Of a stretch of DNA of 64,000 nucleotides, positions 1-64,000 are shown piece by piece; within the stretch, counting starts at the first letter, position 1; each line of letters opens with the position of its first letter. The notes under the pieces were generated by a model that saw nothing but the letters and a program-made list of their open reading frames with translations, was not told where the DNA came from and ran no database searches. This stretch comes from Tissierellales bacterium (GTDB taxonomy: Bacteria; Bacillota; Clostridia; Tissierellales; Tissierellaceae): positions 39,183-103,182 of the forward strand of contig JASLAT010000023.1 in assembly GCA_030146915.1 (NCBI GenBank). The letters are read 5' to 3'. The position numbers were made by a program, and so were the translations under genes.

Positions 1-543
1 GAAAAATTAGGAAGAAGAAAAGGCGAGCTTATGAGTATGTCCGAATCACAAGGTGGCTATTCAAGGCTAGTATTCTCAATACCAGCTAGAGGGCTTATAG
101 GATATAGACAAGAGTTTTTAACTGATACTAAAGGAAACGGAGTATTAAATTCAGTTTTTGCAGGTTATGAACCTTATAAGGGAGATATACCAAAAAGAAA
201 AACAGGATCCTTAATATCATTTGAAACAGGTGAATCTACTGCATATGGTCTTCATTCTGCTCAAGAAAGAGGTATTTTATTTATTGGACCAGGTGTAAGA
301 GTTTATAAAGGAATGATAGTTGGTGCGAATCCTAAAGGACTGGATATAGATGTAAATATATGTAGAAAAAAACAACAAACCAACGTTAGAGCTTCAGGTT
401 CAGATGATGCTTTAAGATTATCACCAGTTAAGAATCTTTCATTAGAAGAATCTTTAGAGTTTATAGAGTCAGATGAGCTGATAGAGGTTACACCAGAAAA
501 CTTTAGACTTAGAAAGAAAATTTTAACTGGTAAAAGATATTAA
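1..543 (+). CDS. typA: Translational GTPase TypA/BipA, C-terminal fragment (5' end outside window)
   Basis: The frame is open from base 1. The tail ...RLVFSIPARGLIGYRQEFLTDTKGNG...NVRASGSDDALRLSP...ELIEVTPENFRLRK matches the conserved BipA C-terminal domain. Confidence 0.85.
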   Translation, partial: EKLGRRKGELMSMSESQGGYSRLVFSIPARGLIGYRQEFLTDTKGNGVLNSVFAGYEPYKGDIPKRKTGSLISFETGESTAYGLHSAQERGILFIGPGVRVYKGMIVGANPKGLDIDVNICRKKQQTNVRASGSDDALRLSPVKNLSLEESLEFIESDELIEVTPENFRLRKKILTGKRY

Positions 544-562
544 AAAATAAAGAGGTGGTATT

Positions 563-2023
563 ATGACCAAAGCTGTAGATGTACTTTTGTGGTTAATTAG
601 AAATATTATTTGGATAAATATAGGATTAGCTGCCATAGTTGTTTTCTTTGAAAGAAGAAATCCAAAGTCTACTTGGCTTTGGATCATGGTGCTTACTTTT
701 TTACCAGGTATAGGATTCTTACTTTATTTAGTTTTAGGTCAGGATTTATCCAAGAAAAAAATTTTTCAAGAAAAAAGAGTAGAAGATTTATTGATATCAG
801 ATTTAGCTAAATTACAATATAATGATATGTTAAATAATAGATTTGATTATAAAAATATGAGTCACAAGGAATATGAGGACTTGATGAAAATGCACCTAGT
901 TAGCTCTCAGTCTATAGTAACCCAGGACAATAATGTTGAAATTTATTATGAGGGTAAAGAAAAGTTTCAAGCACTTATTGATGCTATAAATGCAGCAGAT
1001 GAATATATTTTATTGCAATATTATATAATAAAGTCTGATTATCTAGGTATGAAAATTATAGATGCTCTGTGTAAAAAAGCAAAAGAGGGTGTAAAAGTTA
1101 AAGTTTTATATGATGGTATGGGTGGGAGAAATTTATCAAGACCGGCTATTAGAAAAATGGAGAATGCAGGGGTAGAGGTAGCAGTATTTTTTCCTCCTTT
1201 TGCATCTAAGTTAACACTTAGAATTAACTATAGAAATCATAGAAAGATATGTGTTATAGATGGTAATATAGGTTTTGTAGGTGGCTTTAATATAGGGGAT
1301 GAATATATAGGTTTATATGAAAAGTTTGGTCATTGGAGAGACACTCATATTAAAATAGAGGGTTCTGCTGTAACATGGTTACAATGGAGATTTTTACTAG
1401 ATTGGAGATTTTCAGTAGAAGAGTTAGACTATGGTATTTTTAAAAGTCATATAAGAGATGATACTAATATGGGAAATGTTGCTATACAAATAGTTTCCTC
1501 AGGTCCTGATTCTAGATGGCCAAGTGTAAAAGATGGGTATCTAAAAATGATATCAGAAGCTAAGGAAAAACTTTACATAGAAACCCCATATTTTATACCG
1601 GACGATGCTATATTAGAGGCCTTACGTGTATCTGCATTAGGAGGAACTGATGTTAGAATTATGATACCTAATAAGCCAGATCATCCTTTTGTATATTGGG
1701 CATCCTTAAGCTATATAGGAGAGTTGTTGAATGCAGGGGTTAGGTGTTATGCTTATGAGAGGGGATTTTTGCATTCAAAAGTTGTTATCATGGATGATGA
1801 GGTATCATCCGTAGGGACAGCTAATATGGATATAAGAAGTTTTGATTTAAACTTTGAAGTTAATGCCTTCCTATATGATAAGGAAACTAACTTTAGATTA
1901 TCAGATAATTTTATAAAAGACATCGAATATTGTAGAGAGATTACCTTGGAAGATTATAATAATAGATCTAGCTTAGTTAAGGTAAAAGAATCTTTCTCTA
2001 GGTTACTGTCTCCAATTTTATAG
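563..2023 (+). CDS. cls: Cardiolipin synthase (two PLD/HKD motifs)
   Basis: Two N-terminal TM helices are present. Two HxKxxxxD motifs are seen (NHRKICVIDG and LHSKVVIMDD). An SD GAGGTGG lies upstream. Confidence 0.9.
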   Translation: MTKAVDVLLWLIRNIIWINIGLAAIVVFFERRNPKSTWLWIMVLTFLPGIGFLLYLVLGQDLSKKKIFQEKRVEDLLISDLAKLQYNDMLNNRFDYKNMSHKEYEDLMKMHLVSSQSIVTQDNNVEIYYEGKEKFQALIDAINAADEYILLQYYIIKSDYLGMKIIDALCKKAKEGVKVKVLYDGMGGRNLSRPAIRKMENAGVEVAVFFPPFASKLTLRINYRNHRKICVIDGNIGFVGGFNIGDEYIGLYEKFGHWRDTHIKIEGSAVTWLQWRFLLDWRFSVEELDYGIFKSHIRDDTNMGNVAIQIVSSGPDSRWPSVKDGYLKMISEAKEKLYIETPYFIPDDAILEALRVSALGGTDVRIMIPNKPDHPFVYWASLSYIGELLNAGVRCYAYERGFLHSKVVIMDDEVSSVGTANMDIRSFDLNFEVNAFLYDKETNFRLSDNFIKDIEYCREITLEDYNNRSSLVKVKESFSRLLSPIL

Positions 2024-2035
2024 GAGGTTATTTGT

Positions 2036-2896
2036 ATGAAGGTAAAAATATTAACAGATAGTGGTTGTGATATATCAGAAGAAATTCTGAAAAAATATGA
2101 TATAGATGTTATGGCTCTAAATGTATTAGACGGAGATTTAGAGTATTTAGATAAAGAGACTATTAAGCCTCGGGATTTGTATAAAGGTATGAGAGAAGGG
2201 AAGCTTTATCAAACTTCTCAAGTTTCTCCGGAAATTATATGGAAAACTTTCGAAAAGTATGCTAAAATGGATAAAAATCTTATATATATATGCTTTTCTT
2301 CGGGTTTATCAGGTCAATATCAAACTGCAAATTTAATATATGAAGAAATAAAAAATAAGTATCCAGATTTTAAACTTAAGATAATAGATTCTAAAGCAGC
2401 ATCTATTGGAATGGGTCTTATGGTAGAAAAAGCAGGAAAAATGGCTTATTTAAACAAAAAACAAGAAGATATAGTTAAAATGTTAGAGTTTTATATAAAA
2501 AATATGGTGCATATTATATTAGTAGATAATATGAACTATCTATATAGAGGTGGCAGAATTAATAAGGTACAGGCATTAGCTGGTAATTTACTAAGTGTTA
2601 AACCCATCTTAACGATTGACTCAAGTGGTAAATTAGAGTATATAGATAAGGTTAGAGGTAGAAAAAAACTATTTAAAAAAGTTAATGAACTTATAAAAGA
2701 ATATTCGGATATATCAGAGCAAAAAGTAGGCTTAGTTTGTGGAGATAATGAAGATTTAGCAGAAGATTTTATTGAACTATTAATGAAATTCAATCCTAGT
2801 TCAATAGAAAAAGAGTTAATAGGTGCTTCTGTATCAGCTCACACAGGACCTGATATGATAGGTATTACTTTTTTAAAAAATAATTATACATGTTAA
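2036..2896 (+). CDS. DegV family fatty-acid-binding protein
   Basis: N-terminus is MKVKILTDSGCDI, with a typical DegV length and layout. An SD AGGAGG lies upstream. Confidence 0.85.
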   Translation: MKVKILTDSGCDISEEILKKYDIDVMALNVLDGDLEYLDKETIKPRDLYKGMREGKLYQTSQVSPEIIWKTFEKYAKMDKNLIYICFSSGLSGQYQTANLIYEEIKNKYPDFKLKIIDSKAASIGMGLMVEKAGKMAYLNKKQEDIVKMLEFYIKNMVHIILVDNMNYLYRGGRINKVQALAGNLLSVKPILTIDSSGKLEYIDKVRGRKKLFKKVNELIKEYSDISEQKVGLVCGDNEDLAEDFIELLMKFNPSSIEKELIGASVSAHTGPDMIGITFLKNNYTC

Positions 2897-2924
2897 GTTG
2901 AAACTATATTTTAATCATATGTAG

Positions 2925-2955
2925 CCCCATAGTAAGTTAGAATCTTACTATGGGG
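2925..2955 (+). terminator. Terminator-like hairpin after the degV-family gene
   Basis: A 12-bp perfect stem ccccatagtaag/cttactatgggg has a 7-nt loop. The U-tract is weak (taaaatt). Confidence 0.55.
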
Positions 2956-3037
2956 TAAAATTATATATAAAACTATATATATAATTTTATATATCATATA
3001 TAATTTAAGATAATAGAGTAAGTATTAAATAAAGGAG

Positions 3038-3775
3038 ATGATTTTAGTGAAAAATATTGCAGCTTTTTTTGATATCGATGGTACTATATTTAGAAATTCT
3101 TTGATGATAGAACATTTTAAAAAGTTGATTAAATATGAAGTTATAAATCCAGCTATATGGTATGCCGAGGTTAAACCTGTATATGAAGATTGGTATGCTA
3201 GATATGGCGAATATGAAGAATATTTAGAGCTTCTAGCTGGAGTTTATATAGATGAATTGAGAGGAGTAGATCAGTCATATATAGAGTTTATATCAAATCA
3301 AGTTATAAATGTAGAAGGGGATATGGTTTATAAATATTCTAGAGATAGAATTAAGTGGCATTTAAATCAAGGGCATAAAGTATTTTTTATATCAGGGAGT
3401 CCAGAGTTTTTAGTTAAGAAGATGGCAGAGAAGTATAAAGCTACAGATTACAAAGGGACGCATTATTTTGTGGATGAAAATAATAGATTTACAGGTGAAA
3501 TAGAAAGAATGTGGGATTCGGAAAGTAAGCAAAAGACTTTAAATAATCTTATAGATAAATATGAGGTTGATTTGGAAGGAAGTTATGCTTATGGGGATAC
3601 AACAGGTGATTTATCAATGCTAAAAATGGTAGGAAATCCAATAGCTATAAATCCTAATAAACCATTATTATTAGCAATTAAAGAGGATAATTATTTATCA
3701 AATAATGCAGATATAATAATTGAAAGAAAGAATGTAATTTATAAGTTAGATTCAAGTGTAGATATAATAGATTAA
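3038..3775 (+). CDS. HAD-IB family hydrolase (SerB-like)
   Basis: DxDGT motif (FFDIDGTIF), a later GDTTGDL motif and a cap domain in between are typical of HAD subfamily IB. Confidence 0.7.
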   Translation: MILVKNIAAFFDIDGTIFRNSLMIEHFKKLIKYEVINPAIWYAEVKPVYEDWYARYGEYEEYLELLAGVYIDELRGVDQSYIEFISNQVINVEGDMVYKYSRDRIKWHLNQGHKVFFISGSPEFLVKKMAEKYKATDYKGTHYFVDENNRFTGEIERMWDSESKQKTLNNLIDKYEVDLEGSYAYGDTTGDLSMLKMVGNPIAINPNKPLLLAIKEDNYLSNNADIIIERKNVIYKLDSSVDIID

Positions 3776-3797
3776 GCTAGGTGTTAACCTAGCTTAA
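3772..3797. terminator. Shared hairpin between convergent genes
   Basis: A 10-bp stem ttaagctagg/cctagcttaa is present. The TAA stop of the HAD gene (3773-3775) and the TAG stop of the helicase gene (3789-3791, - strand) both lie inside the arms. Confidence 0.6.
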
Positions 3798-5624
3798 CTC
3801 TTTTATAAATCTAGATGGTAATATTCTCTCATTTTCTACTTTGTCAAATATAAATAGAGTTAAGAAAAACTTAGCCCTTGTTAAGGCTACATAAAACAAT
3901 CTTCTCTCTTCTTCGAACTCATCATAGATACCTTGGTCTAAACTTCTAATACTTGAACCAGAAGGAAACTCTTCATCTATTAAATCAATTAGATATACTC
4001 TATCAAACTCCAATCCTTTAGCAGAATGAATAGTAGTAAGTGTTAAGCTTGAATTCATATTATTATTTTTGCATAAATTTTTTAAAGTTAATAATCTATC
4101 CTTAAAATCTTCTAATGATTCTGTTCCTTTTGCAATTAATTCTATATAATCTAATATAAGCAATAAAGACTTATAATTATAGTTAAAAAGCTCACATTGG
4201 TCTTTTAGTCTATTAACATATTCTAGATTATATTTAATATAATCTATAGCAAGGCTAGGTTTTAAAGATGAAAGTTTTTTAAAATCCAATTCTAATTCAT
4301 TTAAATTTTTTAATTGATAGTTTTTTAATCCGGGATATTGTTTCATTCTTTTAAAAACACAGGTTTCAGAATTTAGCTTAGCTGCAAAATTAACTTGATT
4401 TCTCGAAATATACCCTTTCTTTTTATAAAAAATTCTATCATAGAGTTTCAGATTACTAGTATCTTGGGCAAATCTTAAGATATTTAAAATATCATATACT
4501 ACCCAATGGTTAAAAAATTTTAAATTCTTATCTTTAATATTGAAATCAATATTTTCTCTTTCAAGCCTATCAATAAGACCAATAGCTGAGATATTATTTC
4601 TAAATAATACGGCAGAGCTACCATTAGAGTGTTTTTTTAAATTTTTTATTATATAATCATACTGATCCTCTACTCTACTAACTCTAACTATAGAGACAGG
4701 TTCTAAATAGTCATTATTTGTAAAAATTTTCTTATTAAACCTTTTAGAATTATTTTTAATTAAATTATTAGAGGCTTTTACAATGTTTTTACTGGATCTA
4801 AAATTCTCTTGCATAAAAAATATTTTTGCATTTTCAAAACTATTTTTAAAATCCATTAAACCTTGTGGATAGGCTCCTCTGAAACCATAAATAGACTGAT
4901 CATCATCAGCTACTATAAAAAGATTATTATGTTTTTTTGCTAAAAGTTTAATGATCTCTAGCTGAATTTTAGAAGTGTCTTGTCCTTCATCTAACTGTAT
5001 GAAATCATATTTATTTTGATAAAAATTGAGAATTTCATCTTTGTTTTTTAAAATTTTATAACTAAGTGTCAACATATCATCAAAATCTATATAATTATTA
5101 GATTCTTTAAACTCTTCATAATCTTTAAAGATATGATCTAATTTTGCAATATCAAACTTATCTAAAATGCTTGTAGAAGCCATCATATTTTTTACATAAC
5201 CAATTGCATTTATAATAGTATCCATCTTATCCTCAGATAGAAAGCTTGAGTTATATTTATAATAAATTTCTTTTAAAATAGAGTACTTATTAACTGGGTC
5301 TTTAAAATCTTCTATTAACTTATAGCTTTTTCCCATATGTCTAGCATAATCTCTAACAATAAAAAAAGCAAAGCTATGAATTGTAGAAAATTGAACATGA
5401 CCGGTTAACTGTGGAAAGCTAGAGTTGAAACGATTTTTCATATCCATAGCAGATGCCCTACTAAATGTAATAGATAAGATTCTATTAGGATTTATTTTAT
5501 GATTTTTAATTAAATTTTTAATTCTATGTAGTAAAACTGTAGTTTTTCCAGCACCTGGTACTGCTAAGACTAAGGCAGGGCCTAAATAGTGTTTTACTGC
5601 TTGTTGCTGCTCTTTATTTAACAA
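3789..5624 (-). CDS. UvrD/Rep/PcrA-type SF1 DNA helicase
   Basis: Walker A AVPGAGKTTV, DEGQD (motif II), ADDDQSIYGFRGA (III), ENFRSS (IV), TIHSAKGLEFDRV (V) and VALTRAK (VI) are all present. Confidence 0.8.
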   Translation of the reverse strand: MLNKEQQQAVKHYLGPALVLAVPGAGKTTVLLHRIKNLIKNHKINPNRILSITFSRASAMDMKNRFNSSFPQLTGHVQFSTIHSFAFFIVRDYARHMGKSYKLIEDFKDPVNKYSILKEIYYKYNSSFLSEDKMDTIINAIGYVKNMMASTSILDKFDIAKLDHIFKDYEEFKESNNYIDFDDMLTLSYKILKNKDEILNFYQNKYDFIQLDEGQDTSKIQLEIIKLLAKKHNNLFIVADDDQSIYGFRGAYPQGLMDFKNSFENAKIFFMQENFRSSKNIVKASNNLIKNNSKRFNKKIFTNNDYLEPVSIVRVSRVEDQYDYIIKNLKKHSNGSSAVLFRNNISAIGLIDRLERENIDFNIKDKNLKFFNHWVVYDILNILRFAQDTSNLKLYDRIFYKKKGYISRNQVNFAAKLNSETCVFKRMKQYPGLKNYQLKNLNELELDFKKLSSLKPSLAIDYIKYNLEYVNRLKDQCELFNYNYKSLLLILDYIELIAKGTESLEDFKDRLLTLKNLCKNNNMNSSLTLTTIHSAKGLEFDRVYLIDLIDEEFPSGSSIRSLDQGIYDEFEEERRLFYVALTRAKFFLTLFIFDKVENERILPSRFIKELS

Positions 5625-5731
5625 TACTACACACCCCTTTTATATCTATAGCCTATAATAACATAAAATCTATTATTTGTATTACTTATATATGTTATAA
5701 TATATATGAATATTAAATGGGAGGTATTTTT

Positions 5732-6523
5732 ATGCTAATGACAAACTTTTTAACAAACCGTAAATCGGTTAGGGAGTTTAAAGAAAAAGAATTGAACCTA
5801 GATACTCTTAATGAGATAAAGGCTACATTAAGCTCATTAGAAAGGGAAGCGAAGGAAGGAGATATAGAGTTTAGGTTATATGAGAATGGACAGGCTCTAT
5901 ATGATGGATTTAAAGAAACTGGTGGGTATGCTGGAATGATGATAGACAGTCCTCACTATATACTTTTAAAAACTAGCGATGATAAGATAAGTCAAATATA
6001 TGGAGCTTATTATACAGAAAAACTAATCACAGAGTTACATAATTTATCTTTAGGAACTTGTTGGGTAACTTTAAGTGATGTTGCAGTAGATAAGAGGGCT
6101 GAAGTTTTAGGAGAAGAGTATAAAACAGTAGAGTACATCTTAGCTATAGGTGAAATTAAACCTAGAAATCCTTTTGAAAAAGAAACATTTAGTGAAAGAA
6201 AAGAAGTTTCAGAGTTAGTTTTTGAAGAAGAGTTAGGAAATAAAGTCGATCCAACTACTTTAGAATATAGAGGCTTATCTGATCTATTTTACTATTTAAG
6301 ATTTGCTCCTTCTGCTAAAAACTTGCAACCATGGAGATTTTTATTAAAAGGAAATAAAGTGTACCTTTATCTAGAAAAAGAAAATGTAAACTTAATGGAT
6401 GCTGGTATTATTATGTATTACTTTGAAGAATTAGCAAAGATGATAGGGATTGAAAGTTCATGGAAGCTACTAGATTTTGAAGAAGAAAGTGAATATGTTA
6501 AAATAGCAGAAATAGAGTTATAG
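5732..6523 (+). CDS. Nitroreductase family protein
   Basis: NRKSVREFK motif near the N-terminus and SAKNLQPWRF later. The ATG at 5732 follows SD GGGAGG (5719-5724); the ORF-track ATG at 5717 overlaps that SD. Confidence 0.7.
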   Translation: MLMTNFLTNRKSVREFKEKELNLDTLNEIKATLSSLEREAKEGDIEFRLYENGQALYDGFKETGGYAGMMIDSPHYILLKTSDDKISQIYGAYYTEKLITELHNLSLGTCWVTLSDVAVDKRAEVLGEEYKTVEYILAIGEIKPRNPFEKETFSERKEVSELVFEEELGNKVDPTTLEYRGLSDLFYYLRFAPSAKNLQPWRFLLKGNKVYLYLEKENVNLMDAGIIMYYFEELAKMIGIESSWKLLDFEEESEYVKIAEIEL

Positions 6524-6548
6524 TATAAAGTAAATAGTTATAGTTAAA

Positions 6549-6587
6549 GGAAAAGGAAGGTGAATTAACCCTCCTTTTCTTTTTTAT
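6549..6587 (+). terminator. Intrinsic terminator after the nitroreductase gene
   Basis: Stem gaaaaggaagg/cctccttttc is followed by tttttt. Confidence 0.8.
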
Positions 6588-6649
6588 ATAGTAATAAAAT
6601 TTAAGATAACTAATCCTATACTTAAGCTCAACTATTGGTTTATATATCC

Positions 6650-6713
6650 TTGACAAAAGAGATATAAAGTAATAGTATTATAGTTGAACATATGAACCAA
6701 TAATCATATGTAC
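6650..6713 (+). promoter_or_regulatory. Candidate sigma-A promoter plus palindromic operator upstream of the P1B ATPase
   Basis: TTGACA (6650-6655), a 17-nt spacer, then TAGTAT (6673-6678). Just downstream is the inverted repeat ACATATGA-N8-TCATATGT (6688-6711). Confidence 0.5.
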
Positions 6714-6742
6714 ATATAAAAATGGTAAATAGGAGGGGTTAA

Positions 6743-7438
6743 ATGAATATAGAGTTAGAATTAAATGGCTTAAATTGCACAAGTTGTGCTGATAAAATAG
6801 AGTCTTTATCTAATAAATTATCAGGAGTACAAAGTTCAAGTTTTAATTTTGTTACAAAAAAACTTGATGTTATAATAAATGATAGCTCTCAATATGAAAT
6901 TATCACTAAAGAGATTATTGACATAGTAAAGGATTTAGAACCAGAGGTTGATGTAGTTGATCTTACCAAAAAACCAAATAAGATGGAGTTAGAATTAAAT
7001 GGTTTGAATTGTTCTGATTGTGCTAGAAATATAGAGGATACTGTTCAAGGATTACAGGAAGTAGAATCTTTAAGTTTTAACTTTGTTACAAAAAAACTAA
7101 TTGTATTTTTATCAAAAAATGCAAATTATGAGAAATTATATAATGAAATAGTTTCTATAGTTAACAGATTAGAACCTGATGTAGATATTATTGACCTTAA
7201 TGAGTCTTATAATATAAAAACTTTAAATTTAAAGCTTAGAGGTTTAGACTGTGTTGATTGTGCAAAAAACATAGAAAAGTTTACAAAAAGTCTTAAGGGA
7301 GTAGAGGATGCACAATTTAATTTTGTTAATTCTATATATACGGTGAAATTAAGAGAAGAAATAAATGTTTCAGAAGTAAAGATGGAAGTAGAAGATATTA
7401 TTAATACTATTGAACCAGGTGTAGAGATAATAGATATG
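6743..7438 (+). repeat. Intragenic tandem triplication of an HMA metal-binding domain
   Basis: Units lie at about 6743-6967, 6983-7201 and 7214-7438. Each has LxLxGLxCxxCAxxIE ... FNFV ... EPxV(D/E)(V/I)(V/I)D. Confidence 0.85.
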
Positions 7439-9325
7439 GGCAGCGGTAAATTAGAAAAAGAAAATATATCGGACAAGACAAGCAAGATAGATAAAAGACA
7501 AGTATTAACTATAATTTCTTCTGCAGTTTTAGCATCTATTCCTTGGTTATTTGGGTTTAGCGGTAAAATTAGATTTTTGTTTTATTTTTTATCATATCTA
7601 ATTATAGGGAATAAAATAATAAAACAAGCTTTTAATAACATAAAAGCAGGATTATGGTTTGATGAAAACTTTCTAATGACTATAGCAACTATAAGCGCTT
7701 TTATAATTGGAGAGTATCCAGAGGCTGTTATGGTAATGTTACTTTATCAAATAGGAGAAACACTACAAGGTATGGCAGTAAATCATTCAAGAGACTCTAT
7801 AACTGCCTTAATGGATATAAGACCAGATTCTGTAAACTTAGAAAAGCAAGGCGAGGTCGTAGTAGTAGACCCTAGTGAAGTTTCTATAGGGGATATAATT
7901 GTTGTTAGGCCCGGAGAAAAGGTAGCTTTAGATGGAATTATAATAGAAGGTAGTTCTTCATTAGATACTTCAAATATTACTGGAGAGTCTGTACCAAGAA
8001 AGGTAGTTGAGGGTGAAGAGGTTTTATCAGGTGTAGTTAATTTACAAGGACTTCTTAGAATTAAAGTTATGAAAAATTTTGGAGAATCTACTATTTCAAA
8101 GATACTAGATTTAGTAGAAAATGCATCTAGTAAAAAGGCAGAGACAGAGAATTTTATTACCAAATTTTCTAGATATTATACTCCAATAGTTGTATTTATA
8201 GCTATAGCTTTAGCATTTATACCTCCTTTGTTGGGTTATGGACATATTAAAGATTGGTTATATAATGCTTCTATATTCTTAGTAATTTCATGTCCGTGTG
8301 CTTTAGTTATATCAGTACCCTTAGGATTTTTTGGAGGTTTAGGAGCAGCATCTAAATCTGGTATACTTGTAAAAGGTGGAAATTATTTAGAGGCCTTAGC
8401 TGATGTAGATACTGTTGTATTTGATAAGACGGGGACAGTGACAGAGGGTATTTTTGATGTTACAGATATTGAAATTTATGGTTCTTATTCTGAGGATGAA
8501 GTTATAAAAATAGCAGCACATGGAGAGGCATTTTCAAATCATCCAATAGCTAAGTCAATAGTTAATAAATATGAAGATAATATTAACAATGATATTATAT
8601 CTAATTATGAAGAAATAGCTGGAAAAGGCATTAGTGTAGACATTGACCAAAAGAAAGTTTTACTTGGAAATTATAAACTAATGAGAGATTTAAAGGTAGA
8701 CTATAAAAAGTCCAATAGATTGGGAAGTCTAGTATATGTTGCTATAGATGGAGAACATATTGCGACTATAGTTGTTTCTGATAAAATAAAAGAAACTGCA
8801 TATAGAGACTTGCAAGATTTAAAGAAAGTAGGGGTTAACAATACTATAATGCTATCTGGTGATAAGATAGAAACAGTTGAAGAGGTTGCTAAACTACTAA
8901 AAATAGATAAGGCTTATGGCGAGTTATTACCACAAGATAAAGTTACTATGTTTGAAGATATAATAATTCATAAATCACAAAAGTCAAAAGTAGCTTTTGT
9001 TGGTGATGGGGTTAATGATGCCCCAGTTTTAGCTAGAGCGGATGTAGGTATAGCGATGGGAGGATTAGGATCAGATGCTGCTATTGAAGCTTCTGATATA
9101 GTTATAATGACAGATGATATAGGAAAGATTGCCAGTGGAATAAAAATAGGAAGGAATACTAGAAAAATAGTAATTCAAAATATATCCTTAGCCCTAGGAG
9201 TAAAGTTAATAGTATTAACTTTAGGTGCATTTGGACAGGCTACTATGTGGCAAGCAGTTTTCGCAGATGTTGGAGTTTCAATAATAGCCATTTTAAATTC
9301 TATTAGAGCATTAAAATTAAAATAA
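6743..9325 (+). CDS. Heavy-metal translocating P1B-type ATPase, Zn/Cd/Pb-like, with three N-terminal HMA domains
   Basis: Three GLxCxxC HMA motifs, TM6 SCPCALV, DKTGT, GDGVNDAP, TM7 Lys (GVKL) and TM8 FADVG are present. These signatures are typical of the ZntA/CadA subgroup. Confidence 0.9.
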   Translation: MNIELELNGLNCTSCADKIESLSNKLSGVQSSSFNFVTKKLDVIINDSSQYEIITKEIIDIVKDLEPEVDVVDLTKKPNKMELELNGLNCSDCARNIEDTVQGLQEVESLSFNFVTKKLIVFLSKNANYEKLYNEIVSIVNRLEPDVDIIDLNESYNIKTLNLKLRGLDCVDCAKNIEKFTKSLKGVEDAQFNFVNSIYTVKLREEINVSEVKMEVEDIINTIEPGVEIIDMGSGKLEKENISDKTSKIDKRQVLTIISSAVLASIPWLFGFSGKIRFLFYFLSYLIIGNKIIKQAFNNIKAGLWFDENFLMTIATISAFIIGEYPEAVMVMLLYQIGETLQGMAVNHSRDSITALMDIRPDSVNLEKQGEVVVVDPSEVSIGDIIVVRPGEKVALDGIIIEGSSSLDTSNITGESVPRKVVEGEEVLSGVVNLQGLLRIKVMKNFGESTISKILDLVENASSKKAETENFITKFSRYYTPIVVFIAIALAFIPPLLGYGHIKDWLYNASIFLVISCPCALVISVPLGFFGGLGAASKSGILVKGGNYLEALADVDTVVFDKTGTVTEGIFDVTDIEIYGSYSEDEVIKIAAHGEAFSNHPIAKSIVNKYEDNINNDIISNYEEIAGKGISVDIDQKKVLLGNYKLMRDLKVDYKKSNRLGSLVYVAIDGEHIATIVVSDKIKETAYRDLQDLKKVGVNNTIMLSGDKIETVEEVAKLLKIDKAYGELLPQDKVTMFEDIIIHKSQKSKVAFVGDGVNDAPVLARADVGIAMGGLGSDAAIEASDIVIMTDDIGKIASGIKIGRNTRKIVIQNISLALGVKLIVLTLGAFGQATMWQAVFADVGVSIIAILNSIRALKLK

Positions 9326-9335
9326 TAAAATGTAT

Positions 9336-9363
9336 AAAAAGTAGAGCTAAGCTCTACTTTTTT
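9336..9363 (+). terminator. Intrinsic terminator after the ATPase gene
   Basis: aaaaagtagagc-taa-gctctacttttt with a T-run. Confidence 0.9.
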
Positions 9364-9402
9364 ACTTATAAAATATGATATAGTTATAGTGGAGTGATTG
9401 TG

Positions 9403-10314
9403 ATGAATTACGAAAATAGAAAAAATAATTATATTATATTAGCTGAAGAATTTCATTTATCAGGTGATAAATACAAGGCTTTAAAGAAGTATAAACAAGC
9501 TCTAAAATTTAGTAAAGATAAAGATAGTAAAATTTTAATACTTTTCAGAGTTGCACTTTTAAAGGATGAACTTTCTTATTATTACGATGCTGTAGAATAT
9601 TATGATAAGATTTTAGAACTTGATAGTAATCAACCAGGTGCTTATTATGGGAAAGCAATAGCTTTTGAAGAGCTATTAAATTATGATGAGGCTATATATA
9701 ATTATAAAAAGGCTATAAAGTTGAATAATAAATATGACAGAGCATATTTTTATTTAGCTAATTTATATGATAAAATGGGAAACTTAGATAAAGCTATAGA
9801 ATACTATTTAAAAGTTATAAATTTAGTTGATGATAATATAGCTTATAATAATATAGCTGGAATATTTGAAGAGTTGGGACTTATAAATACTTCTATGTAT
9901 TTTGTAAATCAGTCTTTAAATATTGATGATTCATATTATAAGGCTTTATATAACAAAGGTGTCCTTTTATATAGTTTAAATAAACCCAAAAGTAGTATTT
10001 TATATTATAAGAAAGCTATGAGGGTTAATCCAAACTTTCTAAATATATATTTAAATCTTTCTGAAATATATTTAGATTTAGGAGATTATGTTGAGGCTAT
10101 TGATATTACTAGCAAGGGTTTACAGTTGGAGAAAAATGAAGATTTATATTATAATAGGGCTTGCGCCTATACAGCTTTAAAGAACTATGACTTAGCTCTA
10201 GAAGATCTAAAGACTAGTATAGACTTAAATGAAGATATAAAAATCTATGCTAAATCAGATGTAGATTTACTGGAGTTAAAAAAGCTAGATGAGTTTGAAA
10301 AGATTATAAAATAA
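9403..10314 (+). CDS. Tetratricopeptide (TPR) repeat protein
   Basis: Repeated 34-aa units with A/Y/N patterns (AYYGKAIAFEEL..YDEAIYNYKKAIKLNP-like). The start could be 9394, 9400 or 9403. Confidence 0.7.
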   Translation: MNYENRKNNYIILAEEFHLSGDKYKALKKYKQALKFSKDKDSKILILFRVALLKDELSYYYDAVEYYDKILELDSNQPGAYYGKAIAFEELLNYDEAIYNYKKAIKLNNKYDRAYFYLANLYDKMGNLDKAIEYYLKVINLVDDNIAYNNIAGIFEELGLINTSMYFVNQSLNIDDSYYKALYNKGVLLYSLNKPKSSILYYKKAMRVNPNFLNIYLNLSEIYLDLGDYVEAIDITSKGLQLEKNEDLYYNRACAYTALKNYDLALEDLKTSIDLNEDIKIYAKSDVDLLELKKLDEFEKIIK

Positions 10315-10329
10315 TAGAGGAGAGATTAT

Positions 10330-11079
10330 ATGGTAGTTATAAAAACTAAAGAAGAAATAGCTAAAATGAAAGAGGCTGGTAAATTATTAGCTAATGTTCA
10401 TAAAGAAATAGCTAAAATGATAAAACCAGGGGTTAGCACTTGGGAAATTGAAGAATTTGTAAGGGACTATTTAGATAAACATGGTGCAACTGCTGAACAA
10501 ATTGGATACCATGGATATGAATATGCTACTTGTGCTTCTATAAATGATGAAATATGCCATGGTTTTCCAAGAAAAGAAAAGTTAAAAGAAGGAGATATAG
10601 TTACCATAGATATGGTAGTGAATTTAAATGGTTGGTTAGCCGACTCAGCTTGGAGCTATGCAGTAGGAAAAGTATCCGATGAGGCAAAAAAACTTATGGA
10701 AGTTACTAAAAAAGCTTTATATTTAGGAATAGAACAAGCTAAAGTAGGAAATAGATTGGGAGATATCGGACATGCGATTCAATCGTATGTGGAATCAGAA
10801 GGATTTTCCGTTGTTCGTGATTTTGTAGGACATGGAATTGGAAGGGATATGCATGAAGATCCTCAAGTATTACATTATGGAAATCCAGGAAGAGGTTTAA
10901 GATTATTAGAAGGTATGACCCTAACTATAGAACCTATGGTTAATACAGGAACTTATAAGTTAACCATAGATGATGATGGTTGGACTGCTAGAACATTGGA
11001 TGGTGGACTTTCTGCTCAGTATGAGCATACATTAGCAATAACGGAAGATGGGCCTATAATTTTGACAGAACAGGATTAG
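10330..11079 (+). CDS. map: Type I methionine aminopeptidase
   Basis: CHGFP, DMVVNLNGWLADS, VGHGIG and YEHT metal-ligand motifs are present. Confidence 0.95.
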   Translation: MVVIKTKEEIAKMKEAGKLLANVHKEIAKMIKPGVSTWEIEEFVRDYLDKHGATAEQIGYHGYEYATCASINDEICHGFPRKEKLKEGDIVTIDMVVNLNGWLADSAWSYAVGKVSDEAKKLMEVTKKALYLGIEQAKVGNRLGDIGHAIQSYVESEGFSVVRDFVGHGIGRDMHEDPQVLHYGNPGRGLRLLEGMTLTIEPMVNTGTYKLTIDDDGWTARTLDGGLSAQYEHTLAITEDGPIILTEQD

Positions 11080-11144
11080 TAGCATTTACTAAAAATATTT
11101 GATGTGGTACAATTTAAAGTTAATAATTGAATAGGAGGGAAGCT

Positions 11145-11792
11145 ATGAATAATTTGAAAAAATATACAGTTAAAGAAGAGATATTTAATAGTGTTACCCA
11201 TGGTTTAGGAGTAGTATTTGGAATAGTAGTTTTAGGTGTTTTACTTTATGGGGCCATAAGAAAAAATGATGTTAAATCCATAGTAGGCTTTAGTATATAT
11301 GGCGGATCATTAATACTTATGTATTTATTTTCAACCTTATATCATAGTATTCCTAAAAAAAGTATAAAAAAGATATTAAGAGTATTTGATCATAGTGGTA
11401 TCTTTATATTTATTGCTGGGACATTTACGCCTATAGCACTTTTAATTTTAAAAGGTAGGATGAGATTTTATAGCTTGTTATTTATGTGGGTAATAGCTAT
11501 AGTAGGTATTATTTTTAAATTAAGAACTTATAAAAATCTAGATAAGTATAAAATTTTATCTCTAGCATTGTATATAGGTATGGGATGGATAACAGTATTT
11601 ACTTTAAAAAGTATAATAAACAGAGTGGGTTTGAATTTTGTTATATATTTAGCCATTGGTGGTATAGTATATACAATAGGAACTATATTTTATGCAAATA
11701 AGAAGATACCATACAATCATGGTATTTGGCATCTATTTGTTTTAGCCGGTACTATAATACATTTTGCTGGTATATATAAATATCTGGCTTAA
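11145..11792 (+). CDS. Hemolysin III / PAQR family membrane protein
   Basis: Seven predicted TM segments, with the SxxYH (STLYHS), DHSGIF and HxFV (WHLFVL) motifs. The ATG at 11145 follows SD AGGAGGGA. Confidence 0.85.
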   Translation: MNNLKKYTVKEEIFNSVTHGLGVVFGIVVLGVLLYGAIRKNDVKSIVGFSIYGGSLILMYLFSTLYHSIPKKSIKKILRVFDHSGIFIFIAGTFTPIALLILKGRMRFYSLLFMWVIAIVGIIFKLRTYKNLDKYKILSLALYIGMGWITVFTLKSIINRVGLNFVIYLAIGGIVYTIGTIFYANKKIPYNHGIWHLFVLAGTIIHFAGIYKYLA

Positions 11793-11807
11793 AAGGAGGA
11801 AAAATTA

Positions 11808-12263
11808 ATGAAATTAGCAGAAGCTTTAATAGAAAGATCAAACCTACAGAAAGAATTGGCTGTTTTACAATACAGAATAAATGAGAATGTTAGAGTTCAA
11901 GAGGGAGATATCCCAGCAGAAGATCCAAATGAACTTTCAAGAACATATATAGAAAAACAAGGACGATTAACTTATCTTATTCAAAAAATTAATTATACTA
12001 ATTCTAATACTAAGTTTGATGATGCTATGACTATTGCTGATGCTTTAGCCAAAAGAGATGGACTAGAAAGTATTAAAAGTCATTTAAGTCAAATGGTGGA
12101 AGCAGCCAGTATAGCAAATGATAGGTTTACAAGAAGTGAGGTAAAATTCATAAGAACAATAGATATTCAAAGCTATCAGAAGAAGATAGATAAAATATCT
12201 AAAGATTGGAGAGAATTAGATACAAAAATACAGTCTTTAAACTGGACTGTAGATCTTAAATAA
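11808..12263 (+). CDS. DIP1984/septicolysin-like family protein
   Basis: The N-terminus MKLAEALIERSNLQKE, coiled-coil character and ~150 aa size match this family as I recall it. Confidence 0.55.
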   Translation: MKLAEALIERSNLQKELAVLQYRINENVRVQEGDIPAEDPNELSRTYIEKQGRLTYLIQKINYTNSNTKFDDAMTIADALAKRDGLESIKSHLSQMVEAASIANDRFTRSEVKFIRTIDIQSYQKKIDKISKDWRELDTKIQSLNWTVDLK

Positions 12264-12445
12264 TAAAGTAGGTAGTCTAGAAGAAAGCGAATACAAAAAA
12301 ATACTCAAGATTAGCCTTGGGACATGGCAATAGATAAAAGTTAGGTCCATAAAAGTTACATGAGTACAAATTAAAGTTATAAATTACTACCAAGTATTGA
12401 TTCTTTTAGATGAGGGTGGGTTTGGGGAATACTTAAGGAGGAAGC

Positions 12446-13792
12446 ATGAAAACGAGAACTAAAGACTTAACTAGAGGTGATATAACCTCTACTTTGATAA
12501 AGTTAGCAATACCTATAATGGCAACCTCTTTAGTTAATATGCTTTATAATTTAACTGACATGATGTGGCTAGGAAGGTATAGTACACAATCTGCGGCTGC
12601 TGCTGGAACAGCTGGATATTTTACATCTTTAGCAGCAGGTATTATACTAATAGTGCAAACTGGATCATCAATAGGAGTAGCACAATCTTTTGGAAAAAAA
12701 GATTATGAAGGTGTGGGAGAATATATATCAAATGGGTTAAAACTAAACTTATTATTAGCCCTTACATATTCTCTCATACTTTTTATATTTAGGGAACCGT
12801 TAGTAGATTTTTTTAAAATAGATAATTTAAGAGTGGTAGAAGAAACTCAAAGTTATCTAAAAATAATTAGTGTAGGATTATTATTTCAGTTTTTTAATCC
12901 TGTTTTTTCATCAATATTTAATGCGATGGGTAACAGTGTTACTCCTTTTAAAATCAATACGGTTGGCTTAGCACTAAACATAATATTGGACCCTATATTA
13001 ATATTCGGTATAGGTCCCTTTAAAGAGTTAGGAATAGTTGGAGCAGGGCTTGCAACTTCTTTAGCACAGATTGTGGTTTTATTACTTTTTTTATTAGAGC
13101 TAGTAAGACATAGGCAGCATTTTATGAATGTTAGTATAATAAAACCTTTTAATAAAAAGTACTTAAAGAAAATTTTATCTTTAGGATTACCAGGTTTTTT
13201 AGAAGCCACATTAAGAACATCTATAGGTATGATAATGTTAAAGATATTGGCAGTTTGGGGAGATAAAGCTATAGCTGTCCAATCAGTAGGTATACAGATT
13301 GAATCAATATCGTGGATGAGTGCCCAAGGATTTTCTAGTGCTCTTTCATCCTTTTCGGGTCAAAACTATGGTGTTAGGAATATAGAAAGAGTTAATGAAG
13401 GGTACAATAAGGGAATAAAAATTGTTGGTCTGCTTGGGCTTATAGTATCTTTTGTTTTTATATTTTTAGGAGAGTTTATTTTTAGTTTGTTTTTACCAGA
13501 AGATCCTTTAGCTATACAAATGGGTGGAAACTATCTTCGGATACTAGGTTTTTCTCAGACATTTATGTGTATTGAAATAGCAACTATGGGGTGCTTTAAT
13601 GGGATATCAAGGCCTATTATTCCATCAGTTATAAGTGTAGGTATGAATGGACTACGAATTCCGATTTCAAAAATATTGTCTGCAACAGGTTTAGGCTTAG
13701 ATGGAATATGGTGGGCTATTAGTGGAACAAGCATAATAAAAGGCCTTCTAACATATCCATTATGTAAGTATACTTTAAATAGGTTAGATTAA
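12446..13792 (+). CDS. MATE family efflux transporter (copy 1)
   Basis: 12-TM protein with an N-terminus LTRGDITSTLIKLAIPIMATSLVNMLYNLTDMMWLG typical of MATE. Confidence 0.9.
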   Translation: MKTRTKDLTRGDITSTLIKLAIPIMATSLVNMLYNLTDMMWLGRYSTQSAAAAGTAGYFTSLAAGIILIVQTGSSIGVAQSFGKKDYEGVGEYISNGLKLNLLLALTYSLILFIFREPLVDFFKIDNLRVVEETQSYLKIISVGLLFQFFNPVFSSIFNAMGNSVTPFKINTVGLALNIILDPILIFGIGPFKELGIVGAGLATSLAQIVVLLLFLLELVRHRQHFMNVSIIKPFNKKYLKKILSLGLPGFLEATLRTSIGMIMLKILAVWGDKAIAVQSVGIQIESISWMSAQGFSSALSSFSGQNYGVRNIERVNEGYNKGIKIVGLLGLIVSFVFIFLGEFIFSLFLPEDPLAIQMGGNYLRILGFSQTFMCIEIATMGCFNGISRPIIPSVISVGMNGLRIPISKILSATGLGLDGIWWAISGTSIIKGLLTYPLCKYTLNRLD

Positions 13793-13819
13793 AAGTATTC
13801 TTCTTAGAAGAATACTTTT
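13791..13819 (+). terminator. Hairpin/terminator between the two MATE genes
   Basis: A 13-bp perfect stem aaaagtattcttc/gaagaatactttt has a 3-nt loop. Confidence 0.7.
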
Positions 13820-13848
13820 ATAATGATTATTTTGGTAAGGAGGTATAT

Positions 13849-15198
13849 ATGGCTAGAAGAGGTAGAGATTTAACAAAAGGAAATATAACTAGTACATTAA
13901 TTAAATTAGCCCTGCCTACAATGGGTACTGGTTTAGTAAACATGCTATATAGTTTGACTGATATTATGTGGTTAGGATGGCATAGTACTAAGTCATTAGC
14001 GGCAGCAGGTGCAGCAGGGTTTTTCATATGGTTTGCTGCAGGCGTAATAATGATCTCTCAGGTAGGTGTTGGTATAGGAGTAGCGCAGTCTTATGGGAAA
14101 AATGATAAGGAGGCACTAGCTTCTTATATTTCAAATGGACTGAAATTAAATTTGTTTTTAGCTTTAAGTTATTCTTTTTTAATGTTTACATTTAGACATA
14201 ATTTAATAGGATTTTATGGTATGGAAGATCCAAGTGTAGTTCAACAAGCTATATGGTATATGGAAATTATAAGTATAGGCCTTATTTTTCAGTTTTTTAA
14301 CCCAGTTATATCAGCTATATTTAACTCTACTGGAAATAGTTTAACACCTTTTATTATAAATACCATAGGATTAATTGCTAATATGATATTAGACCCTCTT
14401 TTAATTTTTGGATATGGACCTTTTCCAGCTTTAGGAATTAAGGGAGCTGCTATTGCTACTACACTAGCTCAACTTACAGTACTATCGTGTTTTATAGTAC
14501 TTTCTTATAGGAGTCCTGAATTATTTGAAGGAGTAAAAATATTTAAAAAACCAGATATGACTTATGTTAAAAGAATTGTGAAACTAGGATTTCCAGGTTT
14601 TTTACAAAACTCTATGCATTCTGGTATAAGTATGGTTATTGCTAAAATACTAGCGGCATGGGGTGAAACAGCAATAGCAGTTCAATCTGTAGGTGCACAA
14701 ATTGAATCTATATCTTGGATGACAGCCGAGGGATTTTCTGCCGCTTTAACAGCTTTTGTTGGACAAAATTATGGTGCTAGGAATATAGACAGGGTTCAGG
14801 AAGGATATAAAAAAGGAACTTTAATAGTATCAAGCATTGGTCTATTTGCTGCTATATTATTTATATTTTTTGGTGAATCAATATTTAGTCTTTTCGTTCC
14901 TAATGATCCAGAGGCTATATCACTAGGAAAAGATTATTTAAGAATTTTAGGCTATTCACAGGTATTTATATGTATGGAGATATCTTCAATGGGAGCATTT
15001 AATGGTATAGGGAGACCTGTTATCCCAGCAGTGATAGGTATGACTTTAAATGCTTTAAGGATACCAATATCATTATTTTTATCAAAAGGTCCATTAGGAT
15101 TAAATGGTATATGGTGGAGTATAGCAGGAACGAGTATAGTCAAGGGAAGTTTATCTACACCACTTTGTATATATAGTCTAAATAGGTTGGAAGAATAA
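13849..15198 (+). CDS. MATE family efflux transporter (copy 2, tandem paralogue)
   Basis: Collinear with copy 1 over the full length (LTKGNITSTLIKLALPTMGTGLVNMLYSLTDIMWLG ...). Confidence 0.9.
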   Translation: MARRGRDLTKGNITSTLIKLALPTMGTGLVNMLYSLTDIMWLGWHSTKSLAAAGAAGFFIWFAAGVIMISQVGVGIGVAQSYGKNDKEALASYISNGLKLNLFLALSYSFLMFTFRHNLIGFYGMEDPSVVQQAIWYMEIISIGLIFQFFNPVISAIFNSTGNSLTPFIINTIGLIANMILDPLLIFGYGPFPALGIKGAAIATTLAQLTVLSCFIVLSYRSPELFEGVKIFKKPDMTYVKRIVKLGFPGFLQNSMHSGISMVIAKILAAWGETAIAVQSVGAQIESISWMTAEGFSAALTAFVGQNYGARNIDRVQEGYKKGTLIVSSIGLFAAILFIFFGESIFSLFVPNDPEAISLGKDYLRILGYSQVFICMEISSMGAFNGIGRPVIPAVIGMTLNALRIPISLFLSKGPLGLNGIWWSIAGTSIVKGSLSTPLCIYSLNRLEE

Positions 15199-15242
15199 CA
15201 AAAAAACTGTATAATAAAGTAGAAAGAAATGGTGGTGGATAT

Positions 15243-15923
15243 ATGCTAGGCATTGAAGAAATAATATTTAAACTTATATTGGCCTCTCTTTTAGGCAGTA
15301 TCATAGGAATTGAAAGAGAGATCAATAAAAGACCTGCAGGATTAAGAACCCATGTTTTAGTAACTTTAGGAGCTACTCTAATAACAATAGTTTCTATATC
15401 AGGTGCAGTTAAAACTGGTTATGGTGACCCATATAGGTTAGCAGCACAGGTTGTAAGTGGTATAGGTTTTTTAGGTGCGGGAACAATTATGCAAAGAGAA
15501 GATGAAGTAGATGGCTTAACTACAGCAGCTAGTTTGTGGGTAACTGCAGGTATAGGTATGGGTATAGGAACAGGATATTACCTAGCCTCTGTTACTACTG
15601 CCGTTATGGTGCTTATTGTTCTTATGAGTTTGGGAATATATGAAGATATAACCATATCTAGGAAATACAGTATTGTCAAATTACAGTTACTGAATAATCC
15701 GGATATTATAGAGTCAGCTAGTAAATATTTAGAACAATGTAACATAAATATTAAGGGAGTTTTCTTTCCAGATGAGCAAAAAGCTCAAGATGATTTTATA
15801 GATATTAGCTATAAGGTTAGTATTCCAAAAAGATGTGATAGAACCATACTTGTGGATGATTTAATGTCTTGTGCTGGAATAAGAAAAGTAGAAATCTTAA
15901 GATATGGAGGAGAAAAACAGTGA
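15243..15923 (+). CDS. MgtC/SapB family membrane protein (copy 1)
   Basis: [21 protein letters not shown] and [16 protein letters not shown] motifs, plus a C-terminal soluble domain. Confidence 0.85.
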
Positions 15924-16669
15924 GAAAATATATATTCATAAGTATTTTGATAGCATCTTTAAGTACAACGCTAATGGGTTGTGAAAAGGAAGCTATAAGA
16001 GACGATGTTATTGATCAAAAAGAAGTTATTGAAGAAAATGTAGAAGAAAATGCAGAGGAAAATAATAAGGAGGAGTTAAAAATGAATCAATTAGAAATGC
16101 CAAAGCAAGGTGAAGAAGTAGCTGTATTGTCAACAAATATGGGAGATATAAAAATTAGACTTTTCCCAGAAGCTGCACCAAAAGCAGTTGAGAATTTTGA
16201 AACACATATAAAAAATGGATATTATGATGGATTAACTTTTCATAGAGTTATGGATGGATTTATGATTCAAGGTGGTGATCCAACAGGTATAGGAATTGGT
16301 GGAGAAAGTATATGGGGTAAACCATTTGAGGATGAGTTCCATAAAGATTATAGAAATTTTAGAGGGGCTTTATCAATGGCTAACTCAGGACCTAATACAA
16401 ATGGAAGTCAATTTTTTATAGTTCAAGCAAAAGAAATGCCAAATCAAGTATTAGAATTACTTGAAAGTGGATCTTTTTCTGAAGAGATAAAAGAAGCTTA
16501 TAAATCTTTAGGAGGAACTCCATGGTTGGATGGTGGCCATACAGTTTTTGGTCAAGTTTATGATGGCATGGAAGTAGTTGATGCTATAGCAAAAGTTAAG
16601 ACAGATGGAAATGATAAACCGTTAGAAGAGATAGTAATAAAAGAAGCTAAAATAGTGACGGTAGATTAA
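15920..16669 (+). CDS. Cyclophilin-type peptidyl-prolyl isomerase, lipoprotein
   Basis: [15 protein letters not shown] and [11 protein letters not shown] motifs. The GTG at 15920 gives [21 protein letters not shown] with a lipobox. The start overlaps the mgtC stop (GTGA), and SD GGAGGAG lies at 15906-15912. Confidence 0.88.
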
Positions 16670-16682
16670 CAGGAGGATTGTG

Positions 16683-17252
16683 ATGCATCAATATAAAGGT
16701 AGGTTAATTGTTCATACAGGCTCTATGTTTTCTGGAAAAACCTCAAGCTTAGAAAAAGATATTAGCAGATTTAAAATTGCAGGTTATAATACTTTAGCAT
16801 TTAAACCTATTGTAGATAGTAGGTATTCTAAAACTGAAATTGTAACTCATAATAATACTTGTCTTCAAGCTATAGCAATTGAAGAAATTAAAGATATTGT
16901 AGAATATTGTGAAGATAAAAAGCCAGATGTTATAGGAATAGATGAGGTTCAATTTTTAAAAGGAGAAATTAGCTCAATAATAGATGGTATTATGCATTTT
17001 TTATCTAAGGGTATTACCATAGTTGTTGCTGGATTGGACATGGATTTTACAGGTAAACCCTTTGAAATTGTTAAGGAACTAATGCCTATATCTGACTACT
17101 TACATAAGCATCATGCTGTATGTGTATCTTGTGGAACAGATGCTTGGATCAGTCATAGAAAGAGCAATAAAGAAGAGAGAATAGTAATAGGAGCTGTAGA
17201 AGAGTATGAACCGCTTTGTAGAAAGTGTTTTTTAGAAACTAAATCTAAATAA
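16683..17252 (+). CDS. tdk: Thymidine kinase
   Basis: P-loop GSMFSGKTS, DEVQF, and a C-terminal zinc-binding CxxC...CxxC. Confidence 0.9.
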   Translation: MHQYKGRLIVHTGSMFSGKTSSLEKDISRFKIAGYNTLAFKPIVDSRYSKTEIVTHNNTCLQAIAIEEIKDIVEYCEDKKPDVIGIDEVQFLKGEISSIIDGIMHFLSKGITIVVAGLDMDFTGKPFEIVKELMPISDYLHKHHAVCVSCGTDAWISHRKSNKEERIVIGAVEEYEPLCRKCFLETKSK

Positions 17253-17274
17253 AGCTGAAAGTATAGGTGGGAAA

Positions 17275-17934
17275 ATGATAAAAACAGAAGAGTTGATTTT
17301 TAGACTTTTTTTAGCCACTATAATTGGTGGAATTATAGGTGCGGAAAGAGAAACAACTAGACGACCAGCTGGGCTAAGAACTCATACTTTAGTAACTTTA
17401 GGATCAGCTCTATATATGTTACTCTCATTATATGGACATGATAAGGCTAAAGCTTTAGGGCTAAATACAGATCCACATAGAATTGCAGCTCAGGTTGTTA
17501 GTGGAATGGGTTTTTTAGGGGCTGGTACTATAATCAGAACTCAAGGAAAAGTATATGGGTTGACCACGGCAGCTAATTTATGGGTTTGTGCAGCAATAGG
17601 ACTCTGTATAGGTGGTGGATATTACTTTATATCTATAATATCTGCTTTTATAGTATTAATCACTCTAGTTACTGTAACTAGTGATGAAACTAAAAGTTTT
17701 AAAGTAGAATATAAAAAGCTAATAATAACAAGTGAGGACCGTAATGGTTTGATGAAAGATATAGGTAAGAGCTTGGCAGATAATCATATAACTATTCAAA
17801 AAGTAGGGCTACTAAAGAACCAAAATAATCTAGATATAAATATATTATTAAAATTACCATTTAATATGAATAGTGATATAATATTTTCTTCTATTGAAAA
17901 AATAGATGGAGTAAAAACAGTAAGTATAGAATAA
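17275..17934 (+). CDS. MgtC/SapB family membrane protein (copy 2)
   Basis: Same motifs as copy 1 ([15 protein letters not shown]; [16 protein letters not shown]). Confidence 0.85.
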   Translation: MIKTEELIFRLFLATIIGGIIGAERETTRRPAGLRTHTLVTLGSALYMLLSLYGHDKAKALGLNTDPHRIAAQVVSGMGFLGAGTIIRTQGKVYGLTTAANLWVCAAIGLCIGGGYYFISIISAFIVLITLVTVTSDETKSFKVEYKKLIITSEDRNGLMKDIGKSLADNHITIQKVGLLKNQNNLDINILLKLPFNMNSDIIFSSIEKIDGVKTVSIE

Positions 17935-17951
17935 AACGGAGGGAATACAAA

Positions 17952-18785
17952 ATGAATTATATAAAATTTAAGCCCTCAAGAGTAGAAATATATGATAAGC
18001 AAAAAGATGACAAGTATTATATATTTAGATCAAACAAGGTTTTAATAAATAAAAAAGATTATTCTTTACCAAATAGGTCTTATGTTGAAAAGAACTTAGA
18101 GCTAAAAGATTGTCTTTGTATGGGTGGATATCAAGGCTATAATTATTATCAGGCTAATATAGACTGTAATGATATCGATAAGGATTATAAATTTGTCGAC
18201 TTGAGAAAATTTATGGAAAATACAGATAAGGATATTGAATATAGAATTGCTTCAAGAGCGTCTTTAATAAATAGCTTTAAAGATAGAAATGAGAATTGTG
18301 GTTATTGTGGTGGAGAAACTATTTTAATCGACCATAGGGAGGATTGGGCTGTAAGATGTAGTGACTGTGGTATGTATAACTGGCCTACAACTTCTCCAGC
18401 TATAATAGTTGCTGTTACCAAAGAAGATAAGCTTTTAATGGGAAGTAACGTAAGATGGGCAGATGATAGGTATAGTGTAATTGCTGGATTTGTTGAAATG
18501 GGAGAAAATTTTGAGGATGCAGTAAAAAGAGAAGTACTTGAAGAAACGGGTATCAAGGTAAAAAACATTAAGTACTTTGGATCCCAAGCTTGGCCTTTTC
18601 CAAACTCTATGATGATAGGATTTACTGCAGAATATTTGTCAGGGGATATAGTTATTGAAAAAGAAGAGTTAACTGATGTAAAATGGTTTAAAAAGGAAGA
18701 AATTCCGGGTAAATTTAATAACTCAAAAAGCATAGGTTCTAAACTTATAAGATGGTTTCTAAATGAATATAAATATAAAAAATAA
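17952..18785 (+). CDS. nudC: NAD(+)/NADH diphosphatase NudC (Nudix)
   Basis: Zinc ribbon CGYCGG...CSDCG, Nudix box GFVEMGENFEDAVKREVLEETGI, and the NudC signature SQAWPFPNS. Confidence 0.85.
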   Translation: MNYIKFKPSRVEIYDKQKDDKYYIFRSNKVLINKKDYSLPNRSYVEKNLELKDCLCMGGYQGYNYYQANIDCNDIDKDYKFVDLRKFMENTDKDIEYRIASRASLINSFKDRNENCGYCGGETILIDHREDWAVRCSDCGMYNWPTTSPAIIVAVTKEDKLLMGSNVRWADDRYSVIAGFVEMGENFEDAVKREVLEETGIKVKNIKYFGSQAWPFPNSMMIGFTAEYLSGDIVIEKEELTDVKWFKKEEIPGKFNNSKSIGSKLIRWFLNEYKYKK

Positions 18786-18816
18786 GGTTGCTAATATTAA
18801 AGCAACCTTATTTTTT
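18783..18816. terminator. Bidirectional terminator between nudC and the rodA-like gene
   Basis: Stem taaggttgct/agcaacctta is flanked by A-run and T-run. Confidence 0.85.
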
Positions 18817-19930
18817 AAAATTTTAAATTTTCTCTATGGACTGCTACACTTAATGCCAAACCTACAGATACTAAATTTACTAATTGAAATGTTCCACCAT
18901 GGCTAATAAAGGGTAGTGGTATTCCTGTAATCGGCATAACTCCCAATGTCATACCTATATTTTCAAAAACATGAAAAACTAATATAGCCGCAATTCCAAT
19001 AACGATCAAAGATCCAAATAAGTCTGTACTTTCTCTTGCTATTTCAATTAATCTTTTTAGGAAAATAAAATAAAGGATAATTAAAAATAGACCACCTACA
19101 AAGCCTAGTTCCTCAACAATTACTGGGAAAATAAAGTCATCTTGTTTCTGTGGGATATATTGAAATTGTGTTTGAACGCCTTTAAAAAGTCCTCTCCCCC
19201 AAAACTTACCTGACCCTATGGCTATTCTACCTTGTATAGCTTGATAATTAGTATTAGAAGCATCTCTTTCAGGATCTAAAAAGTTAAAAATTCTATCTTT
19301 TTGGTATTGATCCAGCCTAAACCAAAGTACTGGTAAACTCATTATACCAAGTACTAGTGCAGATATTATATACTTCCATCTTACTCCTGCTACAAATAAC
19401 ATAGCTGCTATAAAAAATATAAATACCATAGCTGTTCCAGCATCTGGTTGTCCTAGGATAAGAACAACTGGGAACATAGCAAAGGCTAAAACTTTTAGAA
19501 GGGTTATCGGCTCATTAAGCGTATGTTTATTTATATCTATATATTTTGAAAGAGATATAATAAGTCCTAGTTTAACAAACTCAGAAGGTTGAAAAACGAT
19601 ACCACCTATACTTAGCCATGAGTCTGCACCCCATTGTTCCCCACCTATTCCAAAAAATAAAACAAGTACTAATAAAAAATTTGATATAGCATATATATGT
19701 AGGTAAAAATCACCTAATATTTGATAATCAAAAAATAAAAAGAATATTATAGCTATTGAGCCTAAAAATGTAGCAGCTCCTTGTGCCCTTAATATTCTAA
19801 AACTTTTTTCAGGTGGGAAACTTAAAGTAGCGCTATATAGCATTATAAATCCAAAGGTGCATAAGATTAATGTTGTAAAAAACAAAGTGTAATCAAACCT
19901 TTTTCCAAATCTTTTCTTTAAGTTAATCAT
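18815..19930 (-). CDS. FtsW/RodA/SpoVE family peptidoglycan glycosyltransferase
   Basis: Ten-TM SEDS protein with QPSEFVKL, GQPDAGTA and PLPFISHGG(T) motifs. Confidence 0.9.
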   Translation of the reverse strand: MINLKKRFGKRFDYTLFFTTLILCTFGFIMLYSATLSFPPEKSFRILRAQGAATFLGSIAIIFFLFFDYQILGDFYLHIYAISNFLLVLVLFFGIGGEQWGADSWLSIGGIVFQPSEFVKLGLIISLSKYIDINKHTLNEPITLLKVLAFAMFPVVLILGQPDAGTAMVFIFFIAAMLFVAGVRWKYIISALVLGIMSLPVLWFRLDQYQKDRIFNFLDPERDASNTNYQAIQGRIAIGSGKFWGRGLFKGVQTQFQYIPQKQDDFIFPVIVEELGFVGGLFLIILYFIFLKRLIEIARESTDLFGSLIVIGIAAILVFHVFENIGMTLGVMPITGIPLPFISHGGTFQLVNLVSVGLALSVAVHRENLKF

Positions 19931-20053
19931 ATAAAACTCCTTTACTAAATAACTTAGTGTATTATATCATATTATAGATGAATATATAAGTAAAACTGTC
20001 AATAATACTTATAGTGTAATATATTTTAAATATAAATATTAAGGGGGGATATT

Positions 20054-21073
20054 ATTAAAAATTGTATAAAAAGTCTGGCTAATGATTTAGGAATAGATAT
20101 ATGTAGAGTTGTTAATTATAAAATAAGTGAACATAGATTAAATTGGCTAAAACAAAGAAAAGTCTTAGGCTATCAAACAGAGTTTGAAGAAAAAGACTTA
20201 GAATTAAGAACTGATCCAAAAAAAGTTATGCCAAATACTAAATCGATAATTGTAATAGGTCAATCATATAACTATCCTTCAAATAAGACAGTACGATTTA
20301 AATATAGAGGATATTTATCTAAGTCTAGTAGAGGATTAGACTATCATATTGTATTAAAAGAAAAGATGGGAAATCTTGTAAAAGAAATATTAAAATTTAA
20401 AAGTTTTAGCTATAAGATATATGTAGATACAGGTCCTCTTATTGATAGAGAATTAGCAGAAGCTGCAGGTATTGGGTATTTCGGGAAAAATTGTTCTATA
20501 ATAAATGATAAGTATGGATCTTTTATAGCTATAGGATATATATTAACAGATTTAGAAATGACCTCGGATGAAACTATAAATGATGATTGTGGCAGCTGTG
20601 ATTTATGCATAAGAGCCTGTCCAACCGGAGCTTTATCAGGAGATTATAAAGTAAATCCTAAAAAGTGTATATCATATTTAACCCAAACTAAAGAAGATAT
20701 AGAAGAAAAATTAAGAAGAAAAATGGGTGTAAAAATATTTGGTTGTGATACTTGTCAATTAGTTTGTCCAAAGAATAAGGGGATACTTTATTCAAAGGAA
20801 GAGAAGTTTCATCCTGGTGTTGATGGTGGGCATATAGATTTACTTGAATTTTTAAAATTAACAAATAGAGATTTTAAGGATAAGTATGGTAAAATAGCAG
20901 GTAGTTGGAGAGGTAGAAATATACTAAAAAGAAATGTGATTATAGCTTTGGCTAATATTGGTAACAAGGAAGTATTGGATTATTTATATAAAGAAAGTAA
21001 GAGTGAAAGCAAAATGATTTCATATTATGCAAGGTGGGCAATTGGAGAAATTATTAGAAAAAATAATAGGTGA
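20054..21073 (+). CDS. queG: Epoxyqueuosine reductase QueG (start inferred as ATT)
   Basis: Two 4Fe-4S motifs (CGSCDLCIRACP, CDTCQLVCP). The conserved N-terminal ~58 aa are in frame upstream of the first ATG (20228), with no ATG/GTG/TTG available. SD AAGGGGGG is at 20041-20048. Confidence 0.8.
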   Translation: MKNCIKSLANDLGIDICRVVNYKISEHRLNWLKQRKVLGYQTEFEEKDLELRTDPKKVMPNTKSIIVIGQSYNYPSNKTVRFKYRGYLSKSSRGLDYHIVLKEKMGNLVKEILKFKSFSYKIYVDTGPLIDRELAEAAGIGYFGKNCSIINDKYGSFIAIGYILTDLEMTSDETINDDCGSCDLCIRACPTGALSGDYKVNPKKCISYLTQTKEDIEEKLRRKMGVKIFGCDTCQLVCPKNKGILYSKEEKFHPGVDGGHIDLLEFLKLTNRDFKDKYGKIAGSWRGRNILKRNVIIALANIGNKEVLDYLYKESKSESKMISYYARWAIGEIIRKNNR

Positions 21074-21077
21074 TAAA

Positions 21078-21359
21078 TTGATAGTATTAGTTTTTGAGGT
21101 AGACTTGATTATTTATGAGTCGAACTCATTAAAGGAAAAAAGGTCTGTTATAAATAGTTTAATAAGAAGATTACAAACTAGATTTAATGCTTCTATTGCA
21201 GAAGTGGGAAATTTAGAATTATGGTCTAAGTCAAAGTTAGGTGTTGCACTTATTTCTAATGATAAGAAACATTTACAAGCTAAATTTTCAAAAATAATAA
21301 ATTTTATAGATCAGGATCATAGGGTAGAGACTATATCAATATATAAAGAATTTATTTAA
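21078..21359 (+). CDS. DUF503 family protein (YlxP-like)
   Basis: SLKEKRSV...RFNASIAEV...LWSKSKLGVALISND matches DUF503. The TTG at 21078 gives an MIVLVFEV start like family members; the track ATG at 21027 lies inside queG. Confidence 0.7.
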   Translation: MIVLVFEVDLIIYESNSLKEKRSVINSLIRRLQTRFNASIAEVGNLELWSKSKLGVALISNDKKHLQAKFSKIINFIDQDHRVETISIYKEFI

Positions 21360-21365
21360 AAAGAG

Positions 21366-22028
21366 GTGTTATATTTGTCAAAAAAAGTTTTAACTAAAGA
21401 AGAAATAAAGGAAGTATTAAGAATATTAAATGATAGATTCCCAGATGCTAGAGCTGAATTAGATCATAGTAATAGTTTTGAGTTATTATTGGCCACTATA
21501 ATGTCAGCACAAACAACAGATGTCCAAGTAAATAAAGTTACTGCTAAGCTTTTTAAAGAGTTTAAAAAACCAGAAGACTATCTTAAACTTACGCAAGAAG
21601 AATTGGCTAGTAAAATTAATAGTATAGGATTTTACAACATGAAAAGTAAGCATATACTGGGAACTTGTAAGATGTTAATAGAAGATTTTGATGGTAAGGT
21701 ACCAAATAATATAGATGATTTACAGAAGCTTCCAGGTGTAGGAAGAAAAACAGCAAATGTTGTTGTAAGTAATGCATTTGATATCCCAGCTATTGCTGTA
21801 GATACACATGTTTTTAGAGTTTCAAATAGGATAGGTATGGCTAATGCTAAAAATGTTGAAGAGACGGAAAAACAGTTAATGAGAAATATTGATAAAGATA
21901 TGTGGACTAAATCACATAATTTACTAATATTTCATGGAAGAAGAATATGTAGAGCACAAAGTCCTAAGTGTGATGAATGTCCAATTATGAATTATTGCCT
22001 AGCATACAAAAATGGAAAAATTAAATAA
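21366..22028 (+). CDS. nth: Endonuclease III
   Basis: HhH-GPD motif LPGVGRKTANVV and the 4Fe-4S cluster CxxxxxxCxxCxxxxxC at the C-terminus. The start is either GTG 21366 or TTG 21375. Confidence 0.9.
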   Translation: MLYLSKKVLTKEEIKEVLRILNDRFPDARAELDHSNSFELLLATIMSAQTTDVQVNKVTAKLFKEFKKPEDYLKLTQEELASKINSIGFYNMKSKHILGTCKMLIEDFDGKVPNNIDDLQKLPGVGRKTANVVVSNAFDIPAIAVDTHVFRVSNRIGMANAKNVEETEKQLMRNIDKDMWTKSHNLLIFHGRRICRAQSPKCDECPIMNYCLAYKNGKIK

Positions 22029-22107
22029 TACATACTATTTAGTATATAGTATGTATATTGACTTATAGTCAGATAATATAGTAAACTAATTATCTAGGAG
22101 TGATTAA

Positions 22108-22935
22108 ATGAAATATAAATTAATTGCAATAGATATGGACGGTACTTTACTAGCTAGTGGAAATAAAATAAGCAATAGAACTATTGAAACTATTCATAAA
22201 GCAAAGTTAGCAGGTGTGAAGCCTATTTTAGCAACAGGTAGGCTATATCCTTCTGCTAAGGCTTATGCAGATAAGTTAGGATTTAAAAATCCTATAATAA
22301 GTGGTAACGGAGCTGCGTTGCATGATGAAAATGGTAAATTAATATATGAGTCTTATATTAACAACGATACCTTAAGAACCTTAATAGAAGTATTAGATAA
22401 ATCTGATCTTTATTATCATTTATATTCTACAGAATCTATATATACTAATATTAATAAATTAGATTTAGAACTTTTAACTAGTTATTATGGTAATGATAGT
22501 GGTAAGCTAGATATACCAGCTTTAGACTACAGTGATTTCGAGTCTTTAGAAAAGCTTTTAAAAGAAAGAGATGAAAATATAAATAAAATTATGGCTATAG
22601 GTGAAGATTATGAGTTAAAAGAGCTTGAAAAAAATTTATCAAAAATAGATTCTATTGAAGTTACTAGCTCATGGTATAATAATTTAGAGATAATGAATCT
22701 AGGAGTATCAAAAGGAAGTACTTTAAATTATCTTTCTAAAAAAATGGGTATAGACAGTGAGCAAATTATTGCAATAGGCGATAATGAGAACGATTTACCT
22801 ATGTTAAAATTAGCAGGATTAGCAATAGCTATGGGAAATGCGGTAGATTTTATAAAAGATAAGGTGGATTATATCACTGATATTAATGATAAAGATGGTG
22901 TAGCTAAGGCAATAGAAAAATTTATTTTAGAGTAG
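22108..22935 (+). CDS. Cof-type HAD-IIB phosphatase
   Basis: IAIDMDGTLL, ATGR and GDNENDLPML motifs. Confidence 0.85.
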   Translation: MKYKLIAIDMDGTLLASGNKISNRTIETIHKAKLAGVKPILATGRLYPSAKAYADKLGFKNPIISGNGAALHDENGKLIYESYINNDTLRTLIEVLDKSDLYYHLYSTESIYTNINKLDLELLTSYYGNDSGKLDIPALDYSDFESLEKLLKERDENINKIMAIGEDYELKELEKNLSKIDSIEVTSSWYNNLEIMNLGVSKGSTLNYLSKKMGIDSEQIIAIGDNENDLPMLKLAGLAIAMGNAVDFIKDKVDYITDINDKDGVAKAIEKFILE

Positions 22936-22943
22936 GGGATAAA

Positions 22944-23414
22944 ATGACATTAAATATAGTTTTAGTGGAACCTGAGATTCCACAAAATACTGGAAATATA
23001 TCAAGAACTTGTGCAATAACTAAGACGGTTTTACATTTAGTTAGACCTTTAGGTTTTTCATTAGAAGATAAGTACTTAAAAAGAGCTGGATTAGACTATT
23101 GGTCAATGTTGGATGTTAGATATTATGATAGTTTTGAAGAAGTTAAGGAAAAAAATCCAGATGGAAAGTTCTTTTATGCTACAACAAAAGCAGATAAATA
23201 CTATACAGATGTAAAATATGAAGATAATACTTTTTTTGTATTTGGTAAGGAAACTAAAGGATTGAGCAAGGATATTTTAAAAGGTCAGAAAGAATATATG
23301 ATAAAGATACCTATGAAGACCGATATAAATAGGTCGCTTAATCTAGCTAATTCTGTAAATATAATAGTGTATGAAGCCTATCGTCAACTAGGTTTTCCAT
23401 TTTTAAGCGAATAG
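22944..23414 (+). CDS. trmL: tRNA (cytidine/uridine-2'-O)-methyltransferase TrmL (SpoU/TrmH family)
   Basis: IVLVEPEIPQNTGNISRTC, FGKETKGL and LNLANSV motifs, at about 156 aa. Confidence 0.85.
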   Translation: MTLNIVLVEPEIPQNTGNISRTCAITKTVLHLVRPLGFSLEDKYLKRAGLDYWSMLDVRYYDSFEEVKEKNPDGKFFYATTKADKYYTDVKYEDNTFFVFGKETKGLSKDILKGQKEYMIKIPMKTDINRSLNLANSVNIIVYEAYRQLGFPFLSE

Positions 23415-23430
23415 ATATAGGAGGGTACAT

Positions 23431-25029
23431 ATGAATATAGCAATACCTGTTTTTGGAGGACTAGGCCTTTTTTTATATGGTATGAATATAATGGGAACTG
23501 GTCTGCAACAGGCTGCTGGAGAAAGACTTAAGAAAATAGTAGAGGTATTAACAAATAATAGATTTATGGCTGTCTTGGTAGGAGCAGCTGTAACTATGAT
23601 AATACAAAGTAGTTCAGCTACTACAGTTATGGTTGTAGGATTTGTTAATGCAGGTATTATGACTTTAAGTCAAGCAGTAGGAGTTATTATGGGAGCTAAT
23701 ATAGGTACAACGGTTACAGCTCAATTAATAGCTTTTAATTTAACAGATTACGCGCCAGCAGCAGTTATAATAGGAATGATTGTTTTGTTTCTTTCTTCAG
23801 ACAAGAAAGGAAAAGATTTATCCGATATCCTAGTAGGATTTGGTATTCTTTTTATCGGTATGGATATGATGAGTAATGGTTTGAGTCCGTTAGCTCAGAG
23901 CGAAGCTTTTACAAATATAATTGTCAAACTAAATAATCCCTACCTAGCAGCTCTAGTAGGTATGGCTTTGACTACTGTAGTTCAAAGTAGTAGTGCCTCT
24001 ATAGGGGTTTTACAAGCTTTAGCTGGTCAAGGATTATTAGATATTAATATAGCTTTTCCAATATTATTTGGTGAAAATATAGGAACTACAACAACAGCTT
24101 TAATATCATCTGTTGGCGCCAATAAGACTGCAAAAAGAGCGGCAGTAATACATTTTTTATTTAACTTAGTAGGAACTATTGTTTTTATGACAATACTAAG
24201 AAGTCCTATTCAAAGGGTTGTACTTAAAATATCACCTAATAATGTGGCGAGACAGATAGCCAATGCACATACCTTGTTTAATATACTTAATGTTATTATT
24301 CAGTTTCCTTTTGCTAACTTTTTAGTAAAGGCAGCTGAAACTCTTGTAAAAGGAGACGATATTAAATTAGGAGAATCAAAGTACTTAGATGATAGAATTT
24401 TAGAAACACCATCTATTGCATTAGGATTTGCTGAGAAAGAAACCCTTAGGATGGCTAGTATAGTTGAAGAAAATGTTATAAAAGCTAAAAGAGCATTTGT
24501 AGATGATGAGTTTGACGAGATTGCTGGAGTGCTTGAAAGAGAAGCCATAGTAGATCAACTTGAAAAAGAAATAACAGAGTATGTTATAAAACTTACGAAT
24601 ATGCCTCTTACAGCTACTCAACATGAAAGAATAAATAGGTTAATTTATGTTATAAATGACTTAGAAAGAATTGGAGATCATGCAGAAAACTGGGCAGAGT
24701 TAGCAGAATCTAAGCAAAGAGATGGACTTTTCTTTTCTCAGGATGCTACAGATGCTATAGTATATATGTTTGATAGAGCAAATGATGTTTATTTAATGGC
24801 AATAAAAGCTTTTGAAGATGATGATAAAGATTTAGCTAGGGAAGCTTTACTTATAGAAGAAGAAGTTAACCAATTAGAAGAAATAAATAAAAATGCTCAT
24901 ATTGATAGATTAAATCAAGGTTCATGTACTACTGAAGCAGGAGTTATATATTTAGATGGTCTTAGTAATCTTGAGAGAATATCTGATCATGCAACTAATA
25001 TTTGTAAATTAGTTTTAGATTCTGATTAA
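23431..25029 (+). CDS. Na+/Pi cotransporter family protein with C-terminal PhoU-like repeats
   Basis: Repeated QSSSAT / QSSSAS motifs in the membrane domain and two RIGDHA/RISDHA PhoU motifs. Confidence 0.9.
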   Translation: MNIAIPVFGGLGLFLYGMNIMGTGLQQAAGERLKKIVEVLTNNRFMAVLVGAAVTMIIQSSSATTVMVVGFVNAGIMTLSQAVGVIMGANIGTTVTAQLIAFNLTDYAPAAVIIGMIVLFLSSDKKGKDLSDILVGFGILFIGMDMMSNGLSPLAQSEAFTNIIVKLNNPYLAALVGMALTTVVQSSSASIGVLQALAGQGLLDINIAFPILFGENIGTTTTALISSVGANKTAKRAAVIHFLFNLVGTIVFMTILRSPIQRVVLKISPNNVARQIANAHTLFNILNVIIQFPFANFLVKAAETLVKGDDIKLGESKYLDDRILETPSIALGFAEKETLRMASIVEENVIKAKRAFVDDEFDEIAGVLEREAIVDQLEKEITEYVIKLTNMPLTATQHERINRLIYVINDLERIGDHAENWAELAESKQRDGLFFSQDATDAIVYMFDRANDVYLMAIKAFEDDDKDLAREALLIEEEVNQLEEINKNAHIDRLNQGSCTTEAGVIYLDGLSNLERISDHATNICKLVLDSD

Positions 25030-25193
25030 AAATAATTCTTGTATTTTAGAAGAATTTATAATATGATATCTCTACAGTGTTAAAATTATTGAGGTAGTTT
25101 TTATGTATTATTTAGTAATCTTTATAGACATGATTTAACTAAAGACTATAATAATAGCACTTTAGAGAGCAAAAAAATAGCAACATATAAAAA

Positions 25194-25229
25194 ACAGGGT
25201 AGAAAAAAATCTATCCTGTTTTTATTTTT
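25194..25229 (+). terminator. Intrinsic terminator 165 nt downstream of the Na/Pi gene
   Basis: Stem acagggtag/ctatcctgt (one G-U pair), an 8-nt loop, then ttttattttt. It is also flanked by an A-run upstream. Confidence 0.8.
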
Positions 25230-25334
25230 AAAATTTGAGTATATATAGTAATATAGTGTAAAATGTGTTATCATATATAGATATATGAACATACTTTGAT
25301 ATGTAAAATAAATTTATTAATAGGAGGAGTTATT

Positions 25335-26267
25335 ATGATATATGATGTAGTAATAATTGGTGCAGGTCCAGCAGGCCTTTCAGCAGGTTTATATGCTGCT
25401 AGGGCAACTCTTAATACTTTGATAATAGAAAAGGAAGCCATAGGGGGACAAATAAAAAATACTAATGAGGTTGCTAACTATCCTGGTGCAGACTTAGATA
25501 TTAGCGGAGCAGAATTAACACAAAAAATGTTAGAACAAGCTGAATCTTTTGGTGCAAAAAAAGTTAGTGATGAGATAGTAGAAGTGGATTTTTCTGGAGA
25601 TATAAAGATTCTTAAAGGTAAAGATAAGGAATACAAAGCTAAGTCAGTTATAATAGCAACTGGTGCAGTTTCTAGATTGATTGGTGCTCCAGGAGAAGAA
25701 GAATTTACAGGAAGAGGTGTATCTTACTGTGTAACTTGTGATGGTGCTTTTTTCCAAGGTTTAGAAACTTTTGTTATAGGTGGTGGAGATGCTGCCATAG
25801 AAGAAGCTATGCAATTAACTAAATTTGCGAAAAAGGTAAATGTAGTTCATAGAAGAGATGAGCTAAGAGCTGCAAAATCTATTCAAGAAAAAGCATTTAA
25901 AAATGATAAAATTAACTTTATTTGGGATTCTGTAGTAAAAGAATTAAAAGGCGATATGATGTTGGATACAGTGGTTTTAGAAAATGTTAAAACAGGTGAA
26001 GAAACAGTTTATAAAGCTGATGAAAAAGATGGAGCTTTAGGAGTTTTTGTTTATATAGGTTTCTTACCAGCAACAGATATGTTTAAAGGTCAATTAGAAA
26101 TGGAAAAAGGTTATATAGTTACTGATAATAATATGAAAACAAGTGTTGAAGGTGTTTTTGCAGCTGGAGATAATACAATTAAATCTTTAAGACAAGTTGT
26201 TACAGCAACCTCTGATGGAGCTGTAGCTGCAGTAGAAGCAGAAAAATATATAGACAATAACTTTTAG
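25335..26267 (+). CDS. trxB: Thioredoxin-disulfide reductase
   Basis: GAGPAG FAD motif, redox CVTCDG, and GGGDAA NADPH motif. The ATG at 25335 follows SD AGGAGGAG. Confidence 0.9.
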   Translation: MIYDVVIIGAGPAGLSAGLYAARATLNTLIIEKEAIGGQIKNTNEVANYPGADLDISGAELTQKMLEQAESFGAKKVSDEIVEVDFSGDIKILKGKDKEYKAKSVIIATGAVSRLIGAPGEEEFTGRGVSYCVTCDGAFFQGLETFVIGGGDAAIEEAMQLTKFAKKVNVVHRRDELRAAKSIQEKAFKNDKINFIWDSVVKELKGDMMLDTVVLENVKTGEETVYKADEKDGALGVFVYIGFLPATDMFKGQLEMEKGYIVTDNNMKTSVEGVFAAGDNTIKSLRQVVTATSDGAVAAVEAEKYIDNNF

Positions 26268-26278
26268 TTATATAAGGT

Positions 26279-26316
26279 AACCAAGTAAATTCAAATTGAA
26301 ATTTACTTGGTTTTCT
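26279..26316 (+). terminator. Intrinsic terminator after trxB
   Basis: A 13-bp stem aaccaagtaaatt/aatttacttggtt is followed by ttttc. Confidence 0.9.
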
Positions 26317-26388
26317 ATTATAATTTACATGAGGGCAATCCTAGTAATCAATATTCATATATTGAAAAAATAAGGGAGGAAAATCAAA

Positions 26389-27450
26389 TTGAAGAAAAGA
26401 ATTACAATTTTATCATTATTACTAGCTTTAATGTTAGCACTAGTAGCATGTGGTGGAGATCAACCTGATGATGCAATTGGTGGAGCAGATGAGCAAGCTG
26501 AAGTATCTGAACTAAGAGTAGGTATGGTTACAGATGAAGGTGGAGTTAATGATCAATCTTTCAACCAATCAGCTTGGGAAGGATTACAAGAAGTTGAAAA
26601 GAACTTAGGTATTAAAGTTATGTATCAAGAATCAGAACAAGAAGCACAATATCCAGAGAACTTTGAAACTTTGTTAGATGCAGATAATGACATGATATGG
26701 GGAGTAGGATATAAATTAGCAAATGCAACTATGGATGCTGCTAAACAAAATCCTGAAATAACATATGGTATAATAGATTATGAATATGAAGATACTCCAG
26801 AAAATTTAGTAGGAGTAGTTTTTGCAGATAATGAATCTTCATTTTTAGCAGGATATATTGCAGGTCATATGACCGAAACTGATAAAGTTGGATTTATTGG
26901 TGGAAATGAAGGAGATGTTATTTGGAGATTTGATTACGGTTTTCAAGCAGGAGTTAAGTATGCTGCTAAAGAGTTAGGAAAAGATATTGAAGTAGTGTCT
27001 CAATATGCTAACTCCTTTGGAGATGCAGTAAAAGGAAAGTCAATGGCAAACAATATGTTCCAACAGGGGGCAGATATTGTAATGCATGCTGCAGGTGGAG
27101 TTGGAGACGGTGTAATAGAAGCAGCTAAAGAACAAGATAAATGGGCAATAGGTGTAGATAGAGATCAAAACTATTTAGCACCAGATCATGTTCTAACTTC
27201 AGCTATGAAGAGAGTAGATGCAGCTATTTATAAGGCTGTAGAAGATTTCAAAGATGGTAACTTTGAAGGTGGAAAAACTATAAGATATAATTTAGAAGAT
27301 GGAGCTGTAGGGCTAGCACCTTCAACAGATAAAAATGTTCCACAAGAAATCATGAATAAAGTAAAAGACGTAGAAAAATTATTGATAGATGGAGAAATAG
27401 ATGCTCCAGTAAATGAAGAAACATATAAAGAATTCTTATCAGAATTATAA
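26389..27450 (+). CDS. BMP-family (Med/PnrA-like) ABC transporter substrate-binding lipoprotein
   Basis: TTG start. Signal peptide with lipobox LVAC. VTDEGGVNDQSFNQSAWEG and GVDRDQ motifs. Confidence 0.9.
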   Translation: MKKRITILSLLLALMLALVACGGDQPDDAIGGADEQAEVSELRVGMVTDEGGVNDQSFNQSAWEGLQEVEKNLGIKVMYQESEQEAQYPENFETLLDADNDMIWGVGYKLANATMDAAKQNPEITYGIIDYEYEDTPENLVGVVFADNESSFLAGYIAGHMTETDKVGFIGGNEGDVIWRFDYGFQAGVKYAAKELGKDIEVVSQYANSFGDAVKGKSMANNMFQQGADIVMHAAGGVGDGVIEAAKEQDKWAIGVDRDQNYLAPDHVLTSAMKRVDAAIYKAVEDFKDGNFEGGKTIRYNLEDGAVGLAPSTDKNVPQEIMNKVKDVEKLLIDGEIDAPVNEETYKEFLSEL

Positions 27451-27460
27451 GATTGGTAGT

Positions 27461-27488
27461 AAAGGCTCAGGCTTCGGTCTGAGCTTTT
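27461..27488 (+). terminator. UUCG-capped hairpin/partial terminator between the binding-protein and ATPase genes
   Basis: aaaggctcaggc-ttcg-gtctgagctttt. Confidence 0.75.
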
Positions 27489-27509
27489 AATTCTAAGGGA
27501 GGTAAATCT

Positions 27510-29036
27510 GTGGCAAGTAATGGTAATAAATTAATTGAAATGAAAAACATTACGAAAAAATTTGGTAGCTTTACTGCCAATGATAATATAAATCTCTCAG
27601 TAGCAAAGGGAGAGGTACATGCTTTATTAGGAGAAAATGGAGCAGGAAAGTCAACTTTAATGAATATATTATATGGTTTACATCAGCCTACATCCGGTGA
27701 AATATATATCAACGGGAAGAGAGTAAACATAACAGACCCAAATGTAGCTATAGAACATGGTATAGGTATGGTACATCAACACTTTATGTTAATAGATACC
27801 TTTACTGTAGTTGAAAATATTATACTAGGGCAAGAGCTTACAAAAGGGCCAGTATTAGATAGAGACTTAGCAAGTAAAAGGGTAAAGGAGATTTCAGAGA
27901 AATATGGACTTTATGTAGATCCTGATGCAAAGATTCAAGACATATCAGTAGGAATGCAGCAAAGAGTTGAAATTTTAAAGGCATTATATAGAGGATCTGA
28001 TATTTTAATCTTAGATGAGCCTACTGCAGTATTAACTCCACAGGAAATAGAGGAGTTAATGGAGATTATGAAAAGCTTATCGGAACAGGGAAAAACTATA
28101 ATTATAATTACTCATAAGTTAAATGAAATAAAGTTAGCAGCTGATTATTGCACTATTATAAGAAGAGGTAAGCATATTGATACAGTAAAAGTTTCAGAAG
28201 TATCAGAACAAGATCTAGCAGAAAAAATGGTTGGGCGTGAGGTTAATTTTAAAGTAGATAAGTTAGAACAAGATACAGGAGATAAAATTTTATCTATTGA
28301 AAATTTAGTCGTTGAAGATAATAGAAAATTAAATGCAGTAGATGGTTTATCCTTAGATATATATGAGGGTGAAGTTTTAGGTATAGCTGGTATAGATGGA
28401 AATGGTCAATCAGAGTTAATAGAGGCTATAACAGGTTTAAGAAAAGTTAAAGAAGGAAAAGTTTTTATAAATAATAAAGATATAACAAACCAAACTCCAT
28501 TTGATATTATTAACTCTGGAATAAGTACAATACCAGAAGATAGGCAAAGAAGAGGTTTAGTTCTAGATTTTTCAGTTGCAGAGAATATGATTTTAGAAAA
28601 TTATTATAGGGAACCCTTTTCAAAGAAGGGAATTTTAAATCATCCTGAAATAGAGAGTTTTGCAAAAAGACTTATTAAAAAGTTTGATGTTCGACCGACT
28701 AACCCTGAGTACTTAGCAGGAGAACTTTCTGGGGGAAACCAACAAAAAGTTATAATAGCTAGAGAAGTTACAAATAATCCCGATCTTTTGATAGCTGCTC
28801 AGCCTACTAGAGGTTTAGATGTTGGCGCTATAGAATATGTACATCAATTTTTAGTAGATCAAAGAAATAAAGGAAAGGCAGTATTATTAATTTCATTTGA
28901 ATTAGATGAGATACTTAGTGTTTCTGATAGAATAGCAGTTATATATGAAGGAAAAATAGTTAAGATATTAGATGCAAAAGAAGCAGATGAGAAAAAATTA
29001 GGACTATTAATGGCAGGAGGTGGCACTGATGAATAA
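27510..29036 (+). CDS. ABC transporter ATP-binding protein (duplicated ATPase, nucleoside/sugar type)
   Basis: Walker A GENGAGKST, signature motifs (QQRVEIL and LSGGNQQK) and two NBD halves. GTG start after SD AAGGGAGG. Confidence 0.9.
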   Translation: MASNGNKLIEMKNITKKFGSFTANDNINLSVAKGEVHALLGENGAGKSTLMNILYGLHQPTSGEIYINGKRVNITDPNVAIEHGIGMVHQHFMLIDTFTVVENIILGQELTKGPVLDRDLASKRVKEISEKYGLYVDPDAKIQDISVGMQQRVEILKALYRGSDILILDEPTAVLTPQEIEELMEIMKSLSEQGKTIIIITHKLNEIKLAADYCTIIRRGKHIDTVKVSEVSEQDLAEKMVGREVNFKVDKLEQDTGDKILSIENLVVEDNRKLNAVDGLSLDIYEGEVLGIAGIDGNGQSELIEAITGLRKVKEGKVFINNKDITNQTPFDIINSGISTIPEDRQRRGLVLDFSVAENMILENYYREPFSKKGILNHPEIESFAKRLIKKFDVRPTNPEYLAGELSGGNQQKVIIAREVTNNPDLLIAAQPTRGLDVGAIEYVHQFLVDQRNKGKAVLLISFELDEILSVSDRIAVIYEGKIVKILDAKEADEKKLGLLMAGGGTDE

Positions 29037-30141
29037 GACTAAAAGTAGGCTTGTAACTACACTATTATCAATAATAGCAGGTTTCTTGGTGGGAGCTATA
29101 GCTTTAAAAATAGCTGGATTTAGTCCTATAGAAGCTTATAAGATAATATTTCAAGGAGTTTTTGGTAATCCTAGGTATATATCACATACTATAATCAGGT
29201 CAACTCCTATAATAATAACAGGTATATCTGTAGCATTTGCATTTAATACAGGACTTTTTAATATAGGTGCAGAAGGACAATTTATAATTGGAGCTTTATT
29301 TGCTACTATAGCTGGATATTTATTAAAGCTACCTCCTGTAATTCATGGGATTGTTGCTATATTAATAGGGGCCTTAGCTGGAGGTTTATGGGCAGGTATT
29401 GTAGGTTTTTTAAAGGCTAAAAGAGGAGTAAATGAAGTTATATCATCTATAATGTTAAATTGGATAGCCTTGTATTTTAATAACTATTTATTAACCAAAC
29501 CATTTTTAAGAAGGCCAAATTCGGATTCATCTTATATGATTTTAGATACAGCGAAGATAAATATTTTGGGTAAATGGAAACTTAGTGAATCAGGAAAGGC
29601 TTTTTTAGCTAATAACAATTTTTTAAGAGAATTCTTAAAGCCACCAGTAAACTATGGCTTTATATTAGCTGTAATTATAGCTATAGCAACTTGGTATATA
29701 CTAAAAAATACAAGCTTAGGATTTCAATTGAAATCTGTAGGTTTTAACAAAGATGCTGCTGAATATGCAGGGATAGATATAAAGAAAAATATAATTAGGT
29801 CTATGTTTATAGCAGGAGCTATAGCAGGACTTGCAGGAGCTACACAAGTTCTAGGAGTAACTAATCAGGTTAGTATTTTAATGTCACCTGAAGAATATGG
29901 ATTTGACGGAATGGCAGTTTCATTGATAGGAGGAAACTCTCCTTTAGGTGCAATTCCAGCTGGACTTTTATTTGGAGGATTAAAATATGGTGGAGGTAAG
30001 TTAAATTCACTTTTAAATGCACCTTCAGAAGTTATTAACATAGTTATTGGTGTTATAATATTATTTATAGCTATGCCAAATATATTTAAAACTTTAGAAG
30101 TTTTACTTCCAAAAAAAGATAGAGGTGATAAGCATGAATAA
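29029..30141 (+). CDS. ABC transporter permease (BMP system)
   Basis: Multi-TM permease with GFNIGAEGQ motif. The ATG at 29029 lies 8 nt after AGGAGG, and the gene overlaps the ATPase gene end. Confidence 0.85.
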   Translation: MNKTKSRLVTTLLSIIAGFLVGAIALKIAGFSPIEAYKIIFQGVFGNPRYISHTIIRSTPIIITGISVAFAFNTGLFNIGAEGQFIIGALFATIAGYLLKLPPVIHGIVAILIGALAGGLWAGIVGFLKAKRGVNEVISSIMLNWIALYFNNYLLTKPFLRRPNSDSSYMILDTAKINILGKWKLSESGKAFLANNNFLREFLKPPVNYGFILAVIIAIATWYILKNTSLGFQLKSVGFNKDAAEYAGIDIKKNIIRSMFIAGAIAGLAGATQVLGVTNQVSILMSPEEYGFDGMAVSLIGGNSPLGAIPAGLLFGGLKYGGGKLNSLLNAPSEVINIVIGVIILFIAMPNIFKTLEVLLPKKDRGDKHE

Positions 30142-31054
30142 ATTAGCTATATTAATAGGAATAACTTTAATGTATGCAGCACCTCTTATATATACAGCCT
30201 TAGGCGGTGTTGTTTCAGAGAATGCAGGAGTTGTAAATATAGGATTAGAAGGTATGATGACTTTTGGTGCTTTTATGGGCACAACAGTAGGTTTTTATAC
30301 TGGTAACCCTTGGTTAGGATTTTTAGCGGGTGGTCTGGCAGGAATGTTTTTAGCTCTATTACATGGAATAGCAACAATAAGTTTTGCAGCAGATCATATT
30401 ATATCGGGAATTGCTATGAATTTTATAGGACCTGGACTTTCAATTTTTTTAAGTAGACTTTATTTTAAGGGGGCAGCAATGACTGAACCTATACCTATAG
30501 ATAATAAGATTCCTAGAAGTTTGAATGGAATTCTACCAAAAAATAGTTTTTTATCAATAGCATTCAATCAATATGATACAGTCTATATCGCATTTATATT
30601 AGTTTTACTTGTATGGTTTTTATTATATAAAACTAAATTAGGTTTAAGAATAAGAGCAGTAGGGGAGCATCCTCGTGCAGCAGATACACTGGGTATAAAT
30701 GTATATTTAGTTAAATATATAGCTGTACTAATGTCTGGATTTTTAGCAGGCTTAGGAGGTGCGTCTATGAGTATTGCGGTTGTTGCAAACTTTAGACCAA
30801 GTTTAATATCAGGTCAAGGTTTTATAGCCTTAGCAGCAATGATTTTTGGTAAATGGACTCCTCAAGGCGCTATGTGGGCAGCTTTATTATTTGGAGCTGC
30901 ACAGGGATTAGGAGTACAATTAGGATCTAGTAATTTAGGTATCTCATCTAATATATTATCTATGGCTCCATACGTAATAACCTTGTTAGCACTAGTTCTT
31001 TTTGTTGGAGAAGGAACTGGTCCTAAAGCTAATGGGAAACCTTTTATAAAGTAG
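30134..31054 (+). CDS. ABC transporter permease (BMP system)
   Basis: Multi-TM permease with NIGLEGMM motif. The start overlaps the preceding stop. Confidence 0.85.
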   Translation: MNKLAILIGITLMYAAPLIYTALGGVVSENAGVVNIGLEGMMTFGAFMGTTVGFYTGNPWLGFLAGGLAGMFLALLHGIATISFAADHIISGIAMNFIGPGLSIFLSRLYFKGAAMTEPIPIDNKIPRSLNGILPKNSFLSIAFNQYDTVYIAFILVLLVWFLLYKTKLGLRIRAVGEHPRAADTLGINVYLVKYIAVLMSGFLAGLGGASMSIAVVANFRPSLISGQGFIALAAMIFGKWTPQGAMWAALLFGAAQGLGVQLGSSNLGISSNILSMAPYVITLLALVLFVGEGTGPKANGKPFIK

Positions 31055-31123
31055 GATTATTTGATTTTAAATTGTCAGTATTGATATAATTAAAGTAGGT
31101 TTAGCAATGAGGGGACGGATTTT

Positions 31124-32497
31124 ATGAAGTTAGGTTATAATTTAAACTTAGAACAACAACAGAAACTTATAATGACTCCAGAATTAAGGCAAGCTATTGA
31201 GCTTTTACAACTTAATACAGTGGAGTTAGGAGAGTATATTACAAAAGAATTAGAAGAAAACCCAATGCTAGAACCAGAAGATGACAGAAAAAAAGAAGAA
31301 GAAAGTCTTGATGATAAGGCTTTAGAAGAAGTGGATTGGGAAGAATATTTTGATAATGCTAGTAGTTATGAATATAGAACTGAAAGTGATAAAAATCAAG
31401 AACAAGTAAATTTTGAGTCCTTTATAAGACAGAAGCCAAACATGCATGAGGATCTAATTAGTCAACTTAATATATGTCAATCATCAGAGGAAGATTGTAA
31501 TATAGGTAGAATATTAATACAGAGTCTTGATAAGGATGGATATTTAACAATAGATATTGAAACTTTAGCAAATGATTTACAAGTACCAGTTGATAGGATT
31601 GAAAAAATATTAAAAATCATTCAAAAACTTGAGCCTATAGGATTAGGAGCAAGAAATTTAGAAGAATGCCTACTTATTCAAGTAGAAGAGGACACAAAGG
31701 CAGCAGAGTATATAAAAGATATTATAAGATTACATTTAAAGGATATAGCATACAATAGGATAGATAAGATTTCGAAGAACTTAGGAATTACTAAAAAAGA
31801 AGTTTTAGAAGCTATAGAATATATAAGAAAGTTAGAACCTAAGCCTGGAAGGCAGTTAGACCAGCAAGAAACTGTTAAATATATTACAGCAGATGCAGAG
31901 ATTAAATTGGTAGATGGAGAATTTAAAGTAATATTAAATGAAGACTCTGGACCAAGACTTAATATAAATAATTATTATAAATCTATGATGAAAACCAATA
32001 AAGATGACGGCACTAAAAACTATCTATATAATAGATTTAATAGAGCTATGTGGGTTATACAATCTATAGAGCAAAGAAAAAATACGATTAAAAAGGTGTT
32101 AGAATCCATCGTTAAATTTCAAAAAGACTTTTTACTTGAAGGAGAAAAATATTTAAAACCTTTAACTATGAAAGAAGTAGCTGAAGATATAGATATGCAT
32201 GAATCAACAGTATCAAGAGTAACTACAGGAAAGTATGTTCAAACTCCTCAAGGTTTATTTGAGTTTAAGTATTTCTTTACAACAGGTTTATTAGGAATTG
32301 ATGGAGATGTTTCTTCTACTAGCATAAAATCTAGTATTAAGGATATAATAGATAATGAGGACTCTAAAAAACCATTTAGTGATCAGAAAATATCTGATAT
32401 ACTTAAGGAAAAAGGAGTAAAGGTATCAAGAAGAACAGTAGCCAAATATAGAAATGAACTAGGCATATTATCTTCTTCTATGAGAAGAGGATTATAA
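31124..32497 (+). CDS. rpoN: RNA polymerase sigma-54 factor
   Basis: Region I LxQQQKLIMTPELRQAIELLQL, an acidic region II, HTH MHESTVSRV and RpoN box RRTVAKYR. Confidence 0.95.
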   Translation: MKLGYNLNLEQQQKLIMTPELRQAIELLQLNTVELGEYITKELEENPMLEPEDDRKKEEESLDDKALEEVDWEEYFDNASSYEYRTESDKNQEQVNFESFIRQKPNMHEDLISQLNICQSSEEDCNIGRILIQSLDKDGYLTIDIETLANDLQVPVDRIEKILKIIQKLEPIGLGARNLEECLLIQVEEDTKAAEYIKDIIRLHLKDIAYNRIDKISKNLGITKKEVLEAIEYIRKLEPKPGRQLDQQETVKYITADAEIKLVDGEFKVILNEDSGPRLNINNYYKSMMKTNKDDGTKNYLYNRFNRAMWVIQSIEQRKNTIKKVLESIVKFQKDFLLEGEKYLKPLTMKEVAEDIDMHESTVSRVTTGKYVQTPQGLFEFKYFFTTGLLGIDGDVSSTSIKSSIKDIIDNEDSKKPFSDQKISDILKEKGVKVSRRTVAKYRNELGILSSSMRRGL

Positions 32498-32529
32498 TAT
32501 ATATTTACAACTTTAAAGGAGGATTTTTT

Positions 32530-33537
32530 ATGTCAATGAAAGTAGGTTTAAATGGGTTTGGTAGAATAGGTAGAGACGTTATGAGGATTCTTACAGAGAA
32601 TGATCATGATAATATAGAGATAGTAGCTTTAAATGCTTCTGGTGATTTAGATACACTAGCACATATGTTTAAACATGATACATTATATGGAAGATTTAAT
32701 GGCGAAATTGAAGTATTAGAAGATGGTTTTATTTTTAATGGTAAAAAGATTAAAATAACTCAAGAAAGAGATCCAGAATTAATACCTTGGAAAGAAATGG
32801 GAGTAGATCTTGTTATAGACTCTACAGGTGCTTTCAGAGATAGAGAAGGATTAAGTAAACATATAAAAGCAGGAGCAAAAAAAGTAATTGTAACAGCACC
32901 TGCTACTGATGAAGATGTAACTATTGTTATGGGAGTTAATGAAGAAGACTATGATGCTGATAAGCATAATATAATTTCAAATGCATCATGTACAACTAAC
33001 TGTTTAGCTCCAGTTGCTAAGGTAATTTCTGAAGAGTTTGGAGTTAAAAAAGGATTAATGACTACAATTCACTCTTACACAGGAGATCAAAAGTTATTAG
33101 ATAATAGACATAAAGATCTAAGAAGAGCTAGAGCAGCAGCAGAAAACGTAGTTCCAACTACAACAGGAGCAGCAAAAGCGGTATCATTAGTTTTACCAGA
33201 ATTAAAAGGTAAATTAAATGGTTTTGCTATAAGAGTTCCAGTACCAACTGTTTCTATAGTTGATGTTGTATTTGAAGTAGAAAAAGAAACTACAGTAGAA
33301 GAAGTAAATGCAGCTCTTAAAAAAGCTTCTGAAGGTAGTATGAAAGGTATATTAGGATATGCTGAAGAAGAGTTAGTATCTTCAGACTATGTTGGCGATA
33401 AACATTCATCCATAGTAGATCCATTCTTAACTATGGTTATAGATGATATGGTAAAAGTAGTATCCTGGTATGATAATGAATGGGGATACTCAGAAAGAGT
33501 TGTAGATTTAGCAAATTATGTAGCAAGTAAAGAATAA
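32530..33537 (+). CDS. gap: Type I glyceraldehyde-3-phosphate dehydrogenase
   Basis: NGFGRIGR, active site SNASCTTNCLAP, and WYDNEWGYS. Confidence 0.95.
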   Translation: MSMKVGLNGFGRIGRDVMRILTENDHDNIEIVALNASGDLDTLAHMFKHDTLYGRFNGEIEVLEDGFIFNGKKIKITQERDPELIPWKEMGVDLVIDSTGAFRDREGLSKHIKAGAKKVIVTAPATDEDVTIVMGVNEEDYDADKHNIISNASCTTNCLAPVAKVISEEFGVKKGLMTTIHSYTGDQKLLDNRHKDLRRARAAAENVVPTTTGAAKAVSLVLPELKGKLNGFAIRVPVPTVSIVDVVFEVEKETTVEEVNAALKKASEGSMKGILGYAEEELVSSDYVGDKHSSIVDPFLTMVIDDMVKVVSWYDNEWGYSERVVDLANYVASKE

Positions 33538-33547
33538 AAAACTTCAC

Positions 33548-33574
33548 TTTAGTCGGGCCATTGGCCCGACTAAA
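33548..33574 (+). other. GC-rich perfect hairpin between gap and pgk (no U-tract)
   Basis: tttagtcgggcc-att-ggcccgactaaa forms a 12-bp stem. On the + strand it is followed by aaacaat. Confidence 0.7.
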
Positions 33575-33600
33575 AAACAATAAAGGCAGGGTGAATAGCT

Positions 33601-34791
33601 TTGGATAAAAAAACAATAAAAGATTTTGACTATAAAGATAAAAAAGTATTAGTTAGGTGTGATTTTAATGTTCCTATGGATGACAGTGGAAATATAACTG
33701 ATGATAATAGGATCAAGGCTTCATTACAATCTATAAATTATTTGCTAGACAATGGTGCAAGTCTAATACTTATGTCTCACTTAGGTAGACCTAAAGGTGA
33801 GCCTAAGAAGGAGTTTTCGCTTGAGGCTGTGTCTAAGAGGTTATCTCAGCTATTAAATAAAGAAGTAAAATTTTTGGATGATGATTTTGTTGTTAGTGAT
33901 AAAGTTAAAGAGAATGTTAAAAATCTAAAGTCAGGTGATATTGTATTACTACAAAATACAAGGTATAGAAAAGAAGAAGAAGCAAATGAGGAAAACTTTG
34001 CTAAAGAATTAGCAAGCCTAGCTGATATTTTTATAAATGATGCTTTTGGAACTTCTCATAGAGCTCATGCTTCTAATGTTGGAGTGTCTAAATATCTACC
34101 ATCAGCTTTAGGATTTTTAGTGGAAAAAGAGTTGGAAGTTATTGGTAAGGCCTTAGATAGTCCACAGCGACCTTTCCTAGCTATATTAGGAGGGGCAAAA
34201 GTATCTGATAAAATAGGAGTTATAGATAATCTTCTCAATACAGTAGATAGTATTATAATTGGTGGAGGGATGGCTTATACTTTCCTTAAAGCTAAAGGAT
34301 ATGAAATAGGTCAATCTTTATTGGAAGAGGACAAAATAGAATTAGCAAAATCTTTAATGGATAAGGCTGAAGAAAAATCAGTTAAACTTTTATTACCACT
34401 AGATATAGTTGTAGCAAAAGAATTTAAAAATGATACAGACTATAAAACTGTTAATATAGATCAAATACCAAAAGACATGATGGGCCTTGATATAGGTGAG
34501 AAAACAAGAGAGTTATTTGCTGAGGAAATTAAAAATTCTAAAACTATTATTTGGAATGGACCTGTAGGAGTATTTGAAATGGAAAATTTTGCCCAGGGTA
34601 CAGATTTGATTGCTAAAGCAATGGCTAATTCTGATGCTATAACCATAGTTGGTGGTGGAGATTCAGCTTCAGCAGTAGAAAAATCAGGATACAAAGATAA
34701 AATGACACATATATCAACTGGTGGTGGTGCTTCTTTGGAGTTAATGGAAGGCAAAACTTTACCGGGAATAGCAGCAGTTTCAGATAAATAA
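33601..34791 (+). CDS. pgk: Phosphoglycerate kinase
   Basis: TTG start. [15 protein letters not shown] and GGGDSA motifs. Confidence 0.95.
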
Positions 34792-34803
34792 GGAGGATTT
34801 TAA

Positions 34804-35544
34804 GTGAGAAAACCAATAATAGCAGGAAATTGGAAGATGAATAATACTATTGAAGAAGGTAAAAATTTATTAGAATCTATAAAAGCTAAAGAATTAGCAG
34901 AAGATGTAGAAACTTTAGTTTGTGTTCCTTTTACATTTTTAGCAGAAGCTAAAAGAATATTAGATGGAAGTGAAGTTAAATTAGGAGCTCAAAATATGCA
35001 TTATGCAGATTCAGGTGCTTACACAGGAGAAATATCACCTTTAATGTTAAAGGAGCTTAATGTTGAATATGTTTTAATAGGACATTCTGAGAGAAGACAG
35101 TATTTTCAAGAAGATAATAAACTTATAAATAAAAAGATTAAATCTGCTTTAGCACATGGAATAAACCCTATCTTATGTGTGGGAGAGTCTTTAGAAGAGA
35201 GAGAAGCAGGTAGAGAAGTTGAAGTTGTAAATAAACAAGTAGATGAAGCCTTAGAAGGCATTGATGATATTGAAAATATAGTTATTGCATATGAGCCAGT
35301 ATGGGCAATAGGAACAGGTAAAACTGCTTCTGCAGATGATGCAAATAATATGTTAAGATCTATTAGAGAAAATCTAGAAAAAACATATAATTCTGAGGTT
35401 AGTCAAAAAATAAGATTACAATATGGTGGAAGTGTAAAACCTAATACAATAAAAGAACTTATGGATAAAGAAGAAGTTGATGGAGCTTTAGTAGGTGGAG
35501 CTAGTTTAAATGCTGATGACTTTTCTAAACTAGTAAATTACTAA
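34804..35544 (+). CDS. tpiA: Triose-phosphate isomerase
   Basis: GTG start after AAGGAGG. AGNWKMN, IGHSERR, AYEPVWAIGTG and GGASL motifs. Confidence 0.95.
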   Translation: MRKPIIAGNWKMNNTIEEGKNLLESIKAKELAEDVETLVCVPFTFLAEAKRILDGSEVKLGAQNMHYADSGAYTGEISPLMLKELNVEYVLIGHSERRQYFQEDNKLINKKIKSALAHGINPILCVGESLEEREAGREVEVVNKQVDEALEGIDDIENIVIAYEPVWAIGTGKTASADDANNMLRSIRENLEKTYNSEVSQKIRLQYGGSVKPNTIKELMDKEEVDGALVGGASLNADDFSKLVNY

Positions 35545-35555
35545 TGGAGGATAAT

Positions 35556-37088
35556 ATGATTAAGAAGCCTTTAATGCTTATAATATTAGATGGGTTAGGG
35601 ATAGGAAGAGACTATGATGGTAATGCAGTTTTAAAATCTAATACTCCAATCTTGAATAAGATAAAAAAAGAAAATCCTTATACAGAAATAGAAGCTAGTG
35701 GTGAGTTTGTAGGACTTCCACATGGTCAGATGGGTAATTCTGAGGTAGGTCATTTAAATATAGGAGCAGGTAGGATAGTTTATCAAGAACTTACTAATAT
35801 AAGTAGGTCTATAGCTTTAGGAGAATTTTTTAAAAAGAAAGAGCTACTAGATGCTATAGAGAATGCTAAAAAAAATAATAGTAAAATACATCTTATGGGT
35901 TTGCTATCTAAAGGTGGAGTTCATAGCCATATGGATCATTTATATGGACTTTTAGAATTAATGAAAAAAGAAAACTTTGACAATGTTTATATACATGCTA
36001 TTTTAGATGGTCGTGATGTTTCACCAACAGTAGGCATTGAAGATGTAAGAGAACTAGAAAATAAAATGAAAGAACTTGGTGTTGGAGAGTTAGCAAGCAT
36101 TACAGGAAGATATTATGCTATGGATAGAGATAAAAGATGGGACAGAACTGAAATGGCTTACGATGCTTTTACACTAGGGCTAGGTGAAAAGACTGAAAAC
36201 CCTGTATTAGCTATTGAAAAATATTACTCAGAAAATATTACAGATGAATTTTTATTACCTACTGTAATAACTAAAGATGATCAACCAAGAGCATTAGTCG
36301 AGGATGGAGACTCGGTTATATTCTTTAATTTTAGGCCAGACAGGGCAAGACAAATAACTAGAGCATTTGTAGATACTGACTTTAAGGGTTTTAATAGAAG
36401 GAAAAAAGTAAAAGTTTTTTATGTAACAATGACTCAATATGATGAAACTATTGATAATGTAAATATCGTATTTAAACCAAGTAATGTAAATAATACTCTG
36501 GGTGAACTTGTAAGTAAGGAAGGATTAACTCAGTTAAGAGCAGCAGAAACTGAAAAGTATGCTCATGTGACCTTCTTTTTAAATGGTGGAAGAGAGGAAG
36601 AGTTTAAAAATGAAGATCGACTTTTAATAAATTCTCCTAAAGTTGCAACATATGATTTACAACCAGAGATGAGCGCTTTTAAATTAAAGGATGAAATAAT
36701 ATCTAGATTAGAAGAAGATAAATATGATTTAATAATTCTTAACTTTGCAAACTGTGATATGGTAGGTCATAGTGGAAATATGGAGGCCTCTATAAAGGCT
36801 GTAGAAACAGTGGATACTTGTTTAGGTGAGATATTAGAAACTTTAGATAAGAAAAAAGGACGAGCTTTAATAACAGCTGATCATGGAAATGTTGAGAAAC
36901 TAATAGATTATGAGACTCAAAAGGTATTTACAGCACATACTACAAATAAGGTACCACTAATATATTACAATGGTAGTGGCGAGTTAGCTGAAAAGGGTAA
37001 ATTAGCAGATATAAGTCCGACTATATTAGACATATTGAATATAGAGAAACCAGAAGAAATGACTGGGAAAAGCTTAATAGTAAAATAA
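35556..37088 (+). CDS. gpmI: 2,3-bisphosphoglycerate-independent phosphoglycerate mutase
   Basis: ILDGLG, MGNSEVGHLNIGAGR and ADHGN motifs. The ATG at 35556 follows SD GGAGGA; the track ATG at 35544 overlaps the tpiA stop. Confidence 0.95.
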   Translation: MIKKPLMLIILDGLGIGRDYDGNAVLKSNTPILNKIKKENPYTEIEASGEFVGLPHGQMGNSEVGHLNIGAGRIVYQELTNISRSIALGEFFKKKELLDAIENAKKNNSKIHLMGLLSKGGVHSHMDHLYGLLELMKKENFDNVYIHAILDGRDVSPTVGIEDVRELENKMKELGVGELASITGRYYAMDRDKRWDRTEMAYDAFTLGLGEKTENPVLAIEKYYSENITDEFLLPTVITKDDQPRALVEDGDSVIFFNFRPDRARQITRAFVDTDFKGFNRRKKVKVFYVTMTQYDETIDNVNIVFKPSNVNNTLGELVSKEGLTQLRAAETEKYAHVTFFLNGGREEEFKNEDRLLINSPKVATYDLQPEMSAFKLKDEIISRLEEDKYDLIILNFANCDMVGHSGNMEASIKAVETVDTCLGEILETLDKKKGRALITADHGNVEKLIDYETQKVFTAHTTNKVPLIYYNGSGELAEKGKLADISPTILDILNIEKPEEMTGKSLIVK

Positions 37089-37093
37089 ATTAG

Positions 37094-38395
<1,302 letters not shown>

Positions 38396-38407
38396 AATTT
38401 AAATAAA

Positions 38408-38435
38408 AAAGCTAGATACATATGTATCTAGCTTT
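38408..38435. terminator. Bidirectional terminator between eno and the convergent YjiH-family gene
   Basis: Palindrome aaagctagataca/tgtatctagcttt with an A-run upstream, which gives a T-run on the - strand. Confidence 0.85.
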
Positions 38436-38453
38436 ACTCTTGTCCTGAAAAAT

Positions 38454-39818
38454 TTAAAATAAGAACTTTGCAACTAATATTATAAATGGTAGAACAATAA
38501 TAGTTCTCTCTATAAAAATTATGAATAAATCCAATGGTGTAACTGGTATATCAGTTCCTAGTATAACAGCACCAGCTTCAGATAAATAAACTAATTGAGA
38601 TACTGATAATGTAGCTATAACGAATCTAGTCATATCGCTAGGTATACTAGCAGCTAAAACAGATGGTAAGAACATATCAGCAAATCCAATCATAATAGTT
38701 TCAGAAGCTTCTACAGCATATGGTAAATTAAAAGCTTTTAAAATTGGTAGGAAAGGTTTTCCTAGCAATTGGAATACACCTGTATATTCAGCGATTATTA
38801 CAGAAATTGTACCCATTGCCATTATAACTGGTAATACCGCTAACCACATATCAAATGCTGTTTCAAATCCATTTCTTATCATCATTCCTAATCCACCACT
38901 ATTTTCTGCTTTTTCAACAGCTAAGTGTAATGCCCACTCCGTAGTAGTATAATTATCTGGTATAGTTTCTCCAACATCCATGCTTTCACCAGTATAGTAT
39001 GTATCTGGCTTTCTAGATAGTGGAGGAATTCTTGGCATTATAATTGCCGCTATAACTCCAACTAGCAAGATTGTTAAATAATATTGGCCAAACATATGTG
39101 CAAGATCAACTTGTTGTAATACAACTAGACAGAATGTAATAGATACTGCTGAGAAAGTTGTTGAAATAACAGCTGCTTCTCTACCAGTATAATATCCATC
39201 TAGATATTGTTGGTTAGTTAAGGCAACCCCTATAGTCCCGTCCCCAACCCATGATGTAACACAGTTAACAGAAGATCTTCCTGGTAGTTTAAAAATTGGT
39301 CTCATTACAGGAGTTAATAGTACCCCAACGAACTCTAAAAGACCAAAGTCTGTTAATAATGGTAATAAAAGTCCAGCAAAGAAGAAAATTGTAAAAAGGC
39401 CTGAAAGTAGGTCGAATAAAATCAAACTACCTGTATTTTCTGACCAAATCATTTCTGGACCTAAGTGAAATAAGGTCATAACTCCTAAAATTAACCCTAT
39501 TAACCTAATTATAACCCATGGTAGCGTTGTATCCGCTATACCTCTTATAAAATCATTGTTTTCAATAAAATCAGGCTTAAATAATTTATAACTTATTGTA
39601 AGTATAGATGTTATAAGCATAAAGAAAACAATAATATAAGGTAATGAATTTTCAAGTAAGCTTGTTGTTAACTCTGCTAATAAAGCTACAACAATTGTTG
39701 TTTCTCCTTGGTAATTAAAAGGAATCATAAGCAATATAACTCCTAAAATAGAAGGAAGTATAAATTTCATATAATCCTTCATTGTACGTTCTTTTTTAAC
39801 ACTTGTGAACTCTGACAT
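38454..39818 (-). CDS. YjiH-family / nucleoside-recognition (Gate) domain membrane protein, copy A
   Basis: About 12 TM segments. The N-terminus (KDYMKFILPSILGVILLMIPF) and C-terminal SQLVYLSEAGAVILG match the YjiH family as I recall it. Confidence 0.7.
   Translation of the reverse strand: MSEFTSVKKERTMKDYMKFILPSILGVILLMIPFNYQGETTIVVALLAELTTSLLENSLPYIIVFFMLITSILTISYKLFKPDFIENNDFIRGIADTTLPWVIIRLIGLILGVMTLFHLGPEMIWSENTGSLILFDLLSGLFTIFFFAGLLLPLLTDFGLLEFVGVLLTPVMRPIFKLPGRSSVNCVTSWVGDGTIGVALTNQQYLDGYYTGREAAVISTTFSAVSITFCLVVLQQVDLAHMFGQYYLTILLVGVIAAIIMPRIPPLSRKPDTYYTGESMDVGETIPDNYTTTEWALHLAVEKAENSGGLGMMIRNGFETAFDMWLAVLPVIMAMGTISVIIAEYTGVFQLLGKPFLPILKAFNLPYAVEASETIMIGFADMFLPSVLAASIPSDMTRFVIATLSVSQLVYLSEAGAVILGTDIPVTPLDLFIIFIERTIIVLPFIILVAKFLF
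38989..39044 (-). repeat. 56-nt tract identical to 40561-40616 (inside YjiH copy A)
   Basis: ccagtatagtatgtatctggctttctagatagtggaggaattcttggcattataat occurs exactly in both paralogues. It encodes IIMPRIPPLSRKPDTYYTG. Confidence 0.95.
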
Positions 39819-39923
39819 AAACTATCCCCCTTGAAATTTGTATAGTAGTCAAAGATATATTAATTTTTCAAAGAACAGGACAAGAGTAGTCCTCAACTAC
39901 TAAAGTAATATCCCCCCATAATC

Positions 39924-39951
39924 ATTATATATGAATATTCTGAAAATGCAA
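39924..39951 (-). promoter_or_regulatory. Candidate sigma-A promoter for YjiH copy A
   Basis: On the - strand: TTGCAT (39951-39946), a 16-nt spacer, then TATAAT (39929-39924). It lies about 105 nt upstream of the ATG. Confidence 0.55.
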
Positions 39952-39993
39952 ACAATAATAGTAAAATTAGTAAAAATAGCAAATAATGTCCAT

Positions 39994-40026
39994 AAAAAAA
40001 CCAGGTATTAAAGAATAACCTGGTTT
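39994..40026 (-). terminator. Intrinsic terminator of YjiH copy B (overlaps its last codons)
   Basis: On the - strand: aaaccaggt-loop-acctggttt followed by tttttt. The stop codon (40008-40010) lies in the loop. Confidence 0.85.
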
Positions 40027-41396
40027 CTAAATATAAATTTTGCTACTAATATTATGATGGGTAAACTTATAAGGGTTCTTTCTATAAAAATAATAAACAT
40101 ATCTAAGGGACTTATAGGAATTTCTGTACCTAGTATAACAGCTCCAGCTTCTGATAAATAAACTAATTGTGATACAGAAAGACTAGCAATTATAAACCTA
40201 GTCATATCACTAGGTATGTTAGCAGCTAAGACAGATGGTAAAAACATATCTGAGAACCCAACCATTACAGTTTGAGAAGCTTCTTTAGCATAAGGTACTT
40301 TCATAATTTCTAAAAAAGGTAAAAATGGTTTACCCAATATTTGGAAAAAACTTGTATATTCAGCAATAATTACCGCAATACTACCAAATGCCATTATTAC
40401 TGGTAATACTGCTAACCACATATCAAAAGCTGTTTTAAATCCATTTTTTATTATAAAAAAAAGACCCCTATGTTCTTTAGCTTTTTTTACAGCAAGTTGT
40501 AATCCCCATTCACTAGTTGAGAAATTTGTAGGAATTGATTCTCCAAGATCAGCTGATTTTCCAGTATAGTATGTATCTGGCTTTCTAGATAGTGGAGGAA
40601 TTCTTGGCATTATAATAGCTGCAACCATACCTGTTAAAACTATTGTAAAGTAATATTGACCAAACATATTAGATAGTCCAACCTGTTCTAGTACAACTAA
40701 AGAAAATGTAATAGAAACTGCAGAAAATGTTGTTGATATTATAGAGGCTTCTTTGGCAGTATAATATCCTTGTAAATATTGTTGATTTGTTAAAGTTACA
40801 CCTATAGTTCCATCTCCTACCCAAGAAGCAACACAATCGATAGAAGATCTTCCCGGTAACTTAAAAAATGGTCTCATAATAGGTGTTAATAAGACACCTA
40901 TAAACTCTAGTAATCCAAAGTCTGTTAAAAATGGAAGAAAAAGTCCAGCAAACAGAAATATAGTAAATAGACCAGTTAAAAGATCATAAAGTATTAGTCC
41001 ACCAGTATCTTCACTCCATATAGCTTTTGGACCTATTTTATTTATAACTAAAAAAGTCAAAATAAATCCGATAACACGTATGATAACCCATATAAAACTA
41101 ACATCAAATATATTTTTTAAAAAAATATTTTCTTCAATAAACTTAGGCCTTGATATATAGTACCATATAGTTAATAAAGCTGTTACAAATGTGAACATTG
41201 TAATTATGTAAGGAATAACGTCTGAGAGCATACTTGTAACTTGACTAGATAGGAAAGCCACAACTATGGTAGTCTCACCCTTATAGCTAAAAGGAAACAT
41301 TAGCATTAAGACACCAAATAAGGATGGTACTATAAAACTTAAGTATTCTTTTAAGGTAAAGTTTTCTTTTTTTACCTTCTCAAAATGTGATTGCAT
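40008..41396 (-). CDS. YjiH-family / nucleoside-recognition domain membrane protein, copy B (tandem paralogue)
   Basis: Collinear with copy A over the full length. SD AAGGAGG lies upstream. Confidence 0.7.
   Translation of the reverse strand: MQSHFEKVKKENFTLKEYLSFIVPSLFGVLMLMFPFSYKGETTIVVAFLSSQVTSMLSDVIPYIITMFTFVTALLTIWYYISRPKFIEENIFLKNIFDVSFIWVIIRVIGFILTFLVINKIGPKAIWSEDTGGLILYDLLTGLFTIFLFAGLFLPFLTDFGLLEFIGVLLTPIMRPFFKLPGRSSIDCVASWVGDGTIGVTLTNQQYLQGYYTAKEASIISTTFSAVSITFSLVVLEQVGLSNMFGQYYFTIVLTGMVAAIIMPRIPPLSRKPDTYYTGKSADLGESIPTNFSTSEWGLQLAVKKAKEHRGLFFIIKNGFKTAFDMWLAVLPVIMAFGSIAVIIAEYTSFFQILGKPFLPFLEIMKVPYAKEASQTVMVGFSDMFLPSVLAANIPSDMTRFIIASLSVSQLVYLSEAGAVILGTEIPISPLDMFIIFIERTLISLPIIILVAKFIFRNQVIL
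40561..40616 (-). repeat. 56-nt tract identical to 38989-39044 (inside YjiH copy B)
   Basis: Same 56-mer as above; the flanking sequence diverges immediately on both sides. Confidence 0.95.
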
Positions 41397-41597
41397 AATA
41401 AACCTCCTTTATTTTATTGAAAATTATTCAATATATTAAATAATTTTTCTATTTAATAAACTATTATATAATAAATAAGGATTTAAGTAAAGAATAATTT
41501 TAAAACTATTATATTAATACTATATGTGTTATAATTATAATGTTAAGAGGAGTTATATAATTTATATAATAAGAGACTTGTATATGGAGGTGTAAAA

Positions 41598-41819
41598 ATG
41601 CAAATATTTTCAATAATATCTTTAATATCAAGTATATCTTTAATAGTTTCAGTAGCGCTACAAGAAGGTGCAGAGCAAGGAATGGGCACGATAACAGGTG
41701 AGGCAGCTCCACTTTGGGGGCAGTCTAGAGGAACTAGTAGAGAAGATGTACTTAAACGTGTAACAATCGTTTCAGCTGTTGTATTTATAGTTTCTCATTT
41801 AATACTAGCTGCATTATAA
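41598..41819 (+). CDS. secG: Preprotein translocase subunit SecG
   Basis: 73 aa with two TM helices and a central LQEGAEQGMG...G loop typical of SecG. SD GGAGGTG lies upstream. Confidence 0.85.
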   Translation: MQIFSIISLISSISLIVSVALQEGAEQGMGTITGEAAPLWGQSRGTSREDVLKRVTIVSAVVFIVSHLILAAL

Positions 41820-41830
41820 TAGAAATTATT

Positions 41831-41862
41831 AAGTCCTTCAGTTAGAAGGGCTTTTATTTTTA
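41831..41862 (+). terminator. Intrinsic terminator after secG
   Basis: aagtccttc-agtta-gaagggctt followed by ttatttttat. Confidence 0.85.
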
Positions 41863-41904
41863 TAACTGGGGTATAATAAATATAGAGAGTAAGGGGTGGT
41901 AAAA

Positions 41905-44025
41905 ATGACAATAAGAGAGTATCTACTAAATATTATAAATGATAAGAAATATAAGCCTTTATCTAAAGATGAGTTTGCTGCTATATTTAACTTTGATAGG
42001 AAAAATAGAAAAGCATTATTTAATGTCTTAGATAGTTTAGAAAAAGAAGGATTAATAGTAAGAAATAATGAAGAAAAATATGTGTTAATAAATGATAGAT
42101 ATTTAGTTGTTGGACATATACAGGGAAATGAAAAAGGGTTTGCTTTTTTAATTCCTTTAGATAAAGAAAAAGAAGATGTATTTATATCCAAAAGTAATTT
42201 AAAAGATGCACTTCATGGAGATAAAGTCGTTGTAAATATCTTAAGTGAACAAGAGAGTGATAGAAGACAAGAAGGAGAGGTTTTAAGAGTCTTAGAAAGA
42301 AAAAATAAGACTATAGTTGGAACTTTTACCGATAGTAAAAATTTTGGTTTTGTTATTCCAGATGAAAGTAAAATAAATTATGATATCTTTATACCTAAGT
42401 CATCTATAAATTCAGCTAAACATAATCAAAAAGTAGTTGTTGAGATAACTAAATGGCCAATAAATGGAAAAAATCCTGAAGGAAAGATTATAGAAATTTT
42501 AGGATATATGTCTGAAAAAGGTACAGATATTAGATCTGTTATAAAACAATATGATCTTGCAGAAGATTTTCCAGATGAAGTACTAGATTATGTAGATGAA
42601 ATTAATCAAGAGGTAACTGAGGAAGAAATTGAAGGAAGGCTCGATCTAAGAGATGAAAATATTTTTACTATTGATGGCTTTGATGCTAAAGATTTAGATG
42701 ATGCAGTTTCAATTAAAAAACTAGAGAATGGTAATTATAGGCTAGGAGTTCATATAGCAGATGTAGCACACTATGTAAAGGAAGGTTCAGTTTTAGATCA
42801 AGATGCTATGTCTAGAGGTAATTCAGTATATTTATTAGATAGAGTAGTTCCAATGTTACCAGAAGATCTATCAAATGGAATATGTTCTTTAAATCCTGGT
42901 GAAGATAGGCTATGTTTATCAATAATTATGGATATAGATAAATATGGAAATGTTAAGGATAATATAATTAAGGAAACGGTAATTAATAGTAAAAAAAGAT
43001 TAGTGTATGATGATGTATCTGATTATCTTGAGTTTTCAAATGAAGAAGCGGAGAAAAAATTAGAAGGTGTTACTGAAGAGTTAGGTTTAATGCAAGAGTT
43101 AGCAGAGATTTTGAGAAGTAAAAGAGAAGAGCGAGGCAGCATAGATTTTGATTTTATTGAAACAAGAATAATTTTAGATGAAAAAGGAAAAGCTGTTAAT
43201 ATAGTTGAAGAAGAAAGAAGAATAGGTAATAAAATAATAGAAGAGTTTATGCTTATTTCTAATGAAACTATATCTGAACAGTTCTTTTGGGCAGAAATAC
43301 CTTTTCTATATAGAATTCATGAAAATCCTGCACCAGAGAAAATTGAAGAGTTTAGTAAAGTTATTCACAACTTAGGTTATAGTTTAAAAGGAAAACAAGA
43401 TATTCACCCTAAAGCACTTCAACAATTATTAGAAGAGGTTAAAGGCAAAAAAGAAGAACCTTTGATATCGACTCTTATGTTAAGATCTTTAAGAAAAGCA
43501 ATTTATAGTGAAGTACCAGATATACATTTTGGGTTAGCTTCAGAATATTATTCTCATTTTACAGCACCTATAAGAAGATATCCAGATTTAGTAATTCACA
43601 GAATTATAAAGGACTATATAAATGGAAAACTTTCTAATAAAAAGATAAAAAAGCTAGAGAAAACTTTACCAGAAATTGCAGAGCATACTTCTAAGACTGA
43701 AAGAGTGGCAGAGGAAGCAGAAAGAGAAGTAGAAGATATGAAAAAAGCTGAATATATGCAAGAATATATAGGAGAAAATTTCAAAGCAGTAGTTTCATCA
43801 CTAACTAGGTTTGGTATATTTGTTCAATTAGATAATACTATTGAAGGTCTAATAAGGTTTGCAGATATGAATGATGATTATTATGATTTTGATGAAGAAA
43901 ATTATTTAGTAATGGGTGAAAGAACAGGAAAGGTTTATAAATTAGGGGATAAAGTATCAGTAAAGCTGATTAATGCAAGTCCAGCTAAAAGAGAAATAGA
44001 TTTTAAATTTATAAGGGAGGAATAG
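41905..44025 (+). CDS. rnr: Ribonuclease R
   Basis: Cold-shock-like N-terminal domains, RNB domain (FTIDGFDAKDLDDAVS, HFGLA..YSHFTAPIRRYPDL) and a C-terminal S1 domain. Confidence 0.95.
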   Translation: MTIREYLLNIINDKKYKPLSKDEFAAIFNFDRKNRKALFNVLDSLEKEGLIVRNNEEKYVLINDRYLVVGHIQGNEKGFAFLIPLDKEKEDVFISKSNLKDALHGDKVVVNILSEQESDRRQEGEVLRVLERKNKTIVGTFTDSKNFGFVIPDESKINYDIFIPKSSINSAKHNQKVVVEITKWPINGKNPEGKIIEILGYMSEKGTDIRSVIKQYDLAEDFPDEVLDYVDEINQEVTEEEIEGRLDLRDENIFTIDGFDAKDLDDAVSIKKLENGNYRLGVHIADVAHYVKEGSVLDQDAMSRGNSVYLLDRVVPMLPEDLSNGICSLNPGEDRLCLSIIMDIDKYGNVKDNIIKETVINSKKRLVYDDVSDYLEFSNEEAEKKLEGVTEELGLMQELAEILRSKREERGSIDFDFIETRIILDEKGKAVNIVEEERRIGNKIIEEFMLISNETISEQFFWAEIPFLYRIHENPAPEKIEEFSKVIHNLGYSLKGKQDIHPKALQQLLEEVKGKKEEPLISTLMLRSLRKAIYSEVPDIHFGLASEYYSHFTAPIRRYPDLVIHRIIKDYINGKLSNKKIKKLEKTLPEIAEHTSKTERVAEEAEREVEDMKKAEYMQEYIGENFKAVVSSLTRFGIFVQLDNTIEGLIRFADMNDDYYDFDEENYLVMGERTGKVYKLGDKVSVKLINASPAKREIDFKFIREE

Positions 44026-44026
44026 T

Positions 44027-44479
44027 ATGACTACGGTAGCTAGAAATAGAAAAGCAAGGCATGAATATCATATAGAAGATACTGTAGAAGCGGGAATAGT
44101 TTTAAAAGGTACAGAGGTCAAGTCTTTAAGACAAGGTAAGGCTAGTATACAAGATAGCTATGCTTATATAAATGATGGTGAAGCATTTATATCTAATTTG
44201 CATATAAGTCCTTATGAACAAGGAAATATTCATAATCAAGATCCTATAAGAACAAGAAAGTTACTATTAAAGAAGAAGGAAATTTTAAACTTACACATAG
44301 CAATGAGCCAAAAGGGATATACTTTAGTTCCTTTGTCTATATACTTTAAAAATGGTTATGCTAAAGTACAAATAGCTGTAGCAAAAGGTAAAAAGATTCA
44401 CGACAGGAGACAGGACATTGCAAAGAAAGATGCTGAAAGAAGAATGAGACAACATTCATCTGAAAAGTATAATGCTTAA
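44027..44479 (+). CDS. smpB: SsrA-binding protein SmpB
   Basis: NRKARHEYHI, GTEVKSLR and RTRKLLL motifs. Confidence 0.95.
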   Translation: MTTVARNRKARHEYHIEDTVEAGIVLKGTEVKSLRQGKASIQDSYAYINDGEAFISNLHISPYEQGNIHNQDPIRTRKLLLKKKEILNLHIAMSQKGYTLVPLSIYFKNGYAKVQIAVAKGKKIHDRRQDIAKKDAERRMRQHSSEKYNA

Positions 44480-44506
44480 AACTCTGATTACTTAAATCGG
44501 AGTTTT
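44478..44506 (+). terminator. Hairpin/terminator after smpB
   Basis: A 12-bp stem aaaactctgatt/aatcggagtttt with one G-U pair. Confidence 0.65.
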
Positions 44507-44513
44507 AGTCAAA

Positions 44514-44542
44514 TTGACAAACTATACAAAGTTATATATAAT
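44514..44542 (+). promoter_or_regulatory. Consensus sigma-A promoter of ssrA
   Basis: TTGACA (44514-44519), a 17-nt spacer, then TATAAT (44537-44542), 12 nt before the mature 5' end. Confidence 0.8.
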
Positions 44543-44554
44543 ATATTAATGCAT

Positions 44555-44913
44555 GGGGGCGAAATTTGGTTTCGACGGGAATGTGGAATCAAGAGTAGCG
44601 AGCCGTTGTTGTCACTCAACGTAAAAAAGGGCACTAAATTTAAATGCAGATAATAACAATTTTGCATTAGCAGCATAATATAAGACTGCTCATCTTGCTT
44701 AAGAGTCCTACGACTTAAGTAAAGGTGTCAACTATTTAGTAGGGAACCGAGCTTAGCAAAGCTTTGAGCTAGGAACGGAACTTATGAAGCTACCAACCAT
44801 AATATCTAGTTAGTAAGAGATTATGGGAGGGAAAACTAAAATACTAACTGCGCTCGGAGAAACTCATGTGGAAGCGTTTTCGGACGTGGGTTCGACTCCC
44901 ACCGCCTCCACCA
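44555..44913 (+). ncRNA. ssrA: Transfer-messenger RNA (tmRNA, SsrA)
   Basis: 5' GGGGGCG pairs with 3' CGCCTCC, including the G3:U Ala identity pair, followed by ACCA. T-arm GGGTTCGACTCCC is present. The tag ORF GCA GAT AAT AAC AAT TTT GCA TTA GCA GCA TAA (44646-44678) encodes ADNNNFALAA. The gene lies next to smpB. Confidence 0.95.
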
Positions 44914-44918
44914 GAACC

Positions 44919-44952
44919 ATAGTCCATGAAGATAAATATCTTCATGGACTAT
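44919..44952 (+). terminator. Intrinsic terminator after ssrA
   Basis: A 15-bp stem atagtccatgaagat/atcttcatggactat. Confidence 0.8.
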
Positions 44953-44975
44953 TATTATATAAAAGGGAGTAAATT

Positions 44976-45245
44976 ATGGATGAAATTAAGTTTAAGATTA
45001 AAGGTAGTAAAGATCCTTTGAGTATTAGAGATTTGAATATAAACTCAATAGAGTCTTCTTATTTTAAACCAGAGGCTAGATATTGCTTAGTAGATTTAAA
45101 AACTGATAGCTTAGATAATAGAAGTATAATTTTAACTTGTTTTGATGGAAGTATTAAAATTTTAGAGTTTGAACATTATAAAGAAGCTAATATTATTAAC
45201 AATTATATTAGAAGAGAGTTAAATAAAAGATGTCTTTCAAGTTAA
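44976..45245 (+). CDS. Hypothetical protein (89 aa)
   Basis: Good SD (AAGGGAG) with 7-nt spacing. I recognise no motif. A hairpin at 45230-45257 spans the stop. Confidence 0.5.
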   Translation: MDEIKFKIKGSKDPLSIRDLNINSIESSYFKPEARYCLVDLKTDSLDNRSIILTCFDGSIKILEFEHYKEANIINNYIRRELNKRCLSS

Positions 45246-45312
45246 CTTGAAAGACATTGATTTAAAAATAAATTATTTATTAAAAATACAAATAAAATTA
45301 CAAATATTAATT

Positions 45313-45576
45313 TTAATATTTTCTTTCAATAAGAACTCTAATAGTTCTATAAATTCCATATAGGAATGTTGATACAACAAATAACATAGAAGCTACTTTA
45401 GCTATTCTGATTACTTTTTCTAATGTTGTTTCAAGAACACAGATTGGATCAGAATAGTTTTTCATAAATAAAAACGTAAGAAGTAGACTTATTAAATGTG
45501 CTATTTTATCTAAAGTATCCATATTATCATTGGAAGATAGGAACGATCTTATCTCTCCGTAGTAAATTTTAAGCAA
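45313..45576 (-). CDS. Hypothetical small membrane protein (87 aa, TTG start)
   Basis: SD GAGAGGTG lies 7 nt upstream of the TTG. Two hydrophobic helices; no recognised family. Confidence 0.5.
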   Translation of the reverse strand: MLKIYYGEIRSFLSSNDNMDTLDKIAHLISLLLTFLFMKNYSDPICVLETTLEKVIRIAKVASMLFVVSTFLYGIYRTIRVLIERKY

Positions 45577-45627
45577 AAAATATCACCTCTCTATTCATTA
45601 TTATACAATATATAAAGGAGGAAGCAT

Positions 45628-46308
45628 ATGAAAAAATTAATATCAATATTCTTAATACTATTTATAATTCTTATGAATGCTAGTTTAGTAGAAGCAGCAG
45701 AGATGGGTACAATTAAGGTAAAAGGTGAAGGACATATTAAATTAAAACCAGATATATTTACTATAAACTTTATGATAGAAACTAAGGATCAAAATCAAGT
45801 AAATGCTTTAAATGAAAATAAGATAAAAAGTGCTAAAATGATAGATGGTTTAGTTAAACTTGGTCTTGATAAAAAAGATATAGTTAATAAAATTAATATT
45901 AGGCCTATGTATAAATATGAAGAAGAAAACAAATTTATTGGTTATAGCGTAAACAATACTTTTACTATAAAGGTAAGAGATATAAATAAGGTTGGACTTT
46001 ATATAGAACAAATCAATAAATTAGGAGCCACTTATATATATAATATAGAGTATGAAAGTAGTATGGCTAATCAAGCTTACTATGATGCTATGATTAAGGC
46101 TTATAAAAATGCATTTAAAAAAGCAGATGTCTTAGCAAATTCTATGGGTTTTAATATTAAAGGAAGTAAACTTGTAGAGGAAATTAGTAGTAATTATTAT
46201 AGTAAAGAAGCTATTAATTTAGAGTCTCTTCCTAATGTAAAACAAGTAGAGATTTATTTAGATGATATTATTGTGAATGCTTCACTAAATGTAGAATTTA
46301 TATATTAA
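45628..46308 (+). CDS. SIMPL (DUF541) domain protein, secreted
   Basis: Signal peptide, then GTIKVKGEGHIKLKPDIFTINF, typical of the SIMPL/BP26 family. Confidence 0.8.
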   Translation: MKKLISIFLILFIILMNASLVEAAEMGTIKVKGEGHIKLKPDIFTINFMIETKDQNQVNALNENKIKSAKMIDGLVKLGLDKKDIVNKINIRPMYKYEEENKFIGYSVNNTFTIKVRDINKVGLYIEQINKLGATYIYNIEYESSMANQAYYDAMIKAYKNAFKKADVLANSMGFNIKGSKLVEEISSNYYSKEAINLESLPNVKQVEIYLDDIIVNASLNVEFIY

Positions 46309-46313
46309 AAAAA

Positions 46314-46357
46314 GCTGCCTTTCTTTAGATTTAAGTCTAGGAAGGGCGGTTTTTTTA
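46314..46357 (+). terminator. Intrinsic terminator after the SIMPL gene
   Basis: Stem gctgcctttc.../...gaagggcgg is followed by ttttttt. Confidence 0.8.
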
Positions 46358-46447
46358 AGTTAAGTAGTTTATAGAAGTTAGATTGTATAAATTATGAATT
46401 TATTATATTATAGTATTGTTATGGATATTATTATAAGGAGTGATAAT

Positions 46448-46861
46448 ATGATGGAAGAAGGACATAGAAAAGCCACAGACCCGTTAATTTTTTCAGGTTT
46501 AAAAATAGATAGTGTAGATATGGATACAGGAGATATAGAATTAAGTTTAGAAATAACAGAGTATATGATAAATCCAAATGGTACTTTACATGGTGGGATA
46601 GGATATACACTATCGGACCTATGTGCAGGTTTATCAGCATACTATTTAGGGTATAAAGTCTCTACTATGCAAGCGAATATAAATTATGTAAGACCAGCTA
46701 TATCAGGAACATTAGTAGCTAAAGGAAAAGTTATTCATAATGGTAGAACTAGTTTTGTAATTCATGTAGAGGTTTTATCAGATGAAGGTAAGCTTATTAC
46801 AAACAGTACCTTTACAATGGCAAAGTTAGAAAAAAATAAGTATCACAAAGATAATAGATAA
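46448..46861 (+). CDS. PaaI-family hotdog-fold thioesterase
   Basis: NPNGTLHGGIGYTLSDLCAG motif. The ATG at 46448 follows SD AAGGAG. Confidence 0.8.
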   Translation: MMEEGHRKATDPLIFSGLKIDSVDMDTGDIELSLEITEYMINPNGTLHGGIGYTLSDLCAGLSAYYLGYKVSTMQANINYVRPAISGTLVAKGKVIHNGRTSFVIHVEVLSDEGKLITNSTFTMAKLEKNKYHKDNR

Positions 46862-46901
46862 AAAAGTTTCTGAAATAGTAATCTATTTCAGAAACTTTTT
46901 T
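46861..46901 (+). terminator. Intrinsic terminator after the thioesterase gene
   Basis: gtttctgaaatag-taat-ctatttcagaaac flanked by aaaaa/tttttt. Confidence 0.95.
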
Positions 46902-46921
46902 ATTTTAAGAGAGGTGTTTTT

Positions 46922-47677
46922 TTGCAAGATAGAAAATTAATAAAAACTATAATGACATATGAATTTTTAAATGTTGAAGAACTTGAAAAATATAATTTAG
47001 GTTTAGAGATTCAAGATTTTACAGAACCTAATTTATCAGATGAAGAGATTTTAAAGGCAGTTAAAAGCTATAAACAAAAATTAAAGAATTTTAAGGGTAT
47101 AAGAGCAATGCATGGACCTTTCCTGGATTTAAAGCCTGCTAGTCCTGATAAAGATATTGCAAGGTTGAGTCAAATTAAATATTTAAAAACTTTAGAAATT
47201 GCAAAAGAATTAGAGATAGATTATTTAATATTTCATAGTCAAATTAATTATCATAATATGGATGATTTTATAAAGGATATTAATTTAGATCAAAATGCTA
47301 ATTTTTGGAAGGAGTTTTCTAAAAAAGCTAATGATTTTAAAGGCATATTTTTATTAGAGAATGTTTTTGAGGAAGATCCTTATATATTAAAAGAATTATT
47401 AGATAGAGTTAACCTAGATAATGTAAGACTAAATTTAGATATTGGTCATGCTAAAATTAGTAAATTTAGTATAGAAAAGTGGGTCCATGTACTAAAAGAT
47501 TATTTAGTTTATAGTCATGTTCATAGTAATGATGGTCAATTTGATAAACATTATCCTATTAGCAGAGAAGAAGTTCTAGAGTATTATGGTATTTTATCTA
47601 AATTTAAAATAAATCCAATATTAAGTTTAGAGTATAACTATGAAAGGCTAGAAGATGAATTAGTTAAATTTAAATAA
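46922..47677 (+). CDS. Xylose-isomerase-like TIM-barrel protein (sugar phosphate isomerase/epimerase family)
   Basis: Pattern HGPF...FHS...LENV...D.GH...H.H resembles the AP endonuclease 2/TIM-barrel family. TTG start. This is a weaker call. Confidence 0.55.
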   Translation: MQDRKLIKTIMTYEFLNVEELEKYNLGLEIQDFTEPNLSDEEILKAVKSYKQKLKNFKGIRAMHGPFLDLKPASPDKDIARLSQIKYLKTLEIAKELEIDYLIFHSQINYHNMDDFIKDINLDQNANFWKEFSKKANDFKGIFLLENVFEEDPYILKELLDRVNLDNVRLNLDIGHAKISKFSIEKWVHVLKDYLVYSHVHSNDGQFDKHYPISREEVLEYYGILSKFKINPILSLEYNYERLEDELVKFK

Positions 47678-47691
47678 AGGATGATAGTAGC

Positions 47692-49479
47692 GTGTATAAA
47701 GATTATAAAATAATAGAAAGTTTCAAGCTATCATTAAAGAGCCTAAGGTTATCATTAATAGATATTTTTAAGTTTCAAGCTTTGTATAGAATAATATTAT
47801 TACTAATACTCTATCCACTATTAAGATTATATACTAATATAATCTTAAACATCTCAGGATATTCTGTCCTTATAAATAGTGATATTAAAAATTTTTTAAC
47901 AAGTTTTTTAGGTATCTTGAGTATATTAGGTTTAAGTTTTTTAGCCGTTTATATAGTTTTTTATGAGTTTAGTATAGTATTATTAATTATTGATTATAAG
48001 AATAGAGGAATTAGGCGTAAATTGACAGAGGTTATGAATGAAGGAATCTATAAAAGCAAGCTTCTTTTTAATTTTAGTTTCATGGGCTTAGCATTATATA
48101 GTTTATTTTTATTACCAGTTTTGGACTTAGGTTTGAGATCTAGTCTGATTCCTAGTTTTAGAATTCCAGATTTTATAATAGGAGAAATTAAAAAGTATCC
48201 CGCTGGGGAATACTTGGTTGTATTTATGCTTGTACTTGGAATAATAATTTTTTCTAAGCTTTTTTTAGTTTTACCTATAATGGTTTTTGAAGAACTAGAT
48301 TTTGATGAGGCTGCTAAGAAAAGTTTTAATTTAACTAAAGGAAAGGTTAAGGCGTTAAGTCTTATTATAGTTATTTTTTTAAATATAGTTACTTTAGGAG
48401 GAATTTTAGGATTAAATATATTTAAACTATATAGTAATGTATTTTTAAAAGGAGTTGGAGGATTGTTGGTTATGTTTTTTACAGCATTATCTTTGATTAT
48501 TCCTCCTATTATCATAAACTTTTCCTATTTTAGTTATATTGGTATATTAAAAGAGAGGGTAGACTTAACAAATGGCTTTAAAAATAACTATGTTTTAAGA
48601 ATTAAAAATACAATTTATAATTTCTTTAAAAAATTACTTATATTTATTAATAAATATAAAAAAGTTTCTTTCATCTTATTATTATTTTTTACATTTTTTA
48701 TTTTAAAAAATATGAGTTTAGAGATTATGTATGATTATCCTGATAAGCAGTTAATAATTGGTCATAGAGGAAGCAAGTTAGGTGTGGAGAACTCTTTAGA
48801 GTCTGTTGTTAACGCAAAACATTTAGGAGCTGATTATGCAGAGATAGATATACTTATGTCTAAAGATAATGTCCCAATGGTAATACATGATATTAATCTT
48901 TTTAGATTAACTGGTAAAAGATTAAAAATATACGATTTAACTTATGAAGAATTAAGTGAAATAAAGATGACAGAGTCAGGTTATAGTTCTAAAATATATA
49001 GTTTGGAAGAATTATTAAAAGAGATTGATGGCGAAATAGACTTGTTGATTGAACTTAAAAGTCATGGTAAGGAAAAAATTAATATAGTTGATTCAGTCTT
49101 AGATATAGTTGATAAGTATGATTACTCTTCTAATATTTTACTTCAAACGACAGAAAATAAGATATTAAAAGATTTAATTAATAAAGCTATAGATTATAAA
49201 ATAGGTTATATAGTAGTTGGTAGCTTTGGTAATCTTTCTAAGTCAAATTTATCTTCAATACCTGTGGACTTTTTTGTTTTTGAACAATCTATGGTTAATA
49301 AAAAGCTAGTTAATAATATCCATAGAATTAATAAACCAATTTATGTTTGGACTGTAAATAATCAGAAACAAATTAAAAGTTTCTTAAATATGGAAGTGGA
49401 TGGTATAATCACAGATTATCCTAAGTTAGCAGATGATTTAGTAAAAGAAAGGGAGGTTAAATTTGAAAAGAAATATTAA
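47692..49479 (+). CDS. Membrane-anchored glycerophosphodiester phosphodiesterase (GDPD with N-terminal multi-TM domain)
   Basis: About 340 aa of TM helices followed by the GDPD catalytic motif IGHRGS...ENSLES...GADYAEIDI...VIHD. Confidence 0.85.
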   Translation: MYKDYKIIESFKLSLKSLRLSLIDIFKFQALYRIILLLILYPLLRLYTNIILNISGYSVLINSDIKNFLTSFLGILSILGLSFLAVYIVFYEFSIVLLIIDYKNRGIRRKLTEVMNEGIYKSKLLFNFSFMGLALYSLFLLPVLDLGLRSSLIPSFRIPDFIIGEIKKYPAGEYLVVFMLVLGIIIFSKLFLVLPIMVFEELDFDEAAKKSFNLTKGKVKALSLIIVIFLNIVTLGGILGLNIFKLYSNVFLKGVGGLLVMFFTALSLIIPPIIINFSYFSYIGILKERVDLTNGFKNNYVLRIKNTIYNFFKKLLIFINKYKKVSFILLLFFTFFILKNMSLEIMYDYPDKQLIIGHRGSKLGVENSLESVVNAKHLGADYAEIDILMSKDNVPMVIHDINLFRLTGKRLKIYDLTYEELSEIKMTESGYSSKIYSLEELLKEIDGEIDLLIELKSHGKEKINIVDSVLDIVDKYDYSSNILLQTTENKILKDLINKAIDYKIGYIVVGSFGNLSKSNLSSIPVDFFVFEQSMVNKKLVNNIHRINKPIYVWTVNNQKQIKSFLNMEVDGIITDYPKLADDLVKEREVKFEKKY

Positions 49480-49978
49480 AGTTAAGTTTATATTATTTTT
49501 AGTATCTAGTTTAATTTTATTATCTGGTTGTGAAAGTGTAGATGTTTTACATGAATACACTAATATAGATGAAATAAGTAGTCAGGAAATAGATGGTTTA
49601 GTAGAAGAAAATGAATTTGATTTAGATCCAGATGGATATTATACGGATTTAGAGAATGTATCTTTATATATAAAGTCGTATAATAAACTACCTAACAACT
49701 ATATAACTAAAAAAGAAGCTAGAGAGTTAGGATGGGATTCAAAAGAAGGAAATTTATGGGAAGTAACTGATAAAAAAAGCATAGGTGGAGATAGGTTTGG
49801 TAATAGGGAAGGGAAATTGCCTGAATTAGATGGAAGAAAGTATTATGAATGTGATATAAATTATAATGGTGGATTTAGAGGACCAGAAAGACTTGTGTAC
49901 TCTAATGATGGGCTTATATACTACACATCAGATCACTATAAAACTTTTGAACTTATTTTTGGAGATGAGTTATTATGA
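49463..49978 (+). CDS. Barnase-family secreted ribonuclease with lipoprotein signal
   Basis: The C-terminal 110 aa align with B. amyloliquefaciens barnase (YNKLPNNYITKKEARELGW, SIGGDRFGNREGKLP, DINYNGGFRGPERLVYS, YYTSDHYKTF). The catalytic K, E, R, R and H are retained. The N-terminus has lipobox LLSGC. TTG start after SD AGGGAGG. Confidence 0.9.
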   Translation: MKRNIKVKFILFLVSSLILLSGCESVDVLHEYTNIDEISSQEIDGLVEENEFDLDPDGYYTDLENVSLYIKSYNKLPNNYITKKEARELGWDSKEGNLWEVTDKKSIGGDRFGNREGKLPELDGRKYYECDINYNGGFRGPERLVYSNDGLIYYTSDHYKTFELIFGDELL

Positions 49979-50244
49979 TTAATGTGATTTTAAATGGTAA
50001 AAAAATAGATAGTATTGATAATTTTTACGAGGTTTTAGATAAGTATTTAAATTTTCCTCCATATTTTGGCAAAAATTTAGATGCTTTATATGATGTTTTG
50101 TCAGAGGATAATAGGACAATAAGATTTATAATCAAAAATCACTTAGAATTAGAGAGTACCCTAGGTGAATTTTATTTTAAATTATTAGTTTTACTAGAGG
50201 ACTTATCTAATGAATATTCTAATATAAGTTTAAAAATCAAATAA
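49975..50244 (+). CDS. Barstar-family ribonuclease inhibitor
   Basis: LNGKKIDSIDNFYEVL..YFGKNLDALYDVL matches the barstar binding helix (ENLDALWDCL). The ATGA overlap with the barnase stop suggests translational coupling. Confidence 0.85.
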   Translation: MINVILNGKKIDSIDNFYEVLDKYLNFPPYFGKNLDALYDVLSEDNRTIRFIIKNHLELESTLGEFYFKLLVLLEDLSNEYSNISLKIK

Positions 50245-50247
50245 GGT

Positions 50248-50276
50248 TTGACAAAACTTTAGTTATAAGCTATTAT
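50248..50276 (+). promoter_or_regulatory. Sigma-A promoter driving the riboswitch leader
   Basis: TTGACA (50248-50253), a 17-nt spacer, then TATTAT (50271-50276). Confidence 0.75.
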
Positions 50277-50285
50277 TTACCTTAA

Positions 50286-50375
50286 TAGAGGGAGTAACTT
50301 TCCTGAGGGAACTAAGGTCGTCATTACGGATTTAATCCCGGCTTTAGTGGCTATAAAAAGCTTAGTGAGACTCTA
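50286..50375 (+). promoter_or_regulatory. yybP-ykoY (Mn2+) riboswitch aptamer
   Basis: AGAGGGAGUAAC ... AAGGUCGUCAUUACGG-loop-CCCGGCUUUAGUGGCUAUA ... CUUAGUGAGACUCU aligns segment by segment with the L. lactis yoaB Mn2+ riboswitch (GGGGAGUAGC ... AAAGUCGUCAAUUCG ... CCGGCUUUGUUGACAUA ... UUUAGCAAGACC). Confidence 0.85.
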
Positions 50376-50401
50376 CAGCGAGTGCTGTAGAGTCTTTTTT
50401 T
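50368..50401 (+). terminator. Riboswitch expression-platform terminator
   Basis: A 12-bp perfect stem agactctacagc/gctgtagagtct, loop gagt, then a T-run. The 5' arm overlaps the 3' strand of aptamer P1. Confidence 0.9.
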
Positions 50402-50429
50402 ATTTAATCATTATTAGGAGGATGATTTT

Positions 50430-51428
50430 ATGGATAGTTTAATTATTATGTTTTTAGATAGTTTTCCAACTATAGGATTAGTAGTTATATTTTTTATTAG
50501 TTTATTTATATTAAGTAAGGGAGCAGATTTTTTAGTAGATGAAGCGATTATTTTATCTATCCTTTGGAAGATCCCAACTGTTATTGTAGGGGCTACTATA
50601 GTTAGCTTAGGAACTACTGTTCCGGAAGTTACTGTATCAGCAATGGCAACTTTAAAGGGAAACTCTTCATTGGCTTTAGGTAATGCAATAGGATCAATCA
50701 TAACAAATACAACTTTAATATTAGGATTAACTGCTTTGATAGATAATATATCTGTAGATAAGACTATGATAAATAGGCAAGGTAGAGTAATGGTTATTGT
50801 ATCTATATTGCTATCCATATTTTCTTTGCCAATTTTAAATAATGGGCAACAGGGTTTAATAACAAGATATATGGGAGCATTACTATTAACATTTTTAGCA
50901 ATATATATTTACATAACAATAAAAAGCTCCAGAGAAGTGGAATCTAAAAGTGGTCCAGTTGAAAAAGGTAAGTCCATATTAATACAACTGGTTAAATTAT
51001 TATTAGGAGCTTTAATAGTTATTTTATCATCTAAAATTCTTGTACCAAGTGTAGAGTTATTGGCTAGTAGAGTTGGTATACCTGATAGTGTTATAGCAGC
51101 AACGTTAGTTGCTTTTGGAACCAGTGTGCCAGAGCTTATAACAGCAATAACTGCTGTTAGAAGAGGTCATGGAGAGTTAGCTATAGGTAATGTTATAGGG
51201 GCTAATATATTGAATGTTTTATTTGTTGTAGGTCTTTCCGCTGTTTTAAGTAGGAATGGTTTATTAGTTCCAACATTTTATTTTAAGCTACAAATACCAA
51301 TAATGATAGTATCTGCAGCAGCGCTGTATATTCTTGCTAAAAATAAGAAAAGTAAATTAGATAAGTTTTCAGGAGGAGTATTATTATCTATATATATAAT
51401 TTATTTAGCTTTGAATTATTTACTTTAA
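50430..51428 (+). CDS. CaCA-family (YrbG/NCX-like) cation antiporter
   Basis: Two alpha-repeat motifs (LGTTVPEV and FGTSVPEL) and about 10 TM segments. Confidence 0.85.
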
Positions 51429-51498
51429 TATTGCAAGACTTAGACCTTGCATATACAATGATATTTGGAAGGTCAAAAAAACTAAAAGGAGTAATAGT

Positions 51499-52266
51499 AT
51501 GAAAAAAATACTAGGTAAAATTATTTATAATATAAGTAGACTATTAGATCTAACCTTAGGATTTCTTATAGATATTTTAGAAACAGTTTTATCTGTAATG
51601 AAAACACTGGGACGAGCTTTTTTAGGATTAATAGCTTTTATATTTTTCTTTACTATGATGTTTATGTTTGGTGGGTTGCTTGGAATTTTATTAATCCCAA
51701 CTGCTTTGAAATTGTTTTTAATATTTATAGTGATACCTTTTTTTCTAGAATATATTGTTGAAGGATTAAAATTAGTTAAGTATGGTTTAACAGAGTACTT
51801 ATATGATGTATCAAACTCTTTAATAGATAATAAAAAGAAAAGATTACAAGGCTTCATATCATATTTTGAAGAATATATTAATATAAAAAGAGAGAGAAAA
51901 AGAAGAGCTGAGGAAGAAAGAATAAGGTATGAACAAGCAAGAAGGCAAGCTCAAGAAGAAGCATGGAGAAGATTTTTTGAACAAGCAACAGGAGCAGGTG
52001 GATTTAATACAAATACAGGATATGGAAATAATACTGGTGTATTTGATATAGGTTTTAAAGAAAAATATGAGGCCTCCTGTGATATATTGGGTGTTAATTA
52101 TAATGCTAGTAAGGATGACATAAGAAAGGCATATAGATCTTTAGCTAAAAAATATCATCCAGATTTAAATAAATCAGAGGATGCAACAGAGAAATTTCAA
52201 GAAATAAATATGGCACATGATTTTTTAAATGAAGAGAATATTATGAAATATAGGAATTTAAAATAG
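51499..52266 (+). CDS. Membrane protein with C-terminal J domain (DnaJ-like)
   Basis: Three N-terminal TM helices, an R/E/Q-rich coiled coil, and a J domain [30 protein letters not shown] with an HPD motif. Confidence 0.75.
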
Positions 52267-52276
52267 AGGTGTTTAA

Positions 52277-52669
52277 ATGAAGTTTTTAAAAAAGTTTATG
52301 AGAGGAAGAAATGGTATAGATCAACTATCATTATCACTTATAATTTTATCATTAACTTTAATAGTGCTGCATAAGTTATTTAAAGTAAATCTTTTTTATT
52401 ATATCTCTTTATTAAATGTTATTTTTGCTTATTTTAGGGTTTTTTCTAAAAACCTAAGTGTTAGACAAGAGGAGAATCAAAAATTTTTAGAGTTAAGCTA
52501 TCCTATTAGAAAAAAAGTTAAATTATCTTTAAGTAGACTTGCTGATTTGAAAGATTATAAATATTTTAAATGTTCAGCATGCAATCAAACTATAAGGGTT
52601 CCTAGAAAAAAAGGAAAAATTTCAATAACTTGCCCTAAGTGTAAAAATAAAATGATAAGAAGAACATAA
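52277..52669 (+). CDS. Small membrane protein with C-terminal zinc ribbon
   Basis: Two TM helices, then CSACNQ...CPKCKN (CxxC-N16-CxxC). Confidence 0.55.
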   Translation: MKFLKKFMRGRNGIDQLSLSLIILSLTLIVLHKLFKVNLFYYISLLNVIFAYFRVFSKNLSVRQEENQKFLELSYPIRKKVKLSLSRLADLKDYKYFKCSACNQTIRVPRKKGKISITCPKCKNKMIRRT

Positions 52670-52697
52670 AGCAACAAAATCGTTGCTTTGTTTTTTT
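52668..52697 (+). terminator. Intrinsic terminator
   Basis: aaagcaac-aaaatc-gttgcttt followed by gttttttt. Confidence 0.9.
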
Positions 52698-52777
52698 AGA
52701 GAATAATGATACTTATATTGAGAAAAAAAGTTCTGTTTATGATAAAATGTAAAAGTAAAAGAAATGGAGGATGTTAT

Positions 52778-53299
52778 ATGGATTTGAAATCAACAATAAG
52801 AATTATAGAAGACTTTCCTAAGGAAGGCATAAGTTTTAAAGATATTACTACTTTAACTAAAAATGGACCAGCTTTTAAGGAGGCCGTTAAGATTATGGCT
52901 GATAACTTAAGGGATAAAGATGTCGACTATATCGCAGGACCAGAAGCTAGAGGATTTATTTTTGGTGCAGCTGTTGCTTATGAGTTAGGAGTTGGATTTG
53001 TTCAGATTAGAAAGAAAGGTAAGTTACCAGGTAAGGTAAAAGAAGCTAGTTACGATTTAGAGTATGGGTCTAATACTTTACAAGTACATGTAGATTCTAT
53101 AGAAAAAGGAAAAAATGTTGCTATAGTAGATGATTTACTAGCTACAGGTGGTACAGTTTCTGCAGTATCTAAATTGATAACGGAAGAGTTTGAAGCTAAT
53201 TTAGTAGGACTAGAGTTTTTAATAGAATTAACTTCTTTAGAAGGTAGAAAAAAATTAAAAGGATATGATGTTAACTCTATTGTAACGTATGATATTTAA
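52778..53299 (+). CDS. apt: Adenine phosphoribosyltransferase
   Basis: [15 protein letters not shown] and the PRPP motif [13 protein letters not shown]. The ATG at 52778 follows SD GGAGGA; the track start at 52706 is an upstream extension. Confidence 0.95.
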
Positions 53300-53314
53300 G
53301 GCAGGTAGATTTAA

Positions 53315-54382
53315 TTGATATCTGATGGAGCTTTTAATGATTTAAATATATTGCATTTAGATATGGATGCTTTTTATGCGTCTGTTGAAGAAGTTGATGA
53401 TCCAAGTTTAAAAGGTAAACCTGTAATAGTCGGTGGATTAAGTAATCATGGTGTTGTTACTACAGCAAATTATGAAGCAAGAAAATATGGAGTACACTCT
53501 GCAATGCCTGCTTTTAAAGCTAAGGAGCTTTGTCCATATGGAATATATCTTAAACCTAGGATGAATAGATATAGGCAAGTTTCTGATGATATATTTAAAA
53601 TTTTGCGTCAATTTACAAACTCAATAGAGAAGCTATCTGTGGATGAAGCTTATTTAGATATAAGTCAAGTAAAAGCAAATCGGTTAGATATTATAAAAGA
53701 AATAAAAGATAAGGTCTATAGAAATGTTGGTATAACAATGTCTATAGGCTTATCTTATAATAAGTTTCTAGCAAAAATCGCTTCAGATTGGAACAAACCA
53801 AACGGACTTAAAATAATTGATTCTAGTATGGTTCCAGAAATTTTATATAATTTGAATATAAATAAAGTTTATGGAATTGGCCCTAAGTCTTCTGAAAAAT
53901 TAAATAATATAGGAGTATTTACGGTAAGAGATTTAATCAGGCTAGATGAGGAATTTCTTATTGATTTGTTTGGTAAATCAGGTAGGGAAATATATTATAG
54001 GATCAGAGGAATAGATAGCAGAGCAGTAGAGATAGGTAGGGAAAGAAAATCATTAGGAGTTGAAAGAACCTTTAATAAGTCGACATTGAATAGAGAAAAA
54101 CTAGAAAACTATTTGCGGGAATATACAAAGAAGCTCTGTGAAGATTTAAAATCAAAAGGATTGAAAGCTAGGACAGTTAATATAAAAGTAAAAGACGACG
54201 AGTTTAAGACCCAAACAAGAAGTAAGACATTATCTACATACATAGAAGATTTTGATGATATCTATAAAATAGGGCTAGAGCTTCTTAAAGAAGTTAAATT
54301 GGATAGAAGTATTAGATTATTAGGTATAAGTGTATCAAATTTAATATCTATTAATCTTGAGCAATTGTCTTTATTTGAATAG
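53315..54382 (+). CDS. dinB: DNA polymerase IV (Y-family)
   Basis: HLDMDAFYASVE, SVDEAYLD and SIGLSYNKFLAKIASD motifs. TTG start. Confidence 0.9.
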   Translation: MISDGAFNDLNILHLDMDAFYASVEEVDDPSLKGKPVIVGGLSNHGVVTTANYEARKYGVHSAMPAFKAKELCPYGIYLKPRMNRYRQVSDDIFKILRQFTNSIEKLSVDEAYLDISQVKANRLDIIKEIKDKVYRNVGITMSIGLSYNKFLAKIASDWNKPNGLKIIDSSMVPEILYNLNINKVYGIGPKSSEKLNNIGVFTVRDLIRLDEEFLIDLFGKSGREIYYRIRGIDSRAVEIGRERKSLGVERTFNKSTLNREKLENYLREYTKKLCEDLKSKGLKARTVNIKVKDDEFKTQTRSKTLSTYIEDFDDIYKIGLELLKEVKLDRSIRLLGISVSNLISINLEQLSLFE

Positions 54383-54394
54383 GGGGATATAACG

Positions 54395-54916
54395 ATGAAA
54401 GCTTTATTAGTAATTGATATGCTAAATGATTTTATAAGAGAAGATGGAAAACTTACAAATGGTAAACCTGGTTTAGAAATTGTTCCTTATATTAAAAATA
54501 AAATTAAGGAATATAGGGATAAAAACTATAAAATAATTTATATTTGTGATAATCATGAAGAGGATGATTTAGAGTTTAAGATGTTCCCAAAACATTGTGT
54601 TAAAGGTAGTGAAGGAAGTGCAATAATTAAAGAACTATCTCCTTTAGTGGATGATAAAATAATACTAAAGAGAAGATATAGTGCCTTTTTTGGAACAGAG
54701 TTAGATTTATATCTTAGAGAAAATAAAATTAATGAGATAGGTATTGTAGGAGTTTGTACAAATATTTGTGTGCTATATACAACAGCTGATGCTAGAAATT
54801 TATCTTATGAAGTAAGTGTATATAAAAAGGGAGTAGCATCTTTTGATGAGGCAGCGCATAAATTTGCTTTAAAAGAAATAGAGTCTACTCTTGGTGCTAA
54901 AGTTATAGAGGAATAG
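54395..54916 (+). CDS. Isochorismatase-family cysteine hydrolase (nicotinamidase-like)
   Basis: LLVIDMLNDF (catalytic Asp), K in LKRRYSAF, and Cys in GVCTNICV. Confidence 0.8.
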   Translation: MKALLVIDMLNDFIREDGKLTNGKPGLEIVPYIKNKIKEYRDKNYKIIYICDNHEEDDLEFKMFPKHCVKGSEGSAIIKELSPLVDDKIILKRRYSAFFGTELDLYLRENKINEIGIVGVCTNICVLYTTADARNLSYEVSVYKKGVASFDEAAHKFALKEIESTLGAKVIEE

Positions 54917-54925
54917 GGGGTTTAT

Positions 54926-55663
54926 ATGACCTGTTATAAGAAACAATTAAAAGTTCCATACTATCAATCTGATAAGGATGAGTATATGAGTCCAGTTTAT
55001 ATACTTAAAAATTTAGGTGAAATTTCAATTTCACACAATATCGAAGCATCTAAATCATTAGGTGATGAGTATAGTCAATATGGATGGATGTTAAATAAGT
55101 GGAAAGTTAGAATAAGTAAATATCCAAGAGTATTAGATGATATTGAGATAGTCACATGGATTTCTAAAGTAGATAGATTTTTTGTTAATAGGGAATTTTT
55201 AATAAAAGGATCTGATGGAGAATCTTTAGTTTATGCAACATCTCTTTGGATTTTTATTGACATGGAGAGAAGAAAGCCAGCTAGAATTAAGGATGATATG
55301 ATAGATTCAAAATTAATATATAATAAATCGTATTTAAAATCTTATACTAGGTTTCCTAAAAAATTTAAAGTAGATAATAGTATTGATTTTAAAGTAAGGC
55401 GAGAAGATATAGATTGGAATCAACATGTAAATAATGCTAACTATCTAAGTTGGATAATAGAATCCGTTCCAGATAATATTGTTAGTAGTTATAGGTTAAT
55501 AGAATTCGAGATAGATTATAGACAGGAACTAACTTATCCAAATATAATTTCAGCAAATAGTAAGTTTGTAACAGATAAAGAAATTAATTTAATACATTCT
55601 ATTACTAGTAGTGAAGGTGATATTGTCCATACTTTAGGATCAACAATTTGGCAAAAAAAGTAA
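54926..55663 (+). CDS. Acyl-ACP thioesterase
   Basis: Double hotdog layout with the DWNQHVNNANY motif typical of the FatA/B-like thioesterase family. Confidence 0.75.
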   Translation: MTCYKKQLKVPYYQSDKDEYMSPVYILKNLGEISISHNIEASKSLGDEYSQYGWMLNKWKVRISKYPRVLDDIEIVTWISKVDRFFVNREFLIKGSDGESLVYATSLWIFIDMERRKPARIKDDMIDSKLIYNKSYLKSYTRFPKKFKVDNSIDFKVRREDIDWNQHVNNANYLSWIIESVPDNIVSSYRLIEFEIDYRQELTYPNIISANSKFVTDKEINLIHSITSSEGDIVHTLGSTIWQKK

Positions 55664-55700
55664 AAAGTAGTGGCGATATATTAAAATAAAATTAAAAGTG

Positions 55701-55729
55701 TTGCATTATTTAAAAAATAGTGTTATAAT
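55701..55729 (+). promoter_or_regulatory. Extended -10 sigma-A promoter of the cold-shock gene
   Basis: TTGCAT (55701-55706), a 17-nt spacer ending in TGT, then TATAAT (55724-55729). This leaves a 5' UTR of about 140 nt. Confidence 0.7.
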
Positions 55730-55875
55730 AACTATTGTAGCTTTAATTCGTGAGTAAGAGTAATACGCAATAATTTCTAACACTGTATTTTTAATTGTCA
55801 TATAGACATGGAAATTTTATTGTTGGTATTTTTTACAACTGGATTAAAGAAATAAAATTTTCGGAGGTATATGCA

Positions 55876-56073
55876 ATGAAAGGTACAGTAAAATGGTTTA
55901 ACGCAGAAAAAGGTTTTGGATTTATAACAACTGAGGAAGGAACAGATGTTTTCGCTCATTTCTCACAAATAAACAAAGAAGGATTCAAAACTTTAGAAGA
56001 AGGACAAGAAGTAGAATTTGAAGTTGTTGAAGGCGAAAAAGGCTTACAAGCTGAAAATATAAACATATTATAA
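55876..56073 (+). CDS. Cold-shock protein (CspA family)
   Basis: [17 protein letters not shown] (RNP1) and VFAHFS (RNP2). The ATG at 55876 follows SD GGAGGT; the track start at 55795 is an artefactual extension. Confidence 0.95.
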
Positions 56074-56091
56074 TTTATAATTAGACAACTG

Positions 56092-56130
56092 ACCTCTTAA
56101 AGATTCGTTCTTTAAGAGGTTTTCTATTTT
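56092..56130 (+). terminator. Intrinsic terminator after csp
   Basis: acctcttaaag-loop-ctttaagaggt followed by tttctatttt. Confidence 0.9.
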
Positions 56131-56166
56131 ATATTTATATAAAAATACCAATAAAGGAGAATTCAA

Positions 56167-56913
56167 ATGAGTGATAAAGTATTAGCGAGAGTTGAAGATA
56201 AGGAAATAACAAATGAGGTTGTAGATAAGTTTTTAACAGAATTAGGACCTCAAGTATCCATGCAATTTAATAATCCTATGGGAAGAAAAAGAATTGTAGA
56301 TGAGCTGGTAAGTCAAGAATTATTCTATTTAAATGCTCTAGAAGAAGGTATTGATAAGGAAGAAGGATTTTTAACAGAGTTAGAAAAATTAAAAGAAGGT
56401 TTATTAAAACAATATGTTATTGGTAAACTATTGGAAGATGTAAAAGTTGAAGATGCTGATCTTGAAGAATATTATAATGAAAATACTGAAATGTTTAAAA
56501 AACCAGAAACTGTTATGGCAAGTCATATTTTAGTAGATAGTGAAGAAAAAGCTAATGATATAGCTAAAGAAATCAAGGATGGATTAGCTTTTGAAGAAGC
56601 AGCTAAGGAATATTCTAGTTGTCCATCAAATCAACAAGGTGGTAATTTAGGAGAGTTTGGAAGAGGACAGATGGTACCAGAATTTGAAGAAGCTGCTTTT
56701 TCTTTAGAAATAGATGAACTATCTTCTCCTGTAAAAACTGACCATGGATATCACTTAATAGTTGTAAAGGAAAAGAACGAAGAAGGTATTATACCTTTCG
56801 AAGAAGTAAAAGAAAACTTAAGAATGCAATTATTAGGATTAAAACAACAAGAAAAATATTTAGCAAAAAGTGATGAATTAAAAGAAAAATATGATGTTGA
56901 AGTAAACATTTAA
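56167..56913 (+). CDS. Parvulin-type peptidyl-prolyl isomerase (PpiC/PrsA-like, no signal peptide seen)
   Basis: ASHILV, CPSNQQGGNLGEFGRGQMVPEFE and DHGYHLI motifs. Confidence 0.8.
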   Translation: MSDKVLARVEDKEITNEVVDKFLTELGPQVSMQFNNPMGRKRIVDELVSQELFYLNALEEGIDKEEGFLTELEKLKEGLLKQYVIGKLLEDVKVEDADLEEYYNENTEMFKKPETVMASHILVDSEEKANDIAKEIKDGLAFEEAAKEYSSCPSNQQGGNLGEFGRGQMVPEFEEAAFSLEIDELSSPVKTDHGYHLIVVKEKNEEGIIPFEEVKENLRMQLLGLKQQEKYLAKSDELKEKYDVEVNI

Positions 56914-56932
56914 CTAATAGTATTTAAAAAAT

Positions 56933-56992
56933 AATACTTCCAGAGTAGAAGGTCTAATTAAAGATTAACTATCTATCTGGAAGTATTTTTTT
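56933..56992 (+). terminator. Long-loop terminator after the parvulin gene
   Basis: aatacttccaga ... tctggaagtatt followed by tttttt. The loop is 31 nt. Confidence 0.65.
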
Positions 56993-57059
56993 GTAGAATT
57001 AAATATATTGTAACTAGATAAAAAATATTACTTTAAGTTAAGAATTTTATATTTAAAGT

Positions 57060-57088
57060 TTGTATTAGAATACATAATTATATATATT
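57060..57088 (+). promoter_or_regulatory. Candidate sigma-A promoter of the nrdD-like gene
   Basis: TTGTAT (57060-57065), a 17-nt spacer, then TATATT (57083-57088). Confidence 0.5.
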
Positions 57089-57104
57089 GCACTAGATATA
57101 GATG
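57089..57104 (+). promoter_or_regulatory. NrdR-box-like palindrome 1
   Basis: GCACTAGATATAGATG compared with the NrdR consensus acaCwAtATaTwGtgt. The core CTAGATATAG matches 9 of 10 positions. Confidence 0.45.
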
Positions 57105-57119
57105 TTTGATATTATATAT

Positions 57120-57135
57120 AGACAATATGTGGTTA
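57120..57135 (+). promoter_or_regulatory. NrdR-box-like palindrome 2
   Basis: AGACAATATGTGGTTA has a core matching 8 of 10 positions. Its centre is 31 bp from box 1, the typical tandem NrdR-box spacing, and it overlaps the SD. Confidence 0.4.
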
Positions 57136-57145
57136 GGAGGATTGG

Positions 57146-59224
57146 ATGATAACCAAAATTAAAAAAAGAGATGGAAGGGAAGTTCCTTTTAATATAGAAA
57201 AGATATCTAATGCTATCTTTAAAGCTGCACAAGCAGTAGGAGGACAAGATTATAAGACCTCTATGGATCTTGCAGAAAAGGTAGTAAATAGAATACAGAC
57301 TTTAGATTTTATAGATTTACCAACAGTTGAAGATATACAAGATTCTGTTGAAAAAGTTTTGATAGAAGAAGGGCATGCGAAAACGGCCAAAGAATATATA
57401 TTATATAGGGCTGAGAGAAATAGAGTTAGAGAGATGAATACAAGGTTGATGAAAATCTTTGAAGACTTAACTTTTAATGGTGAGTCAAGTAATCTAGCAG
57501 AAACGTCAAAATCAATAATGTTTAAATATGCTAGTGAATCTTCAAAAAAATTTTATGATCTATTTGTACTTAACCCAGAGCATTCTAAGGCAGATAAAGC
57601 TGGAGAGATACATATAGATAATTTAGAGTTTTTAACTTTAACAACTAACAATTGCCAGTTAGATCTTATAGATATGTTTAAAGAAAAATTTGAATTTAAT
57701 CATATTAGTTCATATTTTAATGTTATATTAACAAGCTTACAATTGAATCAAAATGATCAATATGGACATCAGTCAATTCCTAACTTTGATTATTTAATAG
57801 CTGTAGCAGTTAAGAATGTTTATAAACATCAATATAGAAAAAATCTAAAAGAGTATGTAGATCTGTTAATTAAAGATATAGACTTAGAAGAAAATCTTGA
57901 AAATATGTTTAGTACTTTAGAGATGGAATATAAATTAATCCCTTCTATAACAGATAAGAATCTATATATAATTAAAGAAAAAGAATATTTAAAAGAAATT
58001 ATTTTAGATGAGGACCTTGTAGATAAATTACAACAGTTATCTCTGTCATATGCTTATAAAGAGATTGATGAACAGTTGTATATAGCGATGAAAGATTTCA
58101 TATTTAGTTTAAATCTACTTAGTTCTAACATAGGTGGGAGTAATTTACTAACTACAATAAATTATGGAACAGATATATCAAGTGAGGGAAGATTAGTTAT
58201 AAAAAATATAATTAAAGCTAGCTATGATTATGTGTTATTGAACAAAAAATATATATACCCAGTTCATATCTTTAAACTGAAAGATGGAACTAATCTTAGG
58301 TTTAATGACCCTAACTATGACTTATTAAAAGAATCATATAAACTTTTAGGAGCATCTAAAAGTTTAAATTATTCATTTATGGATGCAGATTATAACATAA
58401 AGTACTATGACGAAAATTTTAATAGTAGTGAAGTAGCATATACAGCAGATGGTTATAGAATAATAGATAACGTTTATGATAAAGATAAATCAGTAGTATC
58501 GGGTAGGGGTAATTTAAGTTCAACAGTTATAAATTTACCTAGATTAGCGCTGGAAAGTGAAGGGAATATAGGTGATTTTTTTAAGTTGTTAGATAGTAGG
58601 GTAAACTTAGTAATTACTCAACTATTAGAAAGGTTTGAAATTCAAGCTTCAAAAAAAGTAAAAAATTATCCTTTTCTTATGGGGAAAGGAATATGGATGG
58701 ATTCACAATTTTTGGAGGATGAATCTAGTATAAGACAAGTTCTTAAACATGGAAATTTAAATTTAGGCTTTATAGGTTTAAGAGAAAGTTTAATAATACT
58801 AGAAGGTAAGGATCACTCAGAAAGCCTTGAGTCCCAAGAGTTAGGAATTAGAATTATTAAGTACTTAAGGGATAGGATGGATGATATAAGTGAACAATAT
58901 TCTATGAATTTTCAAATAATGTCTTATAATGATAATGCGGTTAGTAAGAAATTTTTAAAATTAGATTATGAAAAGTTTGGTCTAATAGAAGGAGTAACAA
59001 ATCAAGAACATTATAGTTTAGGATTTAATTTAGATAAAGATTCTAATATATCTCTATTAGAAAGAATAAAAATAGAAGCACCATATCATAAGCTAACAAA
59101 TGGTGGACATAGAACTAAATTATACTTAGATGAAAAAAGAGCTTATTCTTGGCAAGAATTATATTTAATACTATTAACTATGATGGAAAAAGGAATCGGA
59201 TTTTGTAATCTAAAACTTATTTAA
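57146..59224 (+). CDS. NrdD-like protein: ATP-cone plus class III RNR core, lacking catalytic Cys, Zn-ribbon and glycyl-radical domain
   Basis: ATP-cone (KRDGREVPFNIEKI...EYILYR). NrdD core blocks GEIHIDNL..NNCQLDL, IPNFDY, NDPNYD, GRGNLSSTVINLPRLALES and EAPYHKLTNGGH. There are only two Cys residues (C170, C687), and the protein ends before the region that carries CxxC...CxxC and RxxGY in true NrdD. Confidence 0.8.
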   Translation: MITKIKKRDGREVPFNIEKISNAIFKAAQAVGGQDYKTSMDLAEKVVNRIQTLDFIDLPTVEDIQDSVEKVLIEEGHAKTAKEYILYRAERNRVREMNTRLMKIFEDLTFNGESSNLAETSKSIMFKYASESSKKFYDLFVLNPEHSKADKAGEIHIDNLEFLTLTTNNCQLDLIDMFKEKFEFNHISSYFNVILTSLQLNQNDQYGHQSIPNFDYLIAVAVKNVYKHQYRKNLKEYVDLLIKDIDLEENLENMFSTLEMEYKLIPSITDKNLYIIKEKEYLKEIILDEDLVDKLQQLSLSYAYKEIDEQLYIAMKDFIFSLNLLSSNIGGSNLLTTINYGTDISSEGRLVIKNIIKASYDYVLLNKKYIYPVHIFKLKDGTNLRFNDPNYDLLKESYKLLGASKSLNYSFMDADYNIKYYDENFNSSEVAYTADGYRIIDNVYDKDKSVVSGRGNLSSTVINLPRLALESEGNIGDFFKLLDSRVNLVITQLLERFEIQASKKVKNYPFLMGKGIWMDSQFLEDESSIRQVLKHGNLNLGFIGLRESLIILEGKDHSESLESQELGIRIIKYLRDRMDDISEQYSMNFQIMSYNDNAVSKKFLKLDYEKFGLIEGVTNQEHYSLGFNLDKDSNISLLERIKIEAPYHKLTNGGHRTKLYLDEKRAYSWQELYLILLTMMEKGIGFCNLKLI

Positions 59225-59251
59225 AAAGACTTTTCTATAAAGTCTTTTTTT
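59224..59251 (+). terminator. Intrinsic terminator immediately after the nrdD-like ORF
   Basis: aaaagactt-ttctat-aagtctttt followed by a T-run. Confidence 0.9.
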
Positions 59252-59289
59252 GTTGTATAATATAAGTTGATGTTTTAAGGAGGGAGAAG

Positions 59290-60126
59290 GTGTATAAGTT
59301 AATAGCACTTGATTTAGATGGAACATTGTTAAATGATGATAAGGTCATACCAGAAAAGAATATAAAGCTTGTAAATGATCTGCTTAAGCAAGGATATGAA
59401 GTGGTTTTTGCTACAGGAAGAAGATATTTGGCAGCTAAAGAGTTTATAGATTGTTTTGATCAAGATCTTGTAATAATAGCAAATAATGGCAATATGGTAA
59501 GACATACTTCAAATGATGGTTTAATTTATGCTGAGTATTTAAATAAAGATAGATTGGAATTTGTATTAACGGAAGGTAAAAAGTTAGGCTTACATCCGAC
59601 TATACATGTAAATAAGTTTAATGAAGGTATAGATATGGTTTGTGAACTTGAAAAGGATCATCCTGTATATCATAATTATATAGAGTTAGAAGATAGATGT
59701 TTTAAAGTAGATAACTTTTTAGAGGAAGATTTAAAAATATTGTCTATAGTTTATCTAGGCGATTTTAAGAAATTAAAGTCTTTAAGAGATACTATAGTAG
59801 GAGAGTATCCTAATGATTATAAGACTTATTTAATGAGTAATATACTTTTAGCAGATGGTCTGTTAGAGGTAGTAAACCCTATAGGGAGTAAGTGGAATAG
59901 TGTATTAAACTATGCTCATAGCATGGGTATAAAATCATCAGAGATAATTGCTGTTGGAGATGATGAAAATGATCTAGAGATGATAAAAAATGCAGGTTTA
60001 GGTATTGCTATGAGAAATGCAGTTGATCCAGTAAAAAGAGTATCTGATATAATTACTCAATATAATAATAATGAAGCTGGATTAGCTTATACTTTAGAAA
60101 ATGTTTTACAATTGAAGGAGGACTAG
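59290..60126 (+). CDS. Cof-type HAD-IIB phosphatase (second copy in window)
   Basis: GTG start after AAGGAGGGAG. IALDLDGTLL, ATGR and GDDENDLEM motifs. Confidence 0.85.
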   Translation: MYKLIALDLDGTLLNDDKVIPEKNIKLVNDLLKQGYEVVFATGRRYLAAKEFIDCFDQDLVIIANNGNMVRHTSNDGLIYAEYLNKDRLEFVLTEGKKLGLHPTIHVNKFNEGIDMVCELEKDHPVYHNYIELEDRCFKVDNFLEEDLKILSIVYLGDFKKLKSLRDTIVGEYPNDYKTYLMSNILLADGLLEVVNPIGSKWNSVLNYAHSMGIKSSEIIAVGDDENDLEMIKNAGLGIAMRNAVDPVKRVSDIITQYNNNEAGLAYTLENVLQLKED

Positions 60127-60127
60127 T

Positions 60128-61078
60128 TTGAATAAAATAGAGGTGTATAATACTTATTCATCTTATTTAGAAAACAAGTATGGTGAAAAAGTTTATAAAT
60201 TACCTATTAAATTAGATTTGACATGCCCTAATAGGGATGGTTCAGTAGGCTGGGGAGGCTGTATTTTTTGTGGAGATGAGGGTGGAGCCTTTGAAAATTT
60301 ATCTGCTGAGCTTAATATAAGAGAGCAATTAGAGAAAAATAAGGATTATATAGGTAGTAGATATAAGGCTAAGAAGTTTATAGCATATTTTCAAAATTAT
60401 ACAAACACTTATATGAGTATAGAGAAATTTAAGAAAGTTATAAAAGAGGCTATAGTTAAGGATGTAGTGGGAATATCTATATCTACAAGACCAGATTGTT
60501 TAAGAGAGGACTATCTTGAGTTTTTAAGTGATATAAAAAATAAATACAATTTAGAAATAACCATAGAGATGGGATTACAGACTGTTAATTATAAAAGTTT
60601 AAAGAAAATAAATAGAGGACATACTTTAGCAGAATATATAGATGCATCTATTATGATAAAAAAATATAATCTTAGAAACTGTACACATTTGATTTTAAAT
60701 CTGCCATGGGATGATGAGATAGATGTGATAGAAAATGCTAAAATATTATCAGCTTTAAAGGTTGATGAAGTAAAATTACACTCTTTATATATAGTGAAAA
60801 ATACTCCTCTTGCTAAAATGTATTTAGATAATAAAATTAAGTTAATATCTAGTGATGATTATAAAGATAGGGTTATAACCTTTTTAAGATATCTATCAGA
60901 GGACATAGTAATTCAGAGATTATTAGGTAGAGCACCTGAAGATGAAGTTTTATTTGAAAATTGGGGTCAATCTTGGTGGAAAATTAGAGATGATATAGTT
61001 AATGAGATGGAAGAAAAAGGATATAAGCAAGGTGATAAGTTTAATTATTTAAATGGGTATGGACTTAGAAAATTTTAA
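60128..61078 (+). CDS. TIGR01212-family radical SAM protein (YhcC-like)
   Basis: CPNRDGSVGWGGCIFCG cluster motif, FIAYFQNYTNTY, STRPDC, LQT...INRGH and KLHSLYIVK are collinear with E. coli YhcC. TTG start. Confidence 0.85.
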   Translation: MNKIEVYNTYSSYLENKYGEKVYKLPIKLDLTCPNRDGSVGWGGCIFCGDEGGAFENLSAELNIREQLEKNKDYIGSRYKAKKFIAYFQNYTNTYMSIEKFKKVIKEAIVKDVVGISISTRPDCLREDYLEFLSDIKNKYNLEITIEMGLQTVNYKSLKKINRGHTLAEYIDASIMIKKYNLRNCTHLILNLPWDDEIDVIENAKILSALKVDEVKLHSLYIVKNTPLAKMYLDNKIKLISSDDYKDRVITFLRYLSEDIVIQRLLGRAPEDEVLFENWGQSWWKIRDDIVNEMEEKGYKQGDKFNYLNGYGLRKF

Positions 61079-61090
61079 AGAGGTGTTTAT

Positions 61091-61813
61091 GTGGCTAAAA
61101 AAGAAAGAATCGATAAAATAATTTCAAATATGGGATATGGGAGTAGAAAAGATGTAAAAAAATTTATAAGGGAAGGCTTAGTTAGTGTAGATGGAGAAAT
61201 AATTAATGATAATAAAATTAAAGTAGACCCTTATAATAGTGAGATATTGTTTAATGGTGAAGATGTAAATTATAGAGAATATATATATTTAGTCATGAAT
61301 AAACCACAAGGATATGTCTCATCTACAGATGATCCTTTATCTAGAACAATATTGGAGTTAATAGATTATGAGTACTTAATCTTTGAACCGTTTCCTGTGG
61401 GACGTTTAGACAAGGATACAGAAGGGCTTCTTTTAATAAGTAATGATGGAAAATTAGCTCATAACTTATTATCTCCTAAAAAAAGAGTAGATAAGACTTA
61501 TTATGCAGAGATATCTGGTAAGGTTGAAGAGGGGCACATAGAGGTATTTAAAAAAGGTGTAGAGTTAGATGATGGATATGAAACATTACCAGCAGAGTTA
61601 GAAATACTTGAATCAGCAGATAAGTCAAAAGTAAAACTTACTATACAAGAAGGAAAATTTCATCAAGTTAAAAGGATGTTTCAATCAATAGGTATGGAGG
61701 TTGTATATCTTAAAAGACTAAGTATGGGAACTTTGAAATTAGATGAGAATTTAGAATTAGGTGAGTATAGAGAACTTACGAAAGAAGAATTAGAGCTTCT
61801 TAAAAGTATATAA
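61091..61813 (+). CDS. RsuA/RluB-family pseudouridine synthase with S4 domain
   Basis: RIDKIISNMGYGSRKDVKKFI (S4), catalytic GRLDKDTEGLLL, and FHQVKRMF. Confidence 0.85.
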   Translation: MAKKERIDKIISNMGYGSRKDVKKFIREGLVSVDGEIINDNKIKVDPYNSEILFNGEDVNYREYIYLVMNKPQGYVSSTDDPLSRTILELIDYEYLIFEPFPVGRLDKDTEGLLLISNDGKLAHNLLSPKKRVDKTYYAEISGKVEEGHIEVFKKGVELDDGYETLPAELEILESADKSKVKLTIQEGKFHQVKRMFQSIGMEVVYLKRLSMGTLKLDENLELGEYRELTKEELELLKSI

Positions 61814-61830
61814 ATATAAAAACGAATAGG

Positions 61831-62391
61831 GTGTGCGGTTTGGGGTTTTATAGTAGGAATGGAGTTTTTGAAAACTTTTTTAAAAGAAGGAGTTTTCTAA
61901 TAAAACAATTAGAATCAGGAAAATTAAATAAAAAGCAATTTTTAGAAGAAAATTATAATTTAGTTAGAAGATTTAATATGAGACCATTTTTAAGGATAGA
62001 TAACTATGAAATGGGAATGTATAATTATCAGTATTATAATGTTTTAGCTAAGTATTTTAAAATGATGGCTAAGGAAAGTAAAGAGTATGGTAGGCCGATT
62101 AGATATTATCGTGAATACCTAAATAAAGGTAATAATTATTATGCAGAAAAAGATAAGGCTACTTTAGGAATTTTAGAATTTCTCAACTTTCAAGGTGTTG
62201 AAGCTTACTATATAGATGTTGAATCTAAAGGGCTTAGAGGTTCACTCTATGAAATAGTACTATTAGACTACGAGGAGGCTATATTTCACTCAAAGTGTAA
62301 AAATTTACTAGAGGTACTTAAAAGAAAAAAAGTATTTAAAAAAGAGATGAAAAAATCTGTAATAGATGACTATATAAATGAGACGTATTAG
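61831..62391 (+). CDS. Hypothetical protein (186 aa as drawn; start uncertain)
   Basis: Long ORF with local codon style and a terminator at its stop. There is no recognisable motif and only a weak SD at the GTG 61831. Confidence 0.5.
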   Translation: MCGLGFYSRNGVFENFFKRRSFLIKQLESGKLNKKQFLEENYNLVRRFNMRPFLRIDNYEMGMYNYQYYNVLAKYFKMMAKESKEYGRPIRYYREYLNKGNNYYAEKDKATLGILEFLNFQGVEAYYIDVESKGLRGSLYEIVLLDYEEAIFHSKCKNLLEVLKRKKVFKKEMKKSVIDDYINETY

Positions 62392-62414
62392 AGATAACCT
62401 AGGTTATCTCTTTT
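62389..62414 (+). terminator. Intrinsic terminator
   Basis: agagataacc-ta-ggttatctct followed by tttt. The stop codon lies in the 5' arm. Confidence 0.85.
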
Positions 62415-62555
62415 ATATTCTTTAAAAAATTCTAAAGGAATGTTTGGGTATTGAATTATATAATTTTATTTAAAATGATCTTTACTAAGCTAAAGCTCAA
62501 AAGGTTCACAAAGAGATTAAGTTATAATATAATTGTAGTGTAGGAAGGATATAAG

Positions 62556-63521
62556 GTGAAAGATTTGAGAGAAATATTGGTAGGAAAAAATGATAATGAA
62601 CAAAGAGCTGATAGGTTTTTATTAAAATATTTTTCTAAAGCTCCCAGAAGTTTTGTTTTCAAAATGCTTAGGAAGAAAAATATAAAGTGTAACAATAAAA
62701 GATTGCAACCAGAAGATATAATATATGAAGGTGATAAGATACAATTATATTTAAGTGATGAAACTATAGAAAAGTTTACAGAAGAAATAAGAATAAATAA
62801 ATCAAATCTTGATTTAAATATAATATATGAAGACGACAATATTGTGCTGATTAATAAACAAATCGGTGTGTTATCTCATTCAGATGGTAGTAATGATGAT
62901 AATATAGTGGATGCTGTTATTAACTATTTAGTAGACAATGGAGAATATCAGCCTACTGAAGAGATAAATTTTACACCTTCGATTGTAAATAGGTTGGATT
63001 ATAATACTTCTGGTATAATTATAGTTGGGAAAAATTATGAAAGTTTGAAAGATTTGAATGAGTCTATGAGACAATATAATATACATAGATATTATGAGAC
63101 TATAGTGAGAGGAGTGATAGAAAAAGAAATTAAATTAAGAAATTATATTATAAGAAATAACAATACTTCAAAAATTGTTGATAAATTTCAAAAGGGAGCA
63201 CAGGAAGTTATAACTCATATTAGACCTTTGAAAAACAATGGAAAGTATAGTTTGCTGGAAGTAGAATTAATAACTGGTAGAACCCATCAAATAAGGGCTC
63301 ACCTTAGTTCTATAGATCACCCTATTATAGGAGATAGGAAATATGGCGATAGTTCTGAAAATAACTACTTCAGGAAAAAATTTAATTTAGAAGATCAATA
63401 TTTGCATAGTAATAAAGTGTATTTTTCAAAAGTTGAAGGCTCTATAAAATATTTAGAAGGAAAGGAATTTTTAGCGGGTGAAGATAAAAAATTCAAGAAA
63501 ATAAAATTAAGCTTATTCTAG
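62556..63521 (+). CDS. RluA-family pseudouridine synthase (RluC/D-like, N-terminal S4 domain)
   Basis: GTG start. RADRFLLKYF (S4), catalytic NRLDYNTSGIII, and GRTHQIRAHL. Confidence 0.85.
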   Translation: MKDLREILVGKNDNEQRADRFLLKYFSKAPRSFVFKMLRKKNIKCNNKRLQPEDIIYEGDKIQLYLSDETIEKFTEEIRINKSNLDLNIIYEDDNIVLINKQIGVLSHSDGSNDDNIVDAVINYLVDNGEYQPTEEINFTPSIVNRLDYNTSGIIIVGKNYESLKDLNESMRQYNIHRYYETIVRGVIEKEIKLRNYIIRNNNTSKIVDKFQKGAQEVITHIRPLKNNGKYSLLEVELITGRTHQIRAHLSSIDHPIIGDRKYGDSSENNYFRKKFNLEDQYLHSNKVYFSKVEGSIKYLEGKEFLAGEDKKFKKIKLSLF

Positions 63522-63539
63522 ACTTTAAGGAGTGATAAT

Positions 63540-64000
63540 ATGTCTAAGATTGTTACAGTAAAAAACAAAGGTATAGGTAAGATTAGACTAACTGAAGATA
63601 TAAAGACTATAGAAGATCTTTCTAAGTTTATATTTAAAGAAGACTATAAAAAGTACTTAGGTGTTAGGGTAAACAATAGATTATATAACTTAAGGAGAAG
63701 TTTGAAAGTTAATGAAGATGATGTATTAGAGTTTATAGATATAAATAATGTTGATGGATTTAGAATTTATACTAGAACGGTAATTGCTGTTTTTATTAAG
63801 GCTTGTAAGGACTTATATAAGGATAGGGAAGTAAGAATTGAACAATTTTTAGGTAGTGGTCTTTATGCAGGATTCGAAAATGATTACTCTATAAGTTTTA
63901 AGGATATAAGTAAAATTAAAAATAGAATGATTGAAATAGTTAAAGAAGACTATCCGCTTATAAGAACTCAATATTCAACAGAAGAGGCAATAGAGATATT
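63540..64000 (+). CDS. Protein with TGS/ThrRS-N-like N-terminus (3' end outside window); possibly a nucleoside-kinase fusion
   Basis: The ATG at 63540 lies 7 nt after SD AAGGAG, and the frame is open to the window end. The N-terminal beta-grasp-like segment resembles ThrRS/uridine-kinase fusion proteins of Clostridia; this product call is weak. Confidence 0.5.
   Translation, partial: MSKIVTVKNKGIGKIRLTEDIKTIEDLSKFIFKEDYKKYLGVRVNNRLYNLRRSLKVNEDDVLEFIDINNVDGFRIYTRTVIAVFIKACKDLYKDREVRIEQFLGSGLYAGFENDYSISFKDISKIKNRMIEIVKEDYPLIRTQYSTEEAIEI

Follow-up and report, generated by a model that had tools for sequence, protein, structure and literature searches.

The locus described here lies in a 64-kb stretch of Tissierellaceae DNA, the whole of which we call the window. 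On its forward strand, an open reading frame at 57146..59224 encodes a protein of 692 amino acids that had been described as uninterrupted, and its translation indeed holds no internal stops, compared with 31-109 in the other five frames across the same interval. The gene is preceded by a putative promoter with two NrdR-box-like sites and followed by a terminator-like hairpin:

57087..57115, + strand: putative promoter, with a -35 element TTGCAC (57087-57092), a 17-nt spacer and a -10 element TATTAT (57110-57115); sequence, conservation
57089..57104, + strand: NrdR-box-like site 1, GCACTAGATATAGATG, overlapping the -35 element; 11/16 match to ACACWATATATWGTGT
57120..57135, + strand: NrdR-box-like site 2, AGACAATATGTGGTTA, abutting the ribosome-binding site; 11/16 match
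57135..57140, + strand: Shine-Dalgarno sequence AGGAGG, 5 nt before the ATG; sequence
57146..59224, + strand: coding sequence of the predicted NrdD-derived, non-catalytic protein, 692 aa; Pfam, NCBIfam, phmmer, alignment, AlphaFold2
57155..57421, + strand: intact ATP-cone, residues 4-92; PF03477, E 4.6e-24
57482..57496, + strand: degenerate NxN flap, ESSNL (canonical ENANI), adjoining an 8-residue deletion; alignment
57611..57622, + strand: HxHD triphosphate-binding motif changed to HIDN, residues 156-159 (H158D, D159N); alignments
57650..57655, + strand: beta-A cysteine pair, with Asn169 in place of the catalytic first Cys (T4 C79, P. copri C171) and the second kept as C170; alignments
58091..58144, + strand: degenerate specificity-site helix and loop 2 (E316K, H320F, N321S, R328N, Q332S); alignment
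58439..58459, + strand: finger loop without the thiyl-radical Cys, YTADGYR (canonical YMGCRTR); alignments
58925..58939, + strand: phosphate-binding TPAEG loop changed to YNDNA, residues 594-598; alignments
59192..59224, + strand: C-terminal end ..GIGFCNLKLI and stop, at the last barrel strand; Zn-ribbon and glycyl-radical domain (about 83 residues) absent; alignment
59223..59249, + strand: intrinsic-terminator-like hairpin and T-run; -9.4 kcal/mol, z -3.68

In agreement with the initial annotation, the protein is collinear with NrdD, the anaerobic ribonucleotide reductase (RNR) of class III, and consists of an ATP-cone followed by an NrdD barrel. The Pfam profile PF13597 (NRDD) matches residues 113-687 with an E value of 5.1e-91 over positions 1-502 of 562, so that the C-terminal 60 positions of the profile are absent, and a phmmer comparison with P. 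copri NrdD (8p23) gives an E value of 7e-88. The NCBIfam model PRK07111 likewise matches at positions 1-683 of 746, leaving 684-746 unmatched. The protein falls under both equivalog cut-offs, scoring 616.7 bits against the curated 764 of PRK07111 and 270.5 against the curated 326.35 of TIGR02487. With the ATP-cone at residues 4-92 and the NRDD domain at 113-687, these profiles bear out the domain layout and missing C-terminus first proposed. Identity is 52-54% to Tissierellaceae NrdD, with which the protein shares a lineage-specific insert at residues 232-300, and 30% to 8P23. NCBIfam holds no model specific to truncated NrdD proteins, and no DNA-binding domain is recognisable in the protein with Pfam or NCBIfam profiles.

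We compared the finger loop and C-terminus with those of six canonical Tissierellaceae NrdDs (770-775 aa). The canonical finger loop YMGCRTRV reads YTADGYRI here, with no cysteine anywhere in it; the thiyl-radical cysteine is thus absent as claimed, while the naming of Tyr437 as its counterpart depends on the aligner, since MAFFT places D435 and HMMER against T4 places Y437 at this position. The whole protein contains only the two cysteines already counted, C170 and C687, with none between 171 and 686. One cysteine of the beta-A pair had correctly been reported missing, but it is replaced by Asn169 and not by Gln, which comes after C170. The same six sequences confirm that the protein ends before the zinc ribbon and glycyl-radical loop: the canonical continuation IGYGSINHP..C..CPxC..RRITGY is missing after IGFCNLKLI, and neither a four-Cys zinc site nor an RxxGY loop is found in the protein or downstream of it. 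Its stop corresponds to P. copri residue ~676, beyond which dATP-inhibited P. copri NrdD shows no order (PMC11226230). The window was also correctly said to lack nrdG, as tblastn finds no NrdG-like or glycyl-radical-domain-like sequence within its 64 kb (best E at least 2). These alignments establish that the predicted protein would be incapable of radical chemistry, because both the thiyl Cys and the beta-A Cys are gone, as is the glycyl-radical domain.

The losses are wider than first described and extend to the substrate-phosphate motifs, loop 2 and specificity-site elements. Functions have been given for the NxN flap, the HxHD motif and the phosphate loop, which in P. copri comprises residues 577-581, including Glu581 (PMC11226230). 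In our protein, the flap region is the only one with an AlphaFold2 pLDDT below 50, HIHD has become HIDN, and YNDNA stands in place of the TPAEG phosphate loop. P. copri Asn298, Arg305 and Gln309 were placed on the protein through the phmmer alignment to P. copri NrdD, and the effector-ordered beta-hairpin of the specificity site falls in an 8-residue gap after residue 186. The suggestion that the protein still uses substrate and effector pockets is not supported by these data, as the NxN flap, HxHD motif, TPAE loop, loop 2 Arg and Gln, specificity-site Asn and specificity-site beta-hairpin are all changed or deleted. Among 122 positions conserved at 88% or more in 17 canonical NrdDs, 30 are lost in the truncated proteins described below (flap, beta-A Cys, loop 2, finger loop, TPAE loop and glycyl-radical-domain contacts) and 34 are kept, many of them Gly, Pro, Asp or Asn of conserved barrel blocks. 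By homology, the determinants of substrate binding and of the specificity site are lost, and the ATP-cone alone looks functional.

The cone scores 85.2 bits with PF03477, well over the cut-off of 25.8. Over residues 1-100, identity with canonical Tissierellaceae NrdD is 78%, compared with 82% among the canonical proteins themselves, and cone identity to canonical Tissierellaceae cones ranges over 78-83%. Across these first 100 positions, 69 are invariant among three truncated orthologues versus 76 among three canonical proteins. K7, R8, D9, R11 and the YILYRAERNR helix align with the P. copri dATP/ATP contacts Lys7, Arg8, Asp9, Arg11, Tyr83, Arg87 and Arg91, and we infer that the cone still binds ATP or dATP. 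The barrel fold is predicted to be kept as well: the AlphaFold2 model has a mean pLDDT of 91.5 and a pTM of 0.85, and compares with NrdD structures at TM scores of 0.7-0.88. Among known structures the closest are P. copri NrdD 8p23/8p2c (TM 0.72-0.81), and the top Foldseek hits are all NrdD.

Promoter and terminator were assigned from cross-species conservation and folding, simple scans having called neither. A consensus promoter scan missed the promoter because its -35 element matches at only 3 of 6 positions; a TTGCAC..ATAT.G.T.TTTG block is invariant upstream of both truncated orthologues and of one canonical Tissierella nrdD, and GGAGG is unchanged across the four upstream regions aligned. 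The homologue of box 1 scores 12/16 in the truncated orthologue L008 and in the canonical loci L002 and L016, and is kept in the upstream alignment. Box 2 lies over the beginning of the leader and starts 31 bp after box 1, which leaves a 15-bp spacer; the offset is also 31 bp in L008 and is 30-33 bp in L002 and L016, and box 2 of L002 scores 15/16. The usual spacer between NrdR boxes is 15-16 bp (PMC12051234). Matches of 11/16 quality arise by chance about three times per kb of window DNA, so that each box is weak alone; the two resemble canonical nrdD boxes and are conserved in orthologues. A search with the NrdR consensus allowing up to 3 mismatches did not match the locus, and no nrdR gene is seen in the 64-kb window. 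At the other end of the gene, the consensus terminator scan missed the hairpin because its stem has fewer than three G-C pairs. The terminator described as strong is present, but of modest strength, with an 11-bp A/U-rich stem (-9.4 kcal/mol, z -3.7). A hairpin and T-run also follow the stop codon in the orthologues L008 and L009, giving a terminator in all three loci. The gene would still be transcribed from the ancestral nrdD-type promoter with two NrdR-like operators.

An independent, near-identical contig (Logan ERR11489479, 99.8% identical) has this gene too, ending at the same stop, which rules out an assembly error. Syntenic orthologues in two other Tissierellaceae lineages, L008 and L009, are also Cys-less and truncated at the same residue, and the same architecture is found in GCA_030146705.1 and six Logan contigs. 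In the alignment, the orthologues terminate in the same column as the window protein, and all truncated relatives lack a Cys in the finger loop. Among the three diverged orthologues, every ORF is open and all internal gaps are in-frame. Synonymous sites are saturated (pS ~0.7), with pN at 0.13-0.16 in the ATP-cone and 0.35-0.40 in the core; canonical NrdDs have a pN of 0.105 in the cone and 0.123 in the core, the core of the truncated proteins thus evolving about three times faster than in the catalytic enzyme. Although 6.4% of single-base changes would give a stop, all orthologues are free of such changes. Most neighbouring genes are better conserved (protein identity 56-72%, versus 47-49% for this gene), and two near-identical strains differ in it by 3 nonsynonymous and 2 synonymous changes, a ratio that would fit weak constraint but a number too small for an inference of selection. 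The initial annotation preferred a maintained pseudoenzyme over decay, a view strengthened by the independent contig and by truncation and Cys loss in two other lineages at a pN far below pS. This comparative evidence shows an intact, monocistronic gene that purifying selection has maintained, without change of chromosomal position, in three or more deeply diverged lineages. Its ATP-cone evolves almost as slowly as that of catalytic NrdDs, with the predicted nucleotide-binding residues kept.

As judged from sequence clusters, the protein is no isolated case, but one of several scattered NrdD derivatives with a similar truncation: among the top 150 NrdD cluster representatives, about 20 share its truncated, Cys-less architecture, in clusters that are small and rare. 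Indel and quartet evidence suggests that truncated NrdDs arose at least twice independently. We distrust a neighbour-joining tree that groups most truncated proteins, because it uses uncorrected distances and has long branches; quartet counts and indel patterns conflict with it and are more specific. A profile built from 15 truncated proteins returned only canonical NrdDs among its best 120 matches, and a conservation comparison found no motif shared specifically by truncated proteins across lineages. When contigs of species-representative genomes, a set that does not include the source genome, were searched with the 692-aa protein, only a canonical Tissierella nrdD and Bacteroidales ATP-cone fragments were recovered.

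The genomic neighbourhood differs from that of canonical Tissierellaceae nrdD, with which the gene shares a similar promoter and NrdR-like box pair: in canonical L002 and L016, nrdG comes directly after nrdD, whereas the 692-aa gene has no adjacent nrdG. The radical-SAM gene at 60128 encodes the tRNA-modification enzyme MnmL/YtqA (TIGR01212). Elsewhere in the 64-kb window are salvage genes, namely tdk and a nucleoside-type ABC uptake system. No partner gene was found to be conserved across the truncated lineages, whose contexts differ between clades. PADLOC returned no defence-model hits, and a role as a defence system was dropped.

Selection in several lineages despite the loss of catalysis points to an undescribed, probably regulatory and non-enzymatic role. 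The reading we favour, with a little more confidence than doubt, is that of a selected, non-catalytic, ATP/dATP-sensing NrdD derivative that acts as a regulator or scaffold within the nrd regulon. Its strongest competitor, which we nevertheless consider unlikely, holds that the barrel was neofunctionalised for a new non-radical catalytic or ligand-binding activity, with the ATP-cone serving only as an allosteric switch. Purifying selection acts on the core (pN 0.35-0.40 versus saturated pS), the three truncated orthologues agree at 19 positions on something other than the invariant canonical residue (e.g., E316K, G424N, N471S), and a set of polar residues is conserved in live and dead proteins alike (D343, R349, K379, N390, D392, D413, N417, N463 and R496). 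Against such an activity, the truncated proteins have no specific motif across lineages, their profile scores canonical NrdDs best, and 131 of 172 invariant core positions keep the canonical residue, as expected if the fold alone is maintained.

The gene might instead be a slowly decaying relic, a former nrdD made dispensable, for instance, by another RNR or by deoxynucleoside salvage, and not yet disrupted. Every catalytic element is gone, the core is fast-evolving, SNP density is above that of the flanks with a nonsynonymous to synonymous ratio of 3:2 between strains, the clusters are small and rare, and tdk and nucleoside uptake genes lie in the window. We still judge this improbable: three synonymous-saturated orthologues are open, share the same end residue and have in-frame gaps, with pN at most half of pS even though 6.4% of point mutations would create a stop; the ATP-cone equals that of active enzymes in conservation, and promoter, Shine-Dalgarno sequence and terminator are conserved too. 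A split reductase, still active through a glycyl-radical domain supplied by a separate small protein, would account for a protein that ends exactly at the last barrel strand, a natural domain boundary, and spare-part glycyl-radical proteins exist for pyruvate formate-lyase (PFL; PMC8683613). It is nonetheless very improbable and in effect refuted, since the thiyl Cys, beta-A Cys and substrate-binding motifs are absent, so that a radical delivered in trans would find neither acceptor nor substrate, and since the 64 kb hold no glycyl-radical-domain or NrdG-like sequence. Least credible of all, and already refuted, is an assembly or sequencing artefact, or a recent strain-specific truncation. The exact protein is on record in only two sequences of the protein collection (NCBI P0395 and Logan P0001, with 3 residues different), but the gene, with its stop unchanged, is present in an independent Logan assembly, and GCA_030146705.1 and six Logan contigs share the architecture.

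Under the regulatory reading, the protein would descend from a Tissierellaceae-type class III NrdD that lost catalysis and kept a predicted two-nucleotide ATP-cone on a folded, ligand-dead alpha/beta barrel. NrdR-like operators on an nrdD-type promoter imply that it would be produced at low dATP, with RNR genes derepressed, and it could then act as an ATP/dATP-responsive regulator or scaffold of deoxynucleotide metabolism. Its output would probably be cone-mediated oligomerisation that depends on nucleotides, with further copies of itself or with a catalytic RNR as the partner. The canonical dimer-interface and specificity-site helices are poorly conserved, even among the three orthologues, which weakens the case for a heterodimer with catalytic NrdD.

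RNRs alone supply DNA precursors de novo, and the ATP-cone is their classic allosteric master switch. Class I has known examples of RNR homologues that are catalytically dead and have taken on new roles. Yeast Rnr4 is a dead paralogue of Rnr2, the radical-generating subunit, and an obligate heterodimer partner derived from the small (beta) subunit. Like Rnr4, the protein described here would be an RNR-family member without radical residues, retained under selection for a non-catalytic part in dNTP synthesis, but it derives from a class III catalytic subunit and its canonical dimer-interface helices are not conserved. The betaherpesvirus R1 homologues M45/UL45 are dead homologues of the class I large subunit, repurposed for control of host cell death via added motifs. 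They too are large-subunit homologues that lost catalytic residues and were retained for a non-enzymatic role; unlike in these viral proteins, nothing comparable to cell-death repurposing is seen here, nor are there PADLOC hits. NrdR, the ATP-cone transcriptional repressor of nrd genes, is another parallel, being non-enzymatic, with an ATP/dATP-reading cone as its only nucleotide module, and belonging to the same regulatory circuit; our gene appears to carry NrdR-type operators. NrdR, however, has ~150 aa and a Zn-ribbon DNA-binding domain, whereas our protein, at 692 aa, has a dead RNR barrel but no DNA-binding domain that can be recognised. Oxygen-cleaved PFL, which is served by GrcA/YfiD, is likewise a glycyl-radical-enzyme barrel without its C-terminal radical domain, but it keeps its catalytic Cys and is reactivated in trans, whereas here the Cys is gone and the window holds no separate domain. 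From canonical PRK07111-type NrdD (Tissierella praeacuta; P. copri 8P23), with which it is collinear and shares the fold and the N-terminal two-nucleotide ATP-cone, the protein differs by lacking the thiyl Cys, beta-A Cys, NxN/HxHD/TPAE motifs, loop 2 Arg/Gln, specificity-site Asn and hairpin, Zn-ribbon and glycyl-radical loop. We searched the literature for dead or truncated NrdD and found nothing relevant, in line with the earlier remark that such a protein has no described function; a class III counterpart of the dead class I homologues, as this sequence would be, was not found described.

Truncated proteins of this kind are annotated as anaerobic ribonucleoside-triphosphate reductase (e.g., MDD8049005.1), and metabolic reconstructions that count them as RNRs would be wrong. 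More speculatively, radical-dead, C-terminally truncated NrdDs with intact ATP-cones might have emerged repeatedly in Bacillota and form an unrecognised class of non-enzymatic ATP/dATP sensors that tune deoxynucleotide supply alongside NrdR, for example through cone-mediated association with catalytic RNRs. If true, the cone-plus-barrel unit would have a selectable function of its own, anaerobes may possess a new layer of dNTP-pool regulation, and these proteins would offer a natural "GRD-less" NrdD for studying cone-driven conformational signalling.

The NrdD-like gene of the window has the following extent, called from the sequence:

57146-59224, plus strand: NrdD-like open reading frame, 692 codons

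Over the same interval of this A+T-rich window (29.4% G+C), the remaining five frames contain 31-109 stops. Pfam places an ATP-cone at residues 4-92 and an NRDD barrel at residues 113-687, the latter covering profile positions 1-502 of 562 and no more. For PRK07111, the closest NCBIfam equivalog, the match spans positions 1-683 of 746 and scores 616.7 bits, below the cut-off of 764; the TIGR02487 score likewise falls under its cut-off. When aligned with six canonical Tissierellaceae NrdDs (770-775 aa), the protein ends at ...GIGFCNLKLI, where the canonical six continue with IGYGSINHP, a CxxxxxxxxxxCPxC zinc site and RRITGY. The canonical finger loop YMGCRTRV has become YTADGYRI, and the CC-pair block TTTCCQID has become TTNNCQLD. 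Profile coverage and alignment together bear out the initial annotation of a radical-dead NrdD that keeps its ATP-cone, and C170 and C687 are indeed its only two cysteines. Two details are revised: the thiyl cysteine is absent as proposed, but the residue in its place, given as Tyr437, varies with the alignment between D435 and Y437; and the cysteine lost from the CC pair is the catalytic one in first position (T4 C79, P. copri C171), replaced by Asn, not Gln. Neither nrdG, whose absence had also been noted, nor any sequence resembling a glycyl-radical domain was found within the 64-kb window, and the radical-SAM gene two genes 3' of the NrdD-like gene encodes the tRNA-modification enzyme MnmL/YtqA. 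Rescue in trans by a separately encoded radical domain is excluded because the catalytic cysteines themselves are missing.

Residue roles were taken from P. copri NrdD (PMC11226230) and transferred by alignment. The NxN flap has lost its first Asn together with eight adjoining residues, the HxHD triphosphate motif reads HIDN, and the TPAE phosphate loop reads YNDN. Also gone are the loop 2 Arg and Gln (R328N, Q332S) and the specificity-site Asn (N321S), while the beta-hairpin that becomes ordered upon effector binding lies within an eight-residue deletion. Judged by this alignment, the loss extends past radical chemistry to the substrate and specificity sites. We also scored 19 truncated proteins, which likewise stop at or near the last barrel strand and have neither catalytic cysteine, at 122 positions at least 88% conserved across 17 diverse canonical NrdDs. 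Thirty-four positions are retained in at least 80% of the truncated proteins, many of them Gly, Pro, Asp or Asn of conserved barrel blocks; 30 are retained in at most 30%, and these map to the flap, the beta-A Cys, loop 2, the finger loop, the TPAE loop and the surfaces contacting the glycyl-radical domain.

The ATP-cone, by contrast with the rest of the protein, is intact. Residues 1-100 share 78% identity with canonical Tissierellaceae NrdD (82% among the canonical proteins themselves), against 38-56% for the remainder (72-89% among themselves), and the residues with which the P. copri cone touches its two ATP/dATP molecules are retained. The barrel is folded but has lost its catalytic, substrate and specificity sites. 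An AlphaFold2 model has a mean pLDDT of 91.5 and a pTM of 0.85, with the former flap as its sole disordered part, and the top Foldseek matches are all NrdD structures (8p23_B, TM 0.81). The C-terminus corresponds to P. copri residue ~676, beyond which the chain of the dATP-inhibited P. copri enzyme is disordered (PMC11226230).

The gene is neither an artefact nor a recent pseudogene. The same locus occurs in the Logan assembly of run ERR11489479, with 13 differences over 7.6 kb and an identical stop. Five fall in the 2079-bp NrdD-like gene (M260I, E396K, N619D and two synonymous) against only four in ~4.7 kb of flanking genes, counts too small for a test; four more mismatches cluster at 63956-63965, the final bases of the contig overlap. 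A search of 5.8 billion proteins gave canonical NrdDs, 52-53% identical, as the nearest relatives after this protein. When cluster representatives were searched exhaustively, two orthologues emerged, P0241 (680 aa) and P0243 (695 aa), that align end to end, are Cys-less and stop at the same column. Their contigs (GCA_030146705.1; Logan SRR32923650 and related runs) show synteny with the window, sharing acyl-ACP thioesterase, cold-shock protein and PPIase genes on the 5' side and Cof-type HAD hydrolase, MnmL, RluB and DUF6648 genes on the 3' side. Neighbouring products are 56-72% identical, the NrdD-like protein 47-49%; RNase R places the organism in the Tissierellaceae (62-63% identity to Tissierella, 70% to the nearest sampled relatives). 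Among the three truncated orthologues pS is saturated at 0.67-0.80, whereas the cone shows a nonsynonymous divergence of 0.13-0.16 and the core one of 0.35-0.40. The corresponding values for a pair of canonical nrdD genes, comparably saturated, are 0.105 and 0.123. Constraint on the cone is thus nearly that seen in the enzyme; the core changes roughly threefold faster than its enzymatic counterpart, yet far from neutrally. Although 6.4% of point mutations would yield a stop, the frame is open, all internal gaps among the orthologues are in frame, and in all three genes the stop is followed by a hairpin and T-run. The view that the gene is maintained rather than decaying is upheld by these syntenic orthologues, with their shared truncation and Cys loss, and by nonsynonymous divergence well under saturated pS: purifying selection has been long-term, and a functionless relic is disfavoured.

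The gene is monocistronic. Its upstream region aligns with those of both orthologues and of canonical Tissierella nrdD, with a conserved TTGCAC -35, a TATTAT-like -10 17 nt downstream and GGAGG. Two NrdR-box-like 16-mers lie 31 bp apart (spacer 15 bp); the offset is the same at one orthologous locus (L008) and 30-33 bp in two canonical nrdD promoters, in one of which the second box matches 15 of 16 consensus positions. NrdR boxes usually have a 15-16-bp spacer, and NrdR binds DNA when carrying dATP plus ATP (PMC12051234). Since the window boxes match 11 of 16 positions each, no better than chance for single sites in DNA this rich in A+T, NrdR control through these putative boxes is graded only probable. 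Directly past the terminator, all three loci conserve a TGTTGTATAAT / TGTGTATAAT motif of the extended -10 type, from which the Cof-type HAD hydrolase gene that follows is presumably transcribed:

Window, 59249-59262: TGTTGTATAAT / TGTGTATAAT motif
L008, about 12107-12117: the same motif
L009 (the other orthologous locus), about 3217-3227: the same motif

The same architecture recurs in about 20 of the 150 top-ranking representatives of clusters formed at 50% identity: their C-termini lie within a few residues of the last barrel strand, and neither catalytic cysteine is present; all such genes looked up are internal to their contigs. PRK07111 is the best NCBIfam match for 15 of 15 truncated members tested, and NCBIfam has no dedicated model for them. 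In every partition, the window clade resembles canonical Tissierellaceae NrdD (83/50/48% identity for the cone, residues 101-330 and residues 331-692) more than it does any other truncated clade, and it carries the Tissierellaceae-specific insert at residues 232-300, while truncated P0279 groups with the canonical representative P0264 (quartets 44:11:2, same indel pattern). Together these affinities argue for at least two independent origins. Quartets uniting the truncated proteins number 25 against 20, a comparison in which long-branch and convergence effects are not separable; the set is probably polyphyletic. A few relatives, P0357 (RIRRINNT for RIRRITGY), P0307 and P0340, retain the zinc ribbon but have neither the radical Gly nor either catalytic cysteine, and may be intermediate or parallel forms.

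No partner gene common to the truncated lineages emerged in the contexts examined. P0263 and P0270 (annotated Thomasclavelia sp.) are mutually syntenic, both preceded by HTH_6, fumarate hydratase and VanY genes; the remaining contexts vary. At L018, a gene for an 88-aa TSCPD-domain (PF12637) protein (7601-7867) lies directly 5' of the truncated, Cys-less P0352 gene (8001-10019). Many class II RNRs carry this Cys-rich domain at their C-terminus; the single instance seen here could be coincidence. At L013, the truncated P0265 gene (10001-12091) overlaps by 14 nt the start of a lipoate-protein ligase gene (12078-12908), after which comes a glycine-cleavage operon. The overlap suggests co-transcription in that lineage, unlike the monocistronic window gene. 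Many NrdD cluster representatives are 900-1780 aa long (versus 780) and align to the query as two to four separate segments, several breaking directly after the finger-loop Cys, which looks like intein insertion at the catalytic loop.

Other genes of the window include nucleotide salvage and redox functions, relevant if the organism relies on salvage and not on an RNR, as well as a trans-translation cluster and paralogous membrane proteins.

Other genes in the window
16680-17252: thymidine kinase (tdk)
26389-31054: BMP-family lipoprotein, ABC ATPase and two permeases (nucleoside-uptake type)
52706-53299: adenine phosphoribosyltransferase
25296-26267: thioredoxin reductase
41896-44913: trans-translation cluster, rnr (RNase R), smpB and tmRNA
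44555-44913: tmRNA (RF00023, 188.8 bits)
12446-15198: two MATE-type efflux proteins, a paralogue pair in or near tandem
15243-15923 and 17275-17934: two MgtC/SapB-like membrane proteins, either side of cyclophilin and tdk
38454-41396, minus strand: two CD0519/CD1768-family membrane proteins, a paralogue pair

We propose that the protein, expressed from an nrd-type, NrdR-controlled promoter, would bind ATP/dATP and act in deoxynucleotide metabolism as a regulator or scaffold, its output arising through cone-driven oligomerization. Such a role could in principle be exerted in a simple heterodimer with a catalytic NrdD, but the orthologues argue against it, since the helices of the canonical dimer interface and specificity site are poorly conserved in them. 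It is also possible that the barrel has gained a new function.

We found no description of radical-dead NrdD homologues in the open literature, including the main class III RNR phylogenetic and structural papers. Dead RNR homologues exist in class I, and these, yeast Rnr4 and betaherpesvirus M45/UL45, are together with the ATP-cone repressor NrdR the closest analogies to the window protein, which we rate a pseudoenzyme from a well-known enzyme family. A dead NrdD is of real interest to RNR specialists, and it matters for annotation because the truncated proteins currently carry the label of anaerobic ribonucleotide reductases.
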